In this document: one piece after another, positions 1 to 64,000 of the stretch
How the letters are laid out: each line of letters opens with the position of its first letter
How positions within the stretch are numbered: position 1 is the first letter of the stretch
Assembly (NCBI GenBank): GCA_051362555.1
Contig: JBPQGU010000016.1
Coordinates: forward strand, 2,790,001 to 2,854,000
Direction: 5' to 3'
Length of the DNA: 64,000 nt
From: Lingula anatina
Lineage: Eukaryota; Animalia; Brachiopoda
Notes under the pieces: generated by a model
What the model was told of the DNA's origin: nothing
The model's input: only the letters and a program-made list of their open reading frames with translations
Database searches by the model: none
Position numbers and translations under genes: made by a program

Positions 1-242
1 ACATCATAATCTTTAACATCATCTATTGAAACAAGAAGATCATTTTTAATAATTTCTTTAGAATATTTTTTTCTTAATTTTTCATATTTTTTTTGATTAT
101 TTATATAATCTTTGTAATTATTTATATCATTATATAAAGTTTCATCTTTTAATGAAATTGGTATATTGTATTTTTTAATTAATACTTTTTTTTTATTTCA
201 TTTAAATTTGTTTTTTAATTTTTGTAAAAATGTAAATTTCAT
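1..242 (-). CDS. Hypothetical Lys-rich protein, 3' end outside the window
   Basis: ATG at 242; frame stays open with TGA=Trp to the window edge (MKFTFLQKLKNKFKWNKKK...). No recognisable motif; it is not S17. Confidence 0.55.
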
Positions 243-296
243 ATCTAATAAATAAAAATTTTGGATTTAAATAAAAATAATTATAAACTAAATTAT

Positions 297-515
297 TTAT
301 TTATTTATTGTTTTATCAATATTTTTATTTAATTCTTTAATTAATGTTGAAACTCTTGCAATATCTTTTTTAATTTTTTTAACTTCTGAATATTTTTGAG
401 TTTTACCAGTTGAAATTTGAAATTTTAAAACAAACAATTTACCATATAAATCATTTAAAATTTCCTTTAATTCTTTAGTACTTTTATTTCTATATTCATT
501 AATAATAATACTCAT
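297..515 (-). CDS. rpmC: 50S ribosomal protein L29
   Basis: LFVLKFQ...KKIKKDIARVST pattern; follows rplP. Confidence 0.93.
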   Translation of the reverse strand: MSIIINEYRNKSTKELKEILNDLYGKLFVLKFQISTGKTQKYSEVKKIKKDIARVSTLIKELNKNIDKTINK

Positions 516-527
516 AACTTTTTATTT

Positions 528-950
528 TTATGTTAATAATTCATTCCCTTTTTTAACAAATCTTCATTTTAATGGAAGTTTGTTACCAGCAGATCTAACT
601 GCTTTTTTTGCTAATTCTTCAGAAATTCCTGCAACTTCAAATATCACTGTTCCCTTTTTAACAACAGCAACTCATTTATCAATAGAACCTTTTCCTGAAC
701 CCATACGTACTTGTGCTGGTTTTGAGGTTTTTGCAAAATGTGGAAAAACTCTAATTCACATTTTTCCATATTTTTTAGTATATTTCATTAATGCAATTCT
801 TGCAGATTCAATTTGATTATTAGTTAATCAATTACCTTCTAAAGATTGTAAACCAAATTCACCAAAAGCAACTGTTTTACATCCTTTTGCTTTTCCTTCA
901 TAACTTACTCTATGTGGTTTTTTTCAAGTTGTTTTTTTTGGTAATAACAT
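528..950 (-). CDS. rplP: 50S ribosomal protein L16
   Basis: [14 protein letters not shown]...IESAR...RMGSGKG; read through TGA. Confidence 0.96.
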
Positions 951-952
951 AA

Positions 953-1594
953 TTAAATAGTAACATTTACCTTTCTATAAACTCAAACTTTAACACCAAT
1001 TGCTCCATAAGTTGTTCTTGCAGTTGAATAACCATAATCTAATGGAATACGTAAAGTTGAAAGTGGCAATTTACCAAATGATTGTGTTGATTTTCTTGCA
1101 ATATCTACACCATTTAATCTTCCACTAACAGTAATTTTAATACCAAAAACACCTAATTTTTGTGCAGTTTTAATTGTATTTTGTAATATTTTTCTATAAT
1201 TTTGTCTATTTCCTATTGCTCTTGCAATATTATTTGCTAAAATTTGTGCATCAAAATCTGGATTTTTTTCTTCAATTAACTTAACTTTAATTACATAAGT
1301 TCTATCAATTAATAATTTTTGAATTCATTTTATAATTTTTTCAATATTTGAACCTTTTTGTCCTAATAAAATCCCAACTTGTGATGTATGTACAAAAATT
1401 CTAATAACATTGTTTTGTCTTTTAATAACAACTTTTGAAATTGAAACATTAGAAAAACGATCTTCAAACATTTTTCTAATTAAATAATCTTCTTTCAATC
1501 ATTTAATTGTTTTTGTTTTATCAGCAACTCATTGAGATCTTCAATTTTGATTTATACCAATTCTTAAACCTATTGGATTTACTTTGTGACCCAT
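953..1594 (-). CDS. rpsC: 30S ribosomal protein S3
   Basis: MGHKVNPIGLRIG start, GRLNGVDIAR, TTYGAIGVKVW. Confidence 0.96.
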
Positions 1595-1962
1595 TATTTT
1601 TTAATCTCCTTTTTTGTTTTTGATTCAACAACTTCATCTGTTAATACAACAGTAATATGTGATGCTCTTTTTCAAACAGGATATGCTGAACCTTTTGCTC
1701 TAGGACGAATTCTTTTTAATTTTCTTCCTTCATTAACAAAAATTTCTTCAATAAATAATGAACTTAAATTCATTTTATGATTATTTGTTGCATTTGAAAT
1801 TGCAGATTTTAATAATTTTAAAACTACAGGAGCAGATCTTTTTTGAGTATTTGAAAGAGTGTTTAAAGCTTTTTCAATATCCATTTTTCTAATTAAATTA
1901 ACTACTAATCTAACTTTTCTTGGTGTAATAGATAAATTTTTTAAATGTGCATAAGCTTTCAT
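1594..1962 (-). CDS. rplV: 50S ribosomal protein L22
   Basis: ITPRKVRLV...IRPRAKG...WKRASHIT. Confidence 0.96.
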
Positions 1963-1963
1963 A

Positions 1964-2230
1964 CTATTTGTTCTTTCCGCTATGACCTCCAAATTTTCTT
2001 GTAGGTGAAAATTCTCCTAATTTATGTCCAACCATATCTTCTGTAACAAATACAGGAATATGACGTTTTCCATTGTGTACTGCAAATGTAAAACCAACAA
2101 ATGATGGAAAAATTGTTGATCTTCTTGATCAAGTTTTTATAACTGTTTTTTTATTTTCAGCTCTTAATTTCTCTACTTTTTTTAAAAGTGATGGAGCTGC
2201 ATATAATCCTTTTTTTAGTGAACGACTCAT
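1964..2230 (-). CDS. rpsS: 30S ribosomal protein S19
   Basis: MSRSLKKG...[10 protein letters not shown]...HNG...[11 protein letters not shown]. Confidence 0.97.
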
Positions 2231-2247
2231 ATTTATATTATTTTACT

Positions 2248-3096
2248 TTATTTTTTAAATTTCCTTGATCTAATAATTAATTTAGTTGAATGTTTTTTCT
2301 TATTTCTTGTTTTAACACCACGTGCTTTTTTACCTCATTTTGTATATGGAGATGGTCTACCAATAGGTGCTTTACCTTCTCCACCACCATGAGGATGATC
2401 ACAAACATTCATTGCAGCACCACGTACAGATGGTCTAATTCCTTTTCATCTATTTCTACCTGCTTTTCCTAAACGAACTAGTCTTAAATCTTCATTTCCT
2501 ACAACACCAATTGTTGCTCTACAATTTTTTAAAACTTTTCTCATTTCTGAAGAACTTAATTTTAAAATAATGTAACGATTAGTATCATCAAAACCAAGAA
2601 TTTGTGCATATGAACCAGCAGATCTTGCTATTTTACCACCTTGACCTGGTCTTAATTCTATATTATGAACTAAAGTACCTTCTGGTATTTGATGTAATGG
2701 CATAGAATTTCCAACTTTAACTGCAACATTTTCATCTGCAGAAACAATTGAATCACCAACTTTTAAACCTTTTGGAAAAATAATATATCTTTTTTCACCA
2801 TCTGGATAATTAATTAAAGAAATAAAACAATTTCTATTTGGATCATATTCAATTGTTGAAACTTTACCAATTATATTAACTTTATTTCTTTTAAAATCTA
2901 TAATTCTATAATATCTTTTTTGTCTTTTTCCTTGATGACGAACACTTATTTGTCCTGTTTTATCACGACCACTATTTTTTTTTAAAAGTTTTAGCAAACT
3001 TTTTTCTGGTTTAGAAGATGTTAAAGTTTTTGTATAATCAATTAAAATTGTATTTCTAGATCCATTGTTTGTTGGTTTTAATTTTTTGATTGCCAT
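2248..3096 (-). CDS. rplB: 50S ribosomal protein L2
   Basis: [29 protein letters not shown]. Confidence 0.98.
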
Positions 3097-3101
3097 AATT
3101 T

Positions 3102-3584
3102 TTATTTATTTTCATCCTCTTTTTTTTGTTTTTTTATAGTTTTTTTAGTATCTAAAGTTGTAAATGATTTTCAATATTTTTTAAATTTATTAAAAACACC
3201 ACCTTCATTTTTTGATTTTGATTTAACATCTGATATTTTTGTTGATTTATCTTTTACTTTAGATTTTATTTCAGCAGCTACTTCTTTAATTTTATTTTCT
3301 TGTTCTTTACTAAATAATGTAAATACTTCACCTTCTTTTAAACTAATAATTGCTTTTTTAACTCTTTTTGTTTTACCTAAATAACGACCAACTCTTCTTT
3401 TTTTTGATTTATTTTTTATTAAATTAACAGAATCTACTTTTTTATCAAAAATAATTTCAAATGATCTTTTAATTTCTAACTTTGTAGCTTGATTATCAAC
3501 AACAAAAACAAATTTATTTAAATCCATCATTTTATATGTTTTTTCAGTAATTATAGGTTTTTTTAATACTTGTGTAATCTTCAT
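3102..3584 (-). CDS. rplW: 50S ribosomal protein L23 with a long Lys-rich C-terminal extension
   Basis: KPIITEK...ATKLEIK...KKAIISL core plus about 65 extra residues; 160 aa. Confidence 0.92.
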
Positions 3585-3591
3585 AATGCTT

Positions 3592-4299
3592 TTATTTTTT
3601 TAATCTTTGTTCAATTTTTTTAAATAATTTTTCAAAAATAATTATTTTTTTAGAATTCAATAAATCAAAAATTGTTAAATTATCAAATGAAACAATTTTA
3701 TAATTTTTCATATTTCTTAAACTTAAAATAATATTTATTTCATCTTTTGGAACAACAAATAAAGTTTTTTGACCTAAAATATTAAAATTTTTTGAAATAT
3801 CTTTAATTAAAGAAGTTGATGGTTTTTCCATTTCAAATTCTTTTAAAGCAATTAACTTATTGTCTACAAAAATTTGATTTAATGTTCCTAAAATTGCTTT
3901 TTTATAAACTTTTTTATTTACTTTTTTTGTATAATTTTCATTTCCAGTTGGACCAAATGTTATACCACCACCACGAAAAATAGGAGAACGAATAGAACCA
4001 GCACGTGCACGACCTGTTCCTTTTTGTTTTCAAGGTTTTTTACCACCACCTGAAACTTCACCACGTTCTTTAACTTTTTTTGTTCCTTGTCTTTTTGCAG
4101 AATTTTCAATATTAACAACAAAAGAAATTAATTCATTTGAAACACTTTGACCTCAAATTTCTTCACTTAATTCAATATTATTTACAATTTTATTTGTTTT
4201 ATCAAAAACATCAATTTTAAATTTATTTTTTGTTTCTGATTTTTCTTTTGTTTTTTTTAAAATTGTTTCTGATTTTTTTGTTACTTCTTTTGTTGTCAT
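3592..4299 (-). CDS. rplD: 50S ribosomal protein L4
   Basis: [28 protein letters not shown]. Confidence 0.97.
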
Positions 4300-4314
4300 A
4301 ATATTAAATTTATT

Positions 4315-5007
4315 CTATTTACTTAATTTACTTTCAATATCTTCTGTTTTTGAATTATCCAATAATTGAAATGGTTTTTTATCTGCAACATTTTTAATTG
4401 AATTTCTAATTAAAATTCAACCATTCTTTGTTCCTGGAACAGAACCCTTTACAACTAAAATTTGTTCTGATTCAATAACTTGAATTATTTCAATATTTTG
4501 AATTGTAGTTCTTTTATTACCTAAACGACCTGGTAAAGGTTGTCCTTTTCAAATTTTATCTGGTCTTGATAAACCAACTGAACCTGGTGCTCTATGATGT
4601 TTAGATCCATGTGTCATTGGACCACGACCAAAATTATGACGTTTTACAACACCTTGAGTTCCTTTACCTTTTGAAATTCCAATTATATCAACAATTTCTC
4701 CAGGTTTAAAAATTGTCAATTCAACTTTATCACCTAAATTAAAATTTTTAACATTTTTAAATTCAAATGTTTTTGAAACAGTTTTAATATTAGATTTTTT
4801 AAAATGATTTACTTGTGGTTTATTAATTTTTGTTTTTGAATCTACACCAACTGATAATTGAACAGCATCATAACCATCTTTTTCAAAAGTTTTTAATTGT
4901 GTAACAAAATTAGGAATAACTTTAATATAAGTTACAGGAATCAATTCTCCGTTTTTAGAGAACAATTGATGCATCATTATTTTTTTTGCTATTAATCCTT
5001 TATTCAT
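4315..5007 (-). CDS. rplC: 50S ribosomal protein L3
   Basis: DGYDAVQL, SKGKGTQGVVKRH, HGSKHHRAPGS. Confidence 0.97.
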
Positions 5008-5012
5008 AATAA

Positions 5013-5303
5013 TTATGTTTTAATTGAAAGACCAACACTTGAAGCAAGTGTAAGTTTTTTTAATTGATCTACTGTTTTTGAATTTGATTTAATAATAATT
5101 AAACGTTTATGTGTTCTACGTTCAAATTGTTCACGTGAATCTTTATGACGTGTAACACCTCTTAAAACTGTAAAAATTTCTTTCTTAGTCGGAAGAGGAA
5201 TCGGTCCTCTTACTTTTGAACCATAACTTTTAGCTATTTTAATAATTTTTTTAACAGCTTCATCTACTGTTTTATGTTCATAACCTCAAATAAAAATTTT
5301 CAT
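5013..5303 (-). CDS. rpsJ: 30S ribosomal protein S10
   Basis: VRGPIPLPTK...KDSREQFERRTHKRL. Confidence 0.97.
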
Positions 5304-5409
5304 AATATATTTTTAAAAAAACCAAATTGACAAAAATTTCATCAATTTTTAAAATTTATTTATTAATATTAATAATACCATAAGTATTTATAAATATTAC
5401 AAAAAATAA

Positions 5410-5760
5410 TTATTTTCAATTTTCAAAATACTTTTTTTCTAATATTTTACTAACAATTTTAGCTGCATTTTCTGGATCATATTCTATAAAAGATTTAACC
5501 TTTTTATTCTTATTTAATATTTCTAAAAACAAAATTGTTTCTTCTTCATTTAATTTAAAAAAAGAACCTCATAATTTTTCATATTTTTTATTTTGTAAAA
5601 TATTTAAAACTTTTACAATAATACCTCATTTTACATTGCTACAATCATTTTCTATTCTACATATTGTAGATTGTGAAATCATTGTTTTTTTTGCTAATTT
5701 TTTTTGAGTTCATCTTCTTTCTAATCTCAATTTATAAATTTTATTTGAAACATAATTCAT
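5410..5760 (-). CDS. XRE/Cro-C1 helix-turn-helix protein
   Basis: IYKLRLERRWTQKKLAKKTMISQSTICRIEN is a typical HTH_3 pattern; 116 aa. Confidence 0.85.
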
Positions 5761-5928
5761 AACATAAATTTCTCACTATTCTTAAAAAATATTTTTTAAT
5801 TTTATTTTCTAACTTTTTATATTAAAATTAAATTATTTTTATATATAAATAATTTAATTTTTTATGAATTTTTAAAAATTTTTTTTACAAATTTTAAAGA
5901 GTTAAAATTAATATTATTTATAAATTAA

Positions 5929-5959
5929 TAAAAAAAGGACCATATAAAATATGGCCCTT
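5929..5959 (-). terminator. Rho-independent terminator after rpoC and the Cys-rich peptide
   Basis: Minus strand AAGGGCCATAT-TTT-ATATGGTCCTT followed by a U run. Confidence 0.8.
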
Positions 5960-6003
5960 ATAAACTAATATTAAAAAAATATTAAAAATAATAACTTAAT
6001 TGA

Positions 6004-6120
6004 TTAACAACAGTTACTACAACATGATGATTTGTCGTCACAACAATCCTCGCATTTTTCACAATCACAAGAACAACATTTACAACAACAACATTTTTTT
6101 GTGTGTTTACTTGTCATCAT
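6004..6120 (-). CDS. Metallothionein-like Cys-rich peptide (38 aa, 15 Cys)
   Basis: MMTSKHTKKCCCCKCCSCDCEKCEDCCDDKSSCCSNCC*; no aromatic residues; lies between the rpoC stop and a terminator. Confidence 0.75.
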   Translation of the reverse strand: MMTSKHTKKCCCCKCCSCDCEKCEDCCDDKSSCCSNCC

Positions 6121-6185
6121 TTAACAAAATAAATCAATTTATTAAACTAATTTATTATTTAACCCCCTCATAAAAAATTATATTA

Positions 6186-9938
<3,753 letters not shown>

Positions 9939-9980
9939 TTTTTATCCTTATTATTTTATTTATAACTTTTTTTTATTTTT

Positions 9981-12900
9981 TTAAACTTTTGTTTTTGATT
10001 TATAAATTATTTCAAAATTTAAACATAAAGCTTTTAATTCCATCATTAAAACATTAAATGATTCTGGGAAATAATCAAATTTATAATTTATTTCATTATC
10101 ATCAATAAATGAACGATAAACTCTATTTCTTCCAATAACATCATCTGATTTAATTGTTAATAATTCACGTAAATTATATGATGCACCATATGATTCAAGA
10201 GCTCAAACTTCCATTTCACCAAATCTTTGTCCACCATTTTGTGCTTTACCTTTTAATGGTTGTTGTGTAATTAATGAATATGGACCAATTTCACGTGCAT
10301 GTAATTTTGTATGAATCATATGTGAAAGTTTCATATAATAAATATATCCTAATGCTACTGGTTGATCAAAAGCATCACCTGTTTCACCATCATAAAGTAT
10401 TTCTTTACCTGTTGGATTTAAATTTGCTTTTTTCATTAATTCTTTTATTTTATCAATCGAAACACCTTCAAATGCTGGTGTTGCAATTTTAATATTTAAT
10501 TTCTTTGCAGCATAACCAAGATGCATTTCTAATAATTGACCAATATTCATACGTGATGGAACACCTAAAGGATTAATCATAATATCAATTGTTGTACCAT
10601 CTTTTAAATATGGCATACTATTTTGTGAAAGTACACGTGAAATAACACCTTTATTTCCATGACGAGAAGCCATTTTGTCACCTTCTTTTAATGAAATTTT
10701 CTTTGAAATATAAACTTTAATAATTTCAATTACTTCTGCAGTTATATTTTCACCAAAATTTTCTTCTTTAAATCTTTCAACTTTTTGTACAATTCCACGA
10801 ACACCATTTGGAACAACTAATGAATTATTTTCAACATTATGTTCTCTTCCTTTAAATAATTGATCTAACAATAAATCTTCAGGAGTTTTTTGTTCTTTTG
10901 CTTTTGGAGTAATTTTACCAACTAAAATATCACCTGGTAAAACTTCAGAACCAACTAAAACAATACCATCTTCATCTAATAAACGACGTGAATATTTACT
11001 TGTATTAACAATTTCATTTGTAAATTCTTCATTTCCTAATTTTGTTCTTAAACGACGAATTTCATATTCTTCAATATGAATAGATGTAAATAAATCATCA
11101 CGTACTAATCTATCTGAAACAATTAATGCATCTTCATAGTTATAACCTTTTCATGTCATAAATGCAACTAATAAATCATTACCTAAAGCTAATTCACCAT
11201 TTTCCATTGCACAACTATCTGCAATTACTTGTCTTTTTTTAATTTTTTCACCTTTTTTTACTAATGCACGATGAAAAATAACAGTTTGTTGGTTTGATGG
11301 TAAAAAATCATACAAAATATATTCTACAATTTTATTTGATTTATCACCTAATACTTTAATTATTTGCGAATCAACATATTCAACAATACCATCTTCTTTT
11401 GCTAAAATTGAAAATCCTGAATCTCTTGCAATAATTCTTTCTGTACCTGTTCCAATTAATGGTGAATGTGCATTAATTACAGGAACTGCTTGTTTTTGCA
11501 TGTTAGCACCCATTAAAGCACGATTTGCTTCATTATTTTCCAAAAATGGAATATTTGCTGTACTAATTGAAAACATTTGTTCAGATGAAAAACCAAGATA
11601 TTCAATTTCTTTTGAATCTACTTGTAATAAATTATCATGGAAATAAATACTTACTTTATCAGCAATAATATTTAAATCTTTATCAACTTCAGTAATTGAT
11701 GGAGCAATTAATTTATCTGTTTCATCAACAGCAGATAAATAAACAATTTCACCAGTTAATTTACCATCTACAACTTTTCAATATGGAGTTTCAATAAATT
11801 TATTTTCATTAATTCTTGCAAAAAATGAAAGATTTATAATTAAACCAATATTTGGACCTTCTGGTGTTTCAATTGGACAAATTTTTCCAAAATATGAATA
11901 ATGAACGTCACGAACTTTTGCAGAAGCTGACTCTCTTTTTAAACCACCTTCTCCTAAAACAGTAACACGTCTTTTATTTGAAAGTTCAGTTAATGGATTT
12001 GTTTGATCCAAAAATTGTGATAATTGTGAAACATTAAAAAATTCTCTTGAACCATTAATTAAAGGTCCAGAATTAATTAAACGAGCAATTTTTTCATTAA
12101 AATCAGAAATTGTTAAATTATTTAATTTTTGTAAAGTTTCATCTCTAACTTTTCTTAAACCTTGGTTAAATACATCTTCTAATAATTCATCAATTAAATG
12201 AACATTTCTATTTTCAAGTGAATCAATATCATCTAATGAACCTACACCAAATTCTAAATTAATAATATATGAAATAATTGCAAAAATATCTGCAATATTT
12301 AATAATTCTTCATTACATTGTGGATCAATACCAATCAAATTAATTTCTTCATTTTGTAAATAATTATTTTTATATACTTTAACTGTTTGAATTTTTTTAT
12401 TTCCTGGAACTTTTACATCTTTATTATTTTTTAAAGTAACAATATTATTATTGTTTCTTAAAAAAAAATCTCTTAATTTTTGTAAATTTGATTTATTAAT
12501 TAAAGTTCCTTTTGTAAAACAAATTTCATTTGTTTTTGAATCAATTAAATCTTGTGCCAAAACACGTTTATAAAGCATATTTGCTAAAAATAATTTATGA
12601 TTTAATTTATAACGACCAATTTTATGTAAAAAGAATTTTTTTTCACCAAAAATTGAATCAGAAATAAATTTAAATTTATTTTCTAATGAATCACTTAAAC
12701 TATTTGTTAATTTTGAAAAAGTTTTTTTAATTGAATCTTCTCTTTTTAAAACATAAACATTTTCTTTATATGAATTTAATAATAATTCTGAATTAGTAAA
12801 TAAACTTAAAATATAATCTTTTTCAAAACCAAAAATATTAAATAAATTAGAAATTAATATATTATTTGTTTTTACTTTATTTAATACTATTTCTAAACAT

Positions 12901-13685
12901 GGACTAATATTAATATTTAAATCTTTATCTTTTGATTTATATATTTTTGTATTAATATTAATTCATGTACCTTTTTTAGGAATTATTTCAGCACCATAAG
13001 TATCTAAATTTTCAATCACATTTGTTTTTGAATAAAAAACACCAGGAGCACGTGTTAATTGCAAAACAACAACTTTTTCAATACCATTAATTAAAAATGT
13101 ACCTTTTTCTGAAATCATTGGATAACTATTAAAATAAATAGTTTTTTCTTTAATAATTTTAAAATCAATAAACAAAAAGTCTTGCATTTTTTTAGTTAAA
13201 ATAATATGAATATCAAGTTTTTCTGTTTTATCTGATGAAAAACCAATAAAATGAAATTCTGTTTGTTCTTTATTAGATTTAAATAAAGATGGTTTTAAAA
13301 CAGAAATTTTCTCTTCTAATCATTTTATTAATGCTTCTTCAATACTTTTAAAAATTTTAAAATTAATTTTCTCTTGTTTATAATTAATAATTAATTCTAA
13401 AGTTAAATTAATTGGAAATTGATAAGAACCTAATTTTGTTTTAACTTCTTCAAAAGTTTTTTCTGGTTTACCAATTTTAATTTTTTTTAAGTTTAAAATT
13501 ATATTTTCATTTTTTGAAATAAAAGGAAAATTTTCTTTAAAAATCTTTTTAATTTTAAAATTATAGAATAAATTAAAACTTGTTAAACTTATTTCATTAA
13601 GATTTTGATTTTTTACTTTATCTTTTTCTAAATTTTTAATTGAAAAATTTGTTAATTTATCTGAAAAAATATATCTTCTTTGCAC
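9981..13685 (-). CDS. rpoB: RNA polymerase beta subunit (GTG start uncertain)
   Basis: CPIETPEGPNIG, GDKMASRHGNKG, GQRFGEMEVWAL. Confidence 0.97.
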
Positions 13686-13763
13686 AATATTTATTTTTAT
13701 ATTTCTAGTTAATTAAATATTATATATTATTTTTAATTTAATAAATAAAAATTTAAATAATAA

Positions 13764-14480
13764 TTAAATTTCAAGTAATTCCTTTATCATTTGATAGTTT
13801 GTTTTTTCTGTATCAATTTTTATATTTTTTTTAATTTTTGAATCATGAATTCAAACAATTCTATTACATAAGTTAACAACTTCATTATGCATATCATGAG
13901 TTACAATTAAAATTGTAATTTTATGTTCTTTATTCATTTTTTTTAAAAAAAACTTTAATTTTTCTTTTGTTTCTGGATCAATATGATTTGAAAATTCATC
14001 TAATAAAAAAATATCTGAATTTTCTAAAAACGTTAAAAATAAACCAACTTTTTGTTTTTGACCACCAGAAAGTACTTTCATTTTTAAATCAAATATTTCA
14101 TTAATTCTTAAAATTTCTTTTAATTCTTTAATAATTTCAATTCTTTTAGGATTAATTTGATTTTTAAAAAGATTTATTAAATCTTTTACTTTAAAAAAAT
14201 TAATAAAATTTTGTTCTTGAAATAATAAACTCATTCTTTCACTAAAATGATTTTTATAATTAAAATGATAATTTATTTTTCCTTTATCAATTGTATACAT
14301 TCCAACAATTGTTTTAATTAATGTTGTTTTACCTGCACCATTATCACCAATTATTGCTATTACATCATTTTTATAAATATTTAATGAAATATCATTTAAT
14401 ATTGTTTTATTATCTGAATATTTAAATAAATTTTTTATTTCTATTAAAATATTTTTTTCTTTATTTATTAAATTTTCCAT
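13764..14480 (-). CDS. ABC transporter ATP-binding protein
   Basis: Walker A GDNGAGKT, LSGGQ signature, LLDE, VTHD. Confidence 0.93.
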
Positions 14481-14492
14481 AATATTTAATTT

Positions 14493-15359
14493 TTACTTAT
14501 ATTTTTTAAATAAACTTTTAAAAAATCATTTTGTATCTTTTCTTCCAATTGGTTTTATAAAAGTAAAAAACATTAAAACAATTATTCAAACAATAGGCAT
14601 AATAATATATTTTACTTTCTCTAATTTTGTTAATTTTATTCAATAATTTGTATTTGAAAATATAACAATATTAATTAATTCATTAATTGAATAAGTTGGC
14701 ATTAAATAAAAAAATACATGATATATTCAATAATAATTACCATCTTTTTCATTTATATTCAAAATCAAATAAGAAAAAAGAAACATTAAAACAAATGGCA
14801 TAATAAGCATTAAAATACATACTAAAATTAATGTTGAATTCTTTGAAATTCAATTATAAAAAAAAGATGAAATTAAAGATATTATAAAAAAATAAATAAA
14901 ATACAAAATAAAAAACAATGGATTAGATATAACATTTAAAAAAACAGTTGTATCTTTATTAAAGGTTTTAAGTAATATAAAAATAATTAATGTTTGTATT
15001 AAAAAAACAATAATTAAAATAGGTAAAAATGTAAAAATTGGTAATATATTTTTAATTCTAAACTTATTTGAAATTAAATTTTTTGAAATAAATGTTATTT
15101 TTTTTACTGAAATTATAATAGGTGTTAATAAAAAATAATTTAGAATTAATATTAAAAAAAATGATCAAGAAAACAATATATTAATTAAATATAAACTTAT
15201 AATTTTATTATTTTTTGTAGGAGTATATTTTATAAGAATATGTGATACAATTGAAAATAAAATTAAAGTTATTAAAATAAAAATTCATGTTTTTAATTGT
15301 TTTATTAATGTTAAATTAATAATTTTAAAATATAGTTTGTTATTTTGAATAAAATTCAT
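14493..15359 (-). CDS. Multi-pass membrane protein, probable ABC exporter permease
   Basis: About 6 hydrophobic segments; immediately upstream of the ABC ATPase. Confidence 0.75.
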
Positions 15360-15414
15360 GTTTTTTAAATATATTAAATCATTAAATTATATTTAAAAAT
15401 AAAAATTTTTGAAA

Positions 15415-15491
15415 TGGTCGGAAAGACAAGACTCTAACTTGCGATCTCTCGGTCCCAAACCGAGTGCTTTATACATCTAAGCTACTTTCCG
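15415..15491 (-). tRNA. tRNA-Pro(TGG)
   Basis: Cloverleaf CGGAAAG...CTCGG-TTTGGGA-CCGAG...CTTTCCG-A-CCA. Confidence 0.93.
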
Positions 15492-15572
15492 TAAAATATT
15501 ATATTTAAATAAATAGGTAAAACAATAATCAATAAATAAAATTCTTTTTATTTATACTAAATAAATAAAAAG

Positions 15573-15644
15573 TGGTACATACGCGGAATCGGACCGCGGT
15601 CTCCAAGCAAAGCTTGGTATACTGCCACTATAATATATGTACCA
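15573..15644 (-). ncRNA. tRNA-like RNA with a collapsed anticodon loop (atypical or pseudo-tRNA)
   Basis: GTACATA/TATGTAC acceptor, D loop AGTGGCA, CCAAG-CTTTG-CTTGG arm, CGCGG-TCCGATT-CCGCG T arm; inside the tRNA cluster. Confidence 0.7.
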
Positions 15645-15709
15645 TAAAATTAATATATCACAATTTAATTAATATTATTTAATAAAATTAAATTATAAAT
15701 AGATTAAAA

Positions 15710-15783
15710 TGGTGGACCTGACCAGAATTGAACTGGCGTCTCCTGAGTGCAAGTCAAGTATTCTACCACTAAACTACAAGCCC
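15710..15783 (-). tRNA. tRNA-Ala(TGC)
   Basis: Anticodon loop CTTGCAC, G3:U70 identity pair, A73, encoded CCA. Confidence 0.93.
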
Positions 15784-15793
15784 AAAAATTAAA

Positions 15794-15869
15794 TGGAGGT
15801 ACTGATTGGATTCGAACCAACGCGTAGAAGTTTTGCAGACTTCTGCCTTAACCACTTGGCTACAGTACC
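15794..15869 (-). tRNA. tRNA-Cys(GCA)
   Basis: Anticodon loop CTGCAAA, U73, encoded CCA. Confidence 0.95.
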
Positions 15870-15945
15870 AAATACAACTTTTTAAAATTGTAAATATGAT
15901 ACTAATTATTATTATTTTATATTAAAAATAATTTAAGTATTTTTT

Positions 15946-16143
15946 TTAAATATATAAAACTTTACAATTTGAACATAAATATCTTTTTTCTATATTTTTT
16001 GGTAATAAAAGAAAGAAAATACTTAATAGAAAAAATAATATAAAAATAATTCAAAAAATAATACCTCTATATTTAAATTCAAAAATTGAAACTTGATTTC
16101 TATTAAAAGACAAATAACAATTTGAACATATTATCTTATTCAT
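15946..16143 (-). CDS. Small membrane zinc-ribbon protein (CxxC - hydrophobic segment - CxxC, LITAF-like layout)
   Basis: MNKIICSNC...GIIFWIIFILFFLLSIFFLLLP...YLCSNCK; 65 aa. Confidence 0.7.
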
Positions 16144-16186
16144 AATTATATTTTATTATTTTTTTTGTTTTTTTATAATTTAAAAA

Positions 16187-16217
16187 TAAAAAGTGAGACT
16201 TTTTAAATCTCACTTTC
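16187..16217 (-). terminator. Terminator after the arc locus antiporter
   Basis: Inverted repeat AAAGTGAGA...TCTCACTTT with a U run. Confidence 0.7.
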
Positions 16218-16243
16218 TATTAAAAAATATCTTTAATTAAAAA

Positions 16244-18070
16244 TTAAAATATTCTTGTACCTTCTGTACCTTCTTGTGCCATTGCAATTGATCCACCAAG
16301 TATTGTCATAATTAATCCTAATAAGAATAATATAAATACTGGTTTTATAATTCATTTAACAAATTTATCATATGGAATCTTTGTTACAGCTAAAGCACCA
16401 ATAACAACACCATATGTAGGAACAATTAAGTTAGCTAATCCTGCACCTCATGAATATGAAGTTATAGTTCCAGAAATTAATCCTTTTCCTTCTTGTCCTA
16501 ATTCTGCAAAACTTGTTCCAATAGTTGGGAATGTTGCATTTGCTAAACCAGATGTTGAAGGAATTACAAATGTTAATGGAATAAACAATATATATGATAA
16601 AACTGGTGTTAAAATTGATTTACCACTTTCAACACTTTTTAATCCTGAAGATAATCAATTTGCAAATAATGTTTGCATATTTGTTTTTTTCAAAACAACT
16701 GGTATTGCAGCAGCAATTCCAATTGCTAATGAAACACCCATCATATCTTTTGCACCATCAACCATTGTTTCAATATATTTTGTTTCTGATGTTTTGTTAA
16801 TAATTGCCATAATAAGTGAAACAATTACAAAATAAGCAGCTAATGTACCCATATATCAACCACCAAATGTTCATGCAGTTTCATATGTACTATCAGTATG
16901 ACCAGTTATTGCTGAATTATGAATTCAACTTGTTCCTTTGTTGTTATTAAATCCATAATCTGCATCAAGATTTCACATATCACCACCAGCATAAGTATTT
17001 TTACCATTTGAAACTAGACCATCTCATTGTAACATTCCTAAAATCATAATGATAAATGTCATAAAAAATATTATTGCTGTTATTTTTCTTCTTTGAGTTA
17101 AAACAGGAATAGCATCTCCAGTTTTAACACTAAACATTTCTTTATGCATTGCAAATAAAGTTTTTGTTTTTGAATTTTCTTTATTAATTTTTACTTTTGC
17201 AGCATATACCATTGTAAATACAGTAACAAAAGCTGTAAATACTAATCAACCAACAACTCTTCATGCCATACCATCAGATAAATTTGTAGCAAATTTTTCA
17301 GTTGTACCATTTAAAATTACCTCTTCTCCATTAACTGCAGAAACTGCTGCACCAACTGAAAATGGGTTAACAATTGATCCCATAACACCAGCACCAGCAC
17401 CAATAAAAATTATTAAGAATCCTGTTCATACATCAAAACCTGCTGCTAAAGCAAGTGGAATAACAATTGCATAAAATGCTATTGATTCTTCTGCCATTCC
17501 ATATGACATACCACAGAATGAAAAGAAAAACATCAATGGAATAATAATCCATGTTTGACGTATCCCTTCTTTCATTAATTCTTTATAATATGTAATTTTT
17601 GATTGAGCATATAAATTTTTATCAATATTTTTAAAATCTTTATGAAACAATTTTGAAACTCTACCAATAACTGCTTCAAGTGCTTGAGATTTAACCAATA
17701 CATTAATTCAACCACCAAGTGCAAATAAAAAGATAATTATTCATATACCTTTTACCATACCTAGAGGAATTGCTGTAAATCAATCTATAATACCTGAACC
17801 TAAAATTGGAGTATCTTCAACAACAATTTCAGAACCAATTATTGTTGTTGGATCTTTTTTTTCAACTAGTTCTTTAAAAGCTTTACCAGTAGATTCTAAT
17901 TTCAATTTATCTATTGTTTCTTGTGTAACAATATATTTATAACCATCACCTAAAGTAAGACCAGCTCAACTAAAAATTAAACTTAAAATACCAAAAAACA
18001 CTGCAATTATAAATAATAATGTCAATGCATGTGGTAGTTTAAATCTTCTTTTTTTCTTTAAACTATTCAT
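16244..18070 (-). CDS. YfcC/ArcD-family arginine-ornithine antiporter
   Basis: FKLPHALT start, GMAEESIAFY, VNPFSVG, IPSTSGLA; downstream of arcA-arcB. Confidence 0.9.
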
Positions 18071-18130
18071 TTTTCCCTTTCTTCTTTTTTTAATTTTTTT
18101 TAATAAAAAATTTAAAACCTTAAATAAATA

Positions 18131-18167
18131 AAAAAAGAGTAAAAAAGTTAATTTTTTACTCTTTTTT
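18131..18167. terminator. Palindromic hairpin after OTC copy 1
   Basis: AAAAAAGAGTAAAAAA-GTTAA-TTTTTTACTCTTTTTT. Confidence 0.75.
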
Positions 18168-18173
18168 AAAAAA

Positions 18174-19172
18174 TTAACTTCCTATTGTTGCAAGCATAAT
18201 TGCTTTAATAGTATGAAGTCTGTTTTCTGCTTCTTGAAAAACAAATGAATGTTTTGACCTAAATACATCATCAGAAACTTCCATTGAAGTTAAACCAAAT
18301 TTATCATAAATGTCTTTTCCAATCTTTGTATTTAAATCATGGAAAGCTGGTAAACAATGTAAAAACATTACATCTTCTTTTGCAGCTTTAATAACATTCA
18401 TGTTAACTTGATAATCTTTTAATTGTGTAATTCTTTCTTTTCAAACTTCTTCAGGTTCTCCCATTGAAACTCAAACATCAGTATAAATTACATCTACACC
18501 TTTTGCACCTTTAATAGGATCTGTTTCAAATGTTAATGTTGCTCCTGTTTCTTCTTTTGAAATAATTTCATTACATTTATCAATTAAATCTTTTTCTGGT
18601 CATAATTCTTTTGGAGCAACACATACAAAATGCATTCCCATTTTTGCACATCCTACCATTAAAGAATTTCCCATATTGTTTCTTGCATCACCATAGTATG
18701 CAAATCTAATACCTTTTAGAGTTTTTTTCTCTTCAAGAATTGTTAAAAAGTCTGCTAGAATTTGTGTTGGATGAAATTCATTTGTTAAACCATTTCAAAC
18801 CGGAACACCAGCATGTTCTGCAAGTTCTTCAACAACTTTTTGTTCATAACCACGAAATTGTATTCCATCAAACATTCTACCTAAAACTTTTGCACTATCT
18901 TCAACAGATTCTTTTTTACCAAATTGAGATCCTGAAGGTCCTAAATAAACAGTATGTGCTCCTTGATCAAGTGCACCTACTTCAAAAGCACAACGAGTTC
19001 TAGTTGAATCTTTTTGAAATAAAAGACAAACATTTTTACCTTTCATTCTTTGTACTTCTGTTCCAGCATATTTAGCTCTTTTTAAATCTCTTGATAAATC
19101 TAATAAATATTGAATTTCTTGAGGAGTAAAATCTAATAATTTTACAAAATTTCTACCTTTTAAATTAACCAT
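18174..19172 (-). CDS. arcB: Catabolic ornithine carbamoyltransferase, copy 1
   Basis: [30 protein letters not shown]. Confidence 0.96.
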
Positions 19173-19181
19173 ATTGTAATA

Positions 19182-20375
19182 TTATTTCTTATCTCTAATT
19201 ATAGGCATTGTCATACATCTAGGACCGCCTCTACCTCTTGATAATTCAGATGAAGGAACTTCAATAACTTTTATTCCAGCATCTCTCATTAATTTATTAG
19301 TTACTCAGTTTCTTGAATAAGCAATAACTACACCTGGTCTAATTGTAATACAATTAGTACCATCATTTCATTGCTCTCTTCCTGCTGCAATTGGAGATTC
19401 ACCACCACATTTAATAAATACTGGTTCTTTTCCAATTAATTCTGTAAAGAATTCAATTAAACCTTCATTAATTAATGTAGCATCATCTTCTGTTACATCA
19501 TAAATTTTAAATTGATCAATATCATCAAAAATTGTTGGATGAATAACAAATTTATCATAATCAACATTTGTCATAACTGTATCTAAATGCATATATGCTC
19601 TTTTTTTAGGAACATCAATTGCATAAATTTTTTTGAAAGTTGTTTCTTCATCATTAAAAATATTTTTAGCTAAAAGTTTTACAGCTTCCATTTGTGTTCT
19701 TTCAGTTACACCAACAAGTAAAACATCATCACTTAATACCATAATGTCTCCACCTTCAATATGATATTTTTCATCTCTTGAAAAGTAGAATTTTAATCCA
19801 GTATCTTTAAATCTTGGATGATATTTTAAAAATGCTTCAGCAAACAAAGTCTCTCTTTGTCTTGTTTTATTTGCCATTGTATGTAATGTTACACCACAAC
19901 CAACTGAAGCAAATGCATCTCTTTGAAATAAAACATTTGGTAATGGATCACATGCAAATGGATAATTATCCACCATTTCCACACCAATTTCACTAGTTTC
20001 AATTCCACCAATCATAGCATTAACCATATCTTGTGTACTTAAACTTCTTAAATGACTTTCTAATGCTTTTAAATGACTAGGTTGAATGTCACCTTCTTCT
20101 AAGAATTTTTTAATAAATTCTTCTTTATAATCAGGGTTAGCATCTAATGCTTCTGCTACAAGTTTTTCAACATATAACACTTCCACCCCTTCTTTTCTCA
20201 TTGCATCTGTAAATGCATCATGTTCTTCTTGTGCTAGTTTCAAATAAGGAATATCATCAAATAACAACCTCTCTAATAAATCAGGAGTTAAGTTTTCAAC
20301 TTCTTTACCTGGTCTATGAACTAATACTGAACGTAATTTTCCAATTTCAGAAAATACATTAATAACATTTTTCAT
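19182..20375 (-). CDS. arcA: Arginine deiminase
   Basis: [36 protein letters not shown]. Confidence 0.97.
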
Positions 20376-20432
20376 ATTTTTTCTTTTTCACCTTTCCTTC
20401 TTTTTTTATATATTTTATAAATATTAATATAT

Positions 20433-20486
20433 AACTAAAAAAATTTTATCAAATTTTTAAATTATAAAATTAATATTTTAAAAAAT
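20433..20486 (-). promoter_or_regulatory. 54-bp upstream element with TATAAT, duplicated in front of arcA and OTC copy 2
   Basis: Matches 21756-21809 with one mismatch. Confidence 0.7.
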
Positions 20487-20591
20487 CTATGTCTATATTA
20501 TCTTTTTATATATTTTCCATACAAAAAAAAATTTAAAAAAAAAAAAAAAAAATAAAATAAAATAAAATAAAAAATAAAAATATTTTTTAAA

Positions 20592-20622
20592 AAAAAGAGC
20601 AAAAAAGTTTTTTGCTCTTTTA
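20592..20622. terminator. Palindromic hairpin after OTC copy 2
   Basis: AAAAGAGCAAAAAA-G-TTTTTTGCTCTTTT. Confidence 0.75.
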
Positions 20623-20646
20623 ATGTTTTTTTAAAAATAAAACAAA

Positions 20647-21645
20647 CTAATTACCAATTGTTGCAACCATTACTGCTTTAATAGTATGTAATCTATTTTC
20701 TGCTTGTTGAAAAACAAATGAATGTTTTGATCTAAATACTTTATCTGAAACTTCCATTGAAGTCAAACCAAATTTATCATAAATATCTTTACCAATTTTT
20801 GTATTAATATCATGAAAAGATGGCAAACAATGTAAGAAAATTACATCATCTTTTGCAGAATGTATTACATCCATATTAACTTGATATTCTTTTAGTGATG
20901 AAATTCTTTCTTTTCAAACTGCTTCTTTTTCTCCCATTGAAACTCAAACATCTGTATAAATAACATCAGCACATTCTGCTCCTTTAATAGGATCTGTTTC
21001 AAATGTTAATGTAGCTCCTGTTTCTTCATCTTTTATAATTTCATTACATTTATCAATTAAATCTTGATCAGGTCATAATTCTTTTGGAGCAACACATACA
21101 AAATGCATTCCCATTTTTGCACATCCTACCATTAAAGAGTTTCCCATATTATTTCTTGCATCACCAAAATATGCAAACTTAATACCTTTTAAAGTTTTTT
21201 TCTCTTCAATAATTGTTAAAAAGTCTGCTAGAATTTGTGTTGGATGAAATTCATTTGTTAAACCATTTCAAACTGGAACACCTGCATGTTCTGCAAATTC
21301 TTCAACAACTTTTTGTTCATAACCACGAAATTGTATTCCATCAAACATTCTACCTAAAACTTTTGCACTATCTTCAACAGATTCTTTTTTACCAAATTGA
21401 GATCCTGAAGGTCCTAAATAAACAGTATGTGCTCCTTGATCAAGTGCACCTACTTCAAAAGCACAACGAGTTCTAGTTGAATCTTTTTGAAATAAAAGAC
21501 AAACATTTTTACCTTTCATTTTTTGAACTTCTGTTCCAGCATATTTAGCTCTTTTTAAATCTCTTGATAAATCCAATAAATATTGGATTTCTTGATGTGT
21601 AAAATCTAATAATTTTACAAAATTTCTTGCTTTTAAATTAATCAT
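20647..21645 (-). CDS. arcB: Catabolic ornithine carbamoyltransferase, copy 2
   Basis: Same motifs as copy 1; 5' part nearly identical to copy 1 at DNA level. Confidence 0.96.
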
Positions 21646-21755
21646 ATATACTCCTTTTTATTTTTAAAATTTTTAAATACAAAATATAAAAAAATATAAT
21701 AATAATTTATCAAAATAAATTATTATTTCTTTAATCTAATATAATTTTTATCTAC

Positions 21756-21809
21756 AACTAAAAAAATTTTATCAAATTTTTAAATTATAAAATCAATATT
21801 TTAAAAAAT
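21756..21809 (-). promoter_or_regulatory. Second copy of the 54-bp arc upstream element
   Basis: Matches 20433-20486. Confidence 0.7.
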
Positions 21810-21855
21810 ATTTATATAAGTTATATTTTTTTATATAATTTTCTTTTTTATTTTA

Positions 21856-22698
21856 TTAAAATTTTTTATTTAATAAAAATATTTTAAATTCATTTAAATT
21901 AAAAAAATATTTTAAATATTTTTTATTTCTACTTTTAGTTTCAGTTTCTTTTTTTCAAAATAATCCACCAGAAACTCAAATAAAATTAAAATTTTTTAAA
22001 TTTTGTTCAACTATTTTTCCAAATTTTTGAAAATCACTTGATGTTTTATCAATTTTAGAACCACCGACATTAAATGTATTTACTTCTATTAATAAAGTTC
22101 GATATTTTGTTTCAACTACAAAATCTATAATTCTTTTTTTAATTTCATCATTTAATTTATTTAAAATATTTTCTGAAATTTTTAAATCTTGAAACTTAAC
22201 TTGTTCTTTAAATTTTAATTTATGTTCTATTAAAATATTTCTTATTTTATTTTCAAATCTTTTTCCGTTTCTATTTTTTCTTGCATGAGTATCTAAACCT
22301 GCCAAAACACCTAATAAATAATCTTTTAAATTACTTATTTTATTTCTTTTTAAAATATTAAAAATTTCTGTTTCTTCTAATTCTGAATATATTTTTTCTA
22401 ATAAATTATCATCAATTGTATTTATTTTTTCTAAATTGAATTTTAAATTTATTCTAAATCTTTCTCATCTTGTTGCTAATAATAAAGAAATTAACTTTAA
22501 GTTTGAAATATCATTTTTTATTAAAGAAAAAAATTCTTTTTTAAAATTTGGTTTATTTAAAATTTTTTGTCAATTATAAATAACATCTTCAATATCATTT
22601 AATTTATATAAAATTTTTTTAAAATCTACAAATTCATATAATTTTTCTTTTTTATATTCTTTATTTAATTTTTTTGATTTTATTTGTATTTTTATCAT
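21856..22698 (-). CDS. DpnII-family type II restriction endonuclease (probably GATC)
   Basis: GLDTHARKNRNGKRFE, IDF...IEVNTFNVGGSK; overlaps the methylase stop. Confidence 0.85.
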
Positions 22699-23512
22699 AA
22701 TTTGTAATTATAACTTCAACATGTCCTTTTCGATTTTTACCAATTGAATTTACAGATCTATTAACTTCAACTAATTCAATATTAAAATCTTTATAAAATT
22801 CTCTTATATTTTCAGTATCATGATTTGATGCCATAAAAAAAACACCTTTTTTATTTAACTTCTTACAAAAATTTGCTAATCTTTTTTGTTCTTCTAAATC
22901 AAATTTTTTAGTTGAATATGAATTAAATGTATTTTTATTTATTAAATCATATGGTGGATCTAAATAAACAAAATCACCTTTATTAATTTTATTAAAAAAA
23001 TATGAAAAATCTTTTGAATAAATATTTATTTTATTTTTATTTAAAAAATCACTTATTTTTTCAATTCCATTAATATCAATAAATATTTTAGAACTTTTAT
23101 TTCATGGAACATTAAATTCATTTTTACAACTTACTCTATATAAGCCGTTATAACAAGATTTATTTAAAAAAATAAAAAATGCTGCTTTTTTAATTTTTTC
23201 ATCAGTATTTTTAGCTACTAATTCATTAAATTCTTTTCTTTTATCATTAAAAATTTCTCTTGTTATTTCTATTTTTGAAAATTCATTTAATAAATTAATT
23301 AATTTTTTTTTATGATTTTTAACAATTTTTCAAGTATTTATCAATTCTTTATTTTTATCATTTAAAACTGCATTTTTATGTTGAAGTGATAAAAATAATG
23401 CACCACCACCTAAAAATAATTCATAATATTTATTAAATTTTTTTGGTAAATTATTATTTATTTTCTTTAATAATTGTCTCTTACCACCAACTCATTTTAT
23501 AAAAGGTTTCAT
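22661..23512 (-). CDS. Dam/DpnM-family DNA adenine methyltransferase
   Basis: [29 protein letters not shown]...FNVPW, YLDPPY, EVIITNY. Confidence 0.95.
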
Positions 23513-23604
23513 ATCTAAATATTTTATATTTAAATCAATTATTAAAATTTTTATTTATATATTTAATATATTTGATATATATAAAAAAAAGAAAGGTTAA
23601 AAAA

Positions 23605-23605
23605 A

Positions 23606-23658
<53 letters not shown>

Positions 23659-24558
23659 TTAAAAAACAAAAAAACAGAATTTATTGAAAATTCAGAAAAA
23701 ATGAATAAATTTGTTAAAAAAAAATTAAATAATAATAAAAAACAAATAGATTCTATTATTAATTCATTAAAAAAAATAATTTTTTTAGAATTAATGTTTA
23801 AAAATATAAATTTTAAAATTAAAAATACAGAAAATAAAAGTGAACCATTTAATGATATTTGTGTTTATTTTTTTGATGAAGATAAAAATTTAAATTTTTA
23901 TGAAAAATTTGAAGTTGTTTCTACAAAAATTTTTTCATATAAAAAAAATAAGAAATTAAAAGATTCAAGTTCAAAATCCATTGCTGAATTAATTTGTAAT
24001 AGAATTGAAGAAAAAATTAATAAATTTAAATCTTCAAATGGAAAATATGGAGAAAGTTTTAACCTTATTATTTTTGACTATTGAACTAAATTAATTTTTT
24101 TGAAACAAAAACAAGAAGAACTTACAAAAACATTAAATTTTATTCAAAACAAATACAAAGACAATAAATATATTAAAAAACTTTTTTTATATACAACAAG
24201 AAATAAAGAATGACATATGTTTTTTGGAAAATATAATGAAAAAATAATTAAAAATAAACAACCATTTATTAAAAATAAAATTGATTTTGGTAATTTATTA
24301 ATTATAAAATATCCCAAAATTAAAAAAGAAATAATTGATAAAAATTATGAAATAGTTAATAAAATACATAAAGAATTTAATAAAATTAATTCTGAATATA
24401 TAAGTAATGAAAATAATGATGGAACAAAAATAAATGAATATTGAGAAAAAAACTTTAAAGAAAGAGAAAACTATTTAATAAAAGAAATAAGTAAAAATTT
24501 AAATATTGATATAAAAATTATTAAAAAAATATTTAAAATATTTTTTAATATTATTTAA
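23605..24558 (+). CDS. Hypothetical protein with an N-terminal poly-Asn tract
   Basis: AAAGG RBS; one frame through three TGAs; directly upstream of the OLD-like ATPase. Confidence 0.7.
23608..23658 (+). repeat. Perfect (AAT)17 microsatellite
   Basis: Directly visible; starts at codon 2. Confidence 0.95.
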
Positions 24559-24590
24559 TAAAATAAAAAAATTATTATAATTAATTTATT

Positions 24591-26441
24591 ATGAAAATAA
24601 AAATTATAAATTATAAATCTATTAAAAATTTAGAATACAATATAAAACACAATATTCAATATATTATTGGTAAAAATGAATGTGGAAAAACAAATATATT
24701 AAATGCTTTCAAAGAACTTAATGAAGAAAAAATAAATAAAAAAAGAAATAATTTTAATACAGAAAATGAATCAATAACTGAAATTGAATTTAAATTTTTA
24801 AATCAAAATAATGAAGAAATTATTTGAAAAATAAATAATTTAGAAAATAAAATTTTATTAAAAGAAATTTATAATGAATTCTTAAAAATAAAAACATTTT
24901 GAAAAAATTTAAATGATATATGTAATGAAAATAAAGATAGAGAAATTGTAAATTTAATATCAGAAAATAAAAAAGATTCTTTAAATTTTTTTAATTTTTT
25001 ACAAAAAATAAATATTGAAGAATCAACATTAATACAAAAAATAATTAATATAATAAAAAAAGATTCAAAATCATTAAAAAATTTTATAGGTGAAATTGTA
25101 AATTTAATAATTTATTCAAAAGAAAAATATAAAAATTATAAATTAAAACAAACAGAAAAATATAAAAATTATTTTGGTATTTTTGATTTTAAAAAAGAAG
25201 AATTAAAATATGAATATTCTTTTAATGATGCTTTAAATAGTCAAAGTTTTTTAAATCTATGAAATCTATTAGGACATAATGAAAAAGATATAGTTGAATT
25301 AATTAATTTAAATGGTGATGCTAAAATAGATAAAATAAAAGAAATTAATGAAAAAACAAAAATACAATTTAAAAACTTTATTAAAGATTTTTGAAGACAA
25401 CAAACTATAGAGTTTGAATTAATAATTCAAGATCATTCATTTAAAATTAGAGCTGCAAATTTAAAAAATAAAAATGAAACAATAAATGTAACAAATAAAT
25501 TTAAAAACCTAGATTATAGAAGTTCTGGATTAAAAAAATATCTATCATTAATTTTATTTTTAAATAATATTAAATCAAAATTAAAAAGTAAAAAATATAA
25601 TAAAATTATAATTTTATTTGATGAACCTGACAATGAGTTACATGCTAATGCTATTTTAGATTTTAAAAAATACTGTGAAAATTTTATAAAAAAATATCAA
25701 AACATTTATTTATTAATAACTACACACAATCCATATTTTATCAATATAAATGATTTCAAAAAAATATCATTATTAATTAATAATGTTTCAAATGGTACAT
25801 TTATAAAAGAACAATTTGCTAATAAAAATAATGATTATAAAACATCTGGCCTTTGACCTTTTCTAGAACACATACACATTGACAGAGAATTGACACTTTC
25901 ATTAATAAATTCTATCAATGTTTTTGTTAAAGGATTTCATGATTTAATAATTTTTAATGCAGTTCAAAAATATTTTTTAAAACATAAAAAAATAGAAGAA
26001 AAATATATAAATGAACTTAAAAAAATTAAATTCTTATCTTTAGGTTCTGCTCAAAACACAAATAATCCACTAATAGATTTATCGATAAGTTTTAATAACA
26101 AAAGACCTTTTTTTATTTTTGATTATGATAATGCTGGAAATGATGCAAAAAATAGACTAAGAAAAACTTATTGAATAAATGATGAAAATAAAAATAAGAT
26201 ATTTTTTATAAATTTAAAAAAACAATGATTAAAAAATGATAAAAAAATTGAAACTCAAAACTTATTTGAAGATATGAAAATAATTAATCAACAACCATTT
26301 TTAAATAAAGATACAATGTTTTTTATAAATTTTGCAGAAGAAATAGAAAATAGCGAAAATAATATGTTTTTAAATCAAAAAACAATAAATAATTTTAGAA
26401 ATATTTTTATAAAAATTATTAAAAATAAAGATCTAAAATAA
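24591..26441 (+). CDS. OLD-family ABC ATPase-TOPRIM protein 1
   Basis: GKNECGKT, RSSG, ILFDEPDNELH, ITTHNPY, VFVKGFHD, FDYDNAG. Confidence 0.85.
26303..26441 (+). repeat. 139-bp direct repeat, copy 1 (3' end of OLD-like gene 1)
   Basis: Colinear, ungapped match to 29509-29647 with scattered substitutions. Confidence 0.9.
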
Positions 26442-26504
26442 ATTACTAATTAATAAATAAATAAATAAATAAAAATATTAAATTAAAACTAAAATAATAT
26501 TTCT

Positions 26505-26648
26505 TTATCTATTTTTTTCTATTATTTGTTTTAATTTATTAATTCTTTTTTCTATTTTTTTAAATTTCAAACAAGAATGACATCATAATTCTTCATTTAA
26601 ATATTTTTTTTATTCTTTACAGATATCACAAATATTTTCTTTCATCAT
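26505..26648 (-). pseudogene. Small CxxC...CxxC zinc-finger/coiled-coil gene with an in-frame TAA
   Basis: AAGGAG RBS; MMKENICDICKE*KKYLNEELWCHSCLKF... Confidence 0.55.
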
Positions 26649-26998
26649 TTAATACTCCTTTAACAAAAAAATTATAATATTTTTTTTATTAATTATTAAT
26701 AATATTTACTAATTTTTTTTGATAAATTATTATTTATTGTTTTTAATAATTAATTATTACCAAAAAATTATTTTATAAAATATTTTGTATATAATTTTTT
26801 TAAATAAAAAATATTAAATTAATTATTAAAAATAAAATCATAGATAAATATAATTAAATATATTATTAAAATATTATTTATAAAAAAAAAAAAAAAAAAT
26901 TAAATATAAAAAACAAATATATTACATATTTTATTAAAAAATAAATTTATTGAATCAATAAAAAAATAAAATTAAAAATAATAGGAGTTAATAAAAAA

Positions 26999-27217
26999 AT
27001 GAATTTAATTGAAAAAATAAAAAATGGTTTTTATTCTTTTAAAAAAGAAACTGTTAAAGAATTTGAAACAATACTTGATAATAATGCACATGGTTATTAT
27101 GTAAATATTAGAAACATAAAAAAATTAAAAGATGGTTCTTTTTCAATCAGTATAAAATTTGAAAAAATTAATGAAAATAATAATTTTGAAATATCAAAAA
27201 AAGAAAATAATTTATAA
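26999..27217 (+). CDS. Small hypothetical protein (candidate antitoxin)
   Basis: Strong AGGAG RBS; 72 aa; upstream of the Fic/Doc gene. Confidence 0.65.
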   Translation: MNLIEKIKNGFYSFKKETVKEFETILDNNAHGYYVNIRNIKKLKDGSFSISIKFEKINENNNFEISKKENNL

Positions 27218-27403
27218 AAAAATAATTTGAAAAGAAAAAATTTATTAAATTTAATAATTTATTTGTTAATTAAATAAAAAATTAAATTTAAATATGAAAA
27301 TATAAAAAATATTATTCAAAAAATAAAAGAATAATTATAATTATTTTATTAGAATATATGACATATAATCTATTAATTAAATTTAATTAATACAAAAAAA
27401 TAA

Positions 27404-27931
27404 ATGAATAATACTATATTTATATTTAACATTCAAGATTTAAAAATTATACAAAATTTAAAAATAATAAATTCCAAAACAAAAATTTTAATTTTAAAAA
27501 AAAATGAAAAAAATTTTAATAAAATTTTTAAAATTATTAAAATTTCACTTAAATATTTACAAAAAAATTATAAACTATTTAATTGAAAAGAACCAATTGG
27601 TTTTGAAATTAATGATGGAAGTATAGAAAGTATGATGCATTCTTTATATTTATTAACACAACATGAAAATGTAACAATTTTTGATTTATTAATACAAATT
27701 TTTATAAGAATAATAGGTACACATTATATAAGTAATGGTAATAAAAGATTTGGAATATTTGTTCTTAAAAAATTATCAATAGAATTGGGTTTTTATATTA
27801 AAGAAAATAATATAAAAGAAATTAAATATTGAACAATAAAATTAAAAAATAAAAAAAATTATTCAAAAATAAATTCAAAAGAACATAAAGAAATTTTAAA
27901 TTGATATTTAAATAAATTAACAATTTTCTAA
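27404..27931 (+). CDS. Fic/Doc-family protein
   Basis: HYISNGNKR matches the Fic/Doc HxFx(D/N)GNKR motif; one frame with TGA=Trp. Confidence 0.8.
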
Positions 27932-28222
27932 TTTTTTCATCAAATCCATAAAATTTTTATCATTTAATAAAATTTTATTAATTTTATTGTTTTTATATTT
28001 TGCAAATGGTTTAATTCTTTTATCTTTAGTTATTTTGTATTTCATTTTTTTTAAATAATAAACAAATTAAATTATATTACAAAATAAATTTTTAAATAAT
28101 ATTTTAAAAAATCCAAATTAATACTTTACTAAATAATTTGTTTTTATTACAATTTTATAAATTTTTGATTTTTTGATTTTTTGATTCTTATTTTATTAAT
28201 TAAATGTTTTATATTCTTTTAA

Positions 28223-28579
28223 TTATTGATTTTTATATTTAATTATTTTTAAAATATTTTTAATTTGAACATCATCAAAATATTTTATTCTTTTTTCTAT
28301 TTCATTAAAATTATCTTTTTTATATATTGTAAAACCATTTGGTGGTAAAAACATTGTATTAAAATTAGAAATTGGAAAAATTACTTCTAATTCATAAATA
28401 TTATTTTTTTCTAATTTAAATTCATTTATATTATTAAATTGTACATTAAATCCTCAATCAATAACTTTAAAAATAACACCTGCATGTTGATCATAAACTT
28501 TAATTCTAATTGGTTTATTATTTTTAATTTCATTTCAAAAAAAATATTTAAATTTTTCTATTTTTTCTATTAAATTCAT
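28223..28579 (-). CDS. Hypothetical protein
   Basis: 118-codon frame with AGGA upstream. Confidence 0.55.
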
Positions 28580-28718
28580 TTTTTAAGTATTTCTATCCTA
28601 TATATCTTTAATTTTTATGTTTATATAAATATTTATAAAAACAAATAAAAAAATATTTATATAAATTTATTATCTTTTATTTTTTATAAAATTATAATAA
28701 ATATATAAAAATTTTAAA

Positions 28719-29126
28719 ATGTGAGAATTAATAAATACAATTTTAATTTCAATACAATTATTTTGATTAAACTTTAATATTAAAGAATCAAAAATAATTA
28801 AATTATTTAAAATAAAAAATAAATTAGAAATTAAAAGAAATAATATTTTTAATAAATGTAAAAATTGTCAAAAAAAACATAACAAAATAAGAGATTTGAT
28901 TGATGAAATATATAAAAGAAATAATTATTATTTATCTGGACTTTGTAATAATCATGAGATTCCAGTAAGTGAAGAGGAAACTTTTGAACTTTTTATTCCA
29001 AAAGAAAAGAAAGTATTTAATTTATTAAAAAGTGGACATAAATTTCTTTGTAAAAAACATGAAAATATTAATATAAAAATAAAAAATATTAAAGAAAATA
29101 TTTCTTTTTTAGAAAAAATAACTTAA
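28719..29126 (+). CDS. Hypothetical protein with CxxC/CxxH motifs
   Basis: CKNC, CNNH, CKKH; 135 aa. Confidence 0.55.
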
Positions 29127-29135
29127 AAAATATAT

Positions 29136-29504
29136 TTAATTTTCTTTTTTATTTTTAAAAATATATTTTCAAAATAAAAAAAAACACAAAAAAGACAAAA
29201 TCACACAAACAAAAATTAAGACAATAAAAATAATAATTTGTCATCATTCATAAACTGGATTTTTAAATGAAATTGTTGATACAACAATATAAACAATTGT
29301 AGTTAAACCAATATAAATAAAAAATAAAAAAGAATGAAATCTTAAATATATTTTTGATCTTTCATCAACTTCTTCAATTTTTAATTTATTTTTATTAATA
29401 TTTTCTTGATCAGTATTATTAATTTTTGATTTAGCAACAAGTCAAGTTTGATCTTGATCATAATCAAAATCTAATAATTTATCTTTTTTTTCTTTTTTAT
29501 TCAT
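29136..29504 (-). CDS. Two-TM membrane protein
   Basis: Charged N-terminus followed by two hydrophobic helices; 122 aa. Confidence 0.65.
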
Positions 29505-29508
29505 TTTA

Positions 29509-29647
29509 AAATAAAGATACAATGTTTTTTATAAATTTTGCAGAACAAATAGAAAATAGTGAAAATAATATGTTTTTAAATCAAAAAACAATAAATAATT
29601 TTAAAATCATTTTTATAAAAATAATTGAAAATAAAGATTTGAAATAA
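29509..29647 (+). repeat. 139-bp direct repeat, copy 2 (orphan 3' end of an OLD-like gene)
   Basis: Match to 26303-26441, including the stop codon. Confidence 0.9.
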
Positions 29648-29648
29648 T

Positions 29649-30557
29649 TTATTTAAAATCAAAAATTATATAAAAATCAAAAATTTTTGAAATTTCACAA
29701 TTAAGAAAGAATTTGAAATTAATAAATATTTTTTTATAAACATTTTTATTTAATATTTCAATATGATTATTTATTGAAAATATTTTTTCATAAAAAAGTA
29801 AAAATATTTCTTTAATTTCTTTTTCATTTTTATATTCACACATTAAACTTTCTAAATTTAAAATATTTATCAATAAATATTTATCAATATCTTCTTTATT
29901 TTTATGTTTGTCAACTTTTTTTTCAATAGATTTTAAAATATGTTTTAAGAAATTAACTTTTTCCAAGTAAGTTTCAGTTGTTTTTTTAAATTCTAATTTT
30001 ATATTTTTAAAATCTCTATTTTTAATAAGTTGTAAAAATCTTTTTTTATAAAGATTTACATCTGTTAATTCTATAAAAAGATTATCATTAATTTTAAAAT
30101 CAATTTGATTTTGTAAATTACCATCATCATTTAAAATACAATTAATTTTCTTATCATAAAAAGAATTATAAAATTTTTCAAAATCTTTTACTTTTATTTT
30201 TTCAATATTTTTTTTATGACTTTTGTTTTTAGTATTTATTTTTTTATTTTCTATTTTTTTATTTAATAATAAAATAATAAATATTTTATTATTAAAATCT
30301 TTTTTATTAATAGATTTTTTTCAAATACTTTTTATTTCTTTTTCTATTTGTTTTTTATCAATATTAATTTTATTTATTGTTTTATTTAAAAAAAAATTAC
30401 AAAAATCATAAATTAATTTATTTAATTTTTTTTCTTCTAATATTTTTTTAATTTCATCAATATATCTAAAATTTTTATAACCATAATTATATTCAACATA
30501 AAAATTGAATTCAAAATGATTTTTATTTAATATTTGATAATATTTTTCTATTTTCAT
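29649..30557 (-). CDS. Hypothetical protein downstream of OLD-like gene 2
   Basis: Two track ORFs in one frame joined by TGA; about 302 aa. Confidence 0.6.
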
Positions 30558-30573
30558 GATTTTATTTTTTTAA

Positions 30574-32439
30574 TTAAAAATTTTTTATTTTATATATTAT
30601 TTTATCAAATAATTTCTTAAAATTTGAAATTGTTTGATCATTTAATTTTATTTGGTTACTTTCTATTGCTTTTATATAATTAAAAACAAAAGAAACTTTT
30701 TTAATTAATTCTTTATTTATAAGATTTATTTTTTTATTTTGAAATTCTTCATTTACAAATAAATTATAAATATCAGCATTTTCTTGATTTTCTTTTTTTT
30801 CTATTAAAATAGTATTTTCTTTACAAATAATTTTTTTTTCTTTTTTAAAGTATTTTTCAAATGCTTCACCATCATCAAAAATAAATAATGGTTTTTTATC
30901 ATTAAAATTAATAAGTATATCTATTTTTATTTGTGAACTACATATACCTTTCGTAAATACAAAAAATATATTATTCAAAATTAACTTTTCTTCATCATTA
31001 AATTTATCTAATAAAATCTTTTTTATTGTTTTTAAAATCATAAATTCTGAATAACCTTCAACAAAAATTAAATATTTGTTTTTTAAATTATGTGTAAATT
31101 CTTTATCAATTCCAATTTTTGAAAGTATTGGTAATAATCCATCATTTTCATCACGTCTTTTATTATGAGTAAAAATTTCTGAATATATTTGAGAATTATT
31201 ATTTAAATTCTCTATATAATGAATATCTTTTAAATTATCATCATCTATAAAATACGGATTATGTGTTGTAATTAATAAATAAACATTTTTATTTTCTTTT
31301 ATTAAATTTTTAAATTCATCTTTTAATTTTAAAACTAAATTTACATGTAATGATCTATCAGGTTCATCTATTAAAAATAAAAATATTTGATCTTTATTAT
31401 TTATATATAAATTTTCTTTTTCTTTTATAAAATGTATTAAATTACTATATGTTGCATTTCCACTACTTACAAAATTAATTGATAATTCTTTTTTAGAATT
31501 AAAATTATTTTTTAAATAAAAATGAAATCCAAGATGAGTAATTTTTAAATTTATTAAATCTTCTTTTTTTTGTTTATTTAAAAATGAATTAATTTTATTT
31601 TCTATTTCTTTTTTTTCTATTTCAAATCTATAACTTCAACATATATCTGGATCATTAAAATTATTTTTTAATATTTTTAATTCTTCATTTGTAAATATTT
31701 CATTACTTTTTAAAATTTTAAAAATACTACTTTTTGTAAAAACATTAAAACTATAAAATGATTTTAAATTTTTCGAATTATCTTTAAAATTAAAATTAAA
31801 CTTTTCAATTGGTTTTAAAAAATTTATATTTAAATTATGAATAAAAAAATCATAAAAAATATTAACAATATCTTTTCTTCTTATACTTTCATTAAAAAAA
31901 TTTAAACTTCTAAATGAATAATAAAAATATTCTTCTGTAAAATTTTCAAATTTTATTTTTTGTTGTTGACGTTTATAAATTATACTTGGAGTAAATAATT
32001 TAAAAATCTCATTTATTTCAATATTTACAATTGCAAAAAAATTTAATTCATTTTCTGGTTTTATAAAAATAAATAAATTCTTAATTTTATTTTTTTTTAA
32101 TATTTTTAATTTTTCTTCATATTTTTCTTTATCTTTTCCAAATAAAGAAAAATTTTTTAATAAATATTCTAAATCTTGTGTTGTAAAAATAATCACAAAA
32201 AAATTACGATTAGTTATTTCTTTTTCAAAAAAATTAGAAAACATAAATCTGCGTGATATTATGTTTGAATTTGTTTTTATATTATCTAATTCATCATTTT
32301 TTAAATATCTTTCTAATAATTCTAAAAATTGTGTTTTTCCTGATCCATTTAAACCTAAAAATATGTGATTTTGTTTTTCTAAGTTAAAATAAAATTCTGT
32401 ATCAACAAAACAAGATAAATTTTTAATTTTAATAATCAT
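30574..32439 (-). CDS. OLD-family ABC ATPase-TOPRIM protein 2
   Basis: GLNGSGKT, VSSG, LIDEPDRSLH, ITTHNPY, IFVEGYSE, FIFDD. Confidence 0.85.
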
Positions 32440-32443
32440 TTTT

Positions 32444-32938
32444 TTAAATTAATTTTCTAATAGATGATTCAGTATAAATTAAATCATATTTTTTTAATGC
32501 TTTAAAAGCTTCAAAAGATGAATTTGTTCTAAATTGTAATTTAAATTTTGGTTTATTTTCTGTTTTATTATCAATTATGAAAAAATAATATATTTTTTCA
32601 TCTGTAAAAATTATTTTATTAATATTAAATAATGATTTACTACTATAATTTTTAGATATTTTATATGTTGAATTTGAAATATCTTTTGAAAGTGGAAAAT
32701 TAATTTCTTTTGTTTTTATTGATGTTTGAACAACAACAAATAAATCTGAATTTGTTGTTTTTCAAAATCTTGATTTATTATTTATCCCTTTTATTTCATC
32801 AAAAACATTTTTATTTTTTCATCATCAAATTCAAAATACCTTCTCTTCTAATAACTCTAAAACTGTAAATACTTTTAATATTAAAAGTAAAAAAATAGAT
32901 GTAGTACTTAAAATAATACTTATTTCTGAAATTCCCAT
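32444..32938 (-). CDS. Hypothetical protein with an N-terminal membrane anchor
   Basis: Hydrophobic N-terminus and a WIWWW motif; stop codon 4 bp before the OLD-like gene 2 start. Confidence 0.65.
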
Positions 32939-32985
32939 AATTATTTTTATAATAACTTAATTATTATTTTTTTTATAAAAAAAAT

Positions 32986-33020
32986 ATTTAAGGTGTTGAA
33001 AATTATTCAACACCTTAAAT
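32986..33020. terminator. Terminator after the large collagen-like gene
   Basis: ATTTAAGGTGTTGAA-AATTA-TTCAACACCTTAAAT perfect stem. Confidence 0.85.
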
Positions 33021-33063
33021 TTTAAATATATAATTTTAAAAAAATAATAAAAAATATTATATA

Positions 33064-35649
33064 TTAATGACCAAATATCAATTGTAAAAATTCATATTTT
33101 TCTCTAATTTTTGCTAATGCTTTTGAAGCAATTTCTGTTAATTTAACTTGTCTATCTACAATTTCAGCATCATCTTGAGTTGAAATTTGACTTAAAAGAT
33201 CATCATTATTATCATCTAAAATATTATCAATCATTGCTTTTTTTTGAACATTATTATAATATGTGGTATCCATTTTAGCTCATTCTGCAATATATTTTCA
33301 ATTAATTTTATTTATTATTGATGCATTAGTTTTAATATCAACAGGTCTATAAAGAGTGTTTGTTCATTGGTAAACTAAATTGTAAATTTTTATTGCAACT
33401 TGAAATAAATCAAAATCTTCAACTTTTTTATTTAATTCTTCATTTTCTTTAAACAATGAAATTTTTTCATCAATTTTTTCTTTTGCTTTTGTTGCTATTA
33501 ATTTTAAATTAGCTCTATCAGCATTAATAATATCAAAAATAGTAGTATCTCATGTTATTATTTGATCAATTAAAGTTTGAATTGCACCAATATAAAATGT
33601 TTCATCTTTTTTAGCTCATTTTGCAATAGATTGTCATTTAGCTTTATTAGCAACAGTTGCAGTATTTAAAGTAGATGTATCAGTAGCATCTTTTCATTGT
33701 TTAGCTAAATCTCAAGCATTTTCTAATACTTGAAAATCATCTTCTCATTTTGCATCATCACCTTTTAGTCCTTGTGGTAATATTCTATTAATTTCTAATT
33801 TAACTGTATTAATTATAGTGTTAAGGTTTATTTTTTCATCATCTTGTAAATCACCAGTTGTTTGTGAAATTAATTTATTAATAAGAACTTTTATAGAATC
33901 ATTTGTATTTGCATTAGTATATATTGATAATGTTTTTGCAAAATCACCAAATTTTTTATAATCTGCTTTGTTTGTATCAGTAATTGTAATATTTTGACTA
34001 GTATCAATTGTATTTACAAATGTTCTAAGATCTACTATTTCATTAAAATAATTTATAGCAGCTGTTTTTATTTGTTCTGGTGTAGCATCATTACCTCTTT
34101 CACCTTGAGGTAATATTCTATTAATTTCTACTTTAATTTTTTCAATTATAATGTTAAATTCCCTTTTGTTCTCAGAATTAGATAAATCTACACCATCTCC
34201 ATCTCTTAATCATTCAGAAATACTTTCTAAATTACTAATATTTTTTATTGATTGTATAGTTAATGCAAATAATCCAACTTTTTTTCATGCATTTTTATTA
34301 TATTCATTAATAACAGTATTATCATCAACAGTATTTATTAATTCTCTAATAGCAACTAAATTACTAATATATTTTAAAACTTGTTCATATACTTTATCAT
34401 CAGTTGCACCTTGTGGTAATATTTTATTAATTTCTGCTTTAACTGTATTAATTATATTTTGTACTTGTAATATTTCATTTTGAAAATTAATATCTTGACC
34501 AGTATAAAATTTATCAACTACAATTCTTGTTGAATCACTTTGTGATGCACCTGTATAAATGGATAATTTTTTAGCAAATTCAGCAAGTTTTTTAAATTCT
34601 AATTTATTTGAATTATCAATAGTAATATCTTCACCAGCATTTAATTTTGTTTGAATAGTATTTATTAATGTTTTAATACTTACTATTTCATTAAAATAAT
34701 TTATAGCAGCTGTTTTTATTTGTTCATCACTTGCAGGAACACCGTCATTACCTCTTAAACCTTGTGGTAATATTTTATTAATTTCTGTTTTAACTGTATT
34801 AATTATAGTTTGAAGATTTGTTTTTTCATCATCTGTTAAATCTCCATTTGTTTGTGCAATTAATTTATCAATAAGAACTTTTACAGTATCATTTTCATTT
34901 GCACTAGTATATATTGATAATTCTTTTGCAAACTCACCAAGTTTTTTATAATTTTCTTTATTTGTATTAGAAATTGTAATAGTTTGACTAGTATCAATTA
35001 TATTTACAAATGTTCTAAGATCTACTATTTCATTAAAATAAGCTATAGCAGCTGTTTTTATTTGTTCTACAGTTGGAGCTGGTCCTTGTTCACCTGTATC
35101 ACCTTTTTCACCTTTAGCACCTGGAGCACCATTTTGTCCTGCTGGTCCTCTAAATCTTGTTCTAGCTGCATCTGTTCCCATGTATGTTGTAACAGCTGAT
35201 TCTACTTGTGCATCAGTTGCATCTTGACCAGCATCACCTGTATCACCTTTTTCACCTTTAGCGCCTGCTGGTCCTGTTGCACCTCTTGGTCCTGTTGGTC
35301 CTCTATCACCTGTGTCACCTTTAACACCTTGGGGTCCTGCTGGTCCTCTATCACCTGTGTCACCTTTAGGTCCTTGTGGTCCTGGTTCACCTTTTGGTCC
35401 TTGTGGTCCAACTTTAGAAGCAGCTTCTTCTATATTTTTTACTGTTTCTTTTGTTGAAGTTTTTGATTCTTCTAAAGATGATATTGATTCTTCTTTTTCT
35501 ACTTTTGATTTATATGAATTATTTACTGATACAACTCCAATCATACCAACTGTTGTACCAATAGCTACAACACCTAAAACTAATAATCCTTTTTCAAATA
35601 TAGATGAAGTTTTAATTTCATCTTTTAATTCACTTAAATATCTTTTCAT
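33064..35649 (-). CDS. Large membrane-anchored collagen-like surface protein with about 105-aa helical repeats
   Basis: N-terminal TM; Gly-X-Y blocks of 21 and 8 triplets; repeats EQIKTAAI...EINKILPQG; 861 aa with TGA=Trp; AGGAG RBS. Confidence 0.9.
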
Positions 35650-36723
35650 TTTTCTCCTTTTTTTTAATTTTTTTAATTTTTTTAATTTTTTTATTTAAAT
35701 ATAATTTCTATATATTTTATATAAATTATTTGTATTTATTTTAATAATTTTTTATATTAGTATTTTAAATATTATTAATAAATACAAATTATTGATATAA
35801 AAAATAAGTATTTATAATTACATATTTACCAAAACTATAATTAATTCATAAATATGACTTATATAAATCAATTATATTTATGATATTTTCATTATCAATA
35901 ATAGAAAATGTATAAGATAATAATTCATCAAATTTATCAATAATATTTTTTATATTTTGATAAAAATTATATAAAGTATATATTTTTGATTCTTTTAATA
36001 ATTTAACAAAAAATATTTAAAACTTTCTTTATTATTTTAATTAATTACAATTGCTTGATTATTATTTATTTTTATTTCAATATCTTTTATTAAAGAAAAT
36101 AAATTTTTGATTTATATTTCAAATAGTTTGTTTATTTGAACTTGTTGTTGTATTTTTCATTATTATTGTTGTTATTTTTGTATTTCTATTTTTCTATGTA
36201 TTAAAACAACTTGTATTTTTTTATTCTAACCCTTTTGTTTTTGTTAATTTTTATTGTATTTTTAATTTTTCTTTTTATTTATATATACTAATAGATCTTA
36301 ATAAATATGTTTTAACTTTATTGATTTATATTTTCTAGATATATTTTTTTAAAACAAACTATATCTTAAAAAATATTAAATTTATAAATTATACTTTTTA
36401 AATATGTATTTATATTTTAAATTTATATATTTTTAATAATTTTACATATTTAATAATTTTTTTAAATTTATCTTTATTTGAATTATAAAAAACAAATAAA
36501 AATAAATTATCATTTTAAAAAATGTTTTAATTAAATTATTGTAATATATTAAAATAAATAAAAAAATTTCTATTTATTAAAATATAAAAATAATAAAAAT
36601 ATATTATTAAATTTATTATATTATTTATAAATAATTTTTTTTTAACTTATAAATTAAATAATTAAATATAATTTAAATATATAAAAAACAATATATTTTT
36701 AAATTTAATTTTAATATTTTTAA

Positions 36724-36761
36724 ACAAAAAATCTAAGTAATTTTTACTTAGATTTTTTGTT
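36724..36761. terminator. Terminator after the short collagen-like gene
   Basis: ACAAAAAATCTAAGTAA...TTACTTAGATTTTTTGT. Confidence 0.85.
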
Positions 36762-36792
36762 TTTATAATCAATTATTAATTAAAAAAATTAA

Positions 36793-37743
36793 TTATGGTG
36801 TACGTACAAAATTAGCTACTGTTGTTTGAAGAGAAGTAACTGTTCTGTCAAGATCTGTAACTGTACTTTCAAGACGGTTAATTGTATTTTGTTGATTGCT
36901 AACTGTATTTTTAAGAGTATTTATTTCAGTATTTAAGTTTTCTATTTGTGTTCTCAGTTCTGGAACAGTAACATCTAAAGCTGTTGTTTGTGCTGGTGTT
37001 AAAGTTGCATCAGCACCTGCTGGTCCTGTTGCACCTCTTGGTCCTGCTGGTCCTCTATCACCTGTGTCACCTGTGTCACCTTTGTTTCCTTGTGGTCCTG
37101 CGGGTCCTGCGGGTCCTTGAGGTCCTCTTGGTCCTTCTGGTCCTTGTGGTCCTCTTTCACCTCTTTGTCCTTCTTCTCCAGCAAATCCTCGAATACCTTG
37201 TTCACCTCTGTCACCTTTAGCACCTTTAGGTCCTGCTGGTCCTCTTTCACCTTGGATGCCTTGTGCACCTCTTTCACCTTGTAAACCTGTTGGCCCTCTT
37301 AAACCTTGGATACCTTGTGCACCTCTTTCACCCTGTTGTCCTTTTTGTCCTACTGGTCCTCTTTCACCTGGATCACCTTTAGGTCCTTGTGGTCCTACTG
37401 GTCCTCTTTCACCTCTTGGTCCGGGTGGTCCATGTGGTCCTTCTGGTCCAGTATCACCTTTTTCGCCTTTGTCACCTTTTTCACCTTTAGGACCTTGTTG
37501 TCGATCTTTAGAAGCAGCTTCTTCTATATTTTTTACTGTTTCTTTTGTTGAAATTTTTGATTCTTCTAAAGATGATATTGATTCTTCTTTTTCTGTTTTT
37601 GATTTTTCAGAATTATTTACTGATACAACACCAATCATAGCAGCTGTTGTACCAATAGCAACAACACCTAAAACTAACAACCCTTTTTGTAGTAAAGAAG
37701 CTGTTTTAATTTCATCTTTTAATTCTTTAAAATAATTATTCAT
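36793..37743 (-). CDS. Membrane-anchored collagen-like protein with a C-terminal coiled coil
   Basis: N-terminal TM; 54 uninterrupted Gly-X-Y triplets; heptad-rich tail. Confidence 0.92.
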
Positions 37744-37939
37744 GTCATTCCCCTTTTTTATATTTTTTTTTATTTTTTTATTAAATAAAAATAAATATTA
37801 ACTAATATTTTTTATTATAATTTATTAAATAAAAATTATTTTATGTTAAATTATTTTTAAAAAAATAATATTAAATAATATTTTTATAATTTAATAAAAC
37901 AATAAATATTTAAAAATACAAATTAATAAAATCATTTAT

Positions 37940-39517
37940 TTAAATTTTTTTTAAACTTCTTAATTTATTAATAGCAATTTTATGTCCTAAATCTTGAATT
38001 TTAGATAAAAATTTTAATAACTCTTCATTATTTATAATAATTTTTTTAAAATTTTTATCTAAAATATAATCTGTTTTATGTCTTATATCTTTTACAAGAC
38101 CAATTACATTTGTATATTTTTTTAATTCTTTAAAAGCTTTTAAAGTTCCTTGCATTTGTAAAATTGCACCATCTAAAATTAATAAATTTGGTAATTCTTT
38201 ATTTAAATATCTTTTTAAAATAACTTTATAAAAATAATCTTTTTCATTATTTAAATTTGACTTAAATTCAATTATTTTAGTTTTAAATGCAATAAAATTT
38301 CCATTTAAAAAATGTATAAAACAAGCAATTATATTATTATCAATATAAGATAAATCTAAAAATTCAATTATCTTTGGTATTTTATTTAAATTTAATATTT
38401 CTTTTAATAAAATTAAATTTTTATTTTGTACTTCAGATTTTATTTTTAATATTTTTTTATTTAATAAAATTTTTGCATTTTTATATATTAAATTTAATAC
38501 TTCTTTTTTAATACCTTTTTTTGGGATTATAATTTTAAAATCATATATATTTTTTAAAATTTTAATATCAATATTTTCTGGAATCATTAATGTTTTTGGA
38601 AATGGAAAAAAATTATAAAATTCTAATAAAAAATTAAGAATAGTTTCTAAAATATTATTATTATATAAAGCAAATTTATTTTCTTTTTTTAATTGAAATT
38701 TTCCATTTCTATATGAAAAAATTATTATTACAATTTCATTATCATTATTTATAAAATTTAAAAAATCAGCATTTATTTTTAAATTTAAATCTATAGTTTG
38801 TTTTTCATTAAATTCTTTTATTTTTTCTAATAATCTTTTTTGTTTTAATGCTTCTTCAAATTGTAAATTTTTAGTTAAAATTTCTATTTTATTTTTAATA
38901 ATTTTATTAATTTTTTGAGTTTTTCCTTCAAAAAATTTTTTGACTAAATTTATTTGATCTTGATAATATTTATTTTTTATTTCTTTAAAACATGCACCAG
39001 AACATTGTTTTAAATGATAATAAAAACATGGTTTATTATTACTTTTTAACTTATAACATCTTTTTAATGGAAACAATATTTCTAATAAATTTAAAATACT
39101 TTTAATACTATATTTATCTGGAAATGGACCAAAATAAATTCCATTTAATTTTGTTCTTTTCCATACTAATTTATAATATGGATCTTTTACTTTAGGTATA
39201 AAAATAAATGGATATGTTCTATCATCTAAAAGAATAATATTATATTTTGGTAAATTCTTTTTAATTAAATTATGTTCTAAAATAAATGCTTCTTTTTCAT
39301 TGTTTGTAAATATAACATCAAAATCATATATTTCATTTAACATTAATTTAGCTTTATTATTTTCTTTATTTATTAAAAAATGTTGTTTAATTCTATTTTT
39401 TAACTCTTTTGCTTTACCAACATAAATTATTTCATTATCTTTATTTTTAAATAAATAACAACCAGTTAAATTAGATAATTTATTTATTTTTTCATTTAAA
39501 TTTTTTAAATTATTCAT
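37940..39517 (-). CDS. uvrC: Excinuclease ABC subunit C (C-terminally shortened)
   Basis: GIY-YIG (GCYLF...IYVGKA), PKYNI, Cys cluster, UVR domain, LLILDG. Confidence 0.93.
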   Translation of the reverse strand: MNNLKNLNEKINKLSNLTGCYLFKNKDNEIIYVGKAKELKNRIKQHFLINKENNKAKLMLNEIYDFDVIFTNNEKEAFILEHNLIKKNLPKYNIILLDDRTYPFIFIPKVKDPYYKLVWKRTKLNGIYFGPFPDKYSIKSILNLLEILFPLKRCYKLKSNNKPCFYYHLKQCSGACFKEIKNKYYQDQINLVKKFFEGKTQKINKIIKNKIEILTKNLQFEEALKQKRLLEKIKEFNEKQTIDLNLKINADFLNFINNDNEIVIIIFSYRNGKFQLKKENKFALYNNNILETILNFLLEFYNFFPFPKTLMIPENIDIKILKNIYDFKIIIPKKGIKKEVLNLIYKNAKILLNKKILKIKSEVQNKNLILLKEILNLNKIPKIIEFLDLSYIDNNIIACFIHFLNGNFIAFKTKIIEFKSNLNNEKDYFYKVILKRYLNKELPNLLILDGAILQMQGTLKAFKELKKYTNVIGLVKDIRHKTDYILDKNFKKIIINNEELLKFLSKIQDLGHKIAINKLRSLKKI

Positions 39518-39548
39518 TATATTTAAAAATTTATATAATTTTATTTAA

Positions 39549-42413
39549 TTATTTATTATTTTTTAAAATATCTTTTAAATAAATACCAGTTAATGATTTT
39601 TTATTTTTTGCTATTTCTTCAGGTGTACCACTTGCAACAATTGAACCGCCATTTATACCTCCATATGGACCTAAATCAATTATATAATCAGAACATTTAA
39701 TAACATCTAAATTATGTTCAATTAATATTATTGTTTCACCATTGTTAACTAATGTATCTAAAACATCAATTAATTTTTTTACATCATATGTATGTAACCC
39801 AGTAGTTGGTTCATCAAGTAAATACATTGTTTTTCCAGTTGCTTTTTTTTGTAAAAATTTAGCTAACTTTATTCTTTGTGATTCACCACCAGATAATTTT
39901 GTAGATGATTGTCCTAATTTAATATAACCTAAACCTACTTTTTCTAAAGTTTCTAATTTCTTAAAAATTTTTGGATGATTTTTAAAAAAATCTAATGCAT
40001 ATGAAACTTCCATTTCTAAAACATCATAAATATTTTTACCTTTATAAATAATATCTAAAGTTTCATCATTATATCTTTTACCATGACATTCATCACATTT
40101 AACAGAAACATCAGGTAAAAATAACATTGAATAATAAATATGACCATCACCTTTACATTTTTGACATCTTCCGCCATCTACATTAAATGAAAATCTACTT
40201 GATGTATAACCTCTTTTTTTAGATTCAATTGTACTTGCATATAAAATACGTATTTCATCAAAAACAGATACATATGTTGCAGGATTACTTCTTGAAGTTT
40301 TTCCAATTGGTTTTTGTGAAATAAAAATTATATCTTGTATATTTTCATTTATATTTTTTATTTTTTTAAAATTTCCTGGTTTTTCTTTAAAATCATCATT
40401 TAAATGTTTTTTAATTCCTTTATAAATTATTTCATTTAATAAAGTAGATTTTCCAGAACCTGAAATACCTGTAATAGAAACAAACATATTTAATGGTATT
40501 TTTAATGAAATATCTTTTAAATTATTTTCTTTTGCATTTAAAATTTCAATATATTTTTTATTTCCATTTCTTCTTTTTTTAGGAATTTCAATTTTATCAA
40601 TTTTATTTATAAAATTACAAGTTATTGAATCTTTACAATTTTTAAAATTAGATATTTTTCCTGAATATAAAATGTCGCCACCTTTTGTACCACCATATTT
40701 TCCAATATCAACAACTCAATCTGAACTTAAAATTGTTTCTTCATCATGTTCTACAACAATTACAGTATTTCCTAAATCTCTCATTGATTTTAATGTTTCA
40801 ATTAATCTTTTATTATCATATTGATGTAATCCAATTGATGGTTCATCTAAAATATAAATTATTCCAGTTAAACTTGAACCTATTTGTGTAGCTAATCTAA
40901 TTCTTTGTGATTCTCCACCTGAAAGTGTTTTTGCATTTCTTCCTAATGTTAAATAATCTAAACCAACAGAAATTAAAAATTTTAATCTATTTTCTATTTC
41001 TAAAACTATAATTTTAGAAATTTCTTTTTTAAATCCATCTAAATTTAAATTTTTTATAAATTTAAATAAATCTGAAATACTCATTTGATTTAATTCAAAA
41101 ATATTTTTTTCATTTATTTTTACACATAATGATTCTTTTTTTAAACGTGAACCATTACATTCATTACAATCAATTTGAATTAAATATTTTTTACTTTGTT
41201 TATGATGAATTGATTCACTTTTAGTTTTTAAAAATTTGCTTTCAATTATATTTTTTAATCCAACATATGGATGATTAAAATTTCACTTATTTCCACTTTT
41301 TTTACTAATTAAAGAATATTTAATTTTTTGATCACCAGAACCATTTAAAATTAATTCTATTTCTTTTTTAGTTAAGTTTTTGACTGGTTTATCTCTATTA
41401 ATTTTAAAAAAATCACAAAAAGTTTTAAATTTAACTCAATCTCAATTATTTTCATTACCTGAAATTGTTCTATAAAAATCAATACCACCTTCATTAATTG
41501 TTAATCAATTATTTTTAATTAATAAATTTCAATCAACACTTAATATTTTTCCTAAACCCTTACATTTTGAACAAGCACCTTGTATTGTATTAAATGAAAA
41601 TAAACTTGGTTCTATATCTTTTAAACCAAAATTACAAATTTTACAATTATATTTTGTTGAAAAAAACAATTCTTTTTCTTTTTTATTTTCAATATATTTA
41701 ATAATTACATTACCATTTCCATATTTTGTAGCAATTTCTAAATCAGAATAAATTTTTTCTTGTGTACTTTCATCAAGATTAAAATTTATATTTTCAATTA
41801 ATATTGAAATATTATGTTTTAAATTTTTATTTAATTTAATATCTTCATCTAAAGTTCTTTGTTTACCATTAACTATAACATTTCAAAAACCTTCTTTTTT
41901 AAAATCATTAAATAATTTTTTAAAAATACCTTTTTTATTTTCAACAACTGGTGAAAAAATAGAAATATTTGTATTTAATTTAATTAAATTATTTATTTTT
42001 TTTAACATTGAACTTAAAGTTAATGTTTCGATTTTTCCATGTAAATTTATACAATATGTACTACCAACTCTTGAAAATAAAAGTCTTAAATAATCATATA
42101 TTTCTGTTATTGTTCCAACAATTGATCTAGGATTAAAACCACTTGTTTTTTGATTAATAGCAATTGTTGGAGATAAACCAATTATTTGTTCAACATCTGG
42201 TTTTTCAATATTTCCTAAAAATTGTCTTGCATATGTTGAAAGAGATTCAATATATCTTCTTTTTCCTTCATTATAAATTGTTGAAAAAGCTAATGATGTC
42301 TTCCCAGAACCTGAAACGCCAGTAAAAACAATTAATTTATTTTTTGGTATTTTTAAATTTATATTCTTTAAATTTTTTTCTTTTGCACCTTTAATAATTA
42401 AATGGTTGATCAT
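39549..42413 (-). CDS. uvrA: Excinuclease ABC subunit A
   Basis: Two Walker A motifs (GVSGSGKT, GISGSGKS), two LSGGE, zinc fingers. Confidence 0.97.
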
Positions 42414-42447
42414 TTTTTTTCATTCCTTTTTAAAATATTTTATTTTT

Positions 42448-44421
42448 TTATTTTTGGTTTTTAAACTTTAATTCAAAAATAATATCTCTTATTTTTGCAG
42501 CTAATTCAAAATCCATTTTTTTTACAGCTTTATGCATTTTTTTATTTAATAATTTAATTGTTTTTACTATTTCTTCTTTATTTATTTTTTTAATTTTTTT
42601 ATTTTCAATTTTTTTATATAAATTTTTAATATCATCTTCTAAAAATATATCTTCAATTGGTTTTTGAATTGTTTTAGGAATAATATTATATTCTTTATTA
42701 TATTTAATTTGTATTTTTCTTCTTTCATTTGTTTCATCAATTGTTTCTTTTATATCTTTTGTTAATTTATCAAAATACATTATTACTTTTCCATCTTTAT
42801 TTCTACTTGCTCTACCAACAATTTGAATTAAAGATCTTCTGCTTCTTAAAAAACCAATTTTATCTGCATCTAAAATTACAACTAACATTATTTCTGGAAT
42901 ATCAAGTCCTTCTCTTAATAAATTAATACCAACAACAACATCAAAAATTCCTTTTCTTAAATTAATTAATGTTTTAACTCTTTCAAATGTTTTTAAATTA
43001 CTATGTATATATGCAACTTTAAAATTATTTTCTTGTAAATGTTTTGTTAAATCTTCAGCCATTTTAATTGTTAAAGTTAAAACAAAAACTCTTCCATTTT
43101 TTTTAATTACTTTTTTAATTTGATCTTTTAAATCATCAAATTGATTTTTTGTACTTTTACAAAAAATTTCAGGATCTAAAAGACCAGTTGGTCTTATAAT
43201 TTGTTTTACAACTTGAATATCTTTTAAATTCATTTCATAATCACCTGGAGTTGCAGATAAAAATATTACATTTTTCATTCTATTTTCAAATTCATTAAAA
43301 TTTAATGGTCTGTTTGCAAATGCAGATTCTAATCTAAATCCATAATCAATTAAATTTTTCTTTCTTGAATAATTTGCAAAATACATACCTTTAATTTGTG
43401 GAATTGTAATATGTGATTCATCAATAATTAAAAGAAAATCATCTCCAAAAAAATCTAAAAGCGTATATGGTTCATCATTTATTTTTCTTTTATCAAAATA
43501 CATTGAATAATTTTCTATTCCCTTACATGTATTTATTTCTTTCATCATTTCTAAATCATTTAAAACTCTTTTTTCAATTCTATATGCTTCAACTAATTTA
43601 TTGTTTTTCTTAAAAAATTTTATTCTTTCAATTAATTCATCTTTAATTAAACTTAATGTTTCATTAATTGTTTTATTTTCAACAATATATTCCATTCCAG
43701 GAAAAATTTTATATTCTTTATATTCTTTTAAAATTTTAAAATTTAAAGAATCTAATTCTTTAATTCATATTATTTTTGAATTTAATAAATTAATTTGTAA
43801 TATTTTATTTTCATCACTATTATTTATTGTAATAAAATTTCCCTTAACCATAAAATTAGAAAATTCTAATATATAATCATTCCTTTTATATCCAGATTTA
43901 ATTAATTTACTTAATAATTCATCTTTTGTTATTTTTTGATTTTGTTTTAATGTAAAAATAAATGATTTATATTCAAATGGATTTGTAACACCAAAAATAG
44001 ATGCAACAGATGAAACAATAATTGTACTTTCATTTGATGATAATGCATTTAAAGCATTTAATCTCATTTCTTTTATATCAAAATTTCATTTAACAGATTT
44101 ATCAATATAAATATCGCTATTTGGTAAATATGATTCAGGTCTATAAAAATCAAATGGAGAAATAAAATATTTAACTTTATTTTTTGGAAAAAAAGTTTTT
44201 AATTCTGAATATAATTGCATTGAAAGTGTTTTATTATGACAAATAATTAATGTATTTTTATTTAATTTTTCAATTATATTTGCAACAGTAAATGTTTTAC
44301 CTGTACCAGTTGAACCATATAAAATATTTTTTGTTTTATTATTTAAAATATTATTTGTTATTGTTTCAATTGAATTATTTTGATCACCTTTTGGTTTGAA
44401 TTTAGAAATTAATTTAAACAT
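42448..44421 (-). CDS. uvrB: Excinuclease ABC subunit B
   Basis: GSTGTGKT, IDESH, SATPG, GINLLREGLDIPE, C-terminal UVR domain. Confidence 0.97.
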
Positions 44422-44489
44422 TTTTTTTTAATACTTTGACATAATTATAAACATTAATTTCTATTAAATCTAAAAAACAAAATTAAATT

Positions 44490-46070
44490 TTATTTTTTAG
44501 ATTTTCAAAAGAAAAAAATACTTAATAAAAAATTTAAAATTATTGTAATATATGTAATAATTTTTTCATAAGTAAAAAAATTTGGTTCAATTTTTACATT
44601 AAAATTTAATTGTTTTTCCACTCATTCTTTTGTTTTTATTGAAGTATTAGAAAAAATATAATAATCTAATTCAAATAATTTAAAAAAACCATAAATTAAT
44701 AAAAAAATTAAAATAGGTAATACTAAAAAATTTAAAATTTTTCTTAATCAATCAAATTTAGTTGTTTTTATATAACTAAATTTTTCATTATAATGTAATA
44801 TTTTTTTATAATCTTTATAATTTATAAGTACAAATATTTCATAACAGCCAATCAATAATATAAATTGATTAATTCAAACATCTTGTACATCAACCATTTT
44901 CTTTTGATTTAAAAATATAAAAAACAAATAATGTATTAATGCTCAAAAAGATCAAAATAAAAGACCTTTTTTTCTAGTTGTTTTTTTAAAAAAATAAACA
45001 TTTGAATCAACAAAAACTTCTATTGCAAATAAAATAGATGAAAAAGATGCAAATAACAAACTTATTATTAAAAATACAAACAAAATATGTCCTAAAATTT
45101 TTGATTGCATATTATAAAATAATTTAGGCAATTCAATAAAAATTATTGATGAACCACCAGCTGTTTCTTTTTTAAAAAATAAATCTAATTTATTTAAAAT
45201 TTCTTTTTCAGATAAATAAATAGAAAAATCATTTACAACAATTGTAGTAATCAAAATACAACTTAAAATAGCAACAAAGGTATCAATAAAAATCATAAAT
45301 AATATATCATTAGTTTTATCTTTTTTTATATTTGAATTTTTACTTAAAACAAAATGGATGCCATAAAAAATTGCAGTTGAAAACATAGCTTGAATAGTAG
45401 CTTTTTTTCAAACATTAAAATTTATAAAAGATTTTGTATCAAATTTAAATAATTTTATAATTGCATACTTAGAATTTTTTTGTAATAGACCATAAATTGT
45501 TAAAAAAATTAATAATAAAAATAAAATAGGAACTAAAATTTTATTTGTTTTTTCCAAACCTTTTTTAATACCTAAAGAAATGATAAAAAAAATTAAAAAT
45601 AATAAAATTATAAATCCTATTAATGTTAAATATGAAAAATTAAAAATATTTTCATTACTTGGTAACTGTAAAATGTTTTTTTCAAAAAAATTACTATTTA
45701 ATGCTCAATTTTTAAAATTATATTTACTAAAAGAAAAAAACATACTAATAAAAATTCAAGAAATAATTACTAAATAATAAATACATGAAAATAATGAAAA
45801 TATAACTTGTATTCAACCAAATAAAAATCCTCTATTTTTATCAACTTTAAAAAAACATACAATAACATTTTTTTTAAAAAATAAACCATATTGAAATTCC
45901 AATAATATTATTGGAAAAACAATTAAAAACAAAACAATAATATAAATTAAAATAAATGATGAACCACCAGAAGTTATAACTTCTTTTGGAAACCTTCAAA
46001 TACTACCTAATCCTATAAGTGCACCAACACTTGATATTAAAAAACCAAATCTTGAAAATTTATTTTTCAT
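44490..46070 (-). CDS. NSS/SNF-family sodium-dependent transporter 1 (divergent)
   Basis: FSRFGFLISSVGALIGLGSIWRFP...GGSSFILIY; GLEKTNKILVP. Confidence 0.88.
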
Positions 46071-46093
46071 TTTATTATTAATAAATTTTAAAT

Positions 46094-47296
46094 TTAAATA
46101 AAATTCAATACTTCTCTTAAAATCATTTCTTCTTCATCTGTTTTAATTATTAAAATTTGAATTTTTGATTCTGGTTTTGTTAAATAAAAATAATTACTTT
46201 TACTATCTTTTTTTAACATAATTCAATTTTTATTTAAATCAAAATTTAAAAGAAAAAGTCTTTTTAAAATACTTTTAACTATATAAGAACTGTTTTGTCC
46301 TATTCCTCCAGTAAAAACTAAATATTTTAATTTACCTTCTAAATCATTTGTATATTGAACAATATAATTTGCAACTGCTTTTGAATATAAATCTAATGAT
46401 AATTTTGCTCTTTTATTTCCATTATTTGAAGCTTTTTCAATATCTCTAATATCTGATGAAATACCTGAAACAGCTAATAATCCTGATTTATTATTTAAAA
46501 TTTTTAATATATCATCTAAACTTAAATTTGTTTTAGAATTAATATATTTAAATATCATTGGATCAACTTTGCCACAACGTGTTGACATAATAAATCCAGA
46601 AATTGCACTAAAATCAAATGTATTATTTACACTTATACTATCTTTTATTTCTGAAATACTTGAACCATTTCCTAAATGACAAACAATAGCATTAATTTTT
46701 TCACTTTTACATTTTGAAATATTTTTTAATTCATTTAAAACATATTGATAACTTATTCCATGAAAACCATATTTTTGAACTCCATATTCTTCATATCATT
46801 TTCATGGTAATGGTAAAACTTTATTAATTAATGGTATATTTTTATGAAATGATGTATCAAAAACTAAAATATTTTTTATATTTTTTATATTTTTTTTTGT
46901 AGCTTTTAATACTTTTAAACTAGCATCTATATGTAATGGTGCTAATGGAATTAATTTTTTTAAATCACAAATAATTTGTTCATTTAATAAACAAGAATCT
47001 AAATATTTTCTTCCTCCATGAACAATTCTGTGTCCTACTGCTTTAATATCATTAAATTTTTTTATAATTTTATTTTCTTTTAATAAAGTAAAAAGAAAAT
47101 TAATTGCAATTTCATGATTATAAAACTTTTTATAAATTATTTTTTTTGTATTTTTAAAATAAAAAATACAATTACCATCAATACCTATTTTTTCTAAAAG
47201 TCCATTACAAACAACATAAAATTTATCATCTTTTAGATGATAAAGTTTAAATTTTATTGAACTTGAACCTGCATTTAAAATTAAAATTAATTTCAT
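46094..47296 (-). CDS. ackA: Acetate kinase
   Basis: NAGSSS, GHRIVHGG, FDTSFH, YGFHG, HLGNG, TRCG, FTGGIG, TDEE. Confidence 0.95.
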
Positions 47297-47319
47297 TTTT
47301 CTTACTCCACATATTAAAA

Positions 47320-48027
47320 TTATTGATAAATATCTAATATATTTTTATTTAAAAATATATTAATAAAAACTTTATATACAACAAATGTATTAAAAAATAA
47401 AAATGGAATAGATTTTAATCTTACTAAAATTTGTTGTAAAAAGTCAAGGTTTAATTTGATTTTTAACTCTAATGGTGTTATTAATAAATAAAAAAAATAA
47501 TTTAAAAAAAATAAAGAAAAAATTATAAAAAATATTAAAAAATTATAATTTTTTAAATAAATAAAAAAAATATAAAAAAATATAAAAAATAACAAATAAA
47601 TCATTGAAATAAAAATAAAAATATAATTAAAATTTGAAATTATAAAATTATTTTTTTTATAAAAATAATTTATAAAAAATAATATAGATAAAAATATTAA
47701 AAGATAAACTAATATATAAAAAATAACAAATAAAAATTTTTTAATATTTTTTTTATAATAAATAAAACATTTAAATAAACAACCAATTAAAATCATAAAT
47801 AATCTTTGAAAAACAATTATTGAAATACCCAATCCACGTCATCAAAAACTAATATCAACAACTATTCCAACTAATAAACCATAAAATGGACCTAATAAAA
47901 AACCAGATATAAAAAATAATATATTTTCAACTTTAAAATAAATCAAAACATGTATTAAAACAATAAAAAAAGAAGACAAAATAATTTTCTTTAATTTTTT
48001 GTTAATAAAAAATCTATAATTTAGCAT
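47320..48027 (-). CDS. Membrane protein resembling an ECF transporter S component
   Basis: ISGFLLGPFYGLLVGIVVDI fits the S-component G-x-x-x-GP-x-x-G...D pattern; about 6 TM. Confidence 0.65.
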
Positions 48028-48033
48028 AAAAAT

Positions 48034-48708
48034 TTAAAGTTTTATTAAAAGAAAAATGAACAAAAATACTAACAAAGAAATCATAAACACTTTTGATAGA
48101 ATTTTTAATTTTGCTTCTTTTAAATTTACCTCATAATCAATAAATGGTTTTGGATTAATATTTTTTTTAATAATTTTATTAATACTTTTTTTAAAAACTA
48201 AATCTAACAAATTACAAATATTAAAGTCATTTAATATATTTTTTTTACAATATTTAATTTTTAATTCATCTGCAAATTCTAAAATAGAAATTGCAGATGA
48301 ACTTGAAAATGCTAATCTTAAAAGAAAAAAAGAATCTATTAATTTAAAATTAAAAATTTTTATTTTATAAAACTTACATTTTTTATATAAAAAATTATAA
48401 AAAAATCTAATTTGATTTCCTATAATTAAATAATCTTTACAAAAATTTAAAATAAAATTATAAGCATTTTTAAAATCTAATTCTTGAGATTTTTCAATAT
48501 TAAAAATACCTTGTTTTTTATATTCTGTTACATCATAAGAGTTTTCTAATTTAAAATCTATTTTTTTATAAATAATTTCATTATTATTTATTTTTTTAAA
48601 ATATATTCTATAAATTTCTGAACTAGATAAAACTCTAAAATCAACTATAATATATTTTTTAATGTTTTTTTCTTGTTTTATTTTATTTAAAATTTTTAAA
48701 TAATTCAT
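48034..48708 (-). CDS. Degenerate DEDDh/DnaQ-like exonuclease-fold protein with a C-terminal TM
   Basis: YIIVDFR, IIGNQIRFFYNFL and KLIDSF echo the Exo motifs, but most catalytic residues are missing. Confidence 0.55.
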   Translation of the reverse strand: MNYLKILNKIKQEKNIKKYIIVDFRVLSSSEIYRIYFKKINNNEIIYKKIDFKLENSYDVTEYKKQGIFNIEKSQELDFKNAYNFILNFCKDYLIIGNQIRFFYNFLYKKCKFYKIKIFNFKLIDSFFLLRLAFSSSSAISILEFADELKIKYCKKNILNDFNICNLLDLVFKKSINKIIKKNINPKPFIDYEVNLKEAKLKILSKVFMISLLVFLFIFLLIKL

Positions 48709-48731
48709 ATCATTTAAATTAAAAAATAAAT

Positions 48732-50510
48732 TTAATTACTTAATTTTTTTACAATATCAATCAAAATATCTTGCATTGTATTTTTGTATTTTAAAAGATC
48801 TTTTGCATATTTTTTTCAAGATGTAAAAAATGCAATAATTTTATTTTCTTTTATTGAATATGCAATTGTAAATCCATCATTTTGAACAGGTCAAAATACA
48901 AATGATGTAAGTGTTTTATAACTCATATTTGAAGTTGACATTCTTTGTTTTGTAAAAAGTTTATAAAAATCTGTATCTATAATTGGTAAAACATTATGAT
49001 CATTATTTTTAAATTCTTTATTTTGTAACTTTAAAGCTAATAAATGTCTTTCAATACCACTTCCATTTTTACAATCTAAAACTTTTTTATAATGACTATT
49101 TTCAACATCTTTTAAATATTTTAAAATTTCATCTTTATTTTTAAATTTAATATTAAAATATTTATTATAAAACTTTATTATTGCATTTGATAATGGTCTT
49201 AAACATTCAGTTCTACCCATAAAAAATTTTCTTAAATCAACTGATTCATATGTTGAATAAAAATTATTAAATACTTTTTTTTGTGCTAATTGACCACATA
49301 ATTGAAAAAAACCATCTATAGATTTAATACCAATTTTTTTTAATTTATCTTTTCCAAAATCAATAATAAAATGTTCAAAAGCACATTCATTACATTTTTT
49401 TTTATAATTGATAAAATGTTTTTCTAATATTTTTTCTTCTTCTTTTAATAATTTAAAATCTAATAATTTAAAATCTAATAATTTATCATTTTTTGAATTA
49501 TTTTTTAAATTATTTAACATTGTATCCATATAATTTAACAAATATAAAAGTGTTCCACCATCAAAATATGTATGTTCCATAGTAATTGGACAATGTATTG
49601 TATTGTTTATACCAATATTTAAAGATTTGGAAAATCATCTATTCAAATTATTTTTTGAATCACCATTATAAGTTTTTTTAACTGCATCAAATTCATTTTC
49701 AACCTTTTGTGTATCAAAACAAAAAACAAAAATAGATTCTTTTAATTTTTTAATTAATTCAAAATTTCTTTTAAATATTTTTCTTTGTAATAAATAATCT
49801 TTTTTTCTATTTTTAGATAATTCAATATAATTTAATTTTGTTATATTTTTATCTTTAAAATTTTTAATTATTTCTCTTATTGTTTTTTCAATTGATTTTA
49901 TTGAACTTACTTTGTTATTTTTAATAATTTCTAAATTATAAAAAGCATTTTTATATGCAAAAATAATATTTGTTGATAAATCATCATTAATAATATATTT
50001 ATCAATTTTTTTTCCCATTATTCTATAACTTGCAAGCAATCCATGTAATTGATCTAATGAAATTTTATTATTTTTAATTTCAAAAAATTCAAATTTTTTA
50101 GGATTTTTTTTAAAATCTAAATAAAATTTTGAAATTGATCAAATAATAAAAGCAGATTTTTCAAAAATATCCATATTCTTTATTTTTTCATTACCTCAAC
50201 ATATTCCAGCACCAACAGATAAAACAGAATCATTAATATTTAAATACAAATCTCATCAATAATTTATTAAATAACTACTATTTTTATTTTCAAATTTTTT
50301 TAATAAATATTTTTGTGATTTTTTTATATAAGAAGAGTTCTTAAATTTTAATATTTCAGATTCTAAAATTTTTAAATCCAAATTATTTACTTTAAAAAAT
50401 GGAGTTAATCATTCTAATACTCTTTTAGATGTAACATCTAATGTTGGAACAGGTAAATTAGGTATTTTATTTTTATTTAATATTTTTTTTGAATATAAAA
50501 TGTTTGACAT
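48732..50510 (-). CDS. Choline/carnitine O-acyltransferase family protein, carnitine-type signature
   Basis: LPNLPVPTL, catalytic EHTYFDG, TYESVDLRKFFMGRTE, GIERHL, MSTSN; 592 aa. Confidence 0.93.
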
Positions 50511-50514
50511 AATA

Positions 50515-51495
50515 TTAATCAAATGTTTGGCTTAAAGTTATCAATGCAGTATTGAAAACCTCATCTTCATTTGCTCCTCTTGAAAGATCATTTACTGGTA
50601 AATTTAAACCATAAAGTATTGGTCCTATTGATTTACAATTACAAAAATGTTGTGCAATTTTATATCCAATATTTGCAGAATTTAAATCTGGAAATATAAA
50701 AATATTAGCAGATTTTTTAAATGTTTCTATATTATTAAATTTTTTATTTCTAATATTTTCATCAAATGCTGCATCAAATTGTATTTCACCTATAATTTTT
50801 ACATTCAAATCATTTATTTTATTTTTTAAAATTTCTGTTGCATCTTTAACTTTTTTTGTATGTTCATTTAATCCACCACTTCAATTTGTAGAAAAAGATA
50901 ACATTGCAACTTTTTTTTCATCATTATTAATTTTTTTTGAAAAATTAATTGTATTCATTGCAATATCTGCTAATTGTTTTGAATTTGGTTCAATATTTAA
51001 TGCACAATCTGCAAAAAAATAAACATTTTCATCTTTTATCATTATCATAGTACTACTTGAAAAATCAATATTTTCTTTAGTTTTAATAATTTTAAATGCT
51101 GGTATTAAAATATCTTTTGTAGAATAATTAATACCACCTAACAAACAATCTGCATATCCTTTTTTAAGTAAAATCATTGAAAAATAATTTGTTTTTCTTA
51201 CTAATTCTTTTATAATTTTTTTAGATATTTTATTTTTTGTATAAGAAATTAGTAATTCTTCCATTTCTTCAAATTCTTTCAATAAAATATTATTTAATAC
51301 AATTTTTTCAATATCTTTATTTAAATTATTAGGAATTTCATTTTCATTTTCAAAAACTAAAATACATTTTGATAAATTTAAATTTGTAATTCTATTTGCA
51401 ACATTTTGAATAATAATATTTTTTCCTTCTGGAAATAAAATCTTTTTTTTCTTATTTTCTTTTATTTTTTTAATAATTTTTTCAATAAAGTCCAT
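50515..51495 (-). CDS. pta: Phosphate acetyltransferase
   Basis: LFPEG, FADCALN, GEIQFDAA, FPDLNSANIGYK, PVNDLSRG; AAGGAG RBS. Confidence 0.96.
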
Positions 51496-51537
51496 TGTTT
51501 GACTCCTTTATTAAATTCTTTTTAATTTTTAATTAAA

Positions 51538-53694
51538 TTAAAATTTTTTTAAATATTCTTTATAATTAACAAGCTTACAAATAATTTTTTTAGAATCTGT
51601 TTTTTCATAATATAAAACAAGTTTTTTTGATTTTGCTAATTTTAAAGCTTCTTCTTTACTCATTTTTCCTAAAAACTTACCTTTTTCATCAATTACTTCA
51701 AAAGTAGAAAATGGTATATCATCATTAAACATTTTTATAATTTTACTTTTTTTATATTTATGTTTTAAATAAAATAATAAAATTGATAAAAATATTAATT
51801 TTACAATTAATATTCAAGCAAAAATAAGTTCTAAATCAGTTTTTATTTTTTTAGATGTAATATATTTTTCACCCACTTTACCTCAATAAATACCTTCACT
51901 AAAAGTACCTTTAAATATTAAAATTAAAAATATTATTGTTATTAAAATTCATAAAGAAATAAATACAAATTTATATTTTAAATGTTTTGAATTTTTACTT
52001 TCAAAAACATATTCTTTTTTCTTAATATTATTTTTTATATTTAAAAAATTATCTTTATTAAAATCTTTTCTATTTTGAATAATAGATTTAAACATTGCAA
52101 TTATTTGTAAATAAATAATCAACAAATATGGTGCACCCATAAATACTGCAAAATCTCTAATTGCTATCATAATCTTTGAACTATCACCACCAATTAATTT
52201 ATATGCAATTGCTAATAATGTAATTGAAATACCTCATATAAAAATTGAAATTCTTCATGGTTTTTCTTCACCTTTTTTTGAAACAATTGATGCAACAGAA
52301 ATTGAAGCTGATGTTCCAGTTGTAGCAACAAAAGTTACAAAAACAATTAATGAAATAACAGATAAAATTTTAAAAAATGGAAACTTAGATAATAATTTAA
52401 AAAATGCACCATTTACTGAATAAGTTTTAGCAACAATATTATAAACATCTGAATCACCATTAAATAAATTAAAAAATGAAAAACCACCAAAAACACTAAA
52501 TCATAAAGCCATAAATACTGCAGGAACAATTACACTTGCAAGACAAAATTGTCTAAAAGTTCTACCCTTTGAAATACGTGCTAAAAACACACCCATAAAT
52601 GGTGTTCATGATATTCATCATAAAATATATGCACTTGGTCAATCATTCAATCACTTTGATCATGATGTATCTAATGGATAAGAATTAAAATGTCTTGTAA
52701 TTGAACTTGGTAAGCTTCCAATTGATTCAATAGATTGATTAATAAAAAACTTTGTTGGTCCTACTAAAAAAATAAATGCAAAAATAACTAATGCAATATA
52801 TATTGTAATATTTCCTAATTTTGCCATCCCTTTCTTTAATGGAGTTATACTTGCAATTATAAAAACAAATGCAATTATAGCAATAAATATTAAAGAAGTT
52901 GCTTTAATTCATTTTGGATCAATTTTTCCATCAAAAAATGCAATACTTAATGATTCTGTCATATTTCCACCAGCAATTGCAACTGATGCTGCAACTGTAA
53001 AAACTGCTGTTATACCAGCTAAACAATTTGCAAATATTCCAATATATCTAAATATTTTAGATTTTCCAAATCCTTTTTCTATAACAGAACCAGGTTGAAA
53101 TGTTGCATTATATTTTTTGTTAAAAACAAATCAAGCAATTACTAATCCAGAAATAGTATATATGCACATTGCAGGTATACCTCAATCTCAAACTGAAAGA
53201 GAAATTGATTCTTTTATTGCATTACTAGCATTACTAATTTGATCAGAATTTAATCCACTTATTCCACTTTTTATTACTGGTGCTAATTTTTCTTTTAATG
53301 GTGAAAATTCAACATGAAATATTGGTTCTGCAACACCAAATGTTAAAGTACCAACACCAACACCAGCTGTAAACAACATAGTTAATCAAGTAAATGTTGA
53401 ATATTCTGGTTTTGTATCACCAATTCGTTTACTTCCATATTTAGTGAAAATAAAAAAACAAATAATTATCAAAAATATAAATGGTGTAATTAAAAAAAAT
53501 CAAGTAAATTTCTCAGATACAAATGTTTTACTTTTACTAATAGTTTTTGCAAATGTATCTGGAATACTAATTGCAATAGCAGATAAAAGTAAAATAAAAA
53601 ATGAAGATATAAAAAATCCTCAACTATTATTTTTTAAAAAAAGAGAAATACTTTTTTTATTTTTAATACTATTTATTATTAAAAATTTTTTCAT
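51538..53694 (-). CDS. BCCT-family (betaine/carnitine/choline) transporter fused to two extra TMs and a C-terminal IF3-N-like domain
   Basis: [46 protein letters not shown]; no TAA/TAG in frame between 52170 and 51540; 718 aa. Confidence 0.9.
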
Positions 53695-53728
53695 AAATTT
53701 AAACCTTTCTCTTTTTTATTTTGTTTTT

Positions 53729-53763
53729 TTTTTTTTTTTTTCAAGTACTTTTTTAAAAAAATA
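53729..53763 (-). promoter_or_regulatory. Upstream element (AAGTACTTG + poly-A) shared with the pyrG upstream region
   Basis: Matches 61965-62000; the A tract is 18 nt here and 13 nt there. Confidence 0.55.
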
Positions 53764-53880
53764 AAAAAATCTCTTATTATAAAGAAATAAAATAAATATA
53801 AAAATGAAAAAATTATAAAAAAAAAGTTCTTACAAAAATGTACGAACTTTTAAAAAGTTTTTTTTAAATTTATAAATAAA

Positions 53881-55557
53881 CTAAAAAATACTTATTTTTG
53901 AATCTGGATTTGAAATATTTATTAAAGCACCAAATACAATTAAAACTAAACATATAATAAATAATATAATTAATAATTTATAAATTGATTTTAAAAATTT
54001 AACATAACTTATTTTACAAAATGATGTTGAAACCATTACTGCAGCATATGTTGGAGCAAATAAATTTCCTAAACCAATTCCCATTGTATATGCAGTTATT
54101 GAACCTGCTAAACAATGATTTTGAGTTATTCCTTCTGCTTTTTCAATTTCATAAATTGAAGGACCTAAAAGTGGAAAAATAGCTTTTGCTAATCCAGATG
54201 TAGATGGAATAAGTAATGAAACTGGAATTGTAAGTATATATATCAAAATTGGAACTGTAAATCTTTTATCACCAGAGCTTTTTTTTACATTATCAATAAT
54301 TCCATTAATAAACAAATATTTTAAATTTGTTGCTTCAAACAAAACAGAAATACCACTTGCAAATCCAATACATAAAACAGCTGGAATCATTTTCTTACAA
54401 CCAGTTGTAAAGTTTTCTACAACATCATCTCAAGAAAATCTTGCAATTTTTGCAATAATTACAGTACAAAACAAAAATCAAACTGATAATGCAGTTAAAT
54501 TTCAAGAACCAAATTGAAATTTTGAACCATTTTTCATTCTTGAATTTACACCAGAATTGTTAAATCAAGAAGTTGATGGATTATTATTAAAAGTAACATT
54601 TTCAACAGTTTGAAATGTATTAGTTTGTGCAATCTTATCATATGGAATAACTAAAAATAACATTAAAACAAATGAAAAAATAAAAACTAGTGTTATTATT
54701 AAATTTCTTTTTATATTACCACTTACCTTTTCCATAGATTCAACATCAAATTCACTTTTATAATATTCAAATTTATCTTTAAAATATGAATTTGATTTAT
54801 TTTTTTTAACTCTATATGAATAAATCATTACACATAAACATGCAGTAATAAACATAACAATTCATATAACTCATCTTCAAGCCATACCATCAGATATTGA
54901 GATATTTTCTTTTAAATTTGAATAACTTTCAATAGATGAATTTGATATATCAGTTGCAATTATTGTTGCAAATGGATTTACTGTTGAACCAATAACACCA
55001 GAACCAGCACCAATAAAAACAACTAAAAATGAACTTCAAATATCAAAACCGGCTGCTAAAAATACTGGAACAACAAATGCATACAATGGTAATGAAGATG
55101 TTCCCATACCATTAAATGTTCCATTTAAACTTAAAAACAACATAATTGGTATAACAACTCATGTTGTTTTAAACATATTTTTACATTCTATTCATATTTT
55201 TTTTATAAAATTTGTTTCAAAATTTCTTTCTATTTCTAAATTAAATTTAATTTTTTTTAGAAAATTTAAAACAATTGAATTCATTGCTTTTGTTTTTATT
55301 GTTACAAACATAAATGAACCAAAAATAAACAAAAAAACAGAAATACCTACTGAATTATAAAGACCAACTGGAATTGTTGATATCCATTGTAAAATACCAG
55401 CACCATAAATATTTATTTTTTCATTTTTTTCATTTGTGGTTGTTACATTTTGTCAAGATAATATTAAACTTAAAATACCAAAAAAACAAATTCCAATAAA
55501 CAATAATATTAATGTATTTGGTAGTTTAAACCTTCTTTTTTTTAATAAACTTTTCAT
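53881..55557 (-). CDS. YfcC/ArcD-family transporter, second paralogue
   Basis: FKLPNTL start, AGSGVIGSTVNPF, IPSTSGLA; AAAGGAG RBS. Confidence 0.9.
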
Positions 55558-55587
55558 ATTCTCCTTTCTTATTTTTAAAAAAAAATT

Positions 55588-55619
55588 AAAAGAGCAAAAA
55601 AATATTTTTTTGCTCTTTT
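55588..55619. terminator. Palindromic hairpin between gatB and the YfcC paralogue
   Basis: AAAAGAGCAAAAAAA-TA-TTTTTTTGCTCTTTT. Confidence 0.75.
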
Positions 55620-55675
55620 CTTTATTAAAATATTTTAATTTTTAATATATTTTAATTTTTAATATATTTTATTTT

Positions 55676-56566
55676 TTAATATATTTTATTTTTTTTAATA
55701 AATTTTTTATTATTATAAACTATTTCTTCAGGAATTTCAATTGGTAAAATATTTGTTTCAGGAATAAAATAATAATCTTCTTCAACATTTTTTTTTGTTA
55801 AAATAATTATTTTTTTTGATTTTTGATCATATTTTTTAATTATTAAAAGATTAAAAATTCCTCTTTTTAAATATTCTTTTTGATCTTCATATTCTAAATT
55901 AATAAAATGTAAAATATCTTCTATTTTATTTAAATGTTTAATATAAATAGTATTTTTTGATTTTAAATCATTTGTAAAAAAATCTAATTTTATTGAAATT
56001 TTTATATTTTTATCTAAAAAATCAGATTTAATAATTTTAGCTTTTTTTAATTTTAAAATAAAATCATTTAAAAAATATTTAATATCAATTGGATAATCAA
56101 AATCTGATTTTGTAACTATTTTAATTATTGCAATACCTGATCTATTATAATCAACATACAAACTATCATCCAAAAATTTAGAATCTGCAACATCTTCTTC
56201 TAAAACAATTGAATCAATATTTATTTCTTTTTCTTCTTTATTTTCTTTTAAAAATTTAAAATTACCACCAATTGCAAATGGTTTCAAATATTGTGTAATT
56301 TTAAAACCTTTTGGTAAATCATGATAAAAATAATTTTTTCTATCAAAATATAATTTTTTACTAATTTTTGAATTTAATAAAAGTGCTAATCTAACTGCTA
56401 ATTCAACAGCTTTTTTATTTAAAGTTGGCATTGAACCTGGTATTCCAATGTCATCAATACTTACATTTTCATTATATTTTGAATTAATGTTATTTTTTGA
56501 TGTTGAAAATAATTTTGTTTTAACATCCATTTGTATATTTAATTTTAATCCGATTTTAACTTTCAT
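55676..56566 (-). CDS. gatB: Truncated, degenerate GatB (N-terminal domain only)
   Basis: FDRKNYFYHDLPKG, LEED and DYNRSG recognisable; 296 aa; GLEVH replaced by GLKLN. Confidence 0.85.
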   Translation of the reverse strand: MKVKIGLKLNIQMDVKTKLFSTSKNNINSKYNENVSIDDIGIPGSMPTLNKKAVELAVRLALLLNSKISKKLYFDRKNYFYHDLPKGFKITQYLKPFAIGGNFKFLKENKEEKEINIDSIVLEEDVADSKFLDDSLYVDYNRSGIAIIKIVTKSDFDYPIDIKYFLNDFILKLKKAKIIKSDFLDKNIKISIKLDFFTNDLKSKNTIYIKHLNKIEDILHFINLEYEDQKEYLKRGIFNLLIIKKYDQKSKKIIILTKKNVEEDYYFIPETNILPIEIPEEIVYNNKKFIKKNKIY

Positions 56567-58025
56567 TATGTTTTACTACCTTTTTCATTTTTTCAATAAT
56601 TGTTGCAAATTTTAATAATTTATAATCATCTCTTACTTTTGACATTATATTTAATGAATACTTCTCTTTGTTTTCATCATAAAATGGAACTACAATAGAT
56701 GGATTTCCTAAAAAATTAGCTATAAGTAATAATTCATTCATTGATAAACCAGATAATTCTGGATTATTTTTAGATTTTTTAATATCTTCTATTGTTGAAG
56801 CTAATCCAAAAGTTGCAGGTGTAATTATAAAATCATATTCTTTAAATTTTTTTTCAAAAAAATCATTAATATATTTTCTTAATTTTTGACCTTTTACATA
56901 GTAACTTTCATTATCTTTATCAAATTCTAAAAAGAATGATCCTAAAGTTCATCTTCTTTTTACCTCGCTTCTTAAAGAATTAGTTCTATTTATAATTATT
57001 TGTTCTTCATATGTTTTTTTTAAATTTAAAGTTTCATTTGGTAAAGAACCAAAATGAATACCTGTTAAATCTGCTTGACTACTAATAGCTTCAGGATAAC
57101 TTACCATTTGATAAGTTAAAGACAAAGATTCTAGTATTTTGTCTTCTATTAAAAATTTTTCAATTTCATAATCTTTATTCTTTTTTAAATCATTAATAAA
57201 ATCTTGAAAAATTTTATTCATTTTTTTTGAAACCATTTTGTCATCATTAAAAAATCCAATTTTTAATTTCTTTTTTAATGGTACATCTAATGATTCAAAT
57301 TTTGGTGGTAATTGTGATGTTAGATCAAATTTATCTTCTTTAAAAATAATTTTACATATATTAAATAAATCTTTACAATTAGTTGTTAAAATACCAACTG
57401 TATCTAATGATGGTGAATATGGTATTAAACCTCTTCTTGAAATTAAACCATATGTTGGTTTAAAACCAACAACACCTAAATAAATTGCTGGACATCTTGC
57501 TGAATCTCCTGTATCACTTCCTAATGAAAATACACAAAAATCATTAATATATGCTAAATATTGTAAAACTGCTGCACCTGTTGAAGAACCACCAACCATC
57601 CTTTTTGGATCAATTGGATTTATAACTGGTACATCATTTTCAATACCTGTTCCACCCAATGCTAGTTCATCCATTCTTGTTATTCCAGTAAGTATTGCAC
57701 CATTATCTTTTAAAATTTTGACAACATATGCATCCATTTTAGGTTGGAAATCTTTTAAAATTTTTGAACCTGCTTCTATTTTTAAATCCTTATCTGAAAT
57801 TCAATAATTATCTTTAACAAAAAATGGAACTCCAAATAATTCTTTATCTTTATATTTTTCTATAAACTCTTTATCATTTAATAATTTATAAATTTTTTTA
57901 AATCTTAAACTAGTAAAAAAATTAAATTCTTTATTACAATTTAATAATTTTTCAAATTTTTTGTAATAAAGAATTAGATCTTTTATATTATTTTTATATT
58001 TTTTTTTAAATTCATTAATATTCAT
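56556..58025 (-). CDS. gatA: Amidase-signature protein GatA
   Basis: VKDN, MDELALGG, GGSSTG, GSDTGDSAR, GFKPTYGLISR. Confidence 0.92.
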
Positions 58026-58028
58026 AAT

Positions 58029-58328
58029 TTACTCTATTTTGTTTGAAATTAAATATAAATTCCGATTGAATCTATTATTTTTAATCAAATCTTTATTTTT
58101 ACCCACTATATCTTTAACTTCAATATCATCTTGACGTAAACCAATTACATTTTTTAAATTTAAATATCTTAATGGTTCAATATTATTGAAATCAAATTTT
58201 TTTAAAACATTTAAACGTTTAAAAACAATGTTTTCAAACTCTTTTTTTAACAAATGAATTTGTTTATCATTTAATCTAATTCTTACTTTATGTGCAAGTT
58301 TTTTTATTTTTTCTTCAGAAATAAACAT
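58029..58328 (-). CDS. gatC: GatC-like subunit
   Basis: MFISEEKIKKLAHKVRIRL...LRQD; directly upstream of gatA. Confidence 0.8.
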   Translation of the reverse strand: MFISEEKIKKLAHKVRIRLNDKQIHLLKKEFENIVFKRLNVLKKFDFNNIEPLRYLNLKNVIGLRQDDIEVKDIVGKNKDLIKNNRFNRNLYLISNKIE

Positions 58329-58446
58329 AATAAAAATAATGGGGGGGGATTTCATAAAATAATAAAGAAGAAATGGTATAAAATGTTGTACCCCCCACAT
58401 TTTTTTTACTCCTAAAAACAAATTTAATACCTAATAAATTATTTAA

Positions 58447-58575
58447 TTATTTTGCTTCTTCAATACCAAATTTATCTTCTTTACTTTTTGAGAAAAATTC
58501 AAAAAAAACAAATCCAAAAAATATTATAAAAAAGAAAGAAATTAATACAATTGCAAATATTGTTCCTATTTCCAT
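58447..58575 (-). CDS. 42-aa single-TM protein, probable MetS-like small subunit of the NSS transporter
   Basis: GGAG RBS; MEIGTIFAIVLISFFFIIFFGFVFFEFFSKSKEDKFGIEEAK*; 25 bp after the NSS stop. Confidence 0.7.
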   Translation of the reverse strand: MEIGTIFAIVLISFFFIIFFGFVFFEFFSKSKEDKFGIEEAK

Positions 58576-58600
58576 AATTTAAACTCCATAAACTTTCTTA

Positions 58601-60277
58601 TTATTCTTCGATATTTTCAATATGATATTTCTTTTTATATCAAAGAATTGAAACTGTTCAAACAATAATTGGTATTCAAAACATCAATGTTAAAACTACT
58701 CATTGAGTTGTTGAAACTTCAGATAATTTGCTACCATTATATTCAGAAATTGTTGAATATAAACTTGAACAACATACAAACAAAATTGCAAAAAATGAAC
58801 AAACTATCAAACCATAAAACAAATTCTTATTTCATTTAATTTTTGCTTTCTTGTTGTTAAATTCTATAATTTCATTACATGATTTTCTGTTTGTTGCAAA
58901 CATAAGCGCTTGTTGTAATGATAAAAATAGTAGTAATCACATCATTCATCCATCAATTGTTAAGGTATACATTGCATCAACATTTGAATTAAATACAAAA
59001 AATATACCAAAGAAGAATTGAATTAAAATTGTAACTAATGATCCATATTTTCTTTGCATTCCAGTGTTTTCATATAAAACACTTGTTCCTGTTTCAACCT
59101 CTCCAATTAATGATGATAAACCAGCAAAAACTGCTGATAAAAAGAAAAATGCACCTAAAATGTTTCCTATAATTTTAACATTCATTCTTTCACCAATTCC
59201 TTTAAAGAAAACAGGAAAAGTTTTAAAAATTAGTTTTGAACCACCAATATCTTTGTCATATATTTTTCCATCTGTTTCAAATATTGCAAAACTTTTTCAA
59301 TCTTCTACTACTCTTGAAACACCACTTTCAAATACATCATTTTCATTATGTGTTTTTAAAACAGTACCAAGTTTATATTCTTTTTCACCAATTTGCAAAC
59401 CACTTTTCATCATTCCTCCAATTGTTGCAGCAATAATGAAACCACCTAATAATGCAATTAATGTGTCACCACAAACAATTATAAATGCTTGTGTTGTGTT
59501 ATCTCTTTCTTTGGGAGCTTTTGATGAATAAATCATAATAATAGCTGAAACCAAAGATAAAGAAAATATTGATTTTCCAAATGCAGAACCTCAAGCTTTA
59601 AAATCACTTAATTTTGTTAAATCTGGTTTAAAAACTGCTTCAATTCCTAAATCATATCCATCAATTGTAAATGAATATACAAAAAAAGCAATTAATAATA
59701 AAAACAGAATAGGAATCATAATTTTACATGCTAATTCAACACCTTTTTTAATTCCTCTGTTAACAATTATTCATAATGATACAAAAACAACAAGAACAAC
59801 AAATAATGTTCAAAAAGATGCACCACCATGTGACATGTTTGTTGGATCCACATTTTTTATTTCTTTTCCTGTTATATTTAAAACATTTTGATCCATAAAT
59901 TTAAAATTATTACCAAATTCTGATGAAAATGAACTAAAAAACATTATTAATATTCAAGCTACAACTCAAACATAATATGTACCAATAATAAATTGACCTA
60001 TTGCTTGCACTAAACCAAATGCAGGTCCTGTTCTTTTTCAATATTTTTTATATGCAATTACTGGAGAAGTTCTCCATTTATTTCCAAGTGTTGATTCCAA
60101 TACAAAAAATGGAATACCTAACACAAATAAAGAAATAACATATGGTATTAAAAATGCCACCCCACCATATGAAATTAATGATGTAGGAAATAATCATAAA
60201 TTCCCTAAACCTACAGCAGAACCAAGTGTTGCAAGTATAAAACCAACATTAGAAAAATTTTTGGATTTACTTTTCAT
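58601..60277 (-). CDS. NSS/SNF-family sodium-dependent transporter 2
   Basis: GFILATLGSAVGLGNLWLFP...GGVAFLIPY; FAGLSS. Confidence 0.93.
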
Positions 60278-60300
60278 TTTTTTTATAAATTCTCTCTTTC

Positions 60301-61869
60301 TTACTTAGTTTTGATTTCTCAAACTTTTTTTACAAAATAATCAAAAACCGGATGTGAATTATCTAATTTTGTACTCAATTCTGGATGAAATTGTAAACCT
60401 AAAAAGAATGGATGTTTTTTTAATTCAAAACATAATGGTATACCTTCTGAATCGTTTGAAACACCAGACAAAATTAAATTATCATCTCTATCTTCTAAAA
60501 CTTTTTTAAATTTGTTTTGAAATATAAATGAATGTCTTCTTCTTTCATATATACAATTTAAATCACAAAATTTTTTCTTATAAATTTCTTCAATTAATGA
60601 ACCTTTTTTAGGTTTTACTTTTATTTCACCAAGTGAAATGTTTTTATATTCATTTAAATAATCAATTATTAAAACATCATCACAACATTTTGAAATTTCT
60701 GAAGTGTTAGCTTGTATATTCAAAACATTTCTGAAATACTCAATAGTTAAAATTTGCATACCATAACATATTGATAAAAATGGAATATTGTTTTCACGTG
60801 CATATTTTGTAATTAACATCTTTCCATCAAATCCAATATCACCAAATCCACCTGGTGAAAGTATTCCATCATATTTTTTCAAAAATGCATAATCTTTTGT
60901 TTTTTCAAATTCTTGTGGTAAATAATTTAATGTATTAACTTTAATACCATGTTTAAGTCCACTTTGTTTTAATGAAAAAATAATTGAATAATAAGCATTT
61001 TTATTATTAGCTGCATCTTGATCAACAATTAAAAAGTTTAATGATTTTTTACTTTTATTCATTAATTTATATTTTTCTTTATAATCATCAATTAAAGTTT
61101 TATCAAGATGTTCTTTTAAATCAAATTTTTGTAAAACTAATTCAAAAATTTTATAATCTAAAAGTTTTTGTACAATTTCAAAATCAAAATAAACATTTTC
61201 TAAACAAAAAGTTTTACTATTTTCAAAAACTTTAATATCTTTGCATTTTGGTTCATCTGATCTTAAAATGCATAAATCCATTTTTATCTTTTTTGAATTA
61301 AAAAAATTAATTGCTTTCTTTTCTTTTACAATTGATTCTTCATCACCTTTTAAAACTAAACAATTTAATGTTTCAAAATTATTTTTAAATTTCTTTAAAA
61401 TTTCAACAAAAATATCATATGATGGATTTTCAACATTACCACCTAATTCTATAATTGTAATTTCTGGTTGAATTTTATTTATTAAAAATTCAATTTTATA
61501 TTTAAATTTATTAAATACTTCATTTACAAAATCAATTTTTATACCTTTAAATTTATTTTTATTTTCCATCTTAGCAATGTCTTTTAAAACTAAACCTAAA
61601 GTTATAGATTGTTTTGAAGATTGATTTTGATTTAAAAATCTTTCATAATGTGCAATATCAAAATCAACTTCCTTACCATCTTGTGTTACAAAAACTTCTC
61701 CATTCTCTGAAGGATCAATAAATTTTGAAGAAATATTTAAATAATAATCCAACTTCAAAATTAATGGTTTTAAATTATTTTTTTTAAATAAATAACCAAA
61801 AGATGAAGCAATTAAAGATTTACCAATATCTGAAAATTCTCCACCTAAAACAAATAAAATTTTTCTCAT
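60301..61869 (-). CDS. pyrG: CTP synthase homologue with an eroded synthetase domain and an intact class I GATase domain
   Basis: GEVFVTQDG...HYERF; PGGFG, ICYGMQ, QFHPE. Confidence 0.88.
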
Positions 61870-61964
61870 TTCTCAACTCCTATTAAATTTCTTATTTAAA
61901 ATTTTTTTATTTTTTTTCATAGTGGCAACTTATTTAATACTTTTCAATTTTCTTATCCACCATA

Positions 61965-62000
61965 TTTTTTTTTTTTTCAAGTACTTTTTTAAAAAAATAA
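61965..62000 (-). promoter_or_regulatory. Second copy of the AAGTACTTG/poly-A upstream element
   Basis: Matches 53729-53763. Confidence 0.55.
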
Positions 62001-62092
62001 TAAAAGAACATATAAATAATAAAAAAAATAAATTATAATTTTAATAATCAAAAAAATAAAAATTAAAAAATAAAAATTATTTTAATAAATAT

Positions 62093-63100
62093 ATGAAAAT
62101 AAAATTAAAAATTATAAAAAAAATTATAAAAAAAGAAAATTTAGAAAATATTATAATTTTTACTGAATTAAATAGATTTTGAATAACTAATTTTAAATCT
62201 AGTTATGGATTTTTAATTTTTTATAAAAATAAAGAAAAACCTGATTTATTTTTAGATTCAAGATATATACTTGAAGGTAAAGAAAAAGTTAAAAATATAA
62301 ATGTTTATAAATTAGATAAATTTATAAAAATTTTTCAAAAATTAAACGGAAACATTGGAATTGAAAATGATTTAAAGGTTGAAACATTAAATTTATTTAA
62401 AAAAATTAATAAAAATTTAAATTTTAAAATAATCAATTTTGATGAATTAAGAGAAATTAAAACAAAAAAAGAAATAAAAAATATAGAAAAAATTTCAAAA
62501 ATAACAAATGAAATTTGAAATGAAATTTCAAATTTAAAATTAAATAATTTTAATGAAAAAGATATTGATTTAAAAATTAGAGAATTATTTTTAAAAAATA
62601 ACATAAAAAATATATCATTTGATCCAATTGTAAGTACAAATTTAAACTCTGTTTTTATACATACAATTCCAACAAATGAAAAAATAAAATCACATTTACT
62701 ATGTGATTTTGGTGGAAAATTAAATGGTTATTGTTCAGATTATACAAGAGTAAAAATACTTGAAAAAAATAAAGAATTAAAAAAATATTATGATTTTGTA
62801 ATTGATGTAAGTAATGAAGTTTTTAAATTAATAAAACCAGGAACCAAAATTTCAACATTAGTAAAAAAAGCAAATGAAATGTATAAAAAAAACAACTATA
62901 AAGTATTACATGCATTAGGACATGGAATAGGTTTAAAAGTTCATGAATATCCATTATTATTTGAAAATAATGAAAAAAAATTAAAAGAAGGAATGGTATT
63001 TACAATTGAACCTGGTGTTTATATAGAAAATGTTGGTGGTGTAAGATATGAAAATATTGTTTTAGTTACAAAAACTGGATACAAAATATTAACAAAATAA
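62093..63100 (+). CDS. Xaa-Pro aminopeptidase (M24 family)
   Basis: DFG...GYCSDYTR, HALGHGIGL, FTIEPGVY, GVRYE. Confidence 0.93.
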
Positions 63101-63226
63101 ATATATTTTTATTAAAAATTAAATATGATAAATAAATATTAAAGATCAATAAATTTAATACATATAAAAAAATAAAAAAATTATAAATTTTTCAATAATA
63201 ATAAAATATAAATAGGAGTTTTAAAT

Positions 63227-63529
63227 ATGAATAAAAACAAAAATATCATTACAAAAAAACATTTTGTGGAAAATATAAAGGAAGATTTAGATATTGATTT
63301 AAAATCAGCAAAAAAACTATATGATTCTTTTTTTGATACTTTTATAAAATCACTAAAATCAAAAAAAGATATAAAAGTAGCTAATTTAGGTATATTTTCA
63401 ATTGTAAAAACAAAAGAAAGAAAAGGTATGAATTTAAAAACAAATACAGTAATTTTAATACCTTCAAAAAATAAATTAAAATTTAAAGTTTCAAAGAAAT
63501 TAAAAGAAGAAATTGAACAAATTGAATAA
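63227..63529 (+). CDS. HU/IHF-family DNA-binding protein
   Basis: LGIFSI...RKGMNLKT...IPSK...KFKVSKKLKE; AGGAG RBS. Confidence 0.92.
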   Translation: MNKNKNIITKKHFVENIKEDLDIDLKSAKKLYDSFFDTFIKSLKSKKDIKVANLGIFSIVKTKERKGMNLKTNTVILIPSKNKLKFKVSKKLKEEIEQIE

Positions 63530-63555
63530 TAAAAAATAATATTTTTTTAAATAAT

Positions 63556-63588
63556 AAAAGTCTCTATTTTAAATAGAGACTTTTTTTT
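63556..63588. terminator. Bidirectional terminator between HU and the convergent gene
   Basis: AAAAGTCTCTATTT-T-AAATAGAGACTTTT. Confidence 0.85.
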
Positions 63589-63603
63589 ATTAATAAAATT
63601 ATA

Positions 63604-64000
63604 TTAATAATTTTTTCATTCTCTTTTCGAGATTACAAATGCTTCTATATTTTCAAAATCTTTAAAATCAATAATTTTATTCTCAATTAAAAATTTAATT
63701 AAAAATGAAAAAGTTGTCCCAGTTGTAAATACATCATCAAAAAATATTATTTTTTTATCTTTCAAAAATTCTTTATTTTTAAATATTTCTTTATTTTTTA
63801 ACTTTCAAGTTGGATATACTTTTTCTATTTCTTTTTCTCTCTCACTTTCTTTTTTTTGATAAAAAGAAAAATAACAACTTTTAATATCAAAACAAATATT
63901 ATTTTTATCTTTTATTTTATTTTTAATTTTTAAAACATAATCTAAAAACCTTCTAACTTGACAAAAAGTATTTTTTAAACCATTTTTTAATGGTGGTAAT
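63604..64000 (-). CDS. Phosphoribosyltransferase-fold (ComF-like) protein, 5' end outside the window
   Basis: PRPP-binding motif IIFFDDVFTTGTT. Confidence 0.8.

Follow-up and report, generated by a model that had tools for sequence, protein, structure and literature searches.

A minus-strand gene cluster of a wall-less bacterium, a mollicute that reads TGA as tryptophan, probably turns host acetylcarnitine into ATP. The cluster lies in a 64,000-nucleotide stretch of DNA (hereafter the window) from a Lingula anatina assembly (GCA_051362555.1, contig JBPQGU010000016.1) and encodes, in order, a BCCT-family transporter, phosphate acetyltransferase (pta), a PF00755 acyltransferase, the open reading frames orf224 and orf235, and acetate kinase (ackA). 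In the route that we consider the best reading of these genes, and to which we give clearly better than even chances, the BCCT protein would bring acetylcarnitine into the cell, possibly in exchange for carnitine, and the PF00755 enzyme would shift the acetyl group to CoA. Pta would then move the acetyl group to phosphate and AckA would phosphorylate ADP, giving one ATP per acetylcarnitine in a redox-neutral manner. Acetate and free carnitine would presumably exit the cell. Versions with ptb/buk in other bacteria would follow the same route with C3-C5 acylcarnitines. We infer the short-chain acylcarnitine substrate, the ATP-ward flux and the carriage of acylcarnitine by the BCCT protein alike. 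Pta and AckA enzymes are well known to turn acetyl-CoA into acetate and ATP. Acyl transfer of the CrAT type is reversible according to the available part of PMC11852590. Literature searches, whose coverage left out most subscription papers, found no described pathway of this kind.

Open reading frames were called under translation table 4, and the six genes are co-oriented on the minus strand: the BCCT transporter (51538..53694, 718 aa; PF02028 E 4e-100, PF05198 E 5e-11), pta (50515..51495, 326 aa; PF01515 E 2e-91), the choline/carnitine O-acyltransferase family enzyme (48732..50510, 592 aa), orf224 (48034..48708), orf235, a hydrophobic membrane protein (47320..48027), and ackA, an acetate/propionate kinase gene (46094..47296, 400 aa; PF00871 E 5e-117). 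With the acyltransferase starting at the ATG at 50510, the intergenic gaps were 42, 4, 23, 6 and 23 bp, reproducing the 4-42 bp of the preliminary description, and its statement that no obvious terminator interrupts the six genes also held in a scan of positions 44000-56000, which gave three sites, none between the genes and one of them a weak 5-pair hairpin within the BCCT gene. Spacing alone nevertheless says little, because 24 of the 40 co-oriented gene pairs of the window have gaps of 50 bp or less. The run also continues past ackA into an SNF (NSS) family sodium-dependent transporter gene 23 bp on (44490..46070, minus strand; PF00209 E 6e-30) and then uvrB, uvrA and uvrC, and we therefore rejected tight spacing as the mark of a dedicated operon. 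The promoter scan was uninformative (111 promoter-like sites, fewer than the 139.6 in shuffles), and the Rfam scan returned three tRNAs only, with no riboswitch at the locus. Sequencing runs with window DNA amounted to six rows from three studies, none of them listed as an RNA run. The genes are presumably co-transcribed. The case is built on comparative evidence.

Residues of the acyltransferase are numbered here from the TTG at 50522 (596 aa; 48732-50522); the ATG at 50510, which gives 592 aa, agrees with the start of the closest homologue. The PF00755 profile was matched over positions 1-573 of 574 (E 5.7e-89), and the AlphaFold2 model (pLDDT 91) has the full two-domain fold, with TM-scores of 0.85-0.86 to CrAT. 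The catalytic EHxxxDG motif (EHTYFDG in the window enzyme), GRTEC and GIERHL, all noted earlier from the sequence, were present. Residues Y425, E426, S427, T438 and R492 align to CrAT Y452, E453, S454, T465 and R518, among which we take Tyr452, Ser454, Thr465 and Arg518 to be the carnitine carboxylate site, while W90, Y93 and F543 match Trp102, Tyr107 and Phe566, presumably the aromatic site. H317 and D321 align to CrAT H343 and E347, K391, K395 and D403 to K419, K423 and D430 (to place K395, the pairwise alignments open a gap of one residue), S529-T-S531 to S552-T-S554, and F541, F543 and V546 to M564, F566 and V569. Roles for the CrAT catalytic His, the CoA-binding Lys419 and Lys423, and Asp430 and Glu453 are given in the available part of PMC11852590. 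F541 sits at the position of CrAT M564, which is mutated to Gly in the CrAT structure with hexanoylcarnitine, and its bulk suggests a short acyl pocket. From these residues the protein is predicted to be a short-chain carnitine acyltransferase. Residue 541 is A, G or C alongside ptb/buk in three loci of one branch (L018, L019 and L004); a rule tying this residue to the partner kinase was rejected, as it fails in L026 and L027 (F with ptb) and in L005 (S with ackA).

The choline enzyme ChAT presumably carries VDN and Asn where carnitine enzymes have T-D/E-T and Arg. The window enzyme has TEC and R492 at these places, with the ChAT-type VDN and Asn absent, and its C-terminal domain scored 56.5 bits for CrAT, 42.6 for CPT2, 40.9 for CrOT and 35.0, the lowest, for ChAT. 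These residues point to a carnitine-type rather than a choline-type enzyme, as the preliminary description had proposed. Fold scores were rejected as a test of this distinction, since TM-scores were 0.84-0.86 to CrAT and ChAT alike.

The BCCT protein consists of a core (27-538), a hydrophobic extension common to P0156 and a C-terminal IF3_N-like tail (residues 657-715, E 5e-11) that had been overlooked at first. Its GVGVG (the TM3 glycine motif) and WWISW (the Trp box) align to BetP, and Gly replaces the Asp that choline transporters carry in the TSADS motif. None of the NCBIfam subtype cut-offs was reached (279 bits against 650 for BetP/OpuD, 225 against 695 for BetT and 174 against 541 for CaiT). 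The closest named relative is the BCCT protein of Bacillus massiliigorillae, whose gene abuts a PF00755 gene and with which the window protein forms a distinct clade (support 1.0). This clade is uncharacterised, and its association with PF00755 is partly circular because the clade contexts were mostly found through PF00755 loci. The window protein is a predicted acylcarnitine importer, a plausible role because, in the available part of PMC13631058, a BCCT protein of Acinetobacter baumannii carries short- and medium-chain acylcarnitines and carnitine is released.

A quaternary-ammonium substrate class is favoured because, among 80 metagenome PF00755 loci, many of them near-duplicates, 38 (22 of the 36 whose flanks are complete) have a BCCT or Opu-type ABC gene within 2.5 kb, and three have a gamma-butyrobetaine dioxygenase-like gene. 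Within that class, the substrate could be another ester, such as acetylcholine or a hydroxylated betaine ester, put to the same ATP-yielding use. The best solved relatives of the BCCT protein, TMA and choline transporters, and its uncharacterised clade would fit this, as would the equal likeness of the acyltransferase fold to ChAT and the dehydratase or enolase-superfamily genes that adjoin clostridial and Sporosarcina PF00755 members, which hint at other substrates in the family. We nevertheless judge it quite unlikely, given the retained carboxylate-site residues T438, R492, Y425 and S427, the 21-bit lead of CrAT over ChAT in the C-terminal domain and the Gly of the transporter.

Both acyl-phosphate enzymes were recognised by their profiles: Pta matched PRK09653 above cut-off and scored 304.8 against TIGR00651, just below 311.2, and AckA scored 406.9 bits against TIGR00016 (cut-off 293.4). 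The AckA pocket motif has diverged, reading TFDFSAISGFIMSTR against MGLTP-x-x-G-x-MMGTR in four aligned related AckA proteins, and alignments to these and to solved acetate kinases place Q at a conserved E; the divergence could reflect decay or another acyl specificity. The window pta is 48% and 38% identical to the pta of two relatives, and pta and ackA are probably housekeeping copies. Between the acyltransferase and ackA stand orf224 and orf235. The exonuclease-like character ascribed to orf224 comes down to a DEDDh/RNase T-like fold, suggested by language-model features (RNase_T and PF00929 clusters, 0.92) that serve as a lead only; the first motif of this fold is degenerate, the C-terminus of the protein is hydrophobic, and no Pfam or NCBIfam match was found. 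The description of orf235 as ECF-S-like was dropped, as no profile supported an ECF S component (no Pfam match up to E 1, no NCBIfam match). In searches with these queries, both genes were absent from five related genomes and from the other loci searched, so that the six genes do not form one conserved unit and these two are probable passengers.

The nearest matches in an RpoC search were at 75% and then 54-57%, the first named match being at 46%, and five relatives, including G039 and G019, were chosen by RpoC. The closest relatives have pta-ackA without BCCT and PF00755 genes, and the five-genome family of G019 gave no PF00755 match, nor did the controls. An SNF gene adjoins pta-ackA in G039 and ackA in G048, both copies being closer to the second SNF gene of the window (58601-60277) than to that at 44490-46070. 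The SNF transporter, pta and ackA look like an older locus to which BCCT and the acyltransferase were added later. Such a history would also allow the neighbours to be there by chance, a horizontally gained BCCT-acyltransferase pair sitting uncoupled in a housekeeping pta-ackA locus with two unrelated genes interposed and tight spacing general in the window. We hold this to be very unlikely: pta sits between the BCCT and acyltransferase genes, and equivalent partnerships with ptb/buk and ackA arose in other lineages. Coupling is further favoured because PF00755 (8 of 401 genomes) and BCCT (0 of 400) are rare in Mycoplasmatales and yet lie two genes apart in the window.

Enolase and PDH E1 were looked for in G039 and G019 and not found; both genomes place pta-ackA with nox-tdh-kbl, another acetyl-CoA source (Tdh/Kbl), which favours the ATP-ward direction. 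Flux in reverse would spend acetate and ATP on acetylating carnitine, choline or an amine active in the host after its import; acetylcholine, for instance, could be made as a signal to the host. Each of the three enzyme steps can run both ways and the family is listed as a host mimic in the available part of PMC5359739, but the ATP cost in a lineage where two relatives showed no glycolysis or PDH, the carnitine-type acyltransferase residues and the predicted model and sequence, in which no separate export feature is apparent, make this direction highly improbable. Arginine deiminase genes are present in the window (arcA, argF and an antiporter; 16244-21645) and in four of the five relatives. 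This pathway follows the same logic as the acetylcarnitine route (host metabolite import, a high-energy phosphate, one ATP and no redox step) with unshared enzyme families. Oceanoplasmataceae are non-fermentative marine mollicutes that lack glycolysis and use arginine for energy (PMC11535214); the window lineage is like them in its arginine deiminase genes and in that no enolase was found in the two relatives searched, a resemblance only.

Linkage was conserved beyond the window, the point on which the first interpretation could be checked: a transporter, PF00755 and a phosphotransacylase or kinase recur together in Mycoplasmatales, in Bacillus and on metagenome contigs; the transporter is of either the BCCT or the MFS type, and the acyl-phosphate genes are either pta/ackA or ptb/buk. 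All eight Mycoplasmatales PF00755 genes cluster with one MFS transporter family; ptb, buk or ackA lies within two genes in four of these loci, and the other four have the transporter only. Butyrate kinase occurs in 3 of 298 genomes, two copies standing with PF00755 and the third (G192) with its own acyl-CoA source, an amino-acid dehydrogenase and a 2-oxoacid:ferredoxin oxidoreductase. In genomes G284 and G086, the PF00755-linked kinase is the sole PF00871 match. The Bacillus massiliigorillae locus reads BCCT-PF00755-ptb-buk-MFS, and the metagenome loci L026 and L027, whose enzymes sit in a different branch of the acyltransferase tree, read buk-ptb-PF00755-BCCT-BCCT and BCCT-PF00755-ptb. Among the 80 partly redundant metagenome loci, 76 had no pta, ptb, ackA or buk within 2.5 kb (35 of the 36 with full flanks). 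A single-sequence scan of genome contigs gave no match. In the phylum of G005, a PF00755 alignment search matched 1 of 401 genomes, the centre genome only.

The predominance of loci with only a transporter and an enzyme would suit a role in which the pair supplies acetyl- or acyl-CoA and acyl-phosphate to biosynthesis or protein acetylation, or buffers free CoA, ATP being incidental. A type III pantothenate kinase gene adjoins the enzyme in L005, and loss of Mpn114 or Mpn027 lowered overall lysine acetylation in Mycoplasma pneumoniae (available part of PMC3293634). We regard this role as unlikely for the window locus, since phosphotransacylase and kinase were recruited repeatedly and in two enzyme flavours, a kinase is needed solely for making ATP or activating free acid, and in relatives this locus includes a different catabolic source of acetyl-CoA. 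The preliminary interpretation of an acetylcarnitine-to-ATP route is supported, through comparative evidence only.

The window enzyme shares with CrAT (EC 2.3.1.7; PDB 1ndb, 1nm8 and 2h3p) the fold, the catalytic His, the CoA- and carnitine-site residues and the bulky 564 residue, but is only about 21% identical, has Trp for CrAT Gly567, is bacterial and lies beside transporter and acyl-phosphate genes, its proposed use being ATP gain rather than CoA buffering. Other pta-ackA and ptb-buk modules share the last two steps and the clustering with a supplier (tdh-kbl in G039 and G019; dehydrogenase and 2-oxoacid oxidoreductase in G192), whereas the supplier here would be a carnitine acyltransferase with no redox step. 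The A. baumannii BCCT with ACH and P. aeruginosa HocS resemble the window locus in BCCT uptake of short-chain acylcarnitines, first use of the acyl part and release of carnitine, but hydrolyse the ester, as does bacterial acylcarnitine use generally as far as described in the available part of PMC13631058, whereas the window enzyme is a predicted transferase. Hydrolysis frees an acid that therefore needs re-activation, while a transferase keeps the bond energy; unlike the hydrolase routes, the window locus has no carnitine-degrading genes.

Mpn114 of Mycoplasma pneumoniae is, we assume, of the same bacterial PF00755 branch, its gene following a permease gene. It is listed with Nocardia nfa31870 as a carnitine acyltransferase-like host mimic in the available part of PMC5359739 and treated as a protein lysine N-acetyltransferase in those of PMC3293634 and PMC12689956. 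We see even chances that host acylcarnitines are a direct energy currency for scattered host-associated bacteria, with a mobile module of transporter and carnitine acyltransferase plugging into pta/ackA for acetyl or ptb/buk for C3-C5 acyl groups and giving ATP without a redox step. Mollicutes without glycolysis would then have it as a main ATP source, and it would be what Mpn114 really does; the influence of Mpn114 on lysine acetylation would arise via the acetyl-CoA/acetyl-phosphate pool. Literature searches found no assays of bacterial PF00755 family enzymes, and the proposal gives this family, and with it Mpn114 from a minimal organism used as a model, a testable function. It also points to Bacillus massiliigorillae, which can be cultured and has the complete module, and to an uncharacterised BCCT clade whose members are candidate carriers of acylcarnitine. 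Some genome-reduced symbionts are believed to subsist solely on arginine (PMC11535214); if true, a transferase route that preserves the ester energy would be a new substrate-level ATP source for such symbionts.

The locus lies on the minus strand and comprises a BCCT transporter gene (51538-53694), pta (50515-51495), a PF00755 acyltransferase gene (48732-50510) and ackA (46094-47296), each supported by an ORF and a profile match, with the ORFs orf224 and orf235 between the acyltransferase gene and ackA. With the acyltransferase started at the ATG at 50510, in agreement with the start of its closest homologue, the gaps were 42, 4, 23, 6 and 23 bp, and zero terminator-like sites were detected between the six genes, so that the co-orientation, the 4-42 bp spacing and the lack of an internal terminator in the preliminary description were all recovered. 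Promoter-like sites were rarer than in shuffled sequence, and co-transcription of the six genes is predicted and plausible. The tight spacing is not special, since 24 of the 40 co-oriented ORF pairs in the window have gaps of 50 bp or less, and the co-oriented run extends beyond ackA to genes for an SNF transporter, uvrB, uvrA and uvrC. While the core of the proposed six-gene unit is conserved, orf224 (RNase T-like on features alone) and orf235 (of no assigned family) were absent from every other locus searched and look like passengers.

The acyltransferase covered PF00755 end to end in a profile search, and its predicted fold was carnitine acetyltransferase (CrAT)-like (pLDDT 91; TM 0.85-0.86), with choline acetyltransferase (ChAT) equal to CrAT by fold score. 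Residues, numbered from the TTG at 50522, were read from alignments to solved CrAT and a 158-sequence alignment. The enzyme retains Y425, S427, T438 and R492, which we take to be the carboxylate site, together with the STS motif, W90, Y93, F543 and V546, presumably in their recognized roles. Also retained are the catalytic His (H317) and the CoA-site residues K391, K395, D403 and E426, the CrAT roles of which are described in PMC11852590 (section 3). C-terminal domain bit scores were 56.5 for CrAT, 42.6 for CPT2, 40.9 for CrOT and 35.0 for ChAT; the residues quoted earlier as diagnostic of ChAT are VDN and Asn. F541 aligns to CrAT M564, which is Gly in a mutant solved with hexanoylcarnitine, suggesting a short acyl pocket, and residue 541 follows the partner kinase in one branch only. 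On a tree of 96 enzymes, built from full-length sequences and including few of those among the 150 representatives that rank below 30, the window enzyme paired solely with its closest homologue P0018 (43% identity), and acyl-phosphate-linked enzymes, i.e. those linked to pta/ptb or ackA/buk, occurred in both main bacterial branches.

The window BCCT scored below the cut-off for every characterised subtype; it has the Trp box and carries Gly where choline carriers carry Asp. P0156 (53%), which comes from the same sources as P0018, ranked first among the matches listed in an unbiased search for homologues, and a Bacillus massiliigorillae BCCT abutting a PF00755 gene ranked second. These two and the window BCCT shared one clade with a support of 1.0 in a tree of 64 sequences, of which 14 came from the loci and the window and 50 from among the 120 listed matches. 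Gene context was available for seven other clade members, all reached via PF00755 loci and all abutting a PF00755 gene, and lacking for about 20 more. An unrelated second clade of BCCTs is likewise paired with the enzyme, at L003, L007, L025 and L034. Another betaine or a choline ester as the substrate would be compatible with the equal fold scores and the unassigned BCCT subtype, but given the domain scores and the Gly residue we regard it as quite unlikely compared with acetylcarnitine. The BCCT carries an in-frame C-terminal IF3 N-terminal-like domain (residues 657-715; window 51538-51730, minus strand; PF05198, E 5e-11), which is absent from P0156 and may be a real fusion, a remnant or an assembly artefact; G023 has an intact infC after its PF00755 gene.

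We then compared PF00755 neighbourhoods in other bacteria. Among eight loci from named genomes, BCCT adjoins the enzyme in four and an MFS gene in two; ptb-buk lies immediately downstream in L004 and L006, ackA, split by a stop, lies two genes on in L005, and L002 has neither transporter nor acyl-phosphate gene. Among genomes sampled from the order of Mycoplasma collis, 8 of 401 had a PF00755 match and none of 400 a BCCT match (one not scored), and all eight PF00755 genes cluster with one MFS family: enzyme-ptb-buk-MFS in G284, enzyme-ptb-MFS-buk in G086, enzyme (split)-ptb-MFS up to a contig end in G380, enzyme-MFS-ackA in G002, and MFS-enzyme alone in G001, G023, G161 and G335. Butyrate kinase was present in 3 of 298 genomes. 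Two of the copies lie beside the enzyme, and the one in G192 follows its own source of acyl-CoA, namely an amino-acid dehydrogenase with a 2-oxoacid:ferredoxin oxidoreductase. G284 and G086 have no PF00871 match other than the linked kinase, and a search found no clear PDH E1 in either. The G192 cluster (L108:1943-8203; dehydrogenase, oxidoreductase subunits, ptb and buk) comprises branched-chain amino-acid fermentation genes, which are rare in the order Mycoplasmatales.

In the best 80 of 88 metagenome loci, many of them near-duplicates, a BCCT or Opu-type ABC gene was found within 2.5 kb in 38 (22/36 with full flanks), a gamma-butyrobetaine dioxygenase-like gene in 3 (3/36; 395 bits against a cut-off of 414.75) and an acyl-phosphate gene in only 4 (L026, L027, L033 and L089; 1/36). 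From these counts and the tree branches, association with a transporter is general; association with ATP-forming enzymes is confined to a minority of loci and recurs on separate branches, with two enzyme sets. Chance neighbours, with which the ordinary spacing would be compatible, are thus very unlikely given this recurrence. In a clostridial branch (L001, L007, L025, L034 and also L003), the order is sigma-54 activator, altronate/galactarate-dehydratase-like gene, PF00755 and BCCT, with an enolase-superfamily gene replacing the dehydratase-like gene in Sporosarcina; the enzymes of this group carry His at the Tyr107 position along with STT-type motifs, which suggests that they act on a different substrate or catalyse an additional step on carnitine. 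At L040:5725-11915 (also L041 and L084), PF00755 and the dioxygenase-like gene are divergently oriented, and PF00755 converges with an ABC transporter of the Opu type.

The GC content of 12-28% (2-kb bins) and the reading of TGA as Trp, required for long ORFs, identify the window as mollicute. Its RpoC was 75% identical to the nearest relative, 54-57% to the next ten and 46% to the best match from a named organism. The window DNA was found in six sequencing-run rows from three studies, every one assigned to a single coded organism for which polyA RNA libraries also exist, which fits a eukaryote-associated bacterium. Neither PF00755 nor BCCT was found in any of the five genomes of the nearest family by RpoC, four of which have arginine deiminase. 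The orders nox-tdh-kbl-SNF-pta-ackA in G039, ackA-pta-nox-tdh-kbl in G019 and SNF-ackA in G048 suggest that pta, ackA and an SNF gene form an older locus, and enolase and PDH E1 were searched for and not found in G039 and G019, genomes of unstated completeness. The pta/ackA locus in this lineage thus tends to adjoin an acetyl-CoA supplier, which is threonine cleavage in two relatives and, in the window, the BCCT-acyltransferase pair. A catabolic direction is favoured chiefly by this tendency, inferred from relatives whose RpoC is about 55% identical rather than from the genome of the organism itself. A biosynthetic or acetylation supply, to which enzymes lacking a kinase partner would be suited, appears unlikely beside it. 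The nox-tdh-kbl and pta-ackA clusters of G039 (L105:8108-15825) and G019 (L106:7337-14183) lie near a type III pantothenate kinase gene and likely convert threonine to glycine, acetate and ATP in mollicutes thought to be arginine-dependent; PMC11535214 describes Oceanoplasmataceae, which carry ackA and threonine dehydrogenase, as relying solely on arginine.

Elsewhere in the window, an arginine deiminase cluster (16244-21645) has two ornithine carbamoyltransferase copies that flank arcA, together with a YfcC/DcuC-family antiporter, and no carbamate kinase was found among the 30 ORFs scanned. Immediately upstream of the BCCT gene is another YfcC-like gene (53881-55557). The gatB product (55676-56566) is only 296 aa, the GatB_N catalytic domain alone, and a 14-pair hairpin follows (55588-55619). 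Two proteins have collagen triple-helix repeats (33064-35649 and 36793-37743), the larger with an N-terminal hydrophobic segment and then repeated helical blocks. The low-GC region 21856-32938 (12-19%) resembles a defence island: it encodes a Dam-type methylase, a DpnII-like endonuclease and two AAA_15 ATPases whose partners are unannotated.

In the predicted route, acetylcarnitine would enter via the BCCT, its acetyl group would be moved to CoA by established chemistry on this putative substrate, acetyl-CoA would yield ATP and acetate through acetyl-phosphate by established reactions, and carnitine would leave the cell, speculatively by exchange. Judged by their equilibrium constants, the three steps combined would be near equilibrium, so that flux would be set by the host acetylcarnitine level and the removal of acetate and carnitine. 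Net operation in reverse, which such an equilibrium would permit, is highly improbable given the lineage gene order, and the acetylcarnitine-to-ATP route as a whole is fairly probable. The window AckA departs from four related kinases, with TFDFSAISGFIMSTR in place of their MG-x-(T/N)P motif and Q in place of a conserved E, which may reflect drift, decay or another specificity.

According to PMC13631058, Acinetobacter baumannii takes up short- and medium-chain acylcarnitines through a BCCT and then hydrolyses them, and Pseudomonas aeruginosa uses the hydrolase HocS for acylcarnitines, whereas the locus would employ a transferase. PMC5359739 counts Mycoplasma pneumoniae Mpn114 among carnitine acyltransferase-like mimics, PMC3293634 and PMC12689956 take it to be a lysine acetyltransferase, and carnitine is not mentioned in the available portion of PMC13599016. 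In line with the earlier view that no such pathway is known, no transferase-based acylcarnitine-to-ATP route was found among the openly accessible papers searched. In sum, the locus has a conserved core and combines known families into what is predicted to be a new point of entry for acyl-phosphate ATP synthesis.

Follow-up and report, generated by a model that had tools for sequence, protein, structure and literature searches.

Genomic setting and reading frame

We analyzed a 64,000-nucleotide stretch of DNA, hereafter the window. Its GC content was 19.8%, its open frames were clean under genetic code table 4, and its genes included those for ribosomal proteins, an arginine deiminase cluster and transporters. 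On the basis of these three features, the source of the window was likely a Mollicutes (mycoplasma-type) bacterium. It was also likely host-associated, since the sequencing runs with window DNA carry a species label under which poly(A) RNA-seq runs are deposited as well. The gene of interest (51538..53694, minus strand) encodes a fusion of a BCCT transporter, two extra membrane helices and an N-domain of initiation factor IF3, as assigned by the table 4 frame, Pfam and structure models. It is followed on the same strand by closely spaced genes in the order BCCT fusion, pta, carnitine acyltransferase, two ORFs and ackA, with gaps of 42, 4, 23, 6 and 23 bp. A gene for a YfcC/DcuC-family antiporter lies just upstream of the fusion gene (53881-55557, minus strand), and two genes of the sodium:neurotransmitter symporter family flank the cluster (44490-46070 and 58601-60277, both minus strand), the first of them 23 bp after ackA.

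From 53694 to 51538 the fusion gene was a single frame of 718 codons under table 4, 19 of which were TGA. Reading TGA as Trp was supported by W359, W360 and W363 of the product, which aligned to the Trp motif in TM8 of solved BCCTs. The original prediction, made from the DNA sequence, that with TGA read as Trp the BCCT frame runs through two additional membrane helices without a stop was borne out over the full 718 codons. The stretch of 116 codons from the BCCT domain to the IF3 domain was open in none of 5000 base shuffles. Both the fusion frame and its three-part anatomy (BCCT, two helices, IF3 N-domain) are confirmed.

The transporter and the extra helices

Residues 27-538 (52081..53616, minus strand) form the BCCT transport domain. 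The PF02028 scan that had been proposed along with the original prediction gave 336 bits, far above the cut-off of 27 (E 4e-100; model positions 2-482 of 485). PDB matches of this part were TmaT, BetT and BetP, the best Foldseek matches were BetP and TmaT (TM-score 0.84-0.90 by target), and an alignment-based model showed a BCCT fold with a mean pLDDT of 83.9 in the core. Residues W359, W360, W363, W171 and Y179, which we take to be the aromatic box for trimethylammonium groups (TM4/TM8), were all present, and one Trp of TM4 was replaced by Met176. The G-x-G-x-G motif in TM3 (G111-G115) together with T458/T459 suggests Na+ coupling, if, as we assume, the BetP rule holds that this motif with TM10 hydroxyls marks it. 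BetP of Corynebacterium glutamicum (PDB 2wit, 4ain) shares the TM3 motif, the TM8 Trp motif and two TM10 hydroxyl residues with the fusion protein and differs from it at Met176 and in the Asp of TM10, which is missing here. Scores against named NCBIfam subfamilies were all below their cut-offs: 225 of 695 bits for BetT, 174 of 541 for CaiT, 279 of 650 for the betaine BCCT equivalog and 263 of 408 for TIGR00842. By its profile scores the protein is thus a BCCT, but not of the BetT, CaiT or BetP type by cut-off or tail anatomy. At codon 176 (window position 53169) Met was found in the window protein and in its nearest homologue, P0002, and Trp in all 28 other BCCT rows shown. The Asp at codon 461 was absent from all rows P0001-P0024 and present in P0025-P0030. 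The TM4 Met and the missing TM10 Asp may be clade marks of substrate or coupling.

Two further hydrophobic segments, each also helical in the model, follow the transport domain. Extra helix 13 (residues 576-594, 51913..51969, minus strand) comes after a basic loop with 11 K/R that would lie inside, and extra helix 14 (residues 623-641, 51772..51828, minus strand) would bring the chain back to the cytoplasm. There were 5 K/R between helices 13 and 14, and a basic run after helix 14. From the 12+2 helices and the positive-inside rule applied to this charge pattern, we infer that the IF3 tail would be cytoplasmic. In the alignment-based model, the extra helices were weak and residues 647-660 disordered, with no confident packing.

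The IF3 N-domain

The last part of the protein, residues 655-718 (51541..51732, minus strand), is a copy of the IF3 N-domain that is colinear with residues 14-77 of Escherichia coli IF3 and ends before the inter-domain linker, as supported by Pfam, PDB, model and fold matches. PF05198 (IF3_N; cut-off 26.9 bits) matched residues 657-715 at 43 bits (E 5.2e-11; model positions 2-60 of 70) within the whole protein, and at 49.3 bits (E 5.6e-13) when the 64-residue piece was scanned alone. The PDB sequence matches of the last 64 residues were the IF3 N-domains 6o6d, 1tif and 5me0, aligned with no gaps. With PF05198 scores of 43-49 bits and these gapless alignments, the earlier identification of an IF3 N-domain was correct. 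A single-sequence AlphaFold2 model placed residues 665-717 in a strand-strand-helix-strand-strand-helix block with pLDDT 59-86; the mean for the whole model was 44.6, and it was unreliable outside the IF3 part. The structure check proposed earlier also agreed, in that a fold search of 48,161 chains returned IF3 as its three best matches (Z 7.5-7.7, rmsd 2.3, 62-63 residues). Z scores below 8 are weak alone, yet these agree with the sequence matches; the fourth match (Z 7.3) concerned another part of the model.

When 1.84 billion representatives were searched with the C-terminal 180 residues, 12 proteins were found, 11 of which were IF3s or pieces of IF3 and one a chance match to a repeat protein. 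No transporter was among the 12, helices 13 and 14 had no match of their own, and Pfam IF3_N was present in the four of the 11 IF3 matches that were scanned. The tail was 53% identical over 60 residues to P0122, the nearest full IF3. Core positions of IF3 were kept (N657, I660, G672, L675-G676, E682-A683-L684, A687, C706 and Y711), while E. coli R25, Q33, D52 and Y75 corresponded to E666, F674, V693 and K716, and R66 to K707. Among the 11 nearest IF3s, which had been picked by likeness to the query tail, the position of D52 was Asp in all, R25 was kept in two and Q33 in none, and two had Lys at position 75. The tail was also basic, with 15 K/R compared with 7-11 in these 11 N-domains, and the usual Pro before the last strand of the domain was missing from it. 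Its 64 codons had neither stop nor indel in a window of 20% GC.

These profile matches classify the tail as a true PF05198 domain and the fusion protein as something other than an IF3. TIGR00168 (infC) matched the tail by its N-part alone, at 31-37 bits against a cut-off of 60. As stated in the original prediction, the window holds no IF3 C-domain (PF00707 in six frames of the 64 kb) and neither rpmI nor rplT (L35, L20) among the ORFs listed or scanned; the stop codon comes directly after residue 718, and the next gene is pta. The usual gene order is infC-rpmI-rplT. To our knowledge, the IF3 N-domain is known from IF3 itself. Compared with IF3 (infC; PF05198 plus PF00707; PDB 1tif, 6o6d, 8jsg), the tail has the N-domain sequence and fold in common and differs in having no linker and no C-domain, in its membrane anchor, in the R25, Q33, D52 and Y75 positions and in its place away from rpmI-rplT.

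We considered whether the two parts might not be one protein in the cell, either because the IF3 piece is a separate 64-residue product starting at the ATG at 51732 or because the fusion is an assembly error. This ATG is present and opens a clean ORF even under table 11, and separate translation from it had been suggested in the original prediction. Its Met, two residues ahead of the conserved Asn, falls on an internal position of IF3 that is normally hydrophobic, where P0123 also has Met and other IF3s have Leu or Ile, and there is no stop between the two parts. A Shine-Dalgarno core was absent here and present at 19 of 35 real starts in the window; its lack is weak evidence, since the other 16 starts do without one. 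Separate translation is therefore not favored, given the internal position of the Met and the missing core. With regard to the assembly, an A7 run lies in the junction, and three more lie inside the 64 IF3 codons. A contig of another sample (X2, from the same study as the possible source) matched 51716-51855 with no differences and no gaps; this interval includes helix 14, the junction A7 run and 17 bases counted from the ATG. X2 contigs also matched 51826-51884 and 51952-52500 without difference, and a contig from another study (X4) matched 51957-52500. The link from helix 14 to the ATG has thus been seen twice, reaching 17 bases into the IF3 domain, where independent contig support ends; the body of the domain rests on the window assembly. 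Positions 51541-51715 and 51885-51951 had no cover by contigs of this organism, a gap that carries no evidential weight. Taken together, a separate product or an assembly error is unlikely.

Relatives and origin of the fusion

The original prediction had proposed a check for the same fusion in relatives and named its absence from all of them as a refutation; among the relatives searched, none had it. A search with the whole protein gave 194 matches among 7998 candidates, and all 120 homologues listed carried PF02028 only; the IF3 domain was in none of these 120, and no tail among them scored more than 3.1 bits on an IF3N profile of our own. (On this profile the window tail itself reaches 84.7 bits, which is circular.) Among proteins of 394-1257 residues, none of 80 candidates matched residues 645-718 in a word-based search, a method of low sensitivity. 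In the nearest homologue, P0002 (696 residues, 53% identity), there are three additional hydrophobic segments, and IF3_N is absent from its 37-residue tail. That this tail is a decayed IF3 domain was rejected, as it scored 0.2 bits on the IF3 profile and its likeness to the window protein was within reach of shuffled sequences: 107 of 2000 shuffles equalled that of the last helix with the tail, and 872 of 2000 that of the soluble ends. Likeness between the two helical tails was weak (66 of 2000).

In a quick tree built from 43 of the 120 homologues, the window protein and four locus proteins (48 rows, tails trimmed), the window protein and P0002 were sisters (SH-aLRT 100) inside a clade of 27 rows (SH-aLRT 100). 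Since P0002 lacks the IF3 domain, either the window lineage would have gained the fusion after it parted from that of P0002, or P0002 would have lost it, gain being the simpler. The other 26 rows of the clade had no IF3 domain either, so transport does not need it. The comparison behind this absence covered relatives other than the close Mollicutes ones: samples of 201 genomes from the phylum and of 101 and 21 from classes contained no genome below 1.2 Mb and no TGA-bearing match among the rows listed. A scan of genome contigs (13 of 64 parts; best 80 of 579 loci) found no match past query residue 578; it used Trp-rich patterns, so that TGA-coded genes were probably missed. Metagenome scans with the BCCT alignment, a viral scan and plasmid tblastn gave no match. 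In the open literature, with most subscription papers outside the search, we found no report of an IF3 N-domain fused to a transporter or of a truncated infC paralogue.

Possible roles of the tail

According to PMC9723500, initiator tRNA is contacted by R25, Q33 and R66 of IF3, fidelity depends on Y75 and the linker, the C-domain is both required for growth and enough to support it, and the N-domain alone makes minimal contact with the 30S subunit. Because the R25, Q33, D52 and Y75 positions are changed and the tail stops before the linker, a role of the tail in translation initiation appears unlikely. The changes at R25, Q33 and Y75 need not mean a new role, as the nearest IF3s vary there too. 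One could still imagine that the domain binds RNA (30S platform or initiator tRNA) and ties ribosomes or the translation state to the transporter. It would then be a transporter control domain coupling translation state to acetylcarnitine import, and at the extreme the N-half of a membrane-anchored split IF3, with no other IF3 N-domain in the cell. Its fold is intact, R66 is kept as Lys, its surface is basic, and nine of the 11 nearest real IF3s also lack R25. On the other hand, with Glu in place of R25 the main tRNA contact has the opposite charge, there is no linker to couple the N-domain with the C-domain and the 30S subunit, and an N-domain on its own would touch the 30S minimally according to the source cited above. 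We would give RNA binding a small chance, and there is equally little to recommend the coupling of translation to import.

A second suggestion was that the domain docks downstream enzymes, that is, carnitine acyltransferase or Pta, at the transporter for substrate channelling. The genes are adjacent and probably co-transcribed (gaps of 42 and 4 bp), and the domain would face the cytoplasm. Nothing was found in its support, however: four other loci with a BCCT and an acyltransferase have no such tail, and binding of enzymes by IF3N was not found in the analyses or literature consulted. Docking would be the least probable of the roles considered.

The earlier statement that C-terminal tails of BCCTs are regulatory in BetP and BetT agrees with two reports. 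The BetT C-domain autoinhibits through contact with the next protomer (PMC11323884), and so does the BetP tail (bioRxiv 10.1101/2022.06.05.494857). BetT of Pseudomonas syringae (PDB 8ybq/8ybr; PMC11323884) resembles the fusion in joining a BCCT core to a folded alpha/beta cytoplasmic C-domain, and the tail described here could likewise touch a neighboring protomer. The BetT domain has 137 residues, is frataxin-like and follows TM12 after a 12-residue linker, whereas in the fusion two helices come first and then the IF3 N-domain. The regulatory tail of BetP is one long helix, compared with an IF3 fold after two helices in the window protein.

With this precedent, co-option of the IF3 domain as a sensor is possible. 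Our tentative preference is that a lineage-specific infC fragment was kept as a folded cytoplasmic cap, which may tune the transporter and not translation. An N-domain copy would have been captured from infC after the split from the P0002 lineage, selection would hold its fold, and contacts with lipid or a neighboring subunit, as in BetP and BetT, would let this basic folded cap steady or tune the transporter trimer. In favor of a cap, the copy spans the folded unit precisely (E. coli 14-77), breaks off at the start of the linker and folds without an alignment. Such boundaries, together with a core left intact while the surface drifted, would fit selection on the fold, without showing regulation. 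Against it, the tails of BetP and BetT follow TM12 directly and have other folds, and here two helices intervene. There is no second example (0 of 120 tails, 0 of 80 long candidates), and so no conservation that would speak for a function of the tail. Nearly as likely as a cap is a passenger tail: a 5' fragment of infC would have inserted in frame behind the transporter sequence and been tolerated without function. The fusion is in one genome only and P0002 ends otherwise; the roughly 13 codons joining helix 14 to the domain are a stretch found open in 762 of 5000 shuffles; and D52, invariant elsewhere, has been lost along with the Pro that usually precedes the last strand. The boundaries that match a folded domain and the intact hydrophobic core speak against a passenger, as do 64 codons free of stop or indel despite 20% GC, three A7 runs and changes at conserved sites. 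If the cap does tune transport, BCCT regulation would have a third solution next to the helix of BetP and the frataxin-like domain of BetT, and a core translation domain would have been reused in a reduced genome.

A putative acetylcarnitine pathway

The context of the fusion gene, a cluster with acyltransferase, pta and ackA that was left undeveloped in the original prediction, is better supported than any function of the tail. All of its genes are on the minus strand. The gene pta, for phosphate acetyltransferase (50515..51495; PF01515; NF007233 above and TIGR00651 just below the cut-off), begins 42 bp after the fusion gene. It is followed by a gene for an enzyme of the carnitine/choline acyltransferase family (48732..50510), identified by PF00755 (299.7 bits, cut-off 22.3; E 5.7e-89), PDB alignments and the motifs H313, TYES, GRTE, R488, STS and F537. 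Then come two ORFs without a Pfam family, one of 224 residues (48034..48708), which resembles a DnaQ-type exonuclease that has degenerated and gained a membrane helix at its C-terminus, and a hydrophobic one of 235 residues (47320..48027), which recalls, in our view, an ECF S component. The last gene is ackA, for acetate kinase (46094..47296; PF00871, E 5e-117). The fusion gene, pta and the acyltransferase gene are probably co-transcribed, as suggested by adjacency and the 42 and 4 bp gaps between them. Three terminator-like sites were found, none of them between the fusion gene and ackA, and a promoter scan was uninformative (111 found, 139.6 expected).

H313 of the acyltransferase aligned to the catalytic His of carnitine acetyltransferase (CrAT), and T434 and R488 also matched CrAT; the region scored E 4e-11 with CrAT and E 1e-4 with choline acetyltransferase. 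At the site of F537, CrAT 1ndb has Met and the 1t7n variant Gly. Motifs of the T434, R488 and F537 type may mark carnitine and short-chain specificity; no literature source for a carnitine-versus-choline rule was found. Eukaryotic CrAT (PDB 1ndb, 1nm8, 1t7n) shares with the window enzyme the catalytic His and the TYES, GRT, RH and STS motifs, and the bulky F537 also counts among the likenesses; the window enzyme differs in its low overall identity, its bacterial origin and its place in a cluster with a transporter, pta and ackA.

The order of the cluster and the association of carnitine acyltransferases with this BCCT clade point to a likely route from acetylcarnitine to ATP, with substrate and direction read from gene context. 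The fusion transporter would import acetylcarnitine, and the acyltransferase would move the acetyl group from carnitine to CoA. Pta would then convert acetyl-CoA to acetyl-phosphate, and AckA acetyl-phosphate to acetate with formation of one ATP. The Pta-AckA chemistry is established. In this way, an acyltransferase between a BCCT and pta/ackA would give a host-associated bacterium one ATP per acetylcarnitine without redox steps, a gain that may be likened to the arginine deiminase route, also present in the window. In the open literature, with most subscription papers outside the search, we found no description of such a route; the only bacterial acylcarnitine use that came up was hydrolytic, as in PMC13631058. 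There, a BCCT of Acinetobacter baumannii or Pseudomonas aeruginosa imports short-chain acylcarnitines for a co-clustered cytoplasmic hydrolase (ACH/HocS). These bacteria hydrolyze the ester, whereas the transferase of the window would keep its energy as acetyl-CoA for Pta and AckA.

Carnitine acyltransferase loci in other genomes

PF00755 genes were found in 18 of 151 genomes of one order, in 2 of 121 of another phylum and in none of 101 in a class sample. In all four members of the BCCT clade with readable DNA, a PF00755 gene adjoined the BCCT gene or lay within 5 kb of it; this also holds for all three genomes with the nearest BCCTs in the contig scan. In 19 loci picked by PF00755 (two of them short contigs; 67 of 106 neighboring ORFs scanned), a BCCT adjoined the gene in one and an OpuAC binding protein in eight. 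Overall, a BCCT or OpuAC transporter adjoined the PF00755 gene in 12 of 22 loci of anaerobes (these 19 plus three picked by BCCT). The pairing may represent an undescribed acylcarnitine-using module of anaerobes. Neither pta nor ackA was near the PF00755 gene in any of these 22 other loci. Besides the window, PF00755 loci included L001, L002, L003, L128, L112-L116, L121, L122, L124 and L125. L125 had a CoA-transferase and an ATP-grasp acyl-CoA ligase in place of the BCCT or OpuAC transporter. The acyltransferases of L112-L116 had GRIE and lacked the Arg, which suggests that they use another acceptor, e.g. choline. A word-based protein search with the window acyltransferase gave no match among 7996 candidates, and as PF00755 homologues do exist this search was insensitive; a metagenome scan with it also gave no match. 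Of the two findings, the cluster is the more general and directly testable lead, while the fusion is real, odd and single.

Other features of the window

Several other features were observed, all but the last on the minus strand. A Cys-rich ORF of 38 residues (6004-6120) without a Pfam match lies between rpoC and the S10 operon and recalls, we presume, a metallothionein. In the arginine deiminase cluster (16244-21645), arcA stands between two ornithine carbamoyltransferase genes that are nearly identical, and a YfcC/DcuC-family antiporter is encoded as well; no carbamate kinase was found among the window ORFs scanned. Two paralogues (33064-35649 and 36793-37743) have near-identical N-termini and collagen-like repeats (PF01391), the longer one with internal repeats. 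GatB (55676-56566) has 296 residues, of which the catalytic domain alone was matched; the usual C-terminal part seems to be missing, and the short gene adjoins gatA and a gatC-like ORF without a Pfam match. Finally, the region 21856-32439 looks like a defence or variable island: it has a restriction-modification pair of DpnII type, two AAA_15 ATPases, one on each strand, a number of orphan ORFs and, at 23605, a long poly-Asn run.

Follow-up and report, generated by a model that had tools for sequence, protein, structure and literature searches.

A GatCAB locus with a truncated and eroded GatB beside a remodelled CTP synthase in mollicute-like DNA from a Lingula anatina assembly

The DNA analysed here (the window) is a 64,000-nucleotide stretch of the Lingula anatina assembly GCA_051362555.1 (contig JBPQGU010000016.1, positions 2,790,001 to 2,854,000). 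Judging from its sequence, it comes from a tiny-genome marine mollicute, Oceanoplasmataceae-like. The family placement rests on single-protein trees and RplB matches: the window GatA and the family members form one 12-row clade in the GatA tree (support 100/99), and in an RplB comparison over 398 genomes the four top matches and the one at rank 8 belong to one GTDB family. Genetic code 4 fits the window, giving a coding cover of 88% versus 45%. An earlier note on this DNA, made from open reading frames, had identified the motifs correctly, but its genetic code had to be corrected to code 4 and it had overlooked gatC. None of six window proteins was found in a collection of 15 billion proteins. 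About 6% of one RNA run was examined and contained 6 partial reads, which have no bearing on expression.

Six co-oriented genes on the reverse strand make up the locus, which appears to encode variant forms of two known enzymes, GatCAB and PyrG. They are a pyrG variant (60301..61869, 522 aa in code 4), a gene for an NSS (SNF-family) amino-acid symporter (58601..60277, 558 aa), a hydrophobic membrane ORF 3' of the NSS gene (58447..58575, 42 aa), which is without NCBIfam match and possibly encodes a small transporter subunit, gatC (58029..58328, 99 aa), gatA (56556..58025, 489 aa) and gatB (55676..56566, 296 aa). The NSS gene indeed lies between the amidotransferases, as had been noted, with gatC and the 42-aa ORF also sitting between it and gatA. 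No terminator-like site was found in the gaps from pyrG through gatB; the coding sequences of pyrG and gatA contain two weak hairpins. A bidirectional terminator-like hairpin (55588..55619) occupies the gap after gatB; the region has six such sites where 0.9 would be expected, and Rfam gave only a sub-threshold match on this hairpin. A 17-bp tandem repeat of 4.6 copies (55616..55694) runs across the gatB stop codon. The YfcC transporter reported to follow the amidotransferases is present, but beyond the hairpin; it is a second YfcC/ArcD-like antiporter (53881..55557, reverse strand), sharing 34% identity with the one encoded among the arginine deiminase genes (16244-18070). Upstream of pyrG, a AAAAGTACTTGAAAA motif followed by a poly-A tract (61974..61988, reverse strand) has an exact second copy upstream of a BCCT gene (53738-53752). 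Four matches to the motif were found at one mismatch or fewer versus 0.19 expected, and motif and tract together are promoter-like. A G/C hairpin upstream of gatC folded no better than shuffled sequences (z -0.47).

The gatC-gatA-gatB order and the GatA triad are those of bacterial GatCAB (TIGR00132/00133/00135; S. aureus 2DF4, A. aeolicus 3H0L). All three subunits are present and score under their own TIGR cut-offs (GatC on TIGR00135: E 1.3e-7, 31.8 bits, cut-off 47.1). GatA is normal, with an intact Ser-cisSer-Lys amidase triad (K71/S147/S175), in agreement with the earlier claim that its Lys/Ser/Ser motifs are kept. It retains 73 of 87 invariant residues (68-80 in relatives) versus 31 of 47 in the window GatB (Fisher p 0.03), and its terminal branch is 0.42 versus 0.30 for its sister. 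The MNELL motif carries a Glu at the site that binds the amino group of glutamine, whereas the residue there is Asp in the relative P0401 and in most of the aligned relatives. In GatCAB, mischarged tRNA and ATP normally stimulate glutamine hydrolysis, and without tRNA the tunnel of the S. aureus enzyme is closed; therefore, the window GatA may be slow.

The window GatB carries GLKLN, AIIKIV and KISIKLD, and it ends on TAA after 296 aa with PF02934 only and no YqeY domain, which bears out the motif changes and the early end reported previously. A misread TGA at the stop was ruled out, the codon being TAA. Its end corresponds to about residue 295 of the S. aureus protein, the point at which the helical and tail domains set in; PF02637 was not detected in it, and tblastn of the window found no tail remnant. 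It shares with bacterial GatB the cradle fold with the FDRKNYFY, PG..P and Y..IPE blocks, but lacks the equivalents of E10, H12, E150, R190, D192, N194, S196 and E210 along with the helical/YqeY tail. Its 31 of 47 invariant residues compare with 44-47 in P0007 and five family genomes. One of three Mg ligands is kept (N10, E123 and K149 for His12, Glu124 and Glu150), as is one of four ATP-binding residues (K8, T152, K193 and D195 for yeast E34, T189, N230 and S232); of the ATP/Mg ligands named for yeast GatB and mapped by motif, five of seven are lost. Since its Mg ligands and ATP-binding residues are mostly lost and the tRNA-binding tail is missing, the window GatB is predicted to be dead as a transamidase, and its complex to lack tRNA transamidation. 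An engineered counterpart is the yeast GatFAB-deltaHY (PDB 4N0H; PMC4027206), from which both domains had been removed: it formed trimeric crystals and did not carry out transamidation. There, GatB is cut at the same domain boundary, whereas the window GatB was shortened naturally and has, in addition, lost its kinase site.

The GatB losses are concentrated in the active-site strands: residues 18-144 have lost one of 24 invariant sites, residues 147-257 as many as 13 of 17. This division was chosen post hoc; a boundary-free runs test gave p 0.003. The terminal branch is 0.97 versus 0.24 for the sister in a quick tree, and the probability that 100-186 neutral amino-acid changes would produce no stop codon lies between 1e-3 and 1e-9. 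The earlier claim that open frames speak against simple pseudogenisation thus holds for the frame itself, but gatB strain differences lie near the neutral share: between strain X5 and the window, 15 are non-synonymous and 4 synonymous among 19 of about 60 differences, with a neutral share of 0.81. L147 and N211, invariant in GatB, are kept in X5 and lost in the window lineage. The gene has a GC content of 16%, and many of its losses are changes to A/T-rich codons. In gatC, X2 differs from the window by three non-synonymous and no synonymous changes. The clustered losses and the open frame fit a scaffold role, though the strain differences look near neutral.

Whether gatAB exists elsewhere in the organism had been proposed as a check, and a second gatAB sequence, 85-90% identical, does appear present in contigs of three other studies. 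The paired contigs over gatAB have similar depths (54/65 and 51/58 in X2, 4.7/4.5 in X4, 111/100 in X5), whereas pyrG-NSS-gatC lies on single contigs (depth 53 in X2, 131 in X5); this evidence consists of partial alignments among the matches listed, and contig depth is not copy number. Because the second gatAB occurs at similar depth while pyrG-NSS-gatC is single, the window gatCAB is likely a duplicate. A second, functional gatCAB would be needed since no GlnRS over the cut-off was found in any of the five family genomes, each of which has one gatA and one gatB. P0007 and P0401 were rejected as the second copy, with 25 changes observed versus at least 46 required in one segment. A look for this cluster in relatives had been proposed as well: among the best 120 matches each, none linked GatA with P0127 or PyrG with P0007, and the cluster was seen only in strains of the window species. 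A GatA search of genome contigs gave no close locus in 130 stretches, a GatB pair search of genome contigs gave 33 loci with none above 44%, and a PyrG pair search of metagenome contigs gave at least 31 loci with none close, the full-length matches being at 27-31%.

The window PyrG has the amidoligase and class-I glutaminase architecture of CTP synthase (PF06418 + PF00117; NF003792), and its fold matches solved CTP synthases with TM 0.76-0.85. It passes NF003792 (325 versus a cut-off of 308) and falls below TIGR00337 (315 versus 463). The motifs reported for it were all recovered: PGGFG at 339, ICYGMQ at 367 (C368), QFHPE at 493, ENGE at 55 and ELGGNVENPS at 141, with KTKP absent. The GKS described as retained is present, but is itself changed from GKG. 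Of 119 general PyrG matches, all carry K[TS]KP and [QE]HGE, and 100 carry GD[IM]E. The glutaminase triad and oxyanion loop are kept (C368, H495, E497, GGFG, Q372, E391). The N-domain scores 146 bits on PF06418, whereas in the 121 Mycoplasmatales genomes, of 149, that gave full-length matches these score 232-427 bits, the comparison being between the window protein and a six-frame search of genomes with the same model; because of this gap, the changes exceed drift. No pyrG was found in the other 28 genomes.

The N-domain had been regarded as a dead scaffold, and this does not agree with the comparison to the nearest relative, P0127 (51% identity overall), with which residues 1-145 share 60% and the glutaminase domain 58%. 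Both proteins keep K17, K39, D41, D71, E141, G144 and R203, a set matching the catalytic, uracil-binding and ATP-binding residues of CTP synthase (PMC8325340); in E. coli numbering, the catalytic K18/K40/D72/E140/G143 and the uracil-binding D42 are kept. The ATP/Mg phosphoryl-transfer core is thus intact, as is the two-domain fold. What differs from CTP synthase is the absence of KTKPTQ, the change of GDIE to ENPS, the loss of the K187-T188-K189 triphosphate contacts, of H57 (to Asn) and of the ribose contacts D147/E149, and a family-wide shortening of the GGTMRLG loop. Every UTP ribose/triphosphate contact is lost in both lineages. In E. coli, K187A abolishes CTP synthesis. In a quick tree, the stem to the two proteins is 1.52 and their tips 0.5 and 0.72; an eight-row set including P0155 has support 99. 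A one-clade test (p-AU 0.014) omitted P0155, which lies inside the family clade, and so misses the intended question. Between X2 and the window, pyrG has one non-synonymous and six synonymous differences (p 3e-4, worst case 6e-3); six of the seven fall in the glutaminase domain, so this p value leaves the synthetase domain untouched. PyrG erodes independently across the family: in G019, the Cys nucleophile is lost and KARAAS is present. All five family genomes have upp and cmk, and none has a uridine kinase match. Because the family is without uridine kinase, amination of a pyrimidine is likely still carried out by the window PyrG, whose substrate pocket is rebuilt.

These observations might be explained by a duplicate gatCAB whose product hydrolyses glutamine independently of tRNA, GatB being its scaffold, and by a neighbouring PyrG that has kept its catalytic core and acts on a pyrimidine; we favour this explanation tentatively, as one that falls somewhat short of probable. 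The idea of intact glutaminases with dead synthetase scaffolds would then survive for GatCAB and fail for PyrG. GatC and GatB would hold GatA folded and active, the complex would release ammonia from glutamine without tRNA, and the second, canonical gatCAB copy would supply Gln-tRNA(Gln). The NSS protein would import the amide substrate. The released ammonia could serve pH or ion-gradient energetics, as has been proposed for the arginine pathway of the family and for Ureaplasma urease. With ATP and glutamine, PyrG would act either on UTP, free of feedback by CTP, or on a uracil compound that does not carry the triphosphate (UMP, UDP, uridine or uracil).

Alternatively, gatCAB could be a slowly decaying spare without its own function, PyrG a plain divergent CTP synthase and their co-location a product of genome shuffling, which we regard as somewhat unlikely. 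The near-neutral gatB strain differences, the invariant residues still being lost and the many changes to A/T-rich codons all suit such decay, as do the NF003792 score, the independent erosion of PyrG in G019 and the yfcC-argS-pyrG adjacency in two of the five family genomes. Against it, the block retention in GatB is non-random, no stop has arisen over a four-fold longer branch while the cut falls at a domain boundary, and GatA is as well conserved as in the family although its DNA differs from the second copy by about 11%. Gene conversion from that copy could also preserve GatA.

Less likely still, both enzymes might be pure glutaminases in a single glutamine uptake and hydrolysis module, with NSS importing, YfcC exchanging and the PyrG N-domain serving as a scaffold or an ATP sensor. 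The intact glutaminase sites, the UTP contacts gone in two lineages, the ammonia-based energetics proposed for the family and the unbroken run of co-oriented genes would agree with this, and the Mycoplasmatales genomes in which no pyrG was found indicate that the function can be lost. However, PyrG has retained all its catalytic Lys/Asp/Glu residues and the Asp that binds uracil across a divergence of about 49%, which GatB has not done with its own site, and the lack of a uridine kinase match in the five relatives leaves no obvious other CTP route. The remodelled PyrG is also older than the cluster, as P0127 testifies, and the hairpin sets yfcC apart. It is improbable that the second gatAB comes from a co-resident relative or that the gatB end is mis-joined at a repeat, the sole copy working with its tail supplied otherwise: the second sequence is known as partial alignments, the tandem repeat crosses the stop codon, and independent contig alignments start at 55740, so that the stop rests on the window's own assembly, but both versions have similar depth in three studies with neighbouring genes single, the catalytic losses fall in residues 8-257 and do not depend on where the gene ends, gatB is directly followed by a terminator-like hairpin, and the second copy is nearer to the window than P0007/P0401.

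If the tRNA-uncoupled reading of GatCAB is correct, duplication would have allowed an essential translation enzyme to be recycled as a catabolic amidase, in a lineage whose minimal-genome relatives hold one copy each. The locus would offer natural uncoupled variants for the question of how the acceptor site gates glutamine hydrolysis in GatCAB and CTP synthase, and the PyrG variant bears on the residues that determine which substrate CTP synthase takes; if it acted below the level of the triphosphate, cytosine nucleotides would be reached by a new route. The most far-reaching form of this idea is an ammonia generator of a non-fermentative marine mollicute, in which a duplicated GatCAB, the first natural tRNA-uncoupled case, with a kinase-dead, tail-less GatB for its scaffold, lets imported glutamine feed Ureaplasma-like chemiosmosis while the CTP synthase of the lineage is rewired to uracil, uridine or UMP instead of UTP; we consider it rather doubtful. 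No precedent was found by title or abstract start in a literature collection with few subscription papers. Were the locus decaying instead, it would be a clear snapshot of the domain-wise erosion of a duplicate.

The proposed ammonia release resembles Ureaplasma urease and the Oceanoplasmataceae arginine deiminase pathway, whose ammonia has been proposed to serve energetics, in that a host-derived amide or amidine would be converted to ammonia in a non-fermentative mollicute. It differs in that a housekeeping amidotransferase, put to a new use, is the candidate enzyme, and the coupling to ATP synthase is putative. The E. coli YbaS-GadC system of glutamine acid resistance also combines a glutaminase with a transporter; the logic is the same and the enzyme and transporter families are unrelated. 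Compared with MhsT and the family orthologues, the NSS protein has a polar/acidic pocket: its TM8 has Glu at the position matching a Leu of MhsT, where the orthologues have Leu, a site that we take to be LeuT I359. By analogy, this Glu could equally suit arginine, which counts against a pure glutamine module. YfcC belongs to a basic amino-acid antiporter family, and the window also contains arcA, two arcB genes and a gene for an ArcD-like protein.

The window has a GC content of about 20% and rare TGG codons, and ORFs of at least 100 aa cover 88% of it under genetic code 4 versus 45% under table 11. When its RplB was compared with 398 scored Mycoplasmatales genomes, the best matches (66–68% identity) were four of the five members of one GTDB family, with which the window GatA also groups in a tree (support 100/99). 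Because the RplB ranking and the GatA grouping point to this one family, whose five genomes are the relatives discussed below, we provisionally call the source organism Oceanoplasmataceae-like. The minus-strand order is pyrG (61869–60301), an NSS transporter gene, a 42-aa ORF, gatC, gatA, gatB (56566–55676), then a tandem repeat with a 17-bp unit, a hairpin resembling a terminator, and yfcC.

The window GatB is predicted to be dead as a transamidase. Among 47 GatB positions, each at least 90% conserved across 254 full-length homologues, it keeps 31, versus 44–47 in the five family proteins and in its top match, P0007 (468 aa, 51% identity). The losses comprise E8, H10, Q89, L147, E149, G186, R189, D191, N193, S195, E208, N211, and four others, and cover five of the seven ATP/Mg ligands given for yeast GatB in PMC4027206, which also states that deletion of the helical domain and the tail domain, missing here, abolishes tRNA binding and transamidation. 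GatA is normal by sequence, with an intact amidase triad and 73 of 87 invariant positions kept versus 68–80 in the relatives. Branch lengths (0.97 for GatB versus 0.24 for its sister; 0.42 for GatA versus 0.30) agree with the residue counts on this split.

A working GatCAB should be essential in this family, since no GlnRS was found above the cut-off in any of the five genomes and each has a single gatA and a single gatB; AsnRS is present in all five. Contigs of three other studies (X2, X4, and X5) were aligned to window positions 55740–61940. Among the records listed, gatAB is covered by paired records, of 605 bp (depths 54 and 65) and 261 bp (51 and 58; 2 versus 35 differences) in X2, in X4 (4.7 and 4.5), and of 150 bp in X5 (111 and 100; 5 versus 16 differences), whereas 5' gatA through pyrG is one contig (depth 53 in X2, 131 in X5), which suggests that gatAB is present twice and its neighbours once, contig depth being no measure of copy number. 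The second gatAB sequence is nearer to the window than P0007 and the GatA relative P0401 are. The window gatCAB is likely a duplicate, and from the need for a working GatCAB we infer that the second gatAB is canonical. An artefact, with the second sequence coming from a co-resident relative or the window gatB end mis-joined at a repeat, is improbable.

Our best reading, held tentatively, is that this duplicate GatCAB, with GatB as a scaffold, has likely become a glutaminase that would work independently of tRNA, beside a PyrG whose nucleotide pocket has been rebuilt; no precedent was found in the literature searched. The scaffold role draws on the clustering of GatB losses, with 1 of 24 invariant sites lost in residues 18–144 versus 13 of 17 in 147–257 (boundary set post hoc; runs test p 0.003), and on the improbability of stop-free neutral drift over 100–186 amino-acid changes (1e-3 or less). 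The X2 and X5 records of the window's own gatB copy show no gaps. The kept blocks presumably face GatA, as in the S. aureus structure. Decay of the duplicate, co-located by chance, is a less probable though serious alternative: of the 19 X5 gatB differences listed, out of about 60, 15 are non-synonymous and 4 synonymous, a share close to the neutral 0.81, although 13 of the 15 fall in codons 147–241; the gatC strain differences in X2 are 3 non-synonymous to 0 synonymous. Because mischarged tRNA and ATP normally stimulate GatCAB glutaminase (PMC2330236), a tRNA-uncoupled GatCAB could be slow.

The earlier note's sequence observation on the locus stands, but not its view of the PyrG synthetase domain as a dead scaffold: the catalytic residues K18, K40, D72, E140, and G143 and the uracil-contact Asp (Asp40; E. 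coli D42), as given in PMC8325340, are all kept in the window PyrG and in P0127, one close relative (51% identity) among the matches listed. The window PyrG is predicted to be remodelled rather than dead. Both proteins have lost the ribose contacts D147 and E149 and the triphosphate contacts K187-T188-K189, H57, and T144 (for contacts see also PMC10182726), and both carry ENGE and LDYYL and have lost KTKPTQ and GDIE. They are 60% identical over residues 1–145, 32% over 146–272, and 58% over the glutaminase domain; some relaxation of 1–145 is likely, since family pairs conserve this part more than the glutaminase domain. The pair keeps 33 and 36 of 60 invariant synthetase positions (family 38–52) and 37 and 34 of 52 glutaminase positions (family 23–42). 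The predicted structure is a CTP synthase fold (pLDDT 78.5; below 50 at residues 44–68). A stem of 1.52 versus tips of 0.5 and 0.72 suggests a burst of change followed by conservation. Of the pyrG differences listed between X2 and the window (19 of the 22 on that contig are listed), 6 are synonymous and 1 is non-synonymous (p 3e-4, at worst 6e-3), but only one of them falls in the synthetase domain.

A PyrG is probably still required for CTP supply, because all five relatives have upp and cmk and none has a uridine kinase match; in two, a deoxynucleoside-kinase match passes the cut-off. In four of the five, pyrG lies directly upstream of rpoB; none is left at that site in the window, and an old, diverged second pyrG may exist elsewhere in the genome. 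No pyrG was seen in 28 of 149 Mycoplasmatales genomes. PyrG erosion seems common in the family, a caution drawn from G019, where the protein eroded along another path (L038, G019:C2:84264-88922, 1498–3159, minus): KARAAS replaces KTKPTQ, the glutaminase Cys is lost, and the frame is open, possibly leaving an ammonia-dependent CTP synthase.

The earlier note had joined both enzymes, as glutaminases, into one glutamine uptake and hydrolysis module, which we consider doubtful. The pyrG-to-gatAB co-location also occurs in strains X2 and X5 but in none of the five relatives, where gatAB is placed elsewhere. Orthologues of the NSS protein occur throughout the family and in relatives adjoin other amino-acid genes; the window protein's TM8 Glu, versus Leu in family orthologues, would suit either a basic amino acid or an amide as substrate. 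The relatives have a single yfcC, in the order yfcC-argS-pyrG in two, and the window has two, 34% identical to each other. Ammonia-based energetics might apply here, as proposed for the family (preprint 10.64898/2026.08.10.742674) and for Ureaplasma (PMC3017870).

At 58329–58413 (minus), AGGAG and an in-frame ATG at 58400 would extend GatC by 24 hydrophobic residues; this stretch has G and C tracts able to pair and, in X5, a 3-base deletion and a 9-base insertion. AAAAGTACTTGAAAA occurs identically at 61974–61988 and 53738–53752 (minus), upstream of pyrG and of a BCCT run, each copy followed by a poly-A tract of unequal length, an arrangement resembling a promoter common to both whose spacer is prone to slippage. 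That run (46094–53694, minus) holds BCCT, pta, a choline/carnitine acyltransferase (PF00755), and an ackA-like gene, a possible route from acetylcarnitine or acetylcholine through acetyl-CoA to ATP; the BCCT transporter (51538–53694, minus) is an odd fusion whose C-terminal stretch matches the IF-3 N-terminal domain (PF05198, E 5e-11). An arginine deiminase cluster (16244–21645, minus) has arcA flanked by two arcB paralogues, together with an ArcD/YfcC gene, with arcC absent from the ORFs listed there. A tRNA-like stretch without an ARAGORN call lies between tRNA-Pro and tRNA-Ala (15550–15640, minus). Two related ORFs of 861 and 316 aa, alike at their N-termini (33064–37743, minus), have opposite-strand frames with Gly-Pro-rich repeats, which suggests collagen-like surface proteins.
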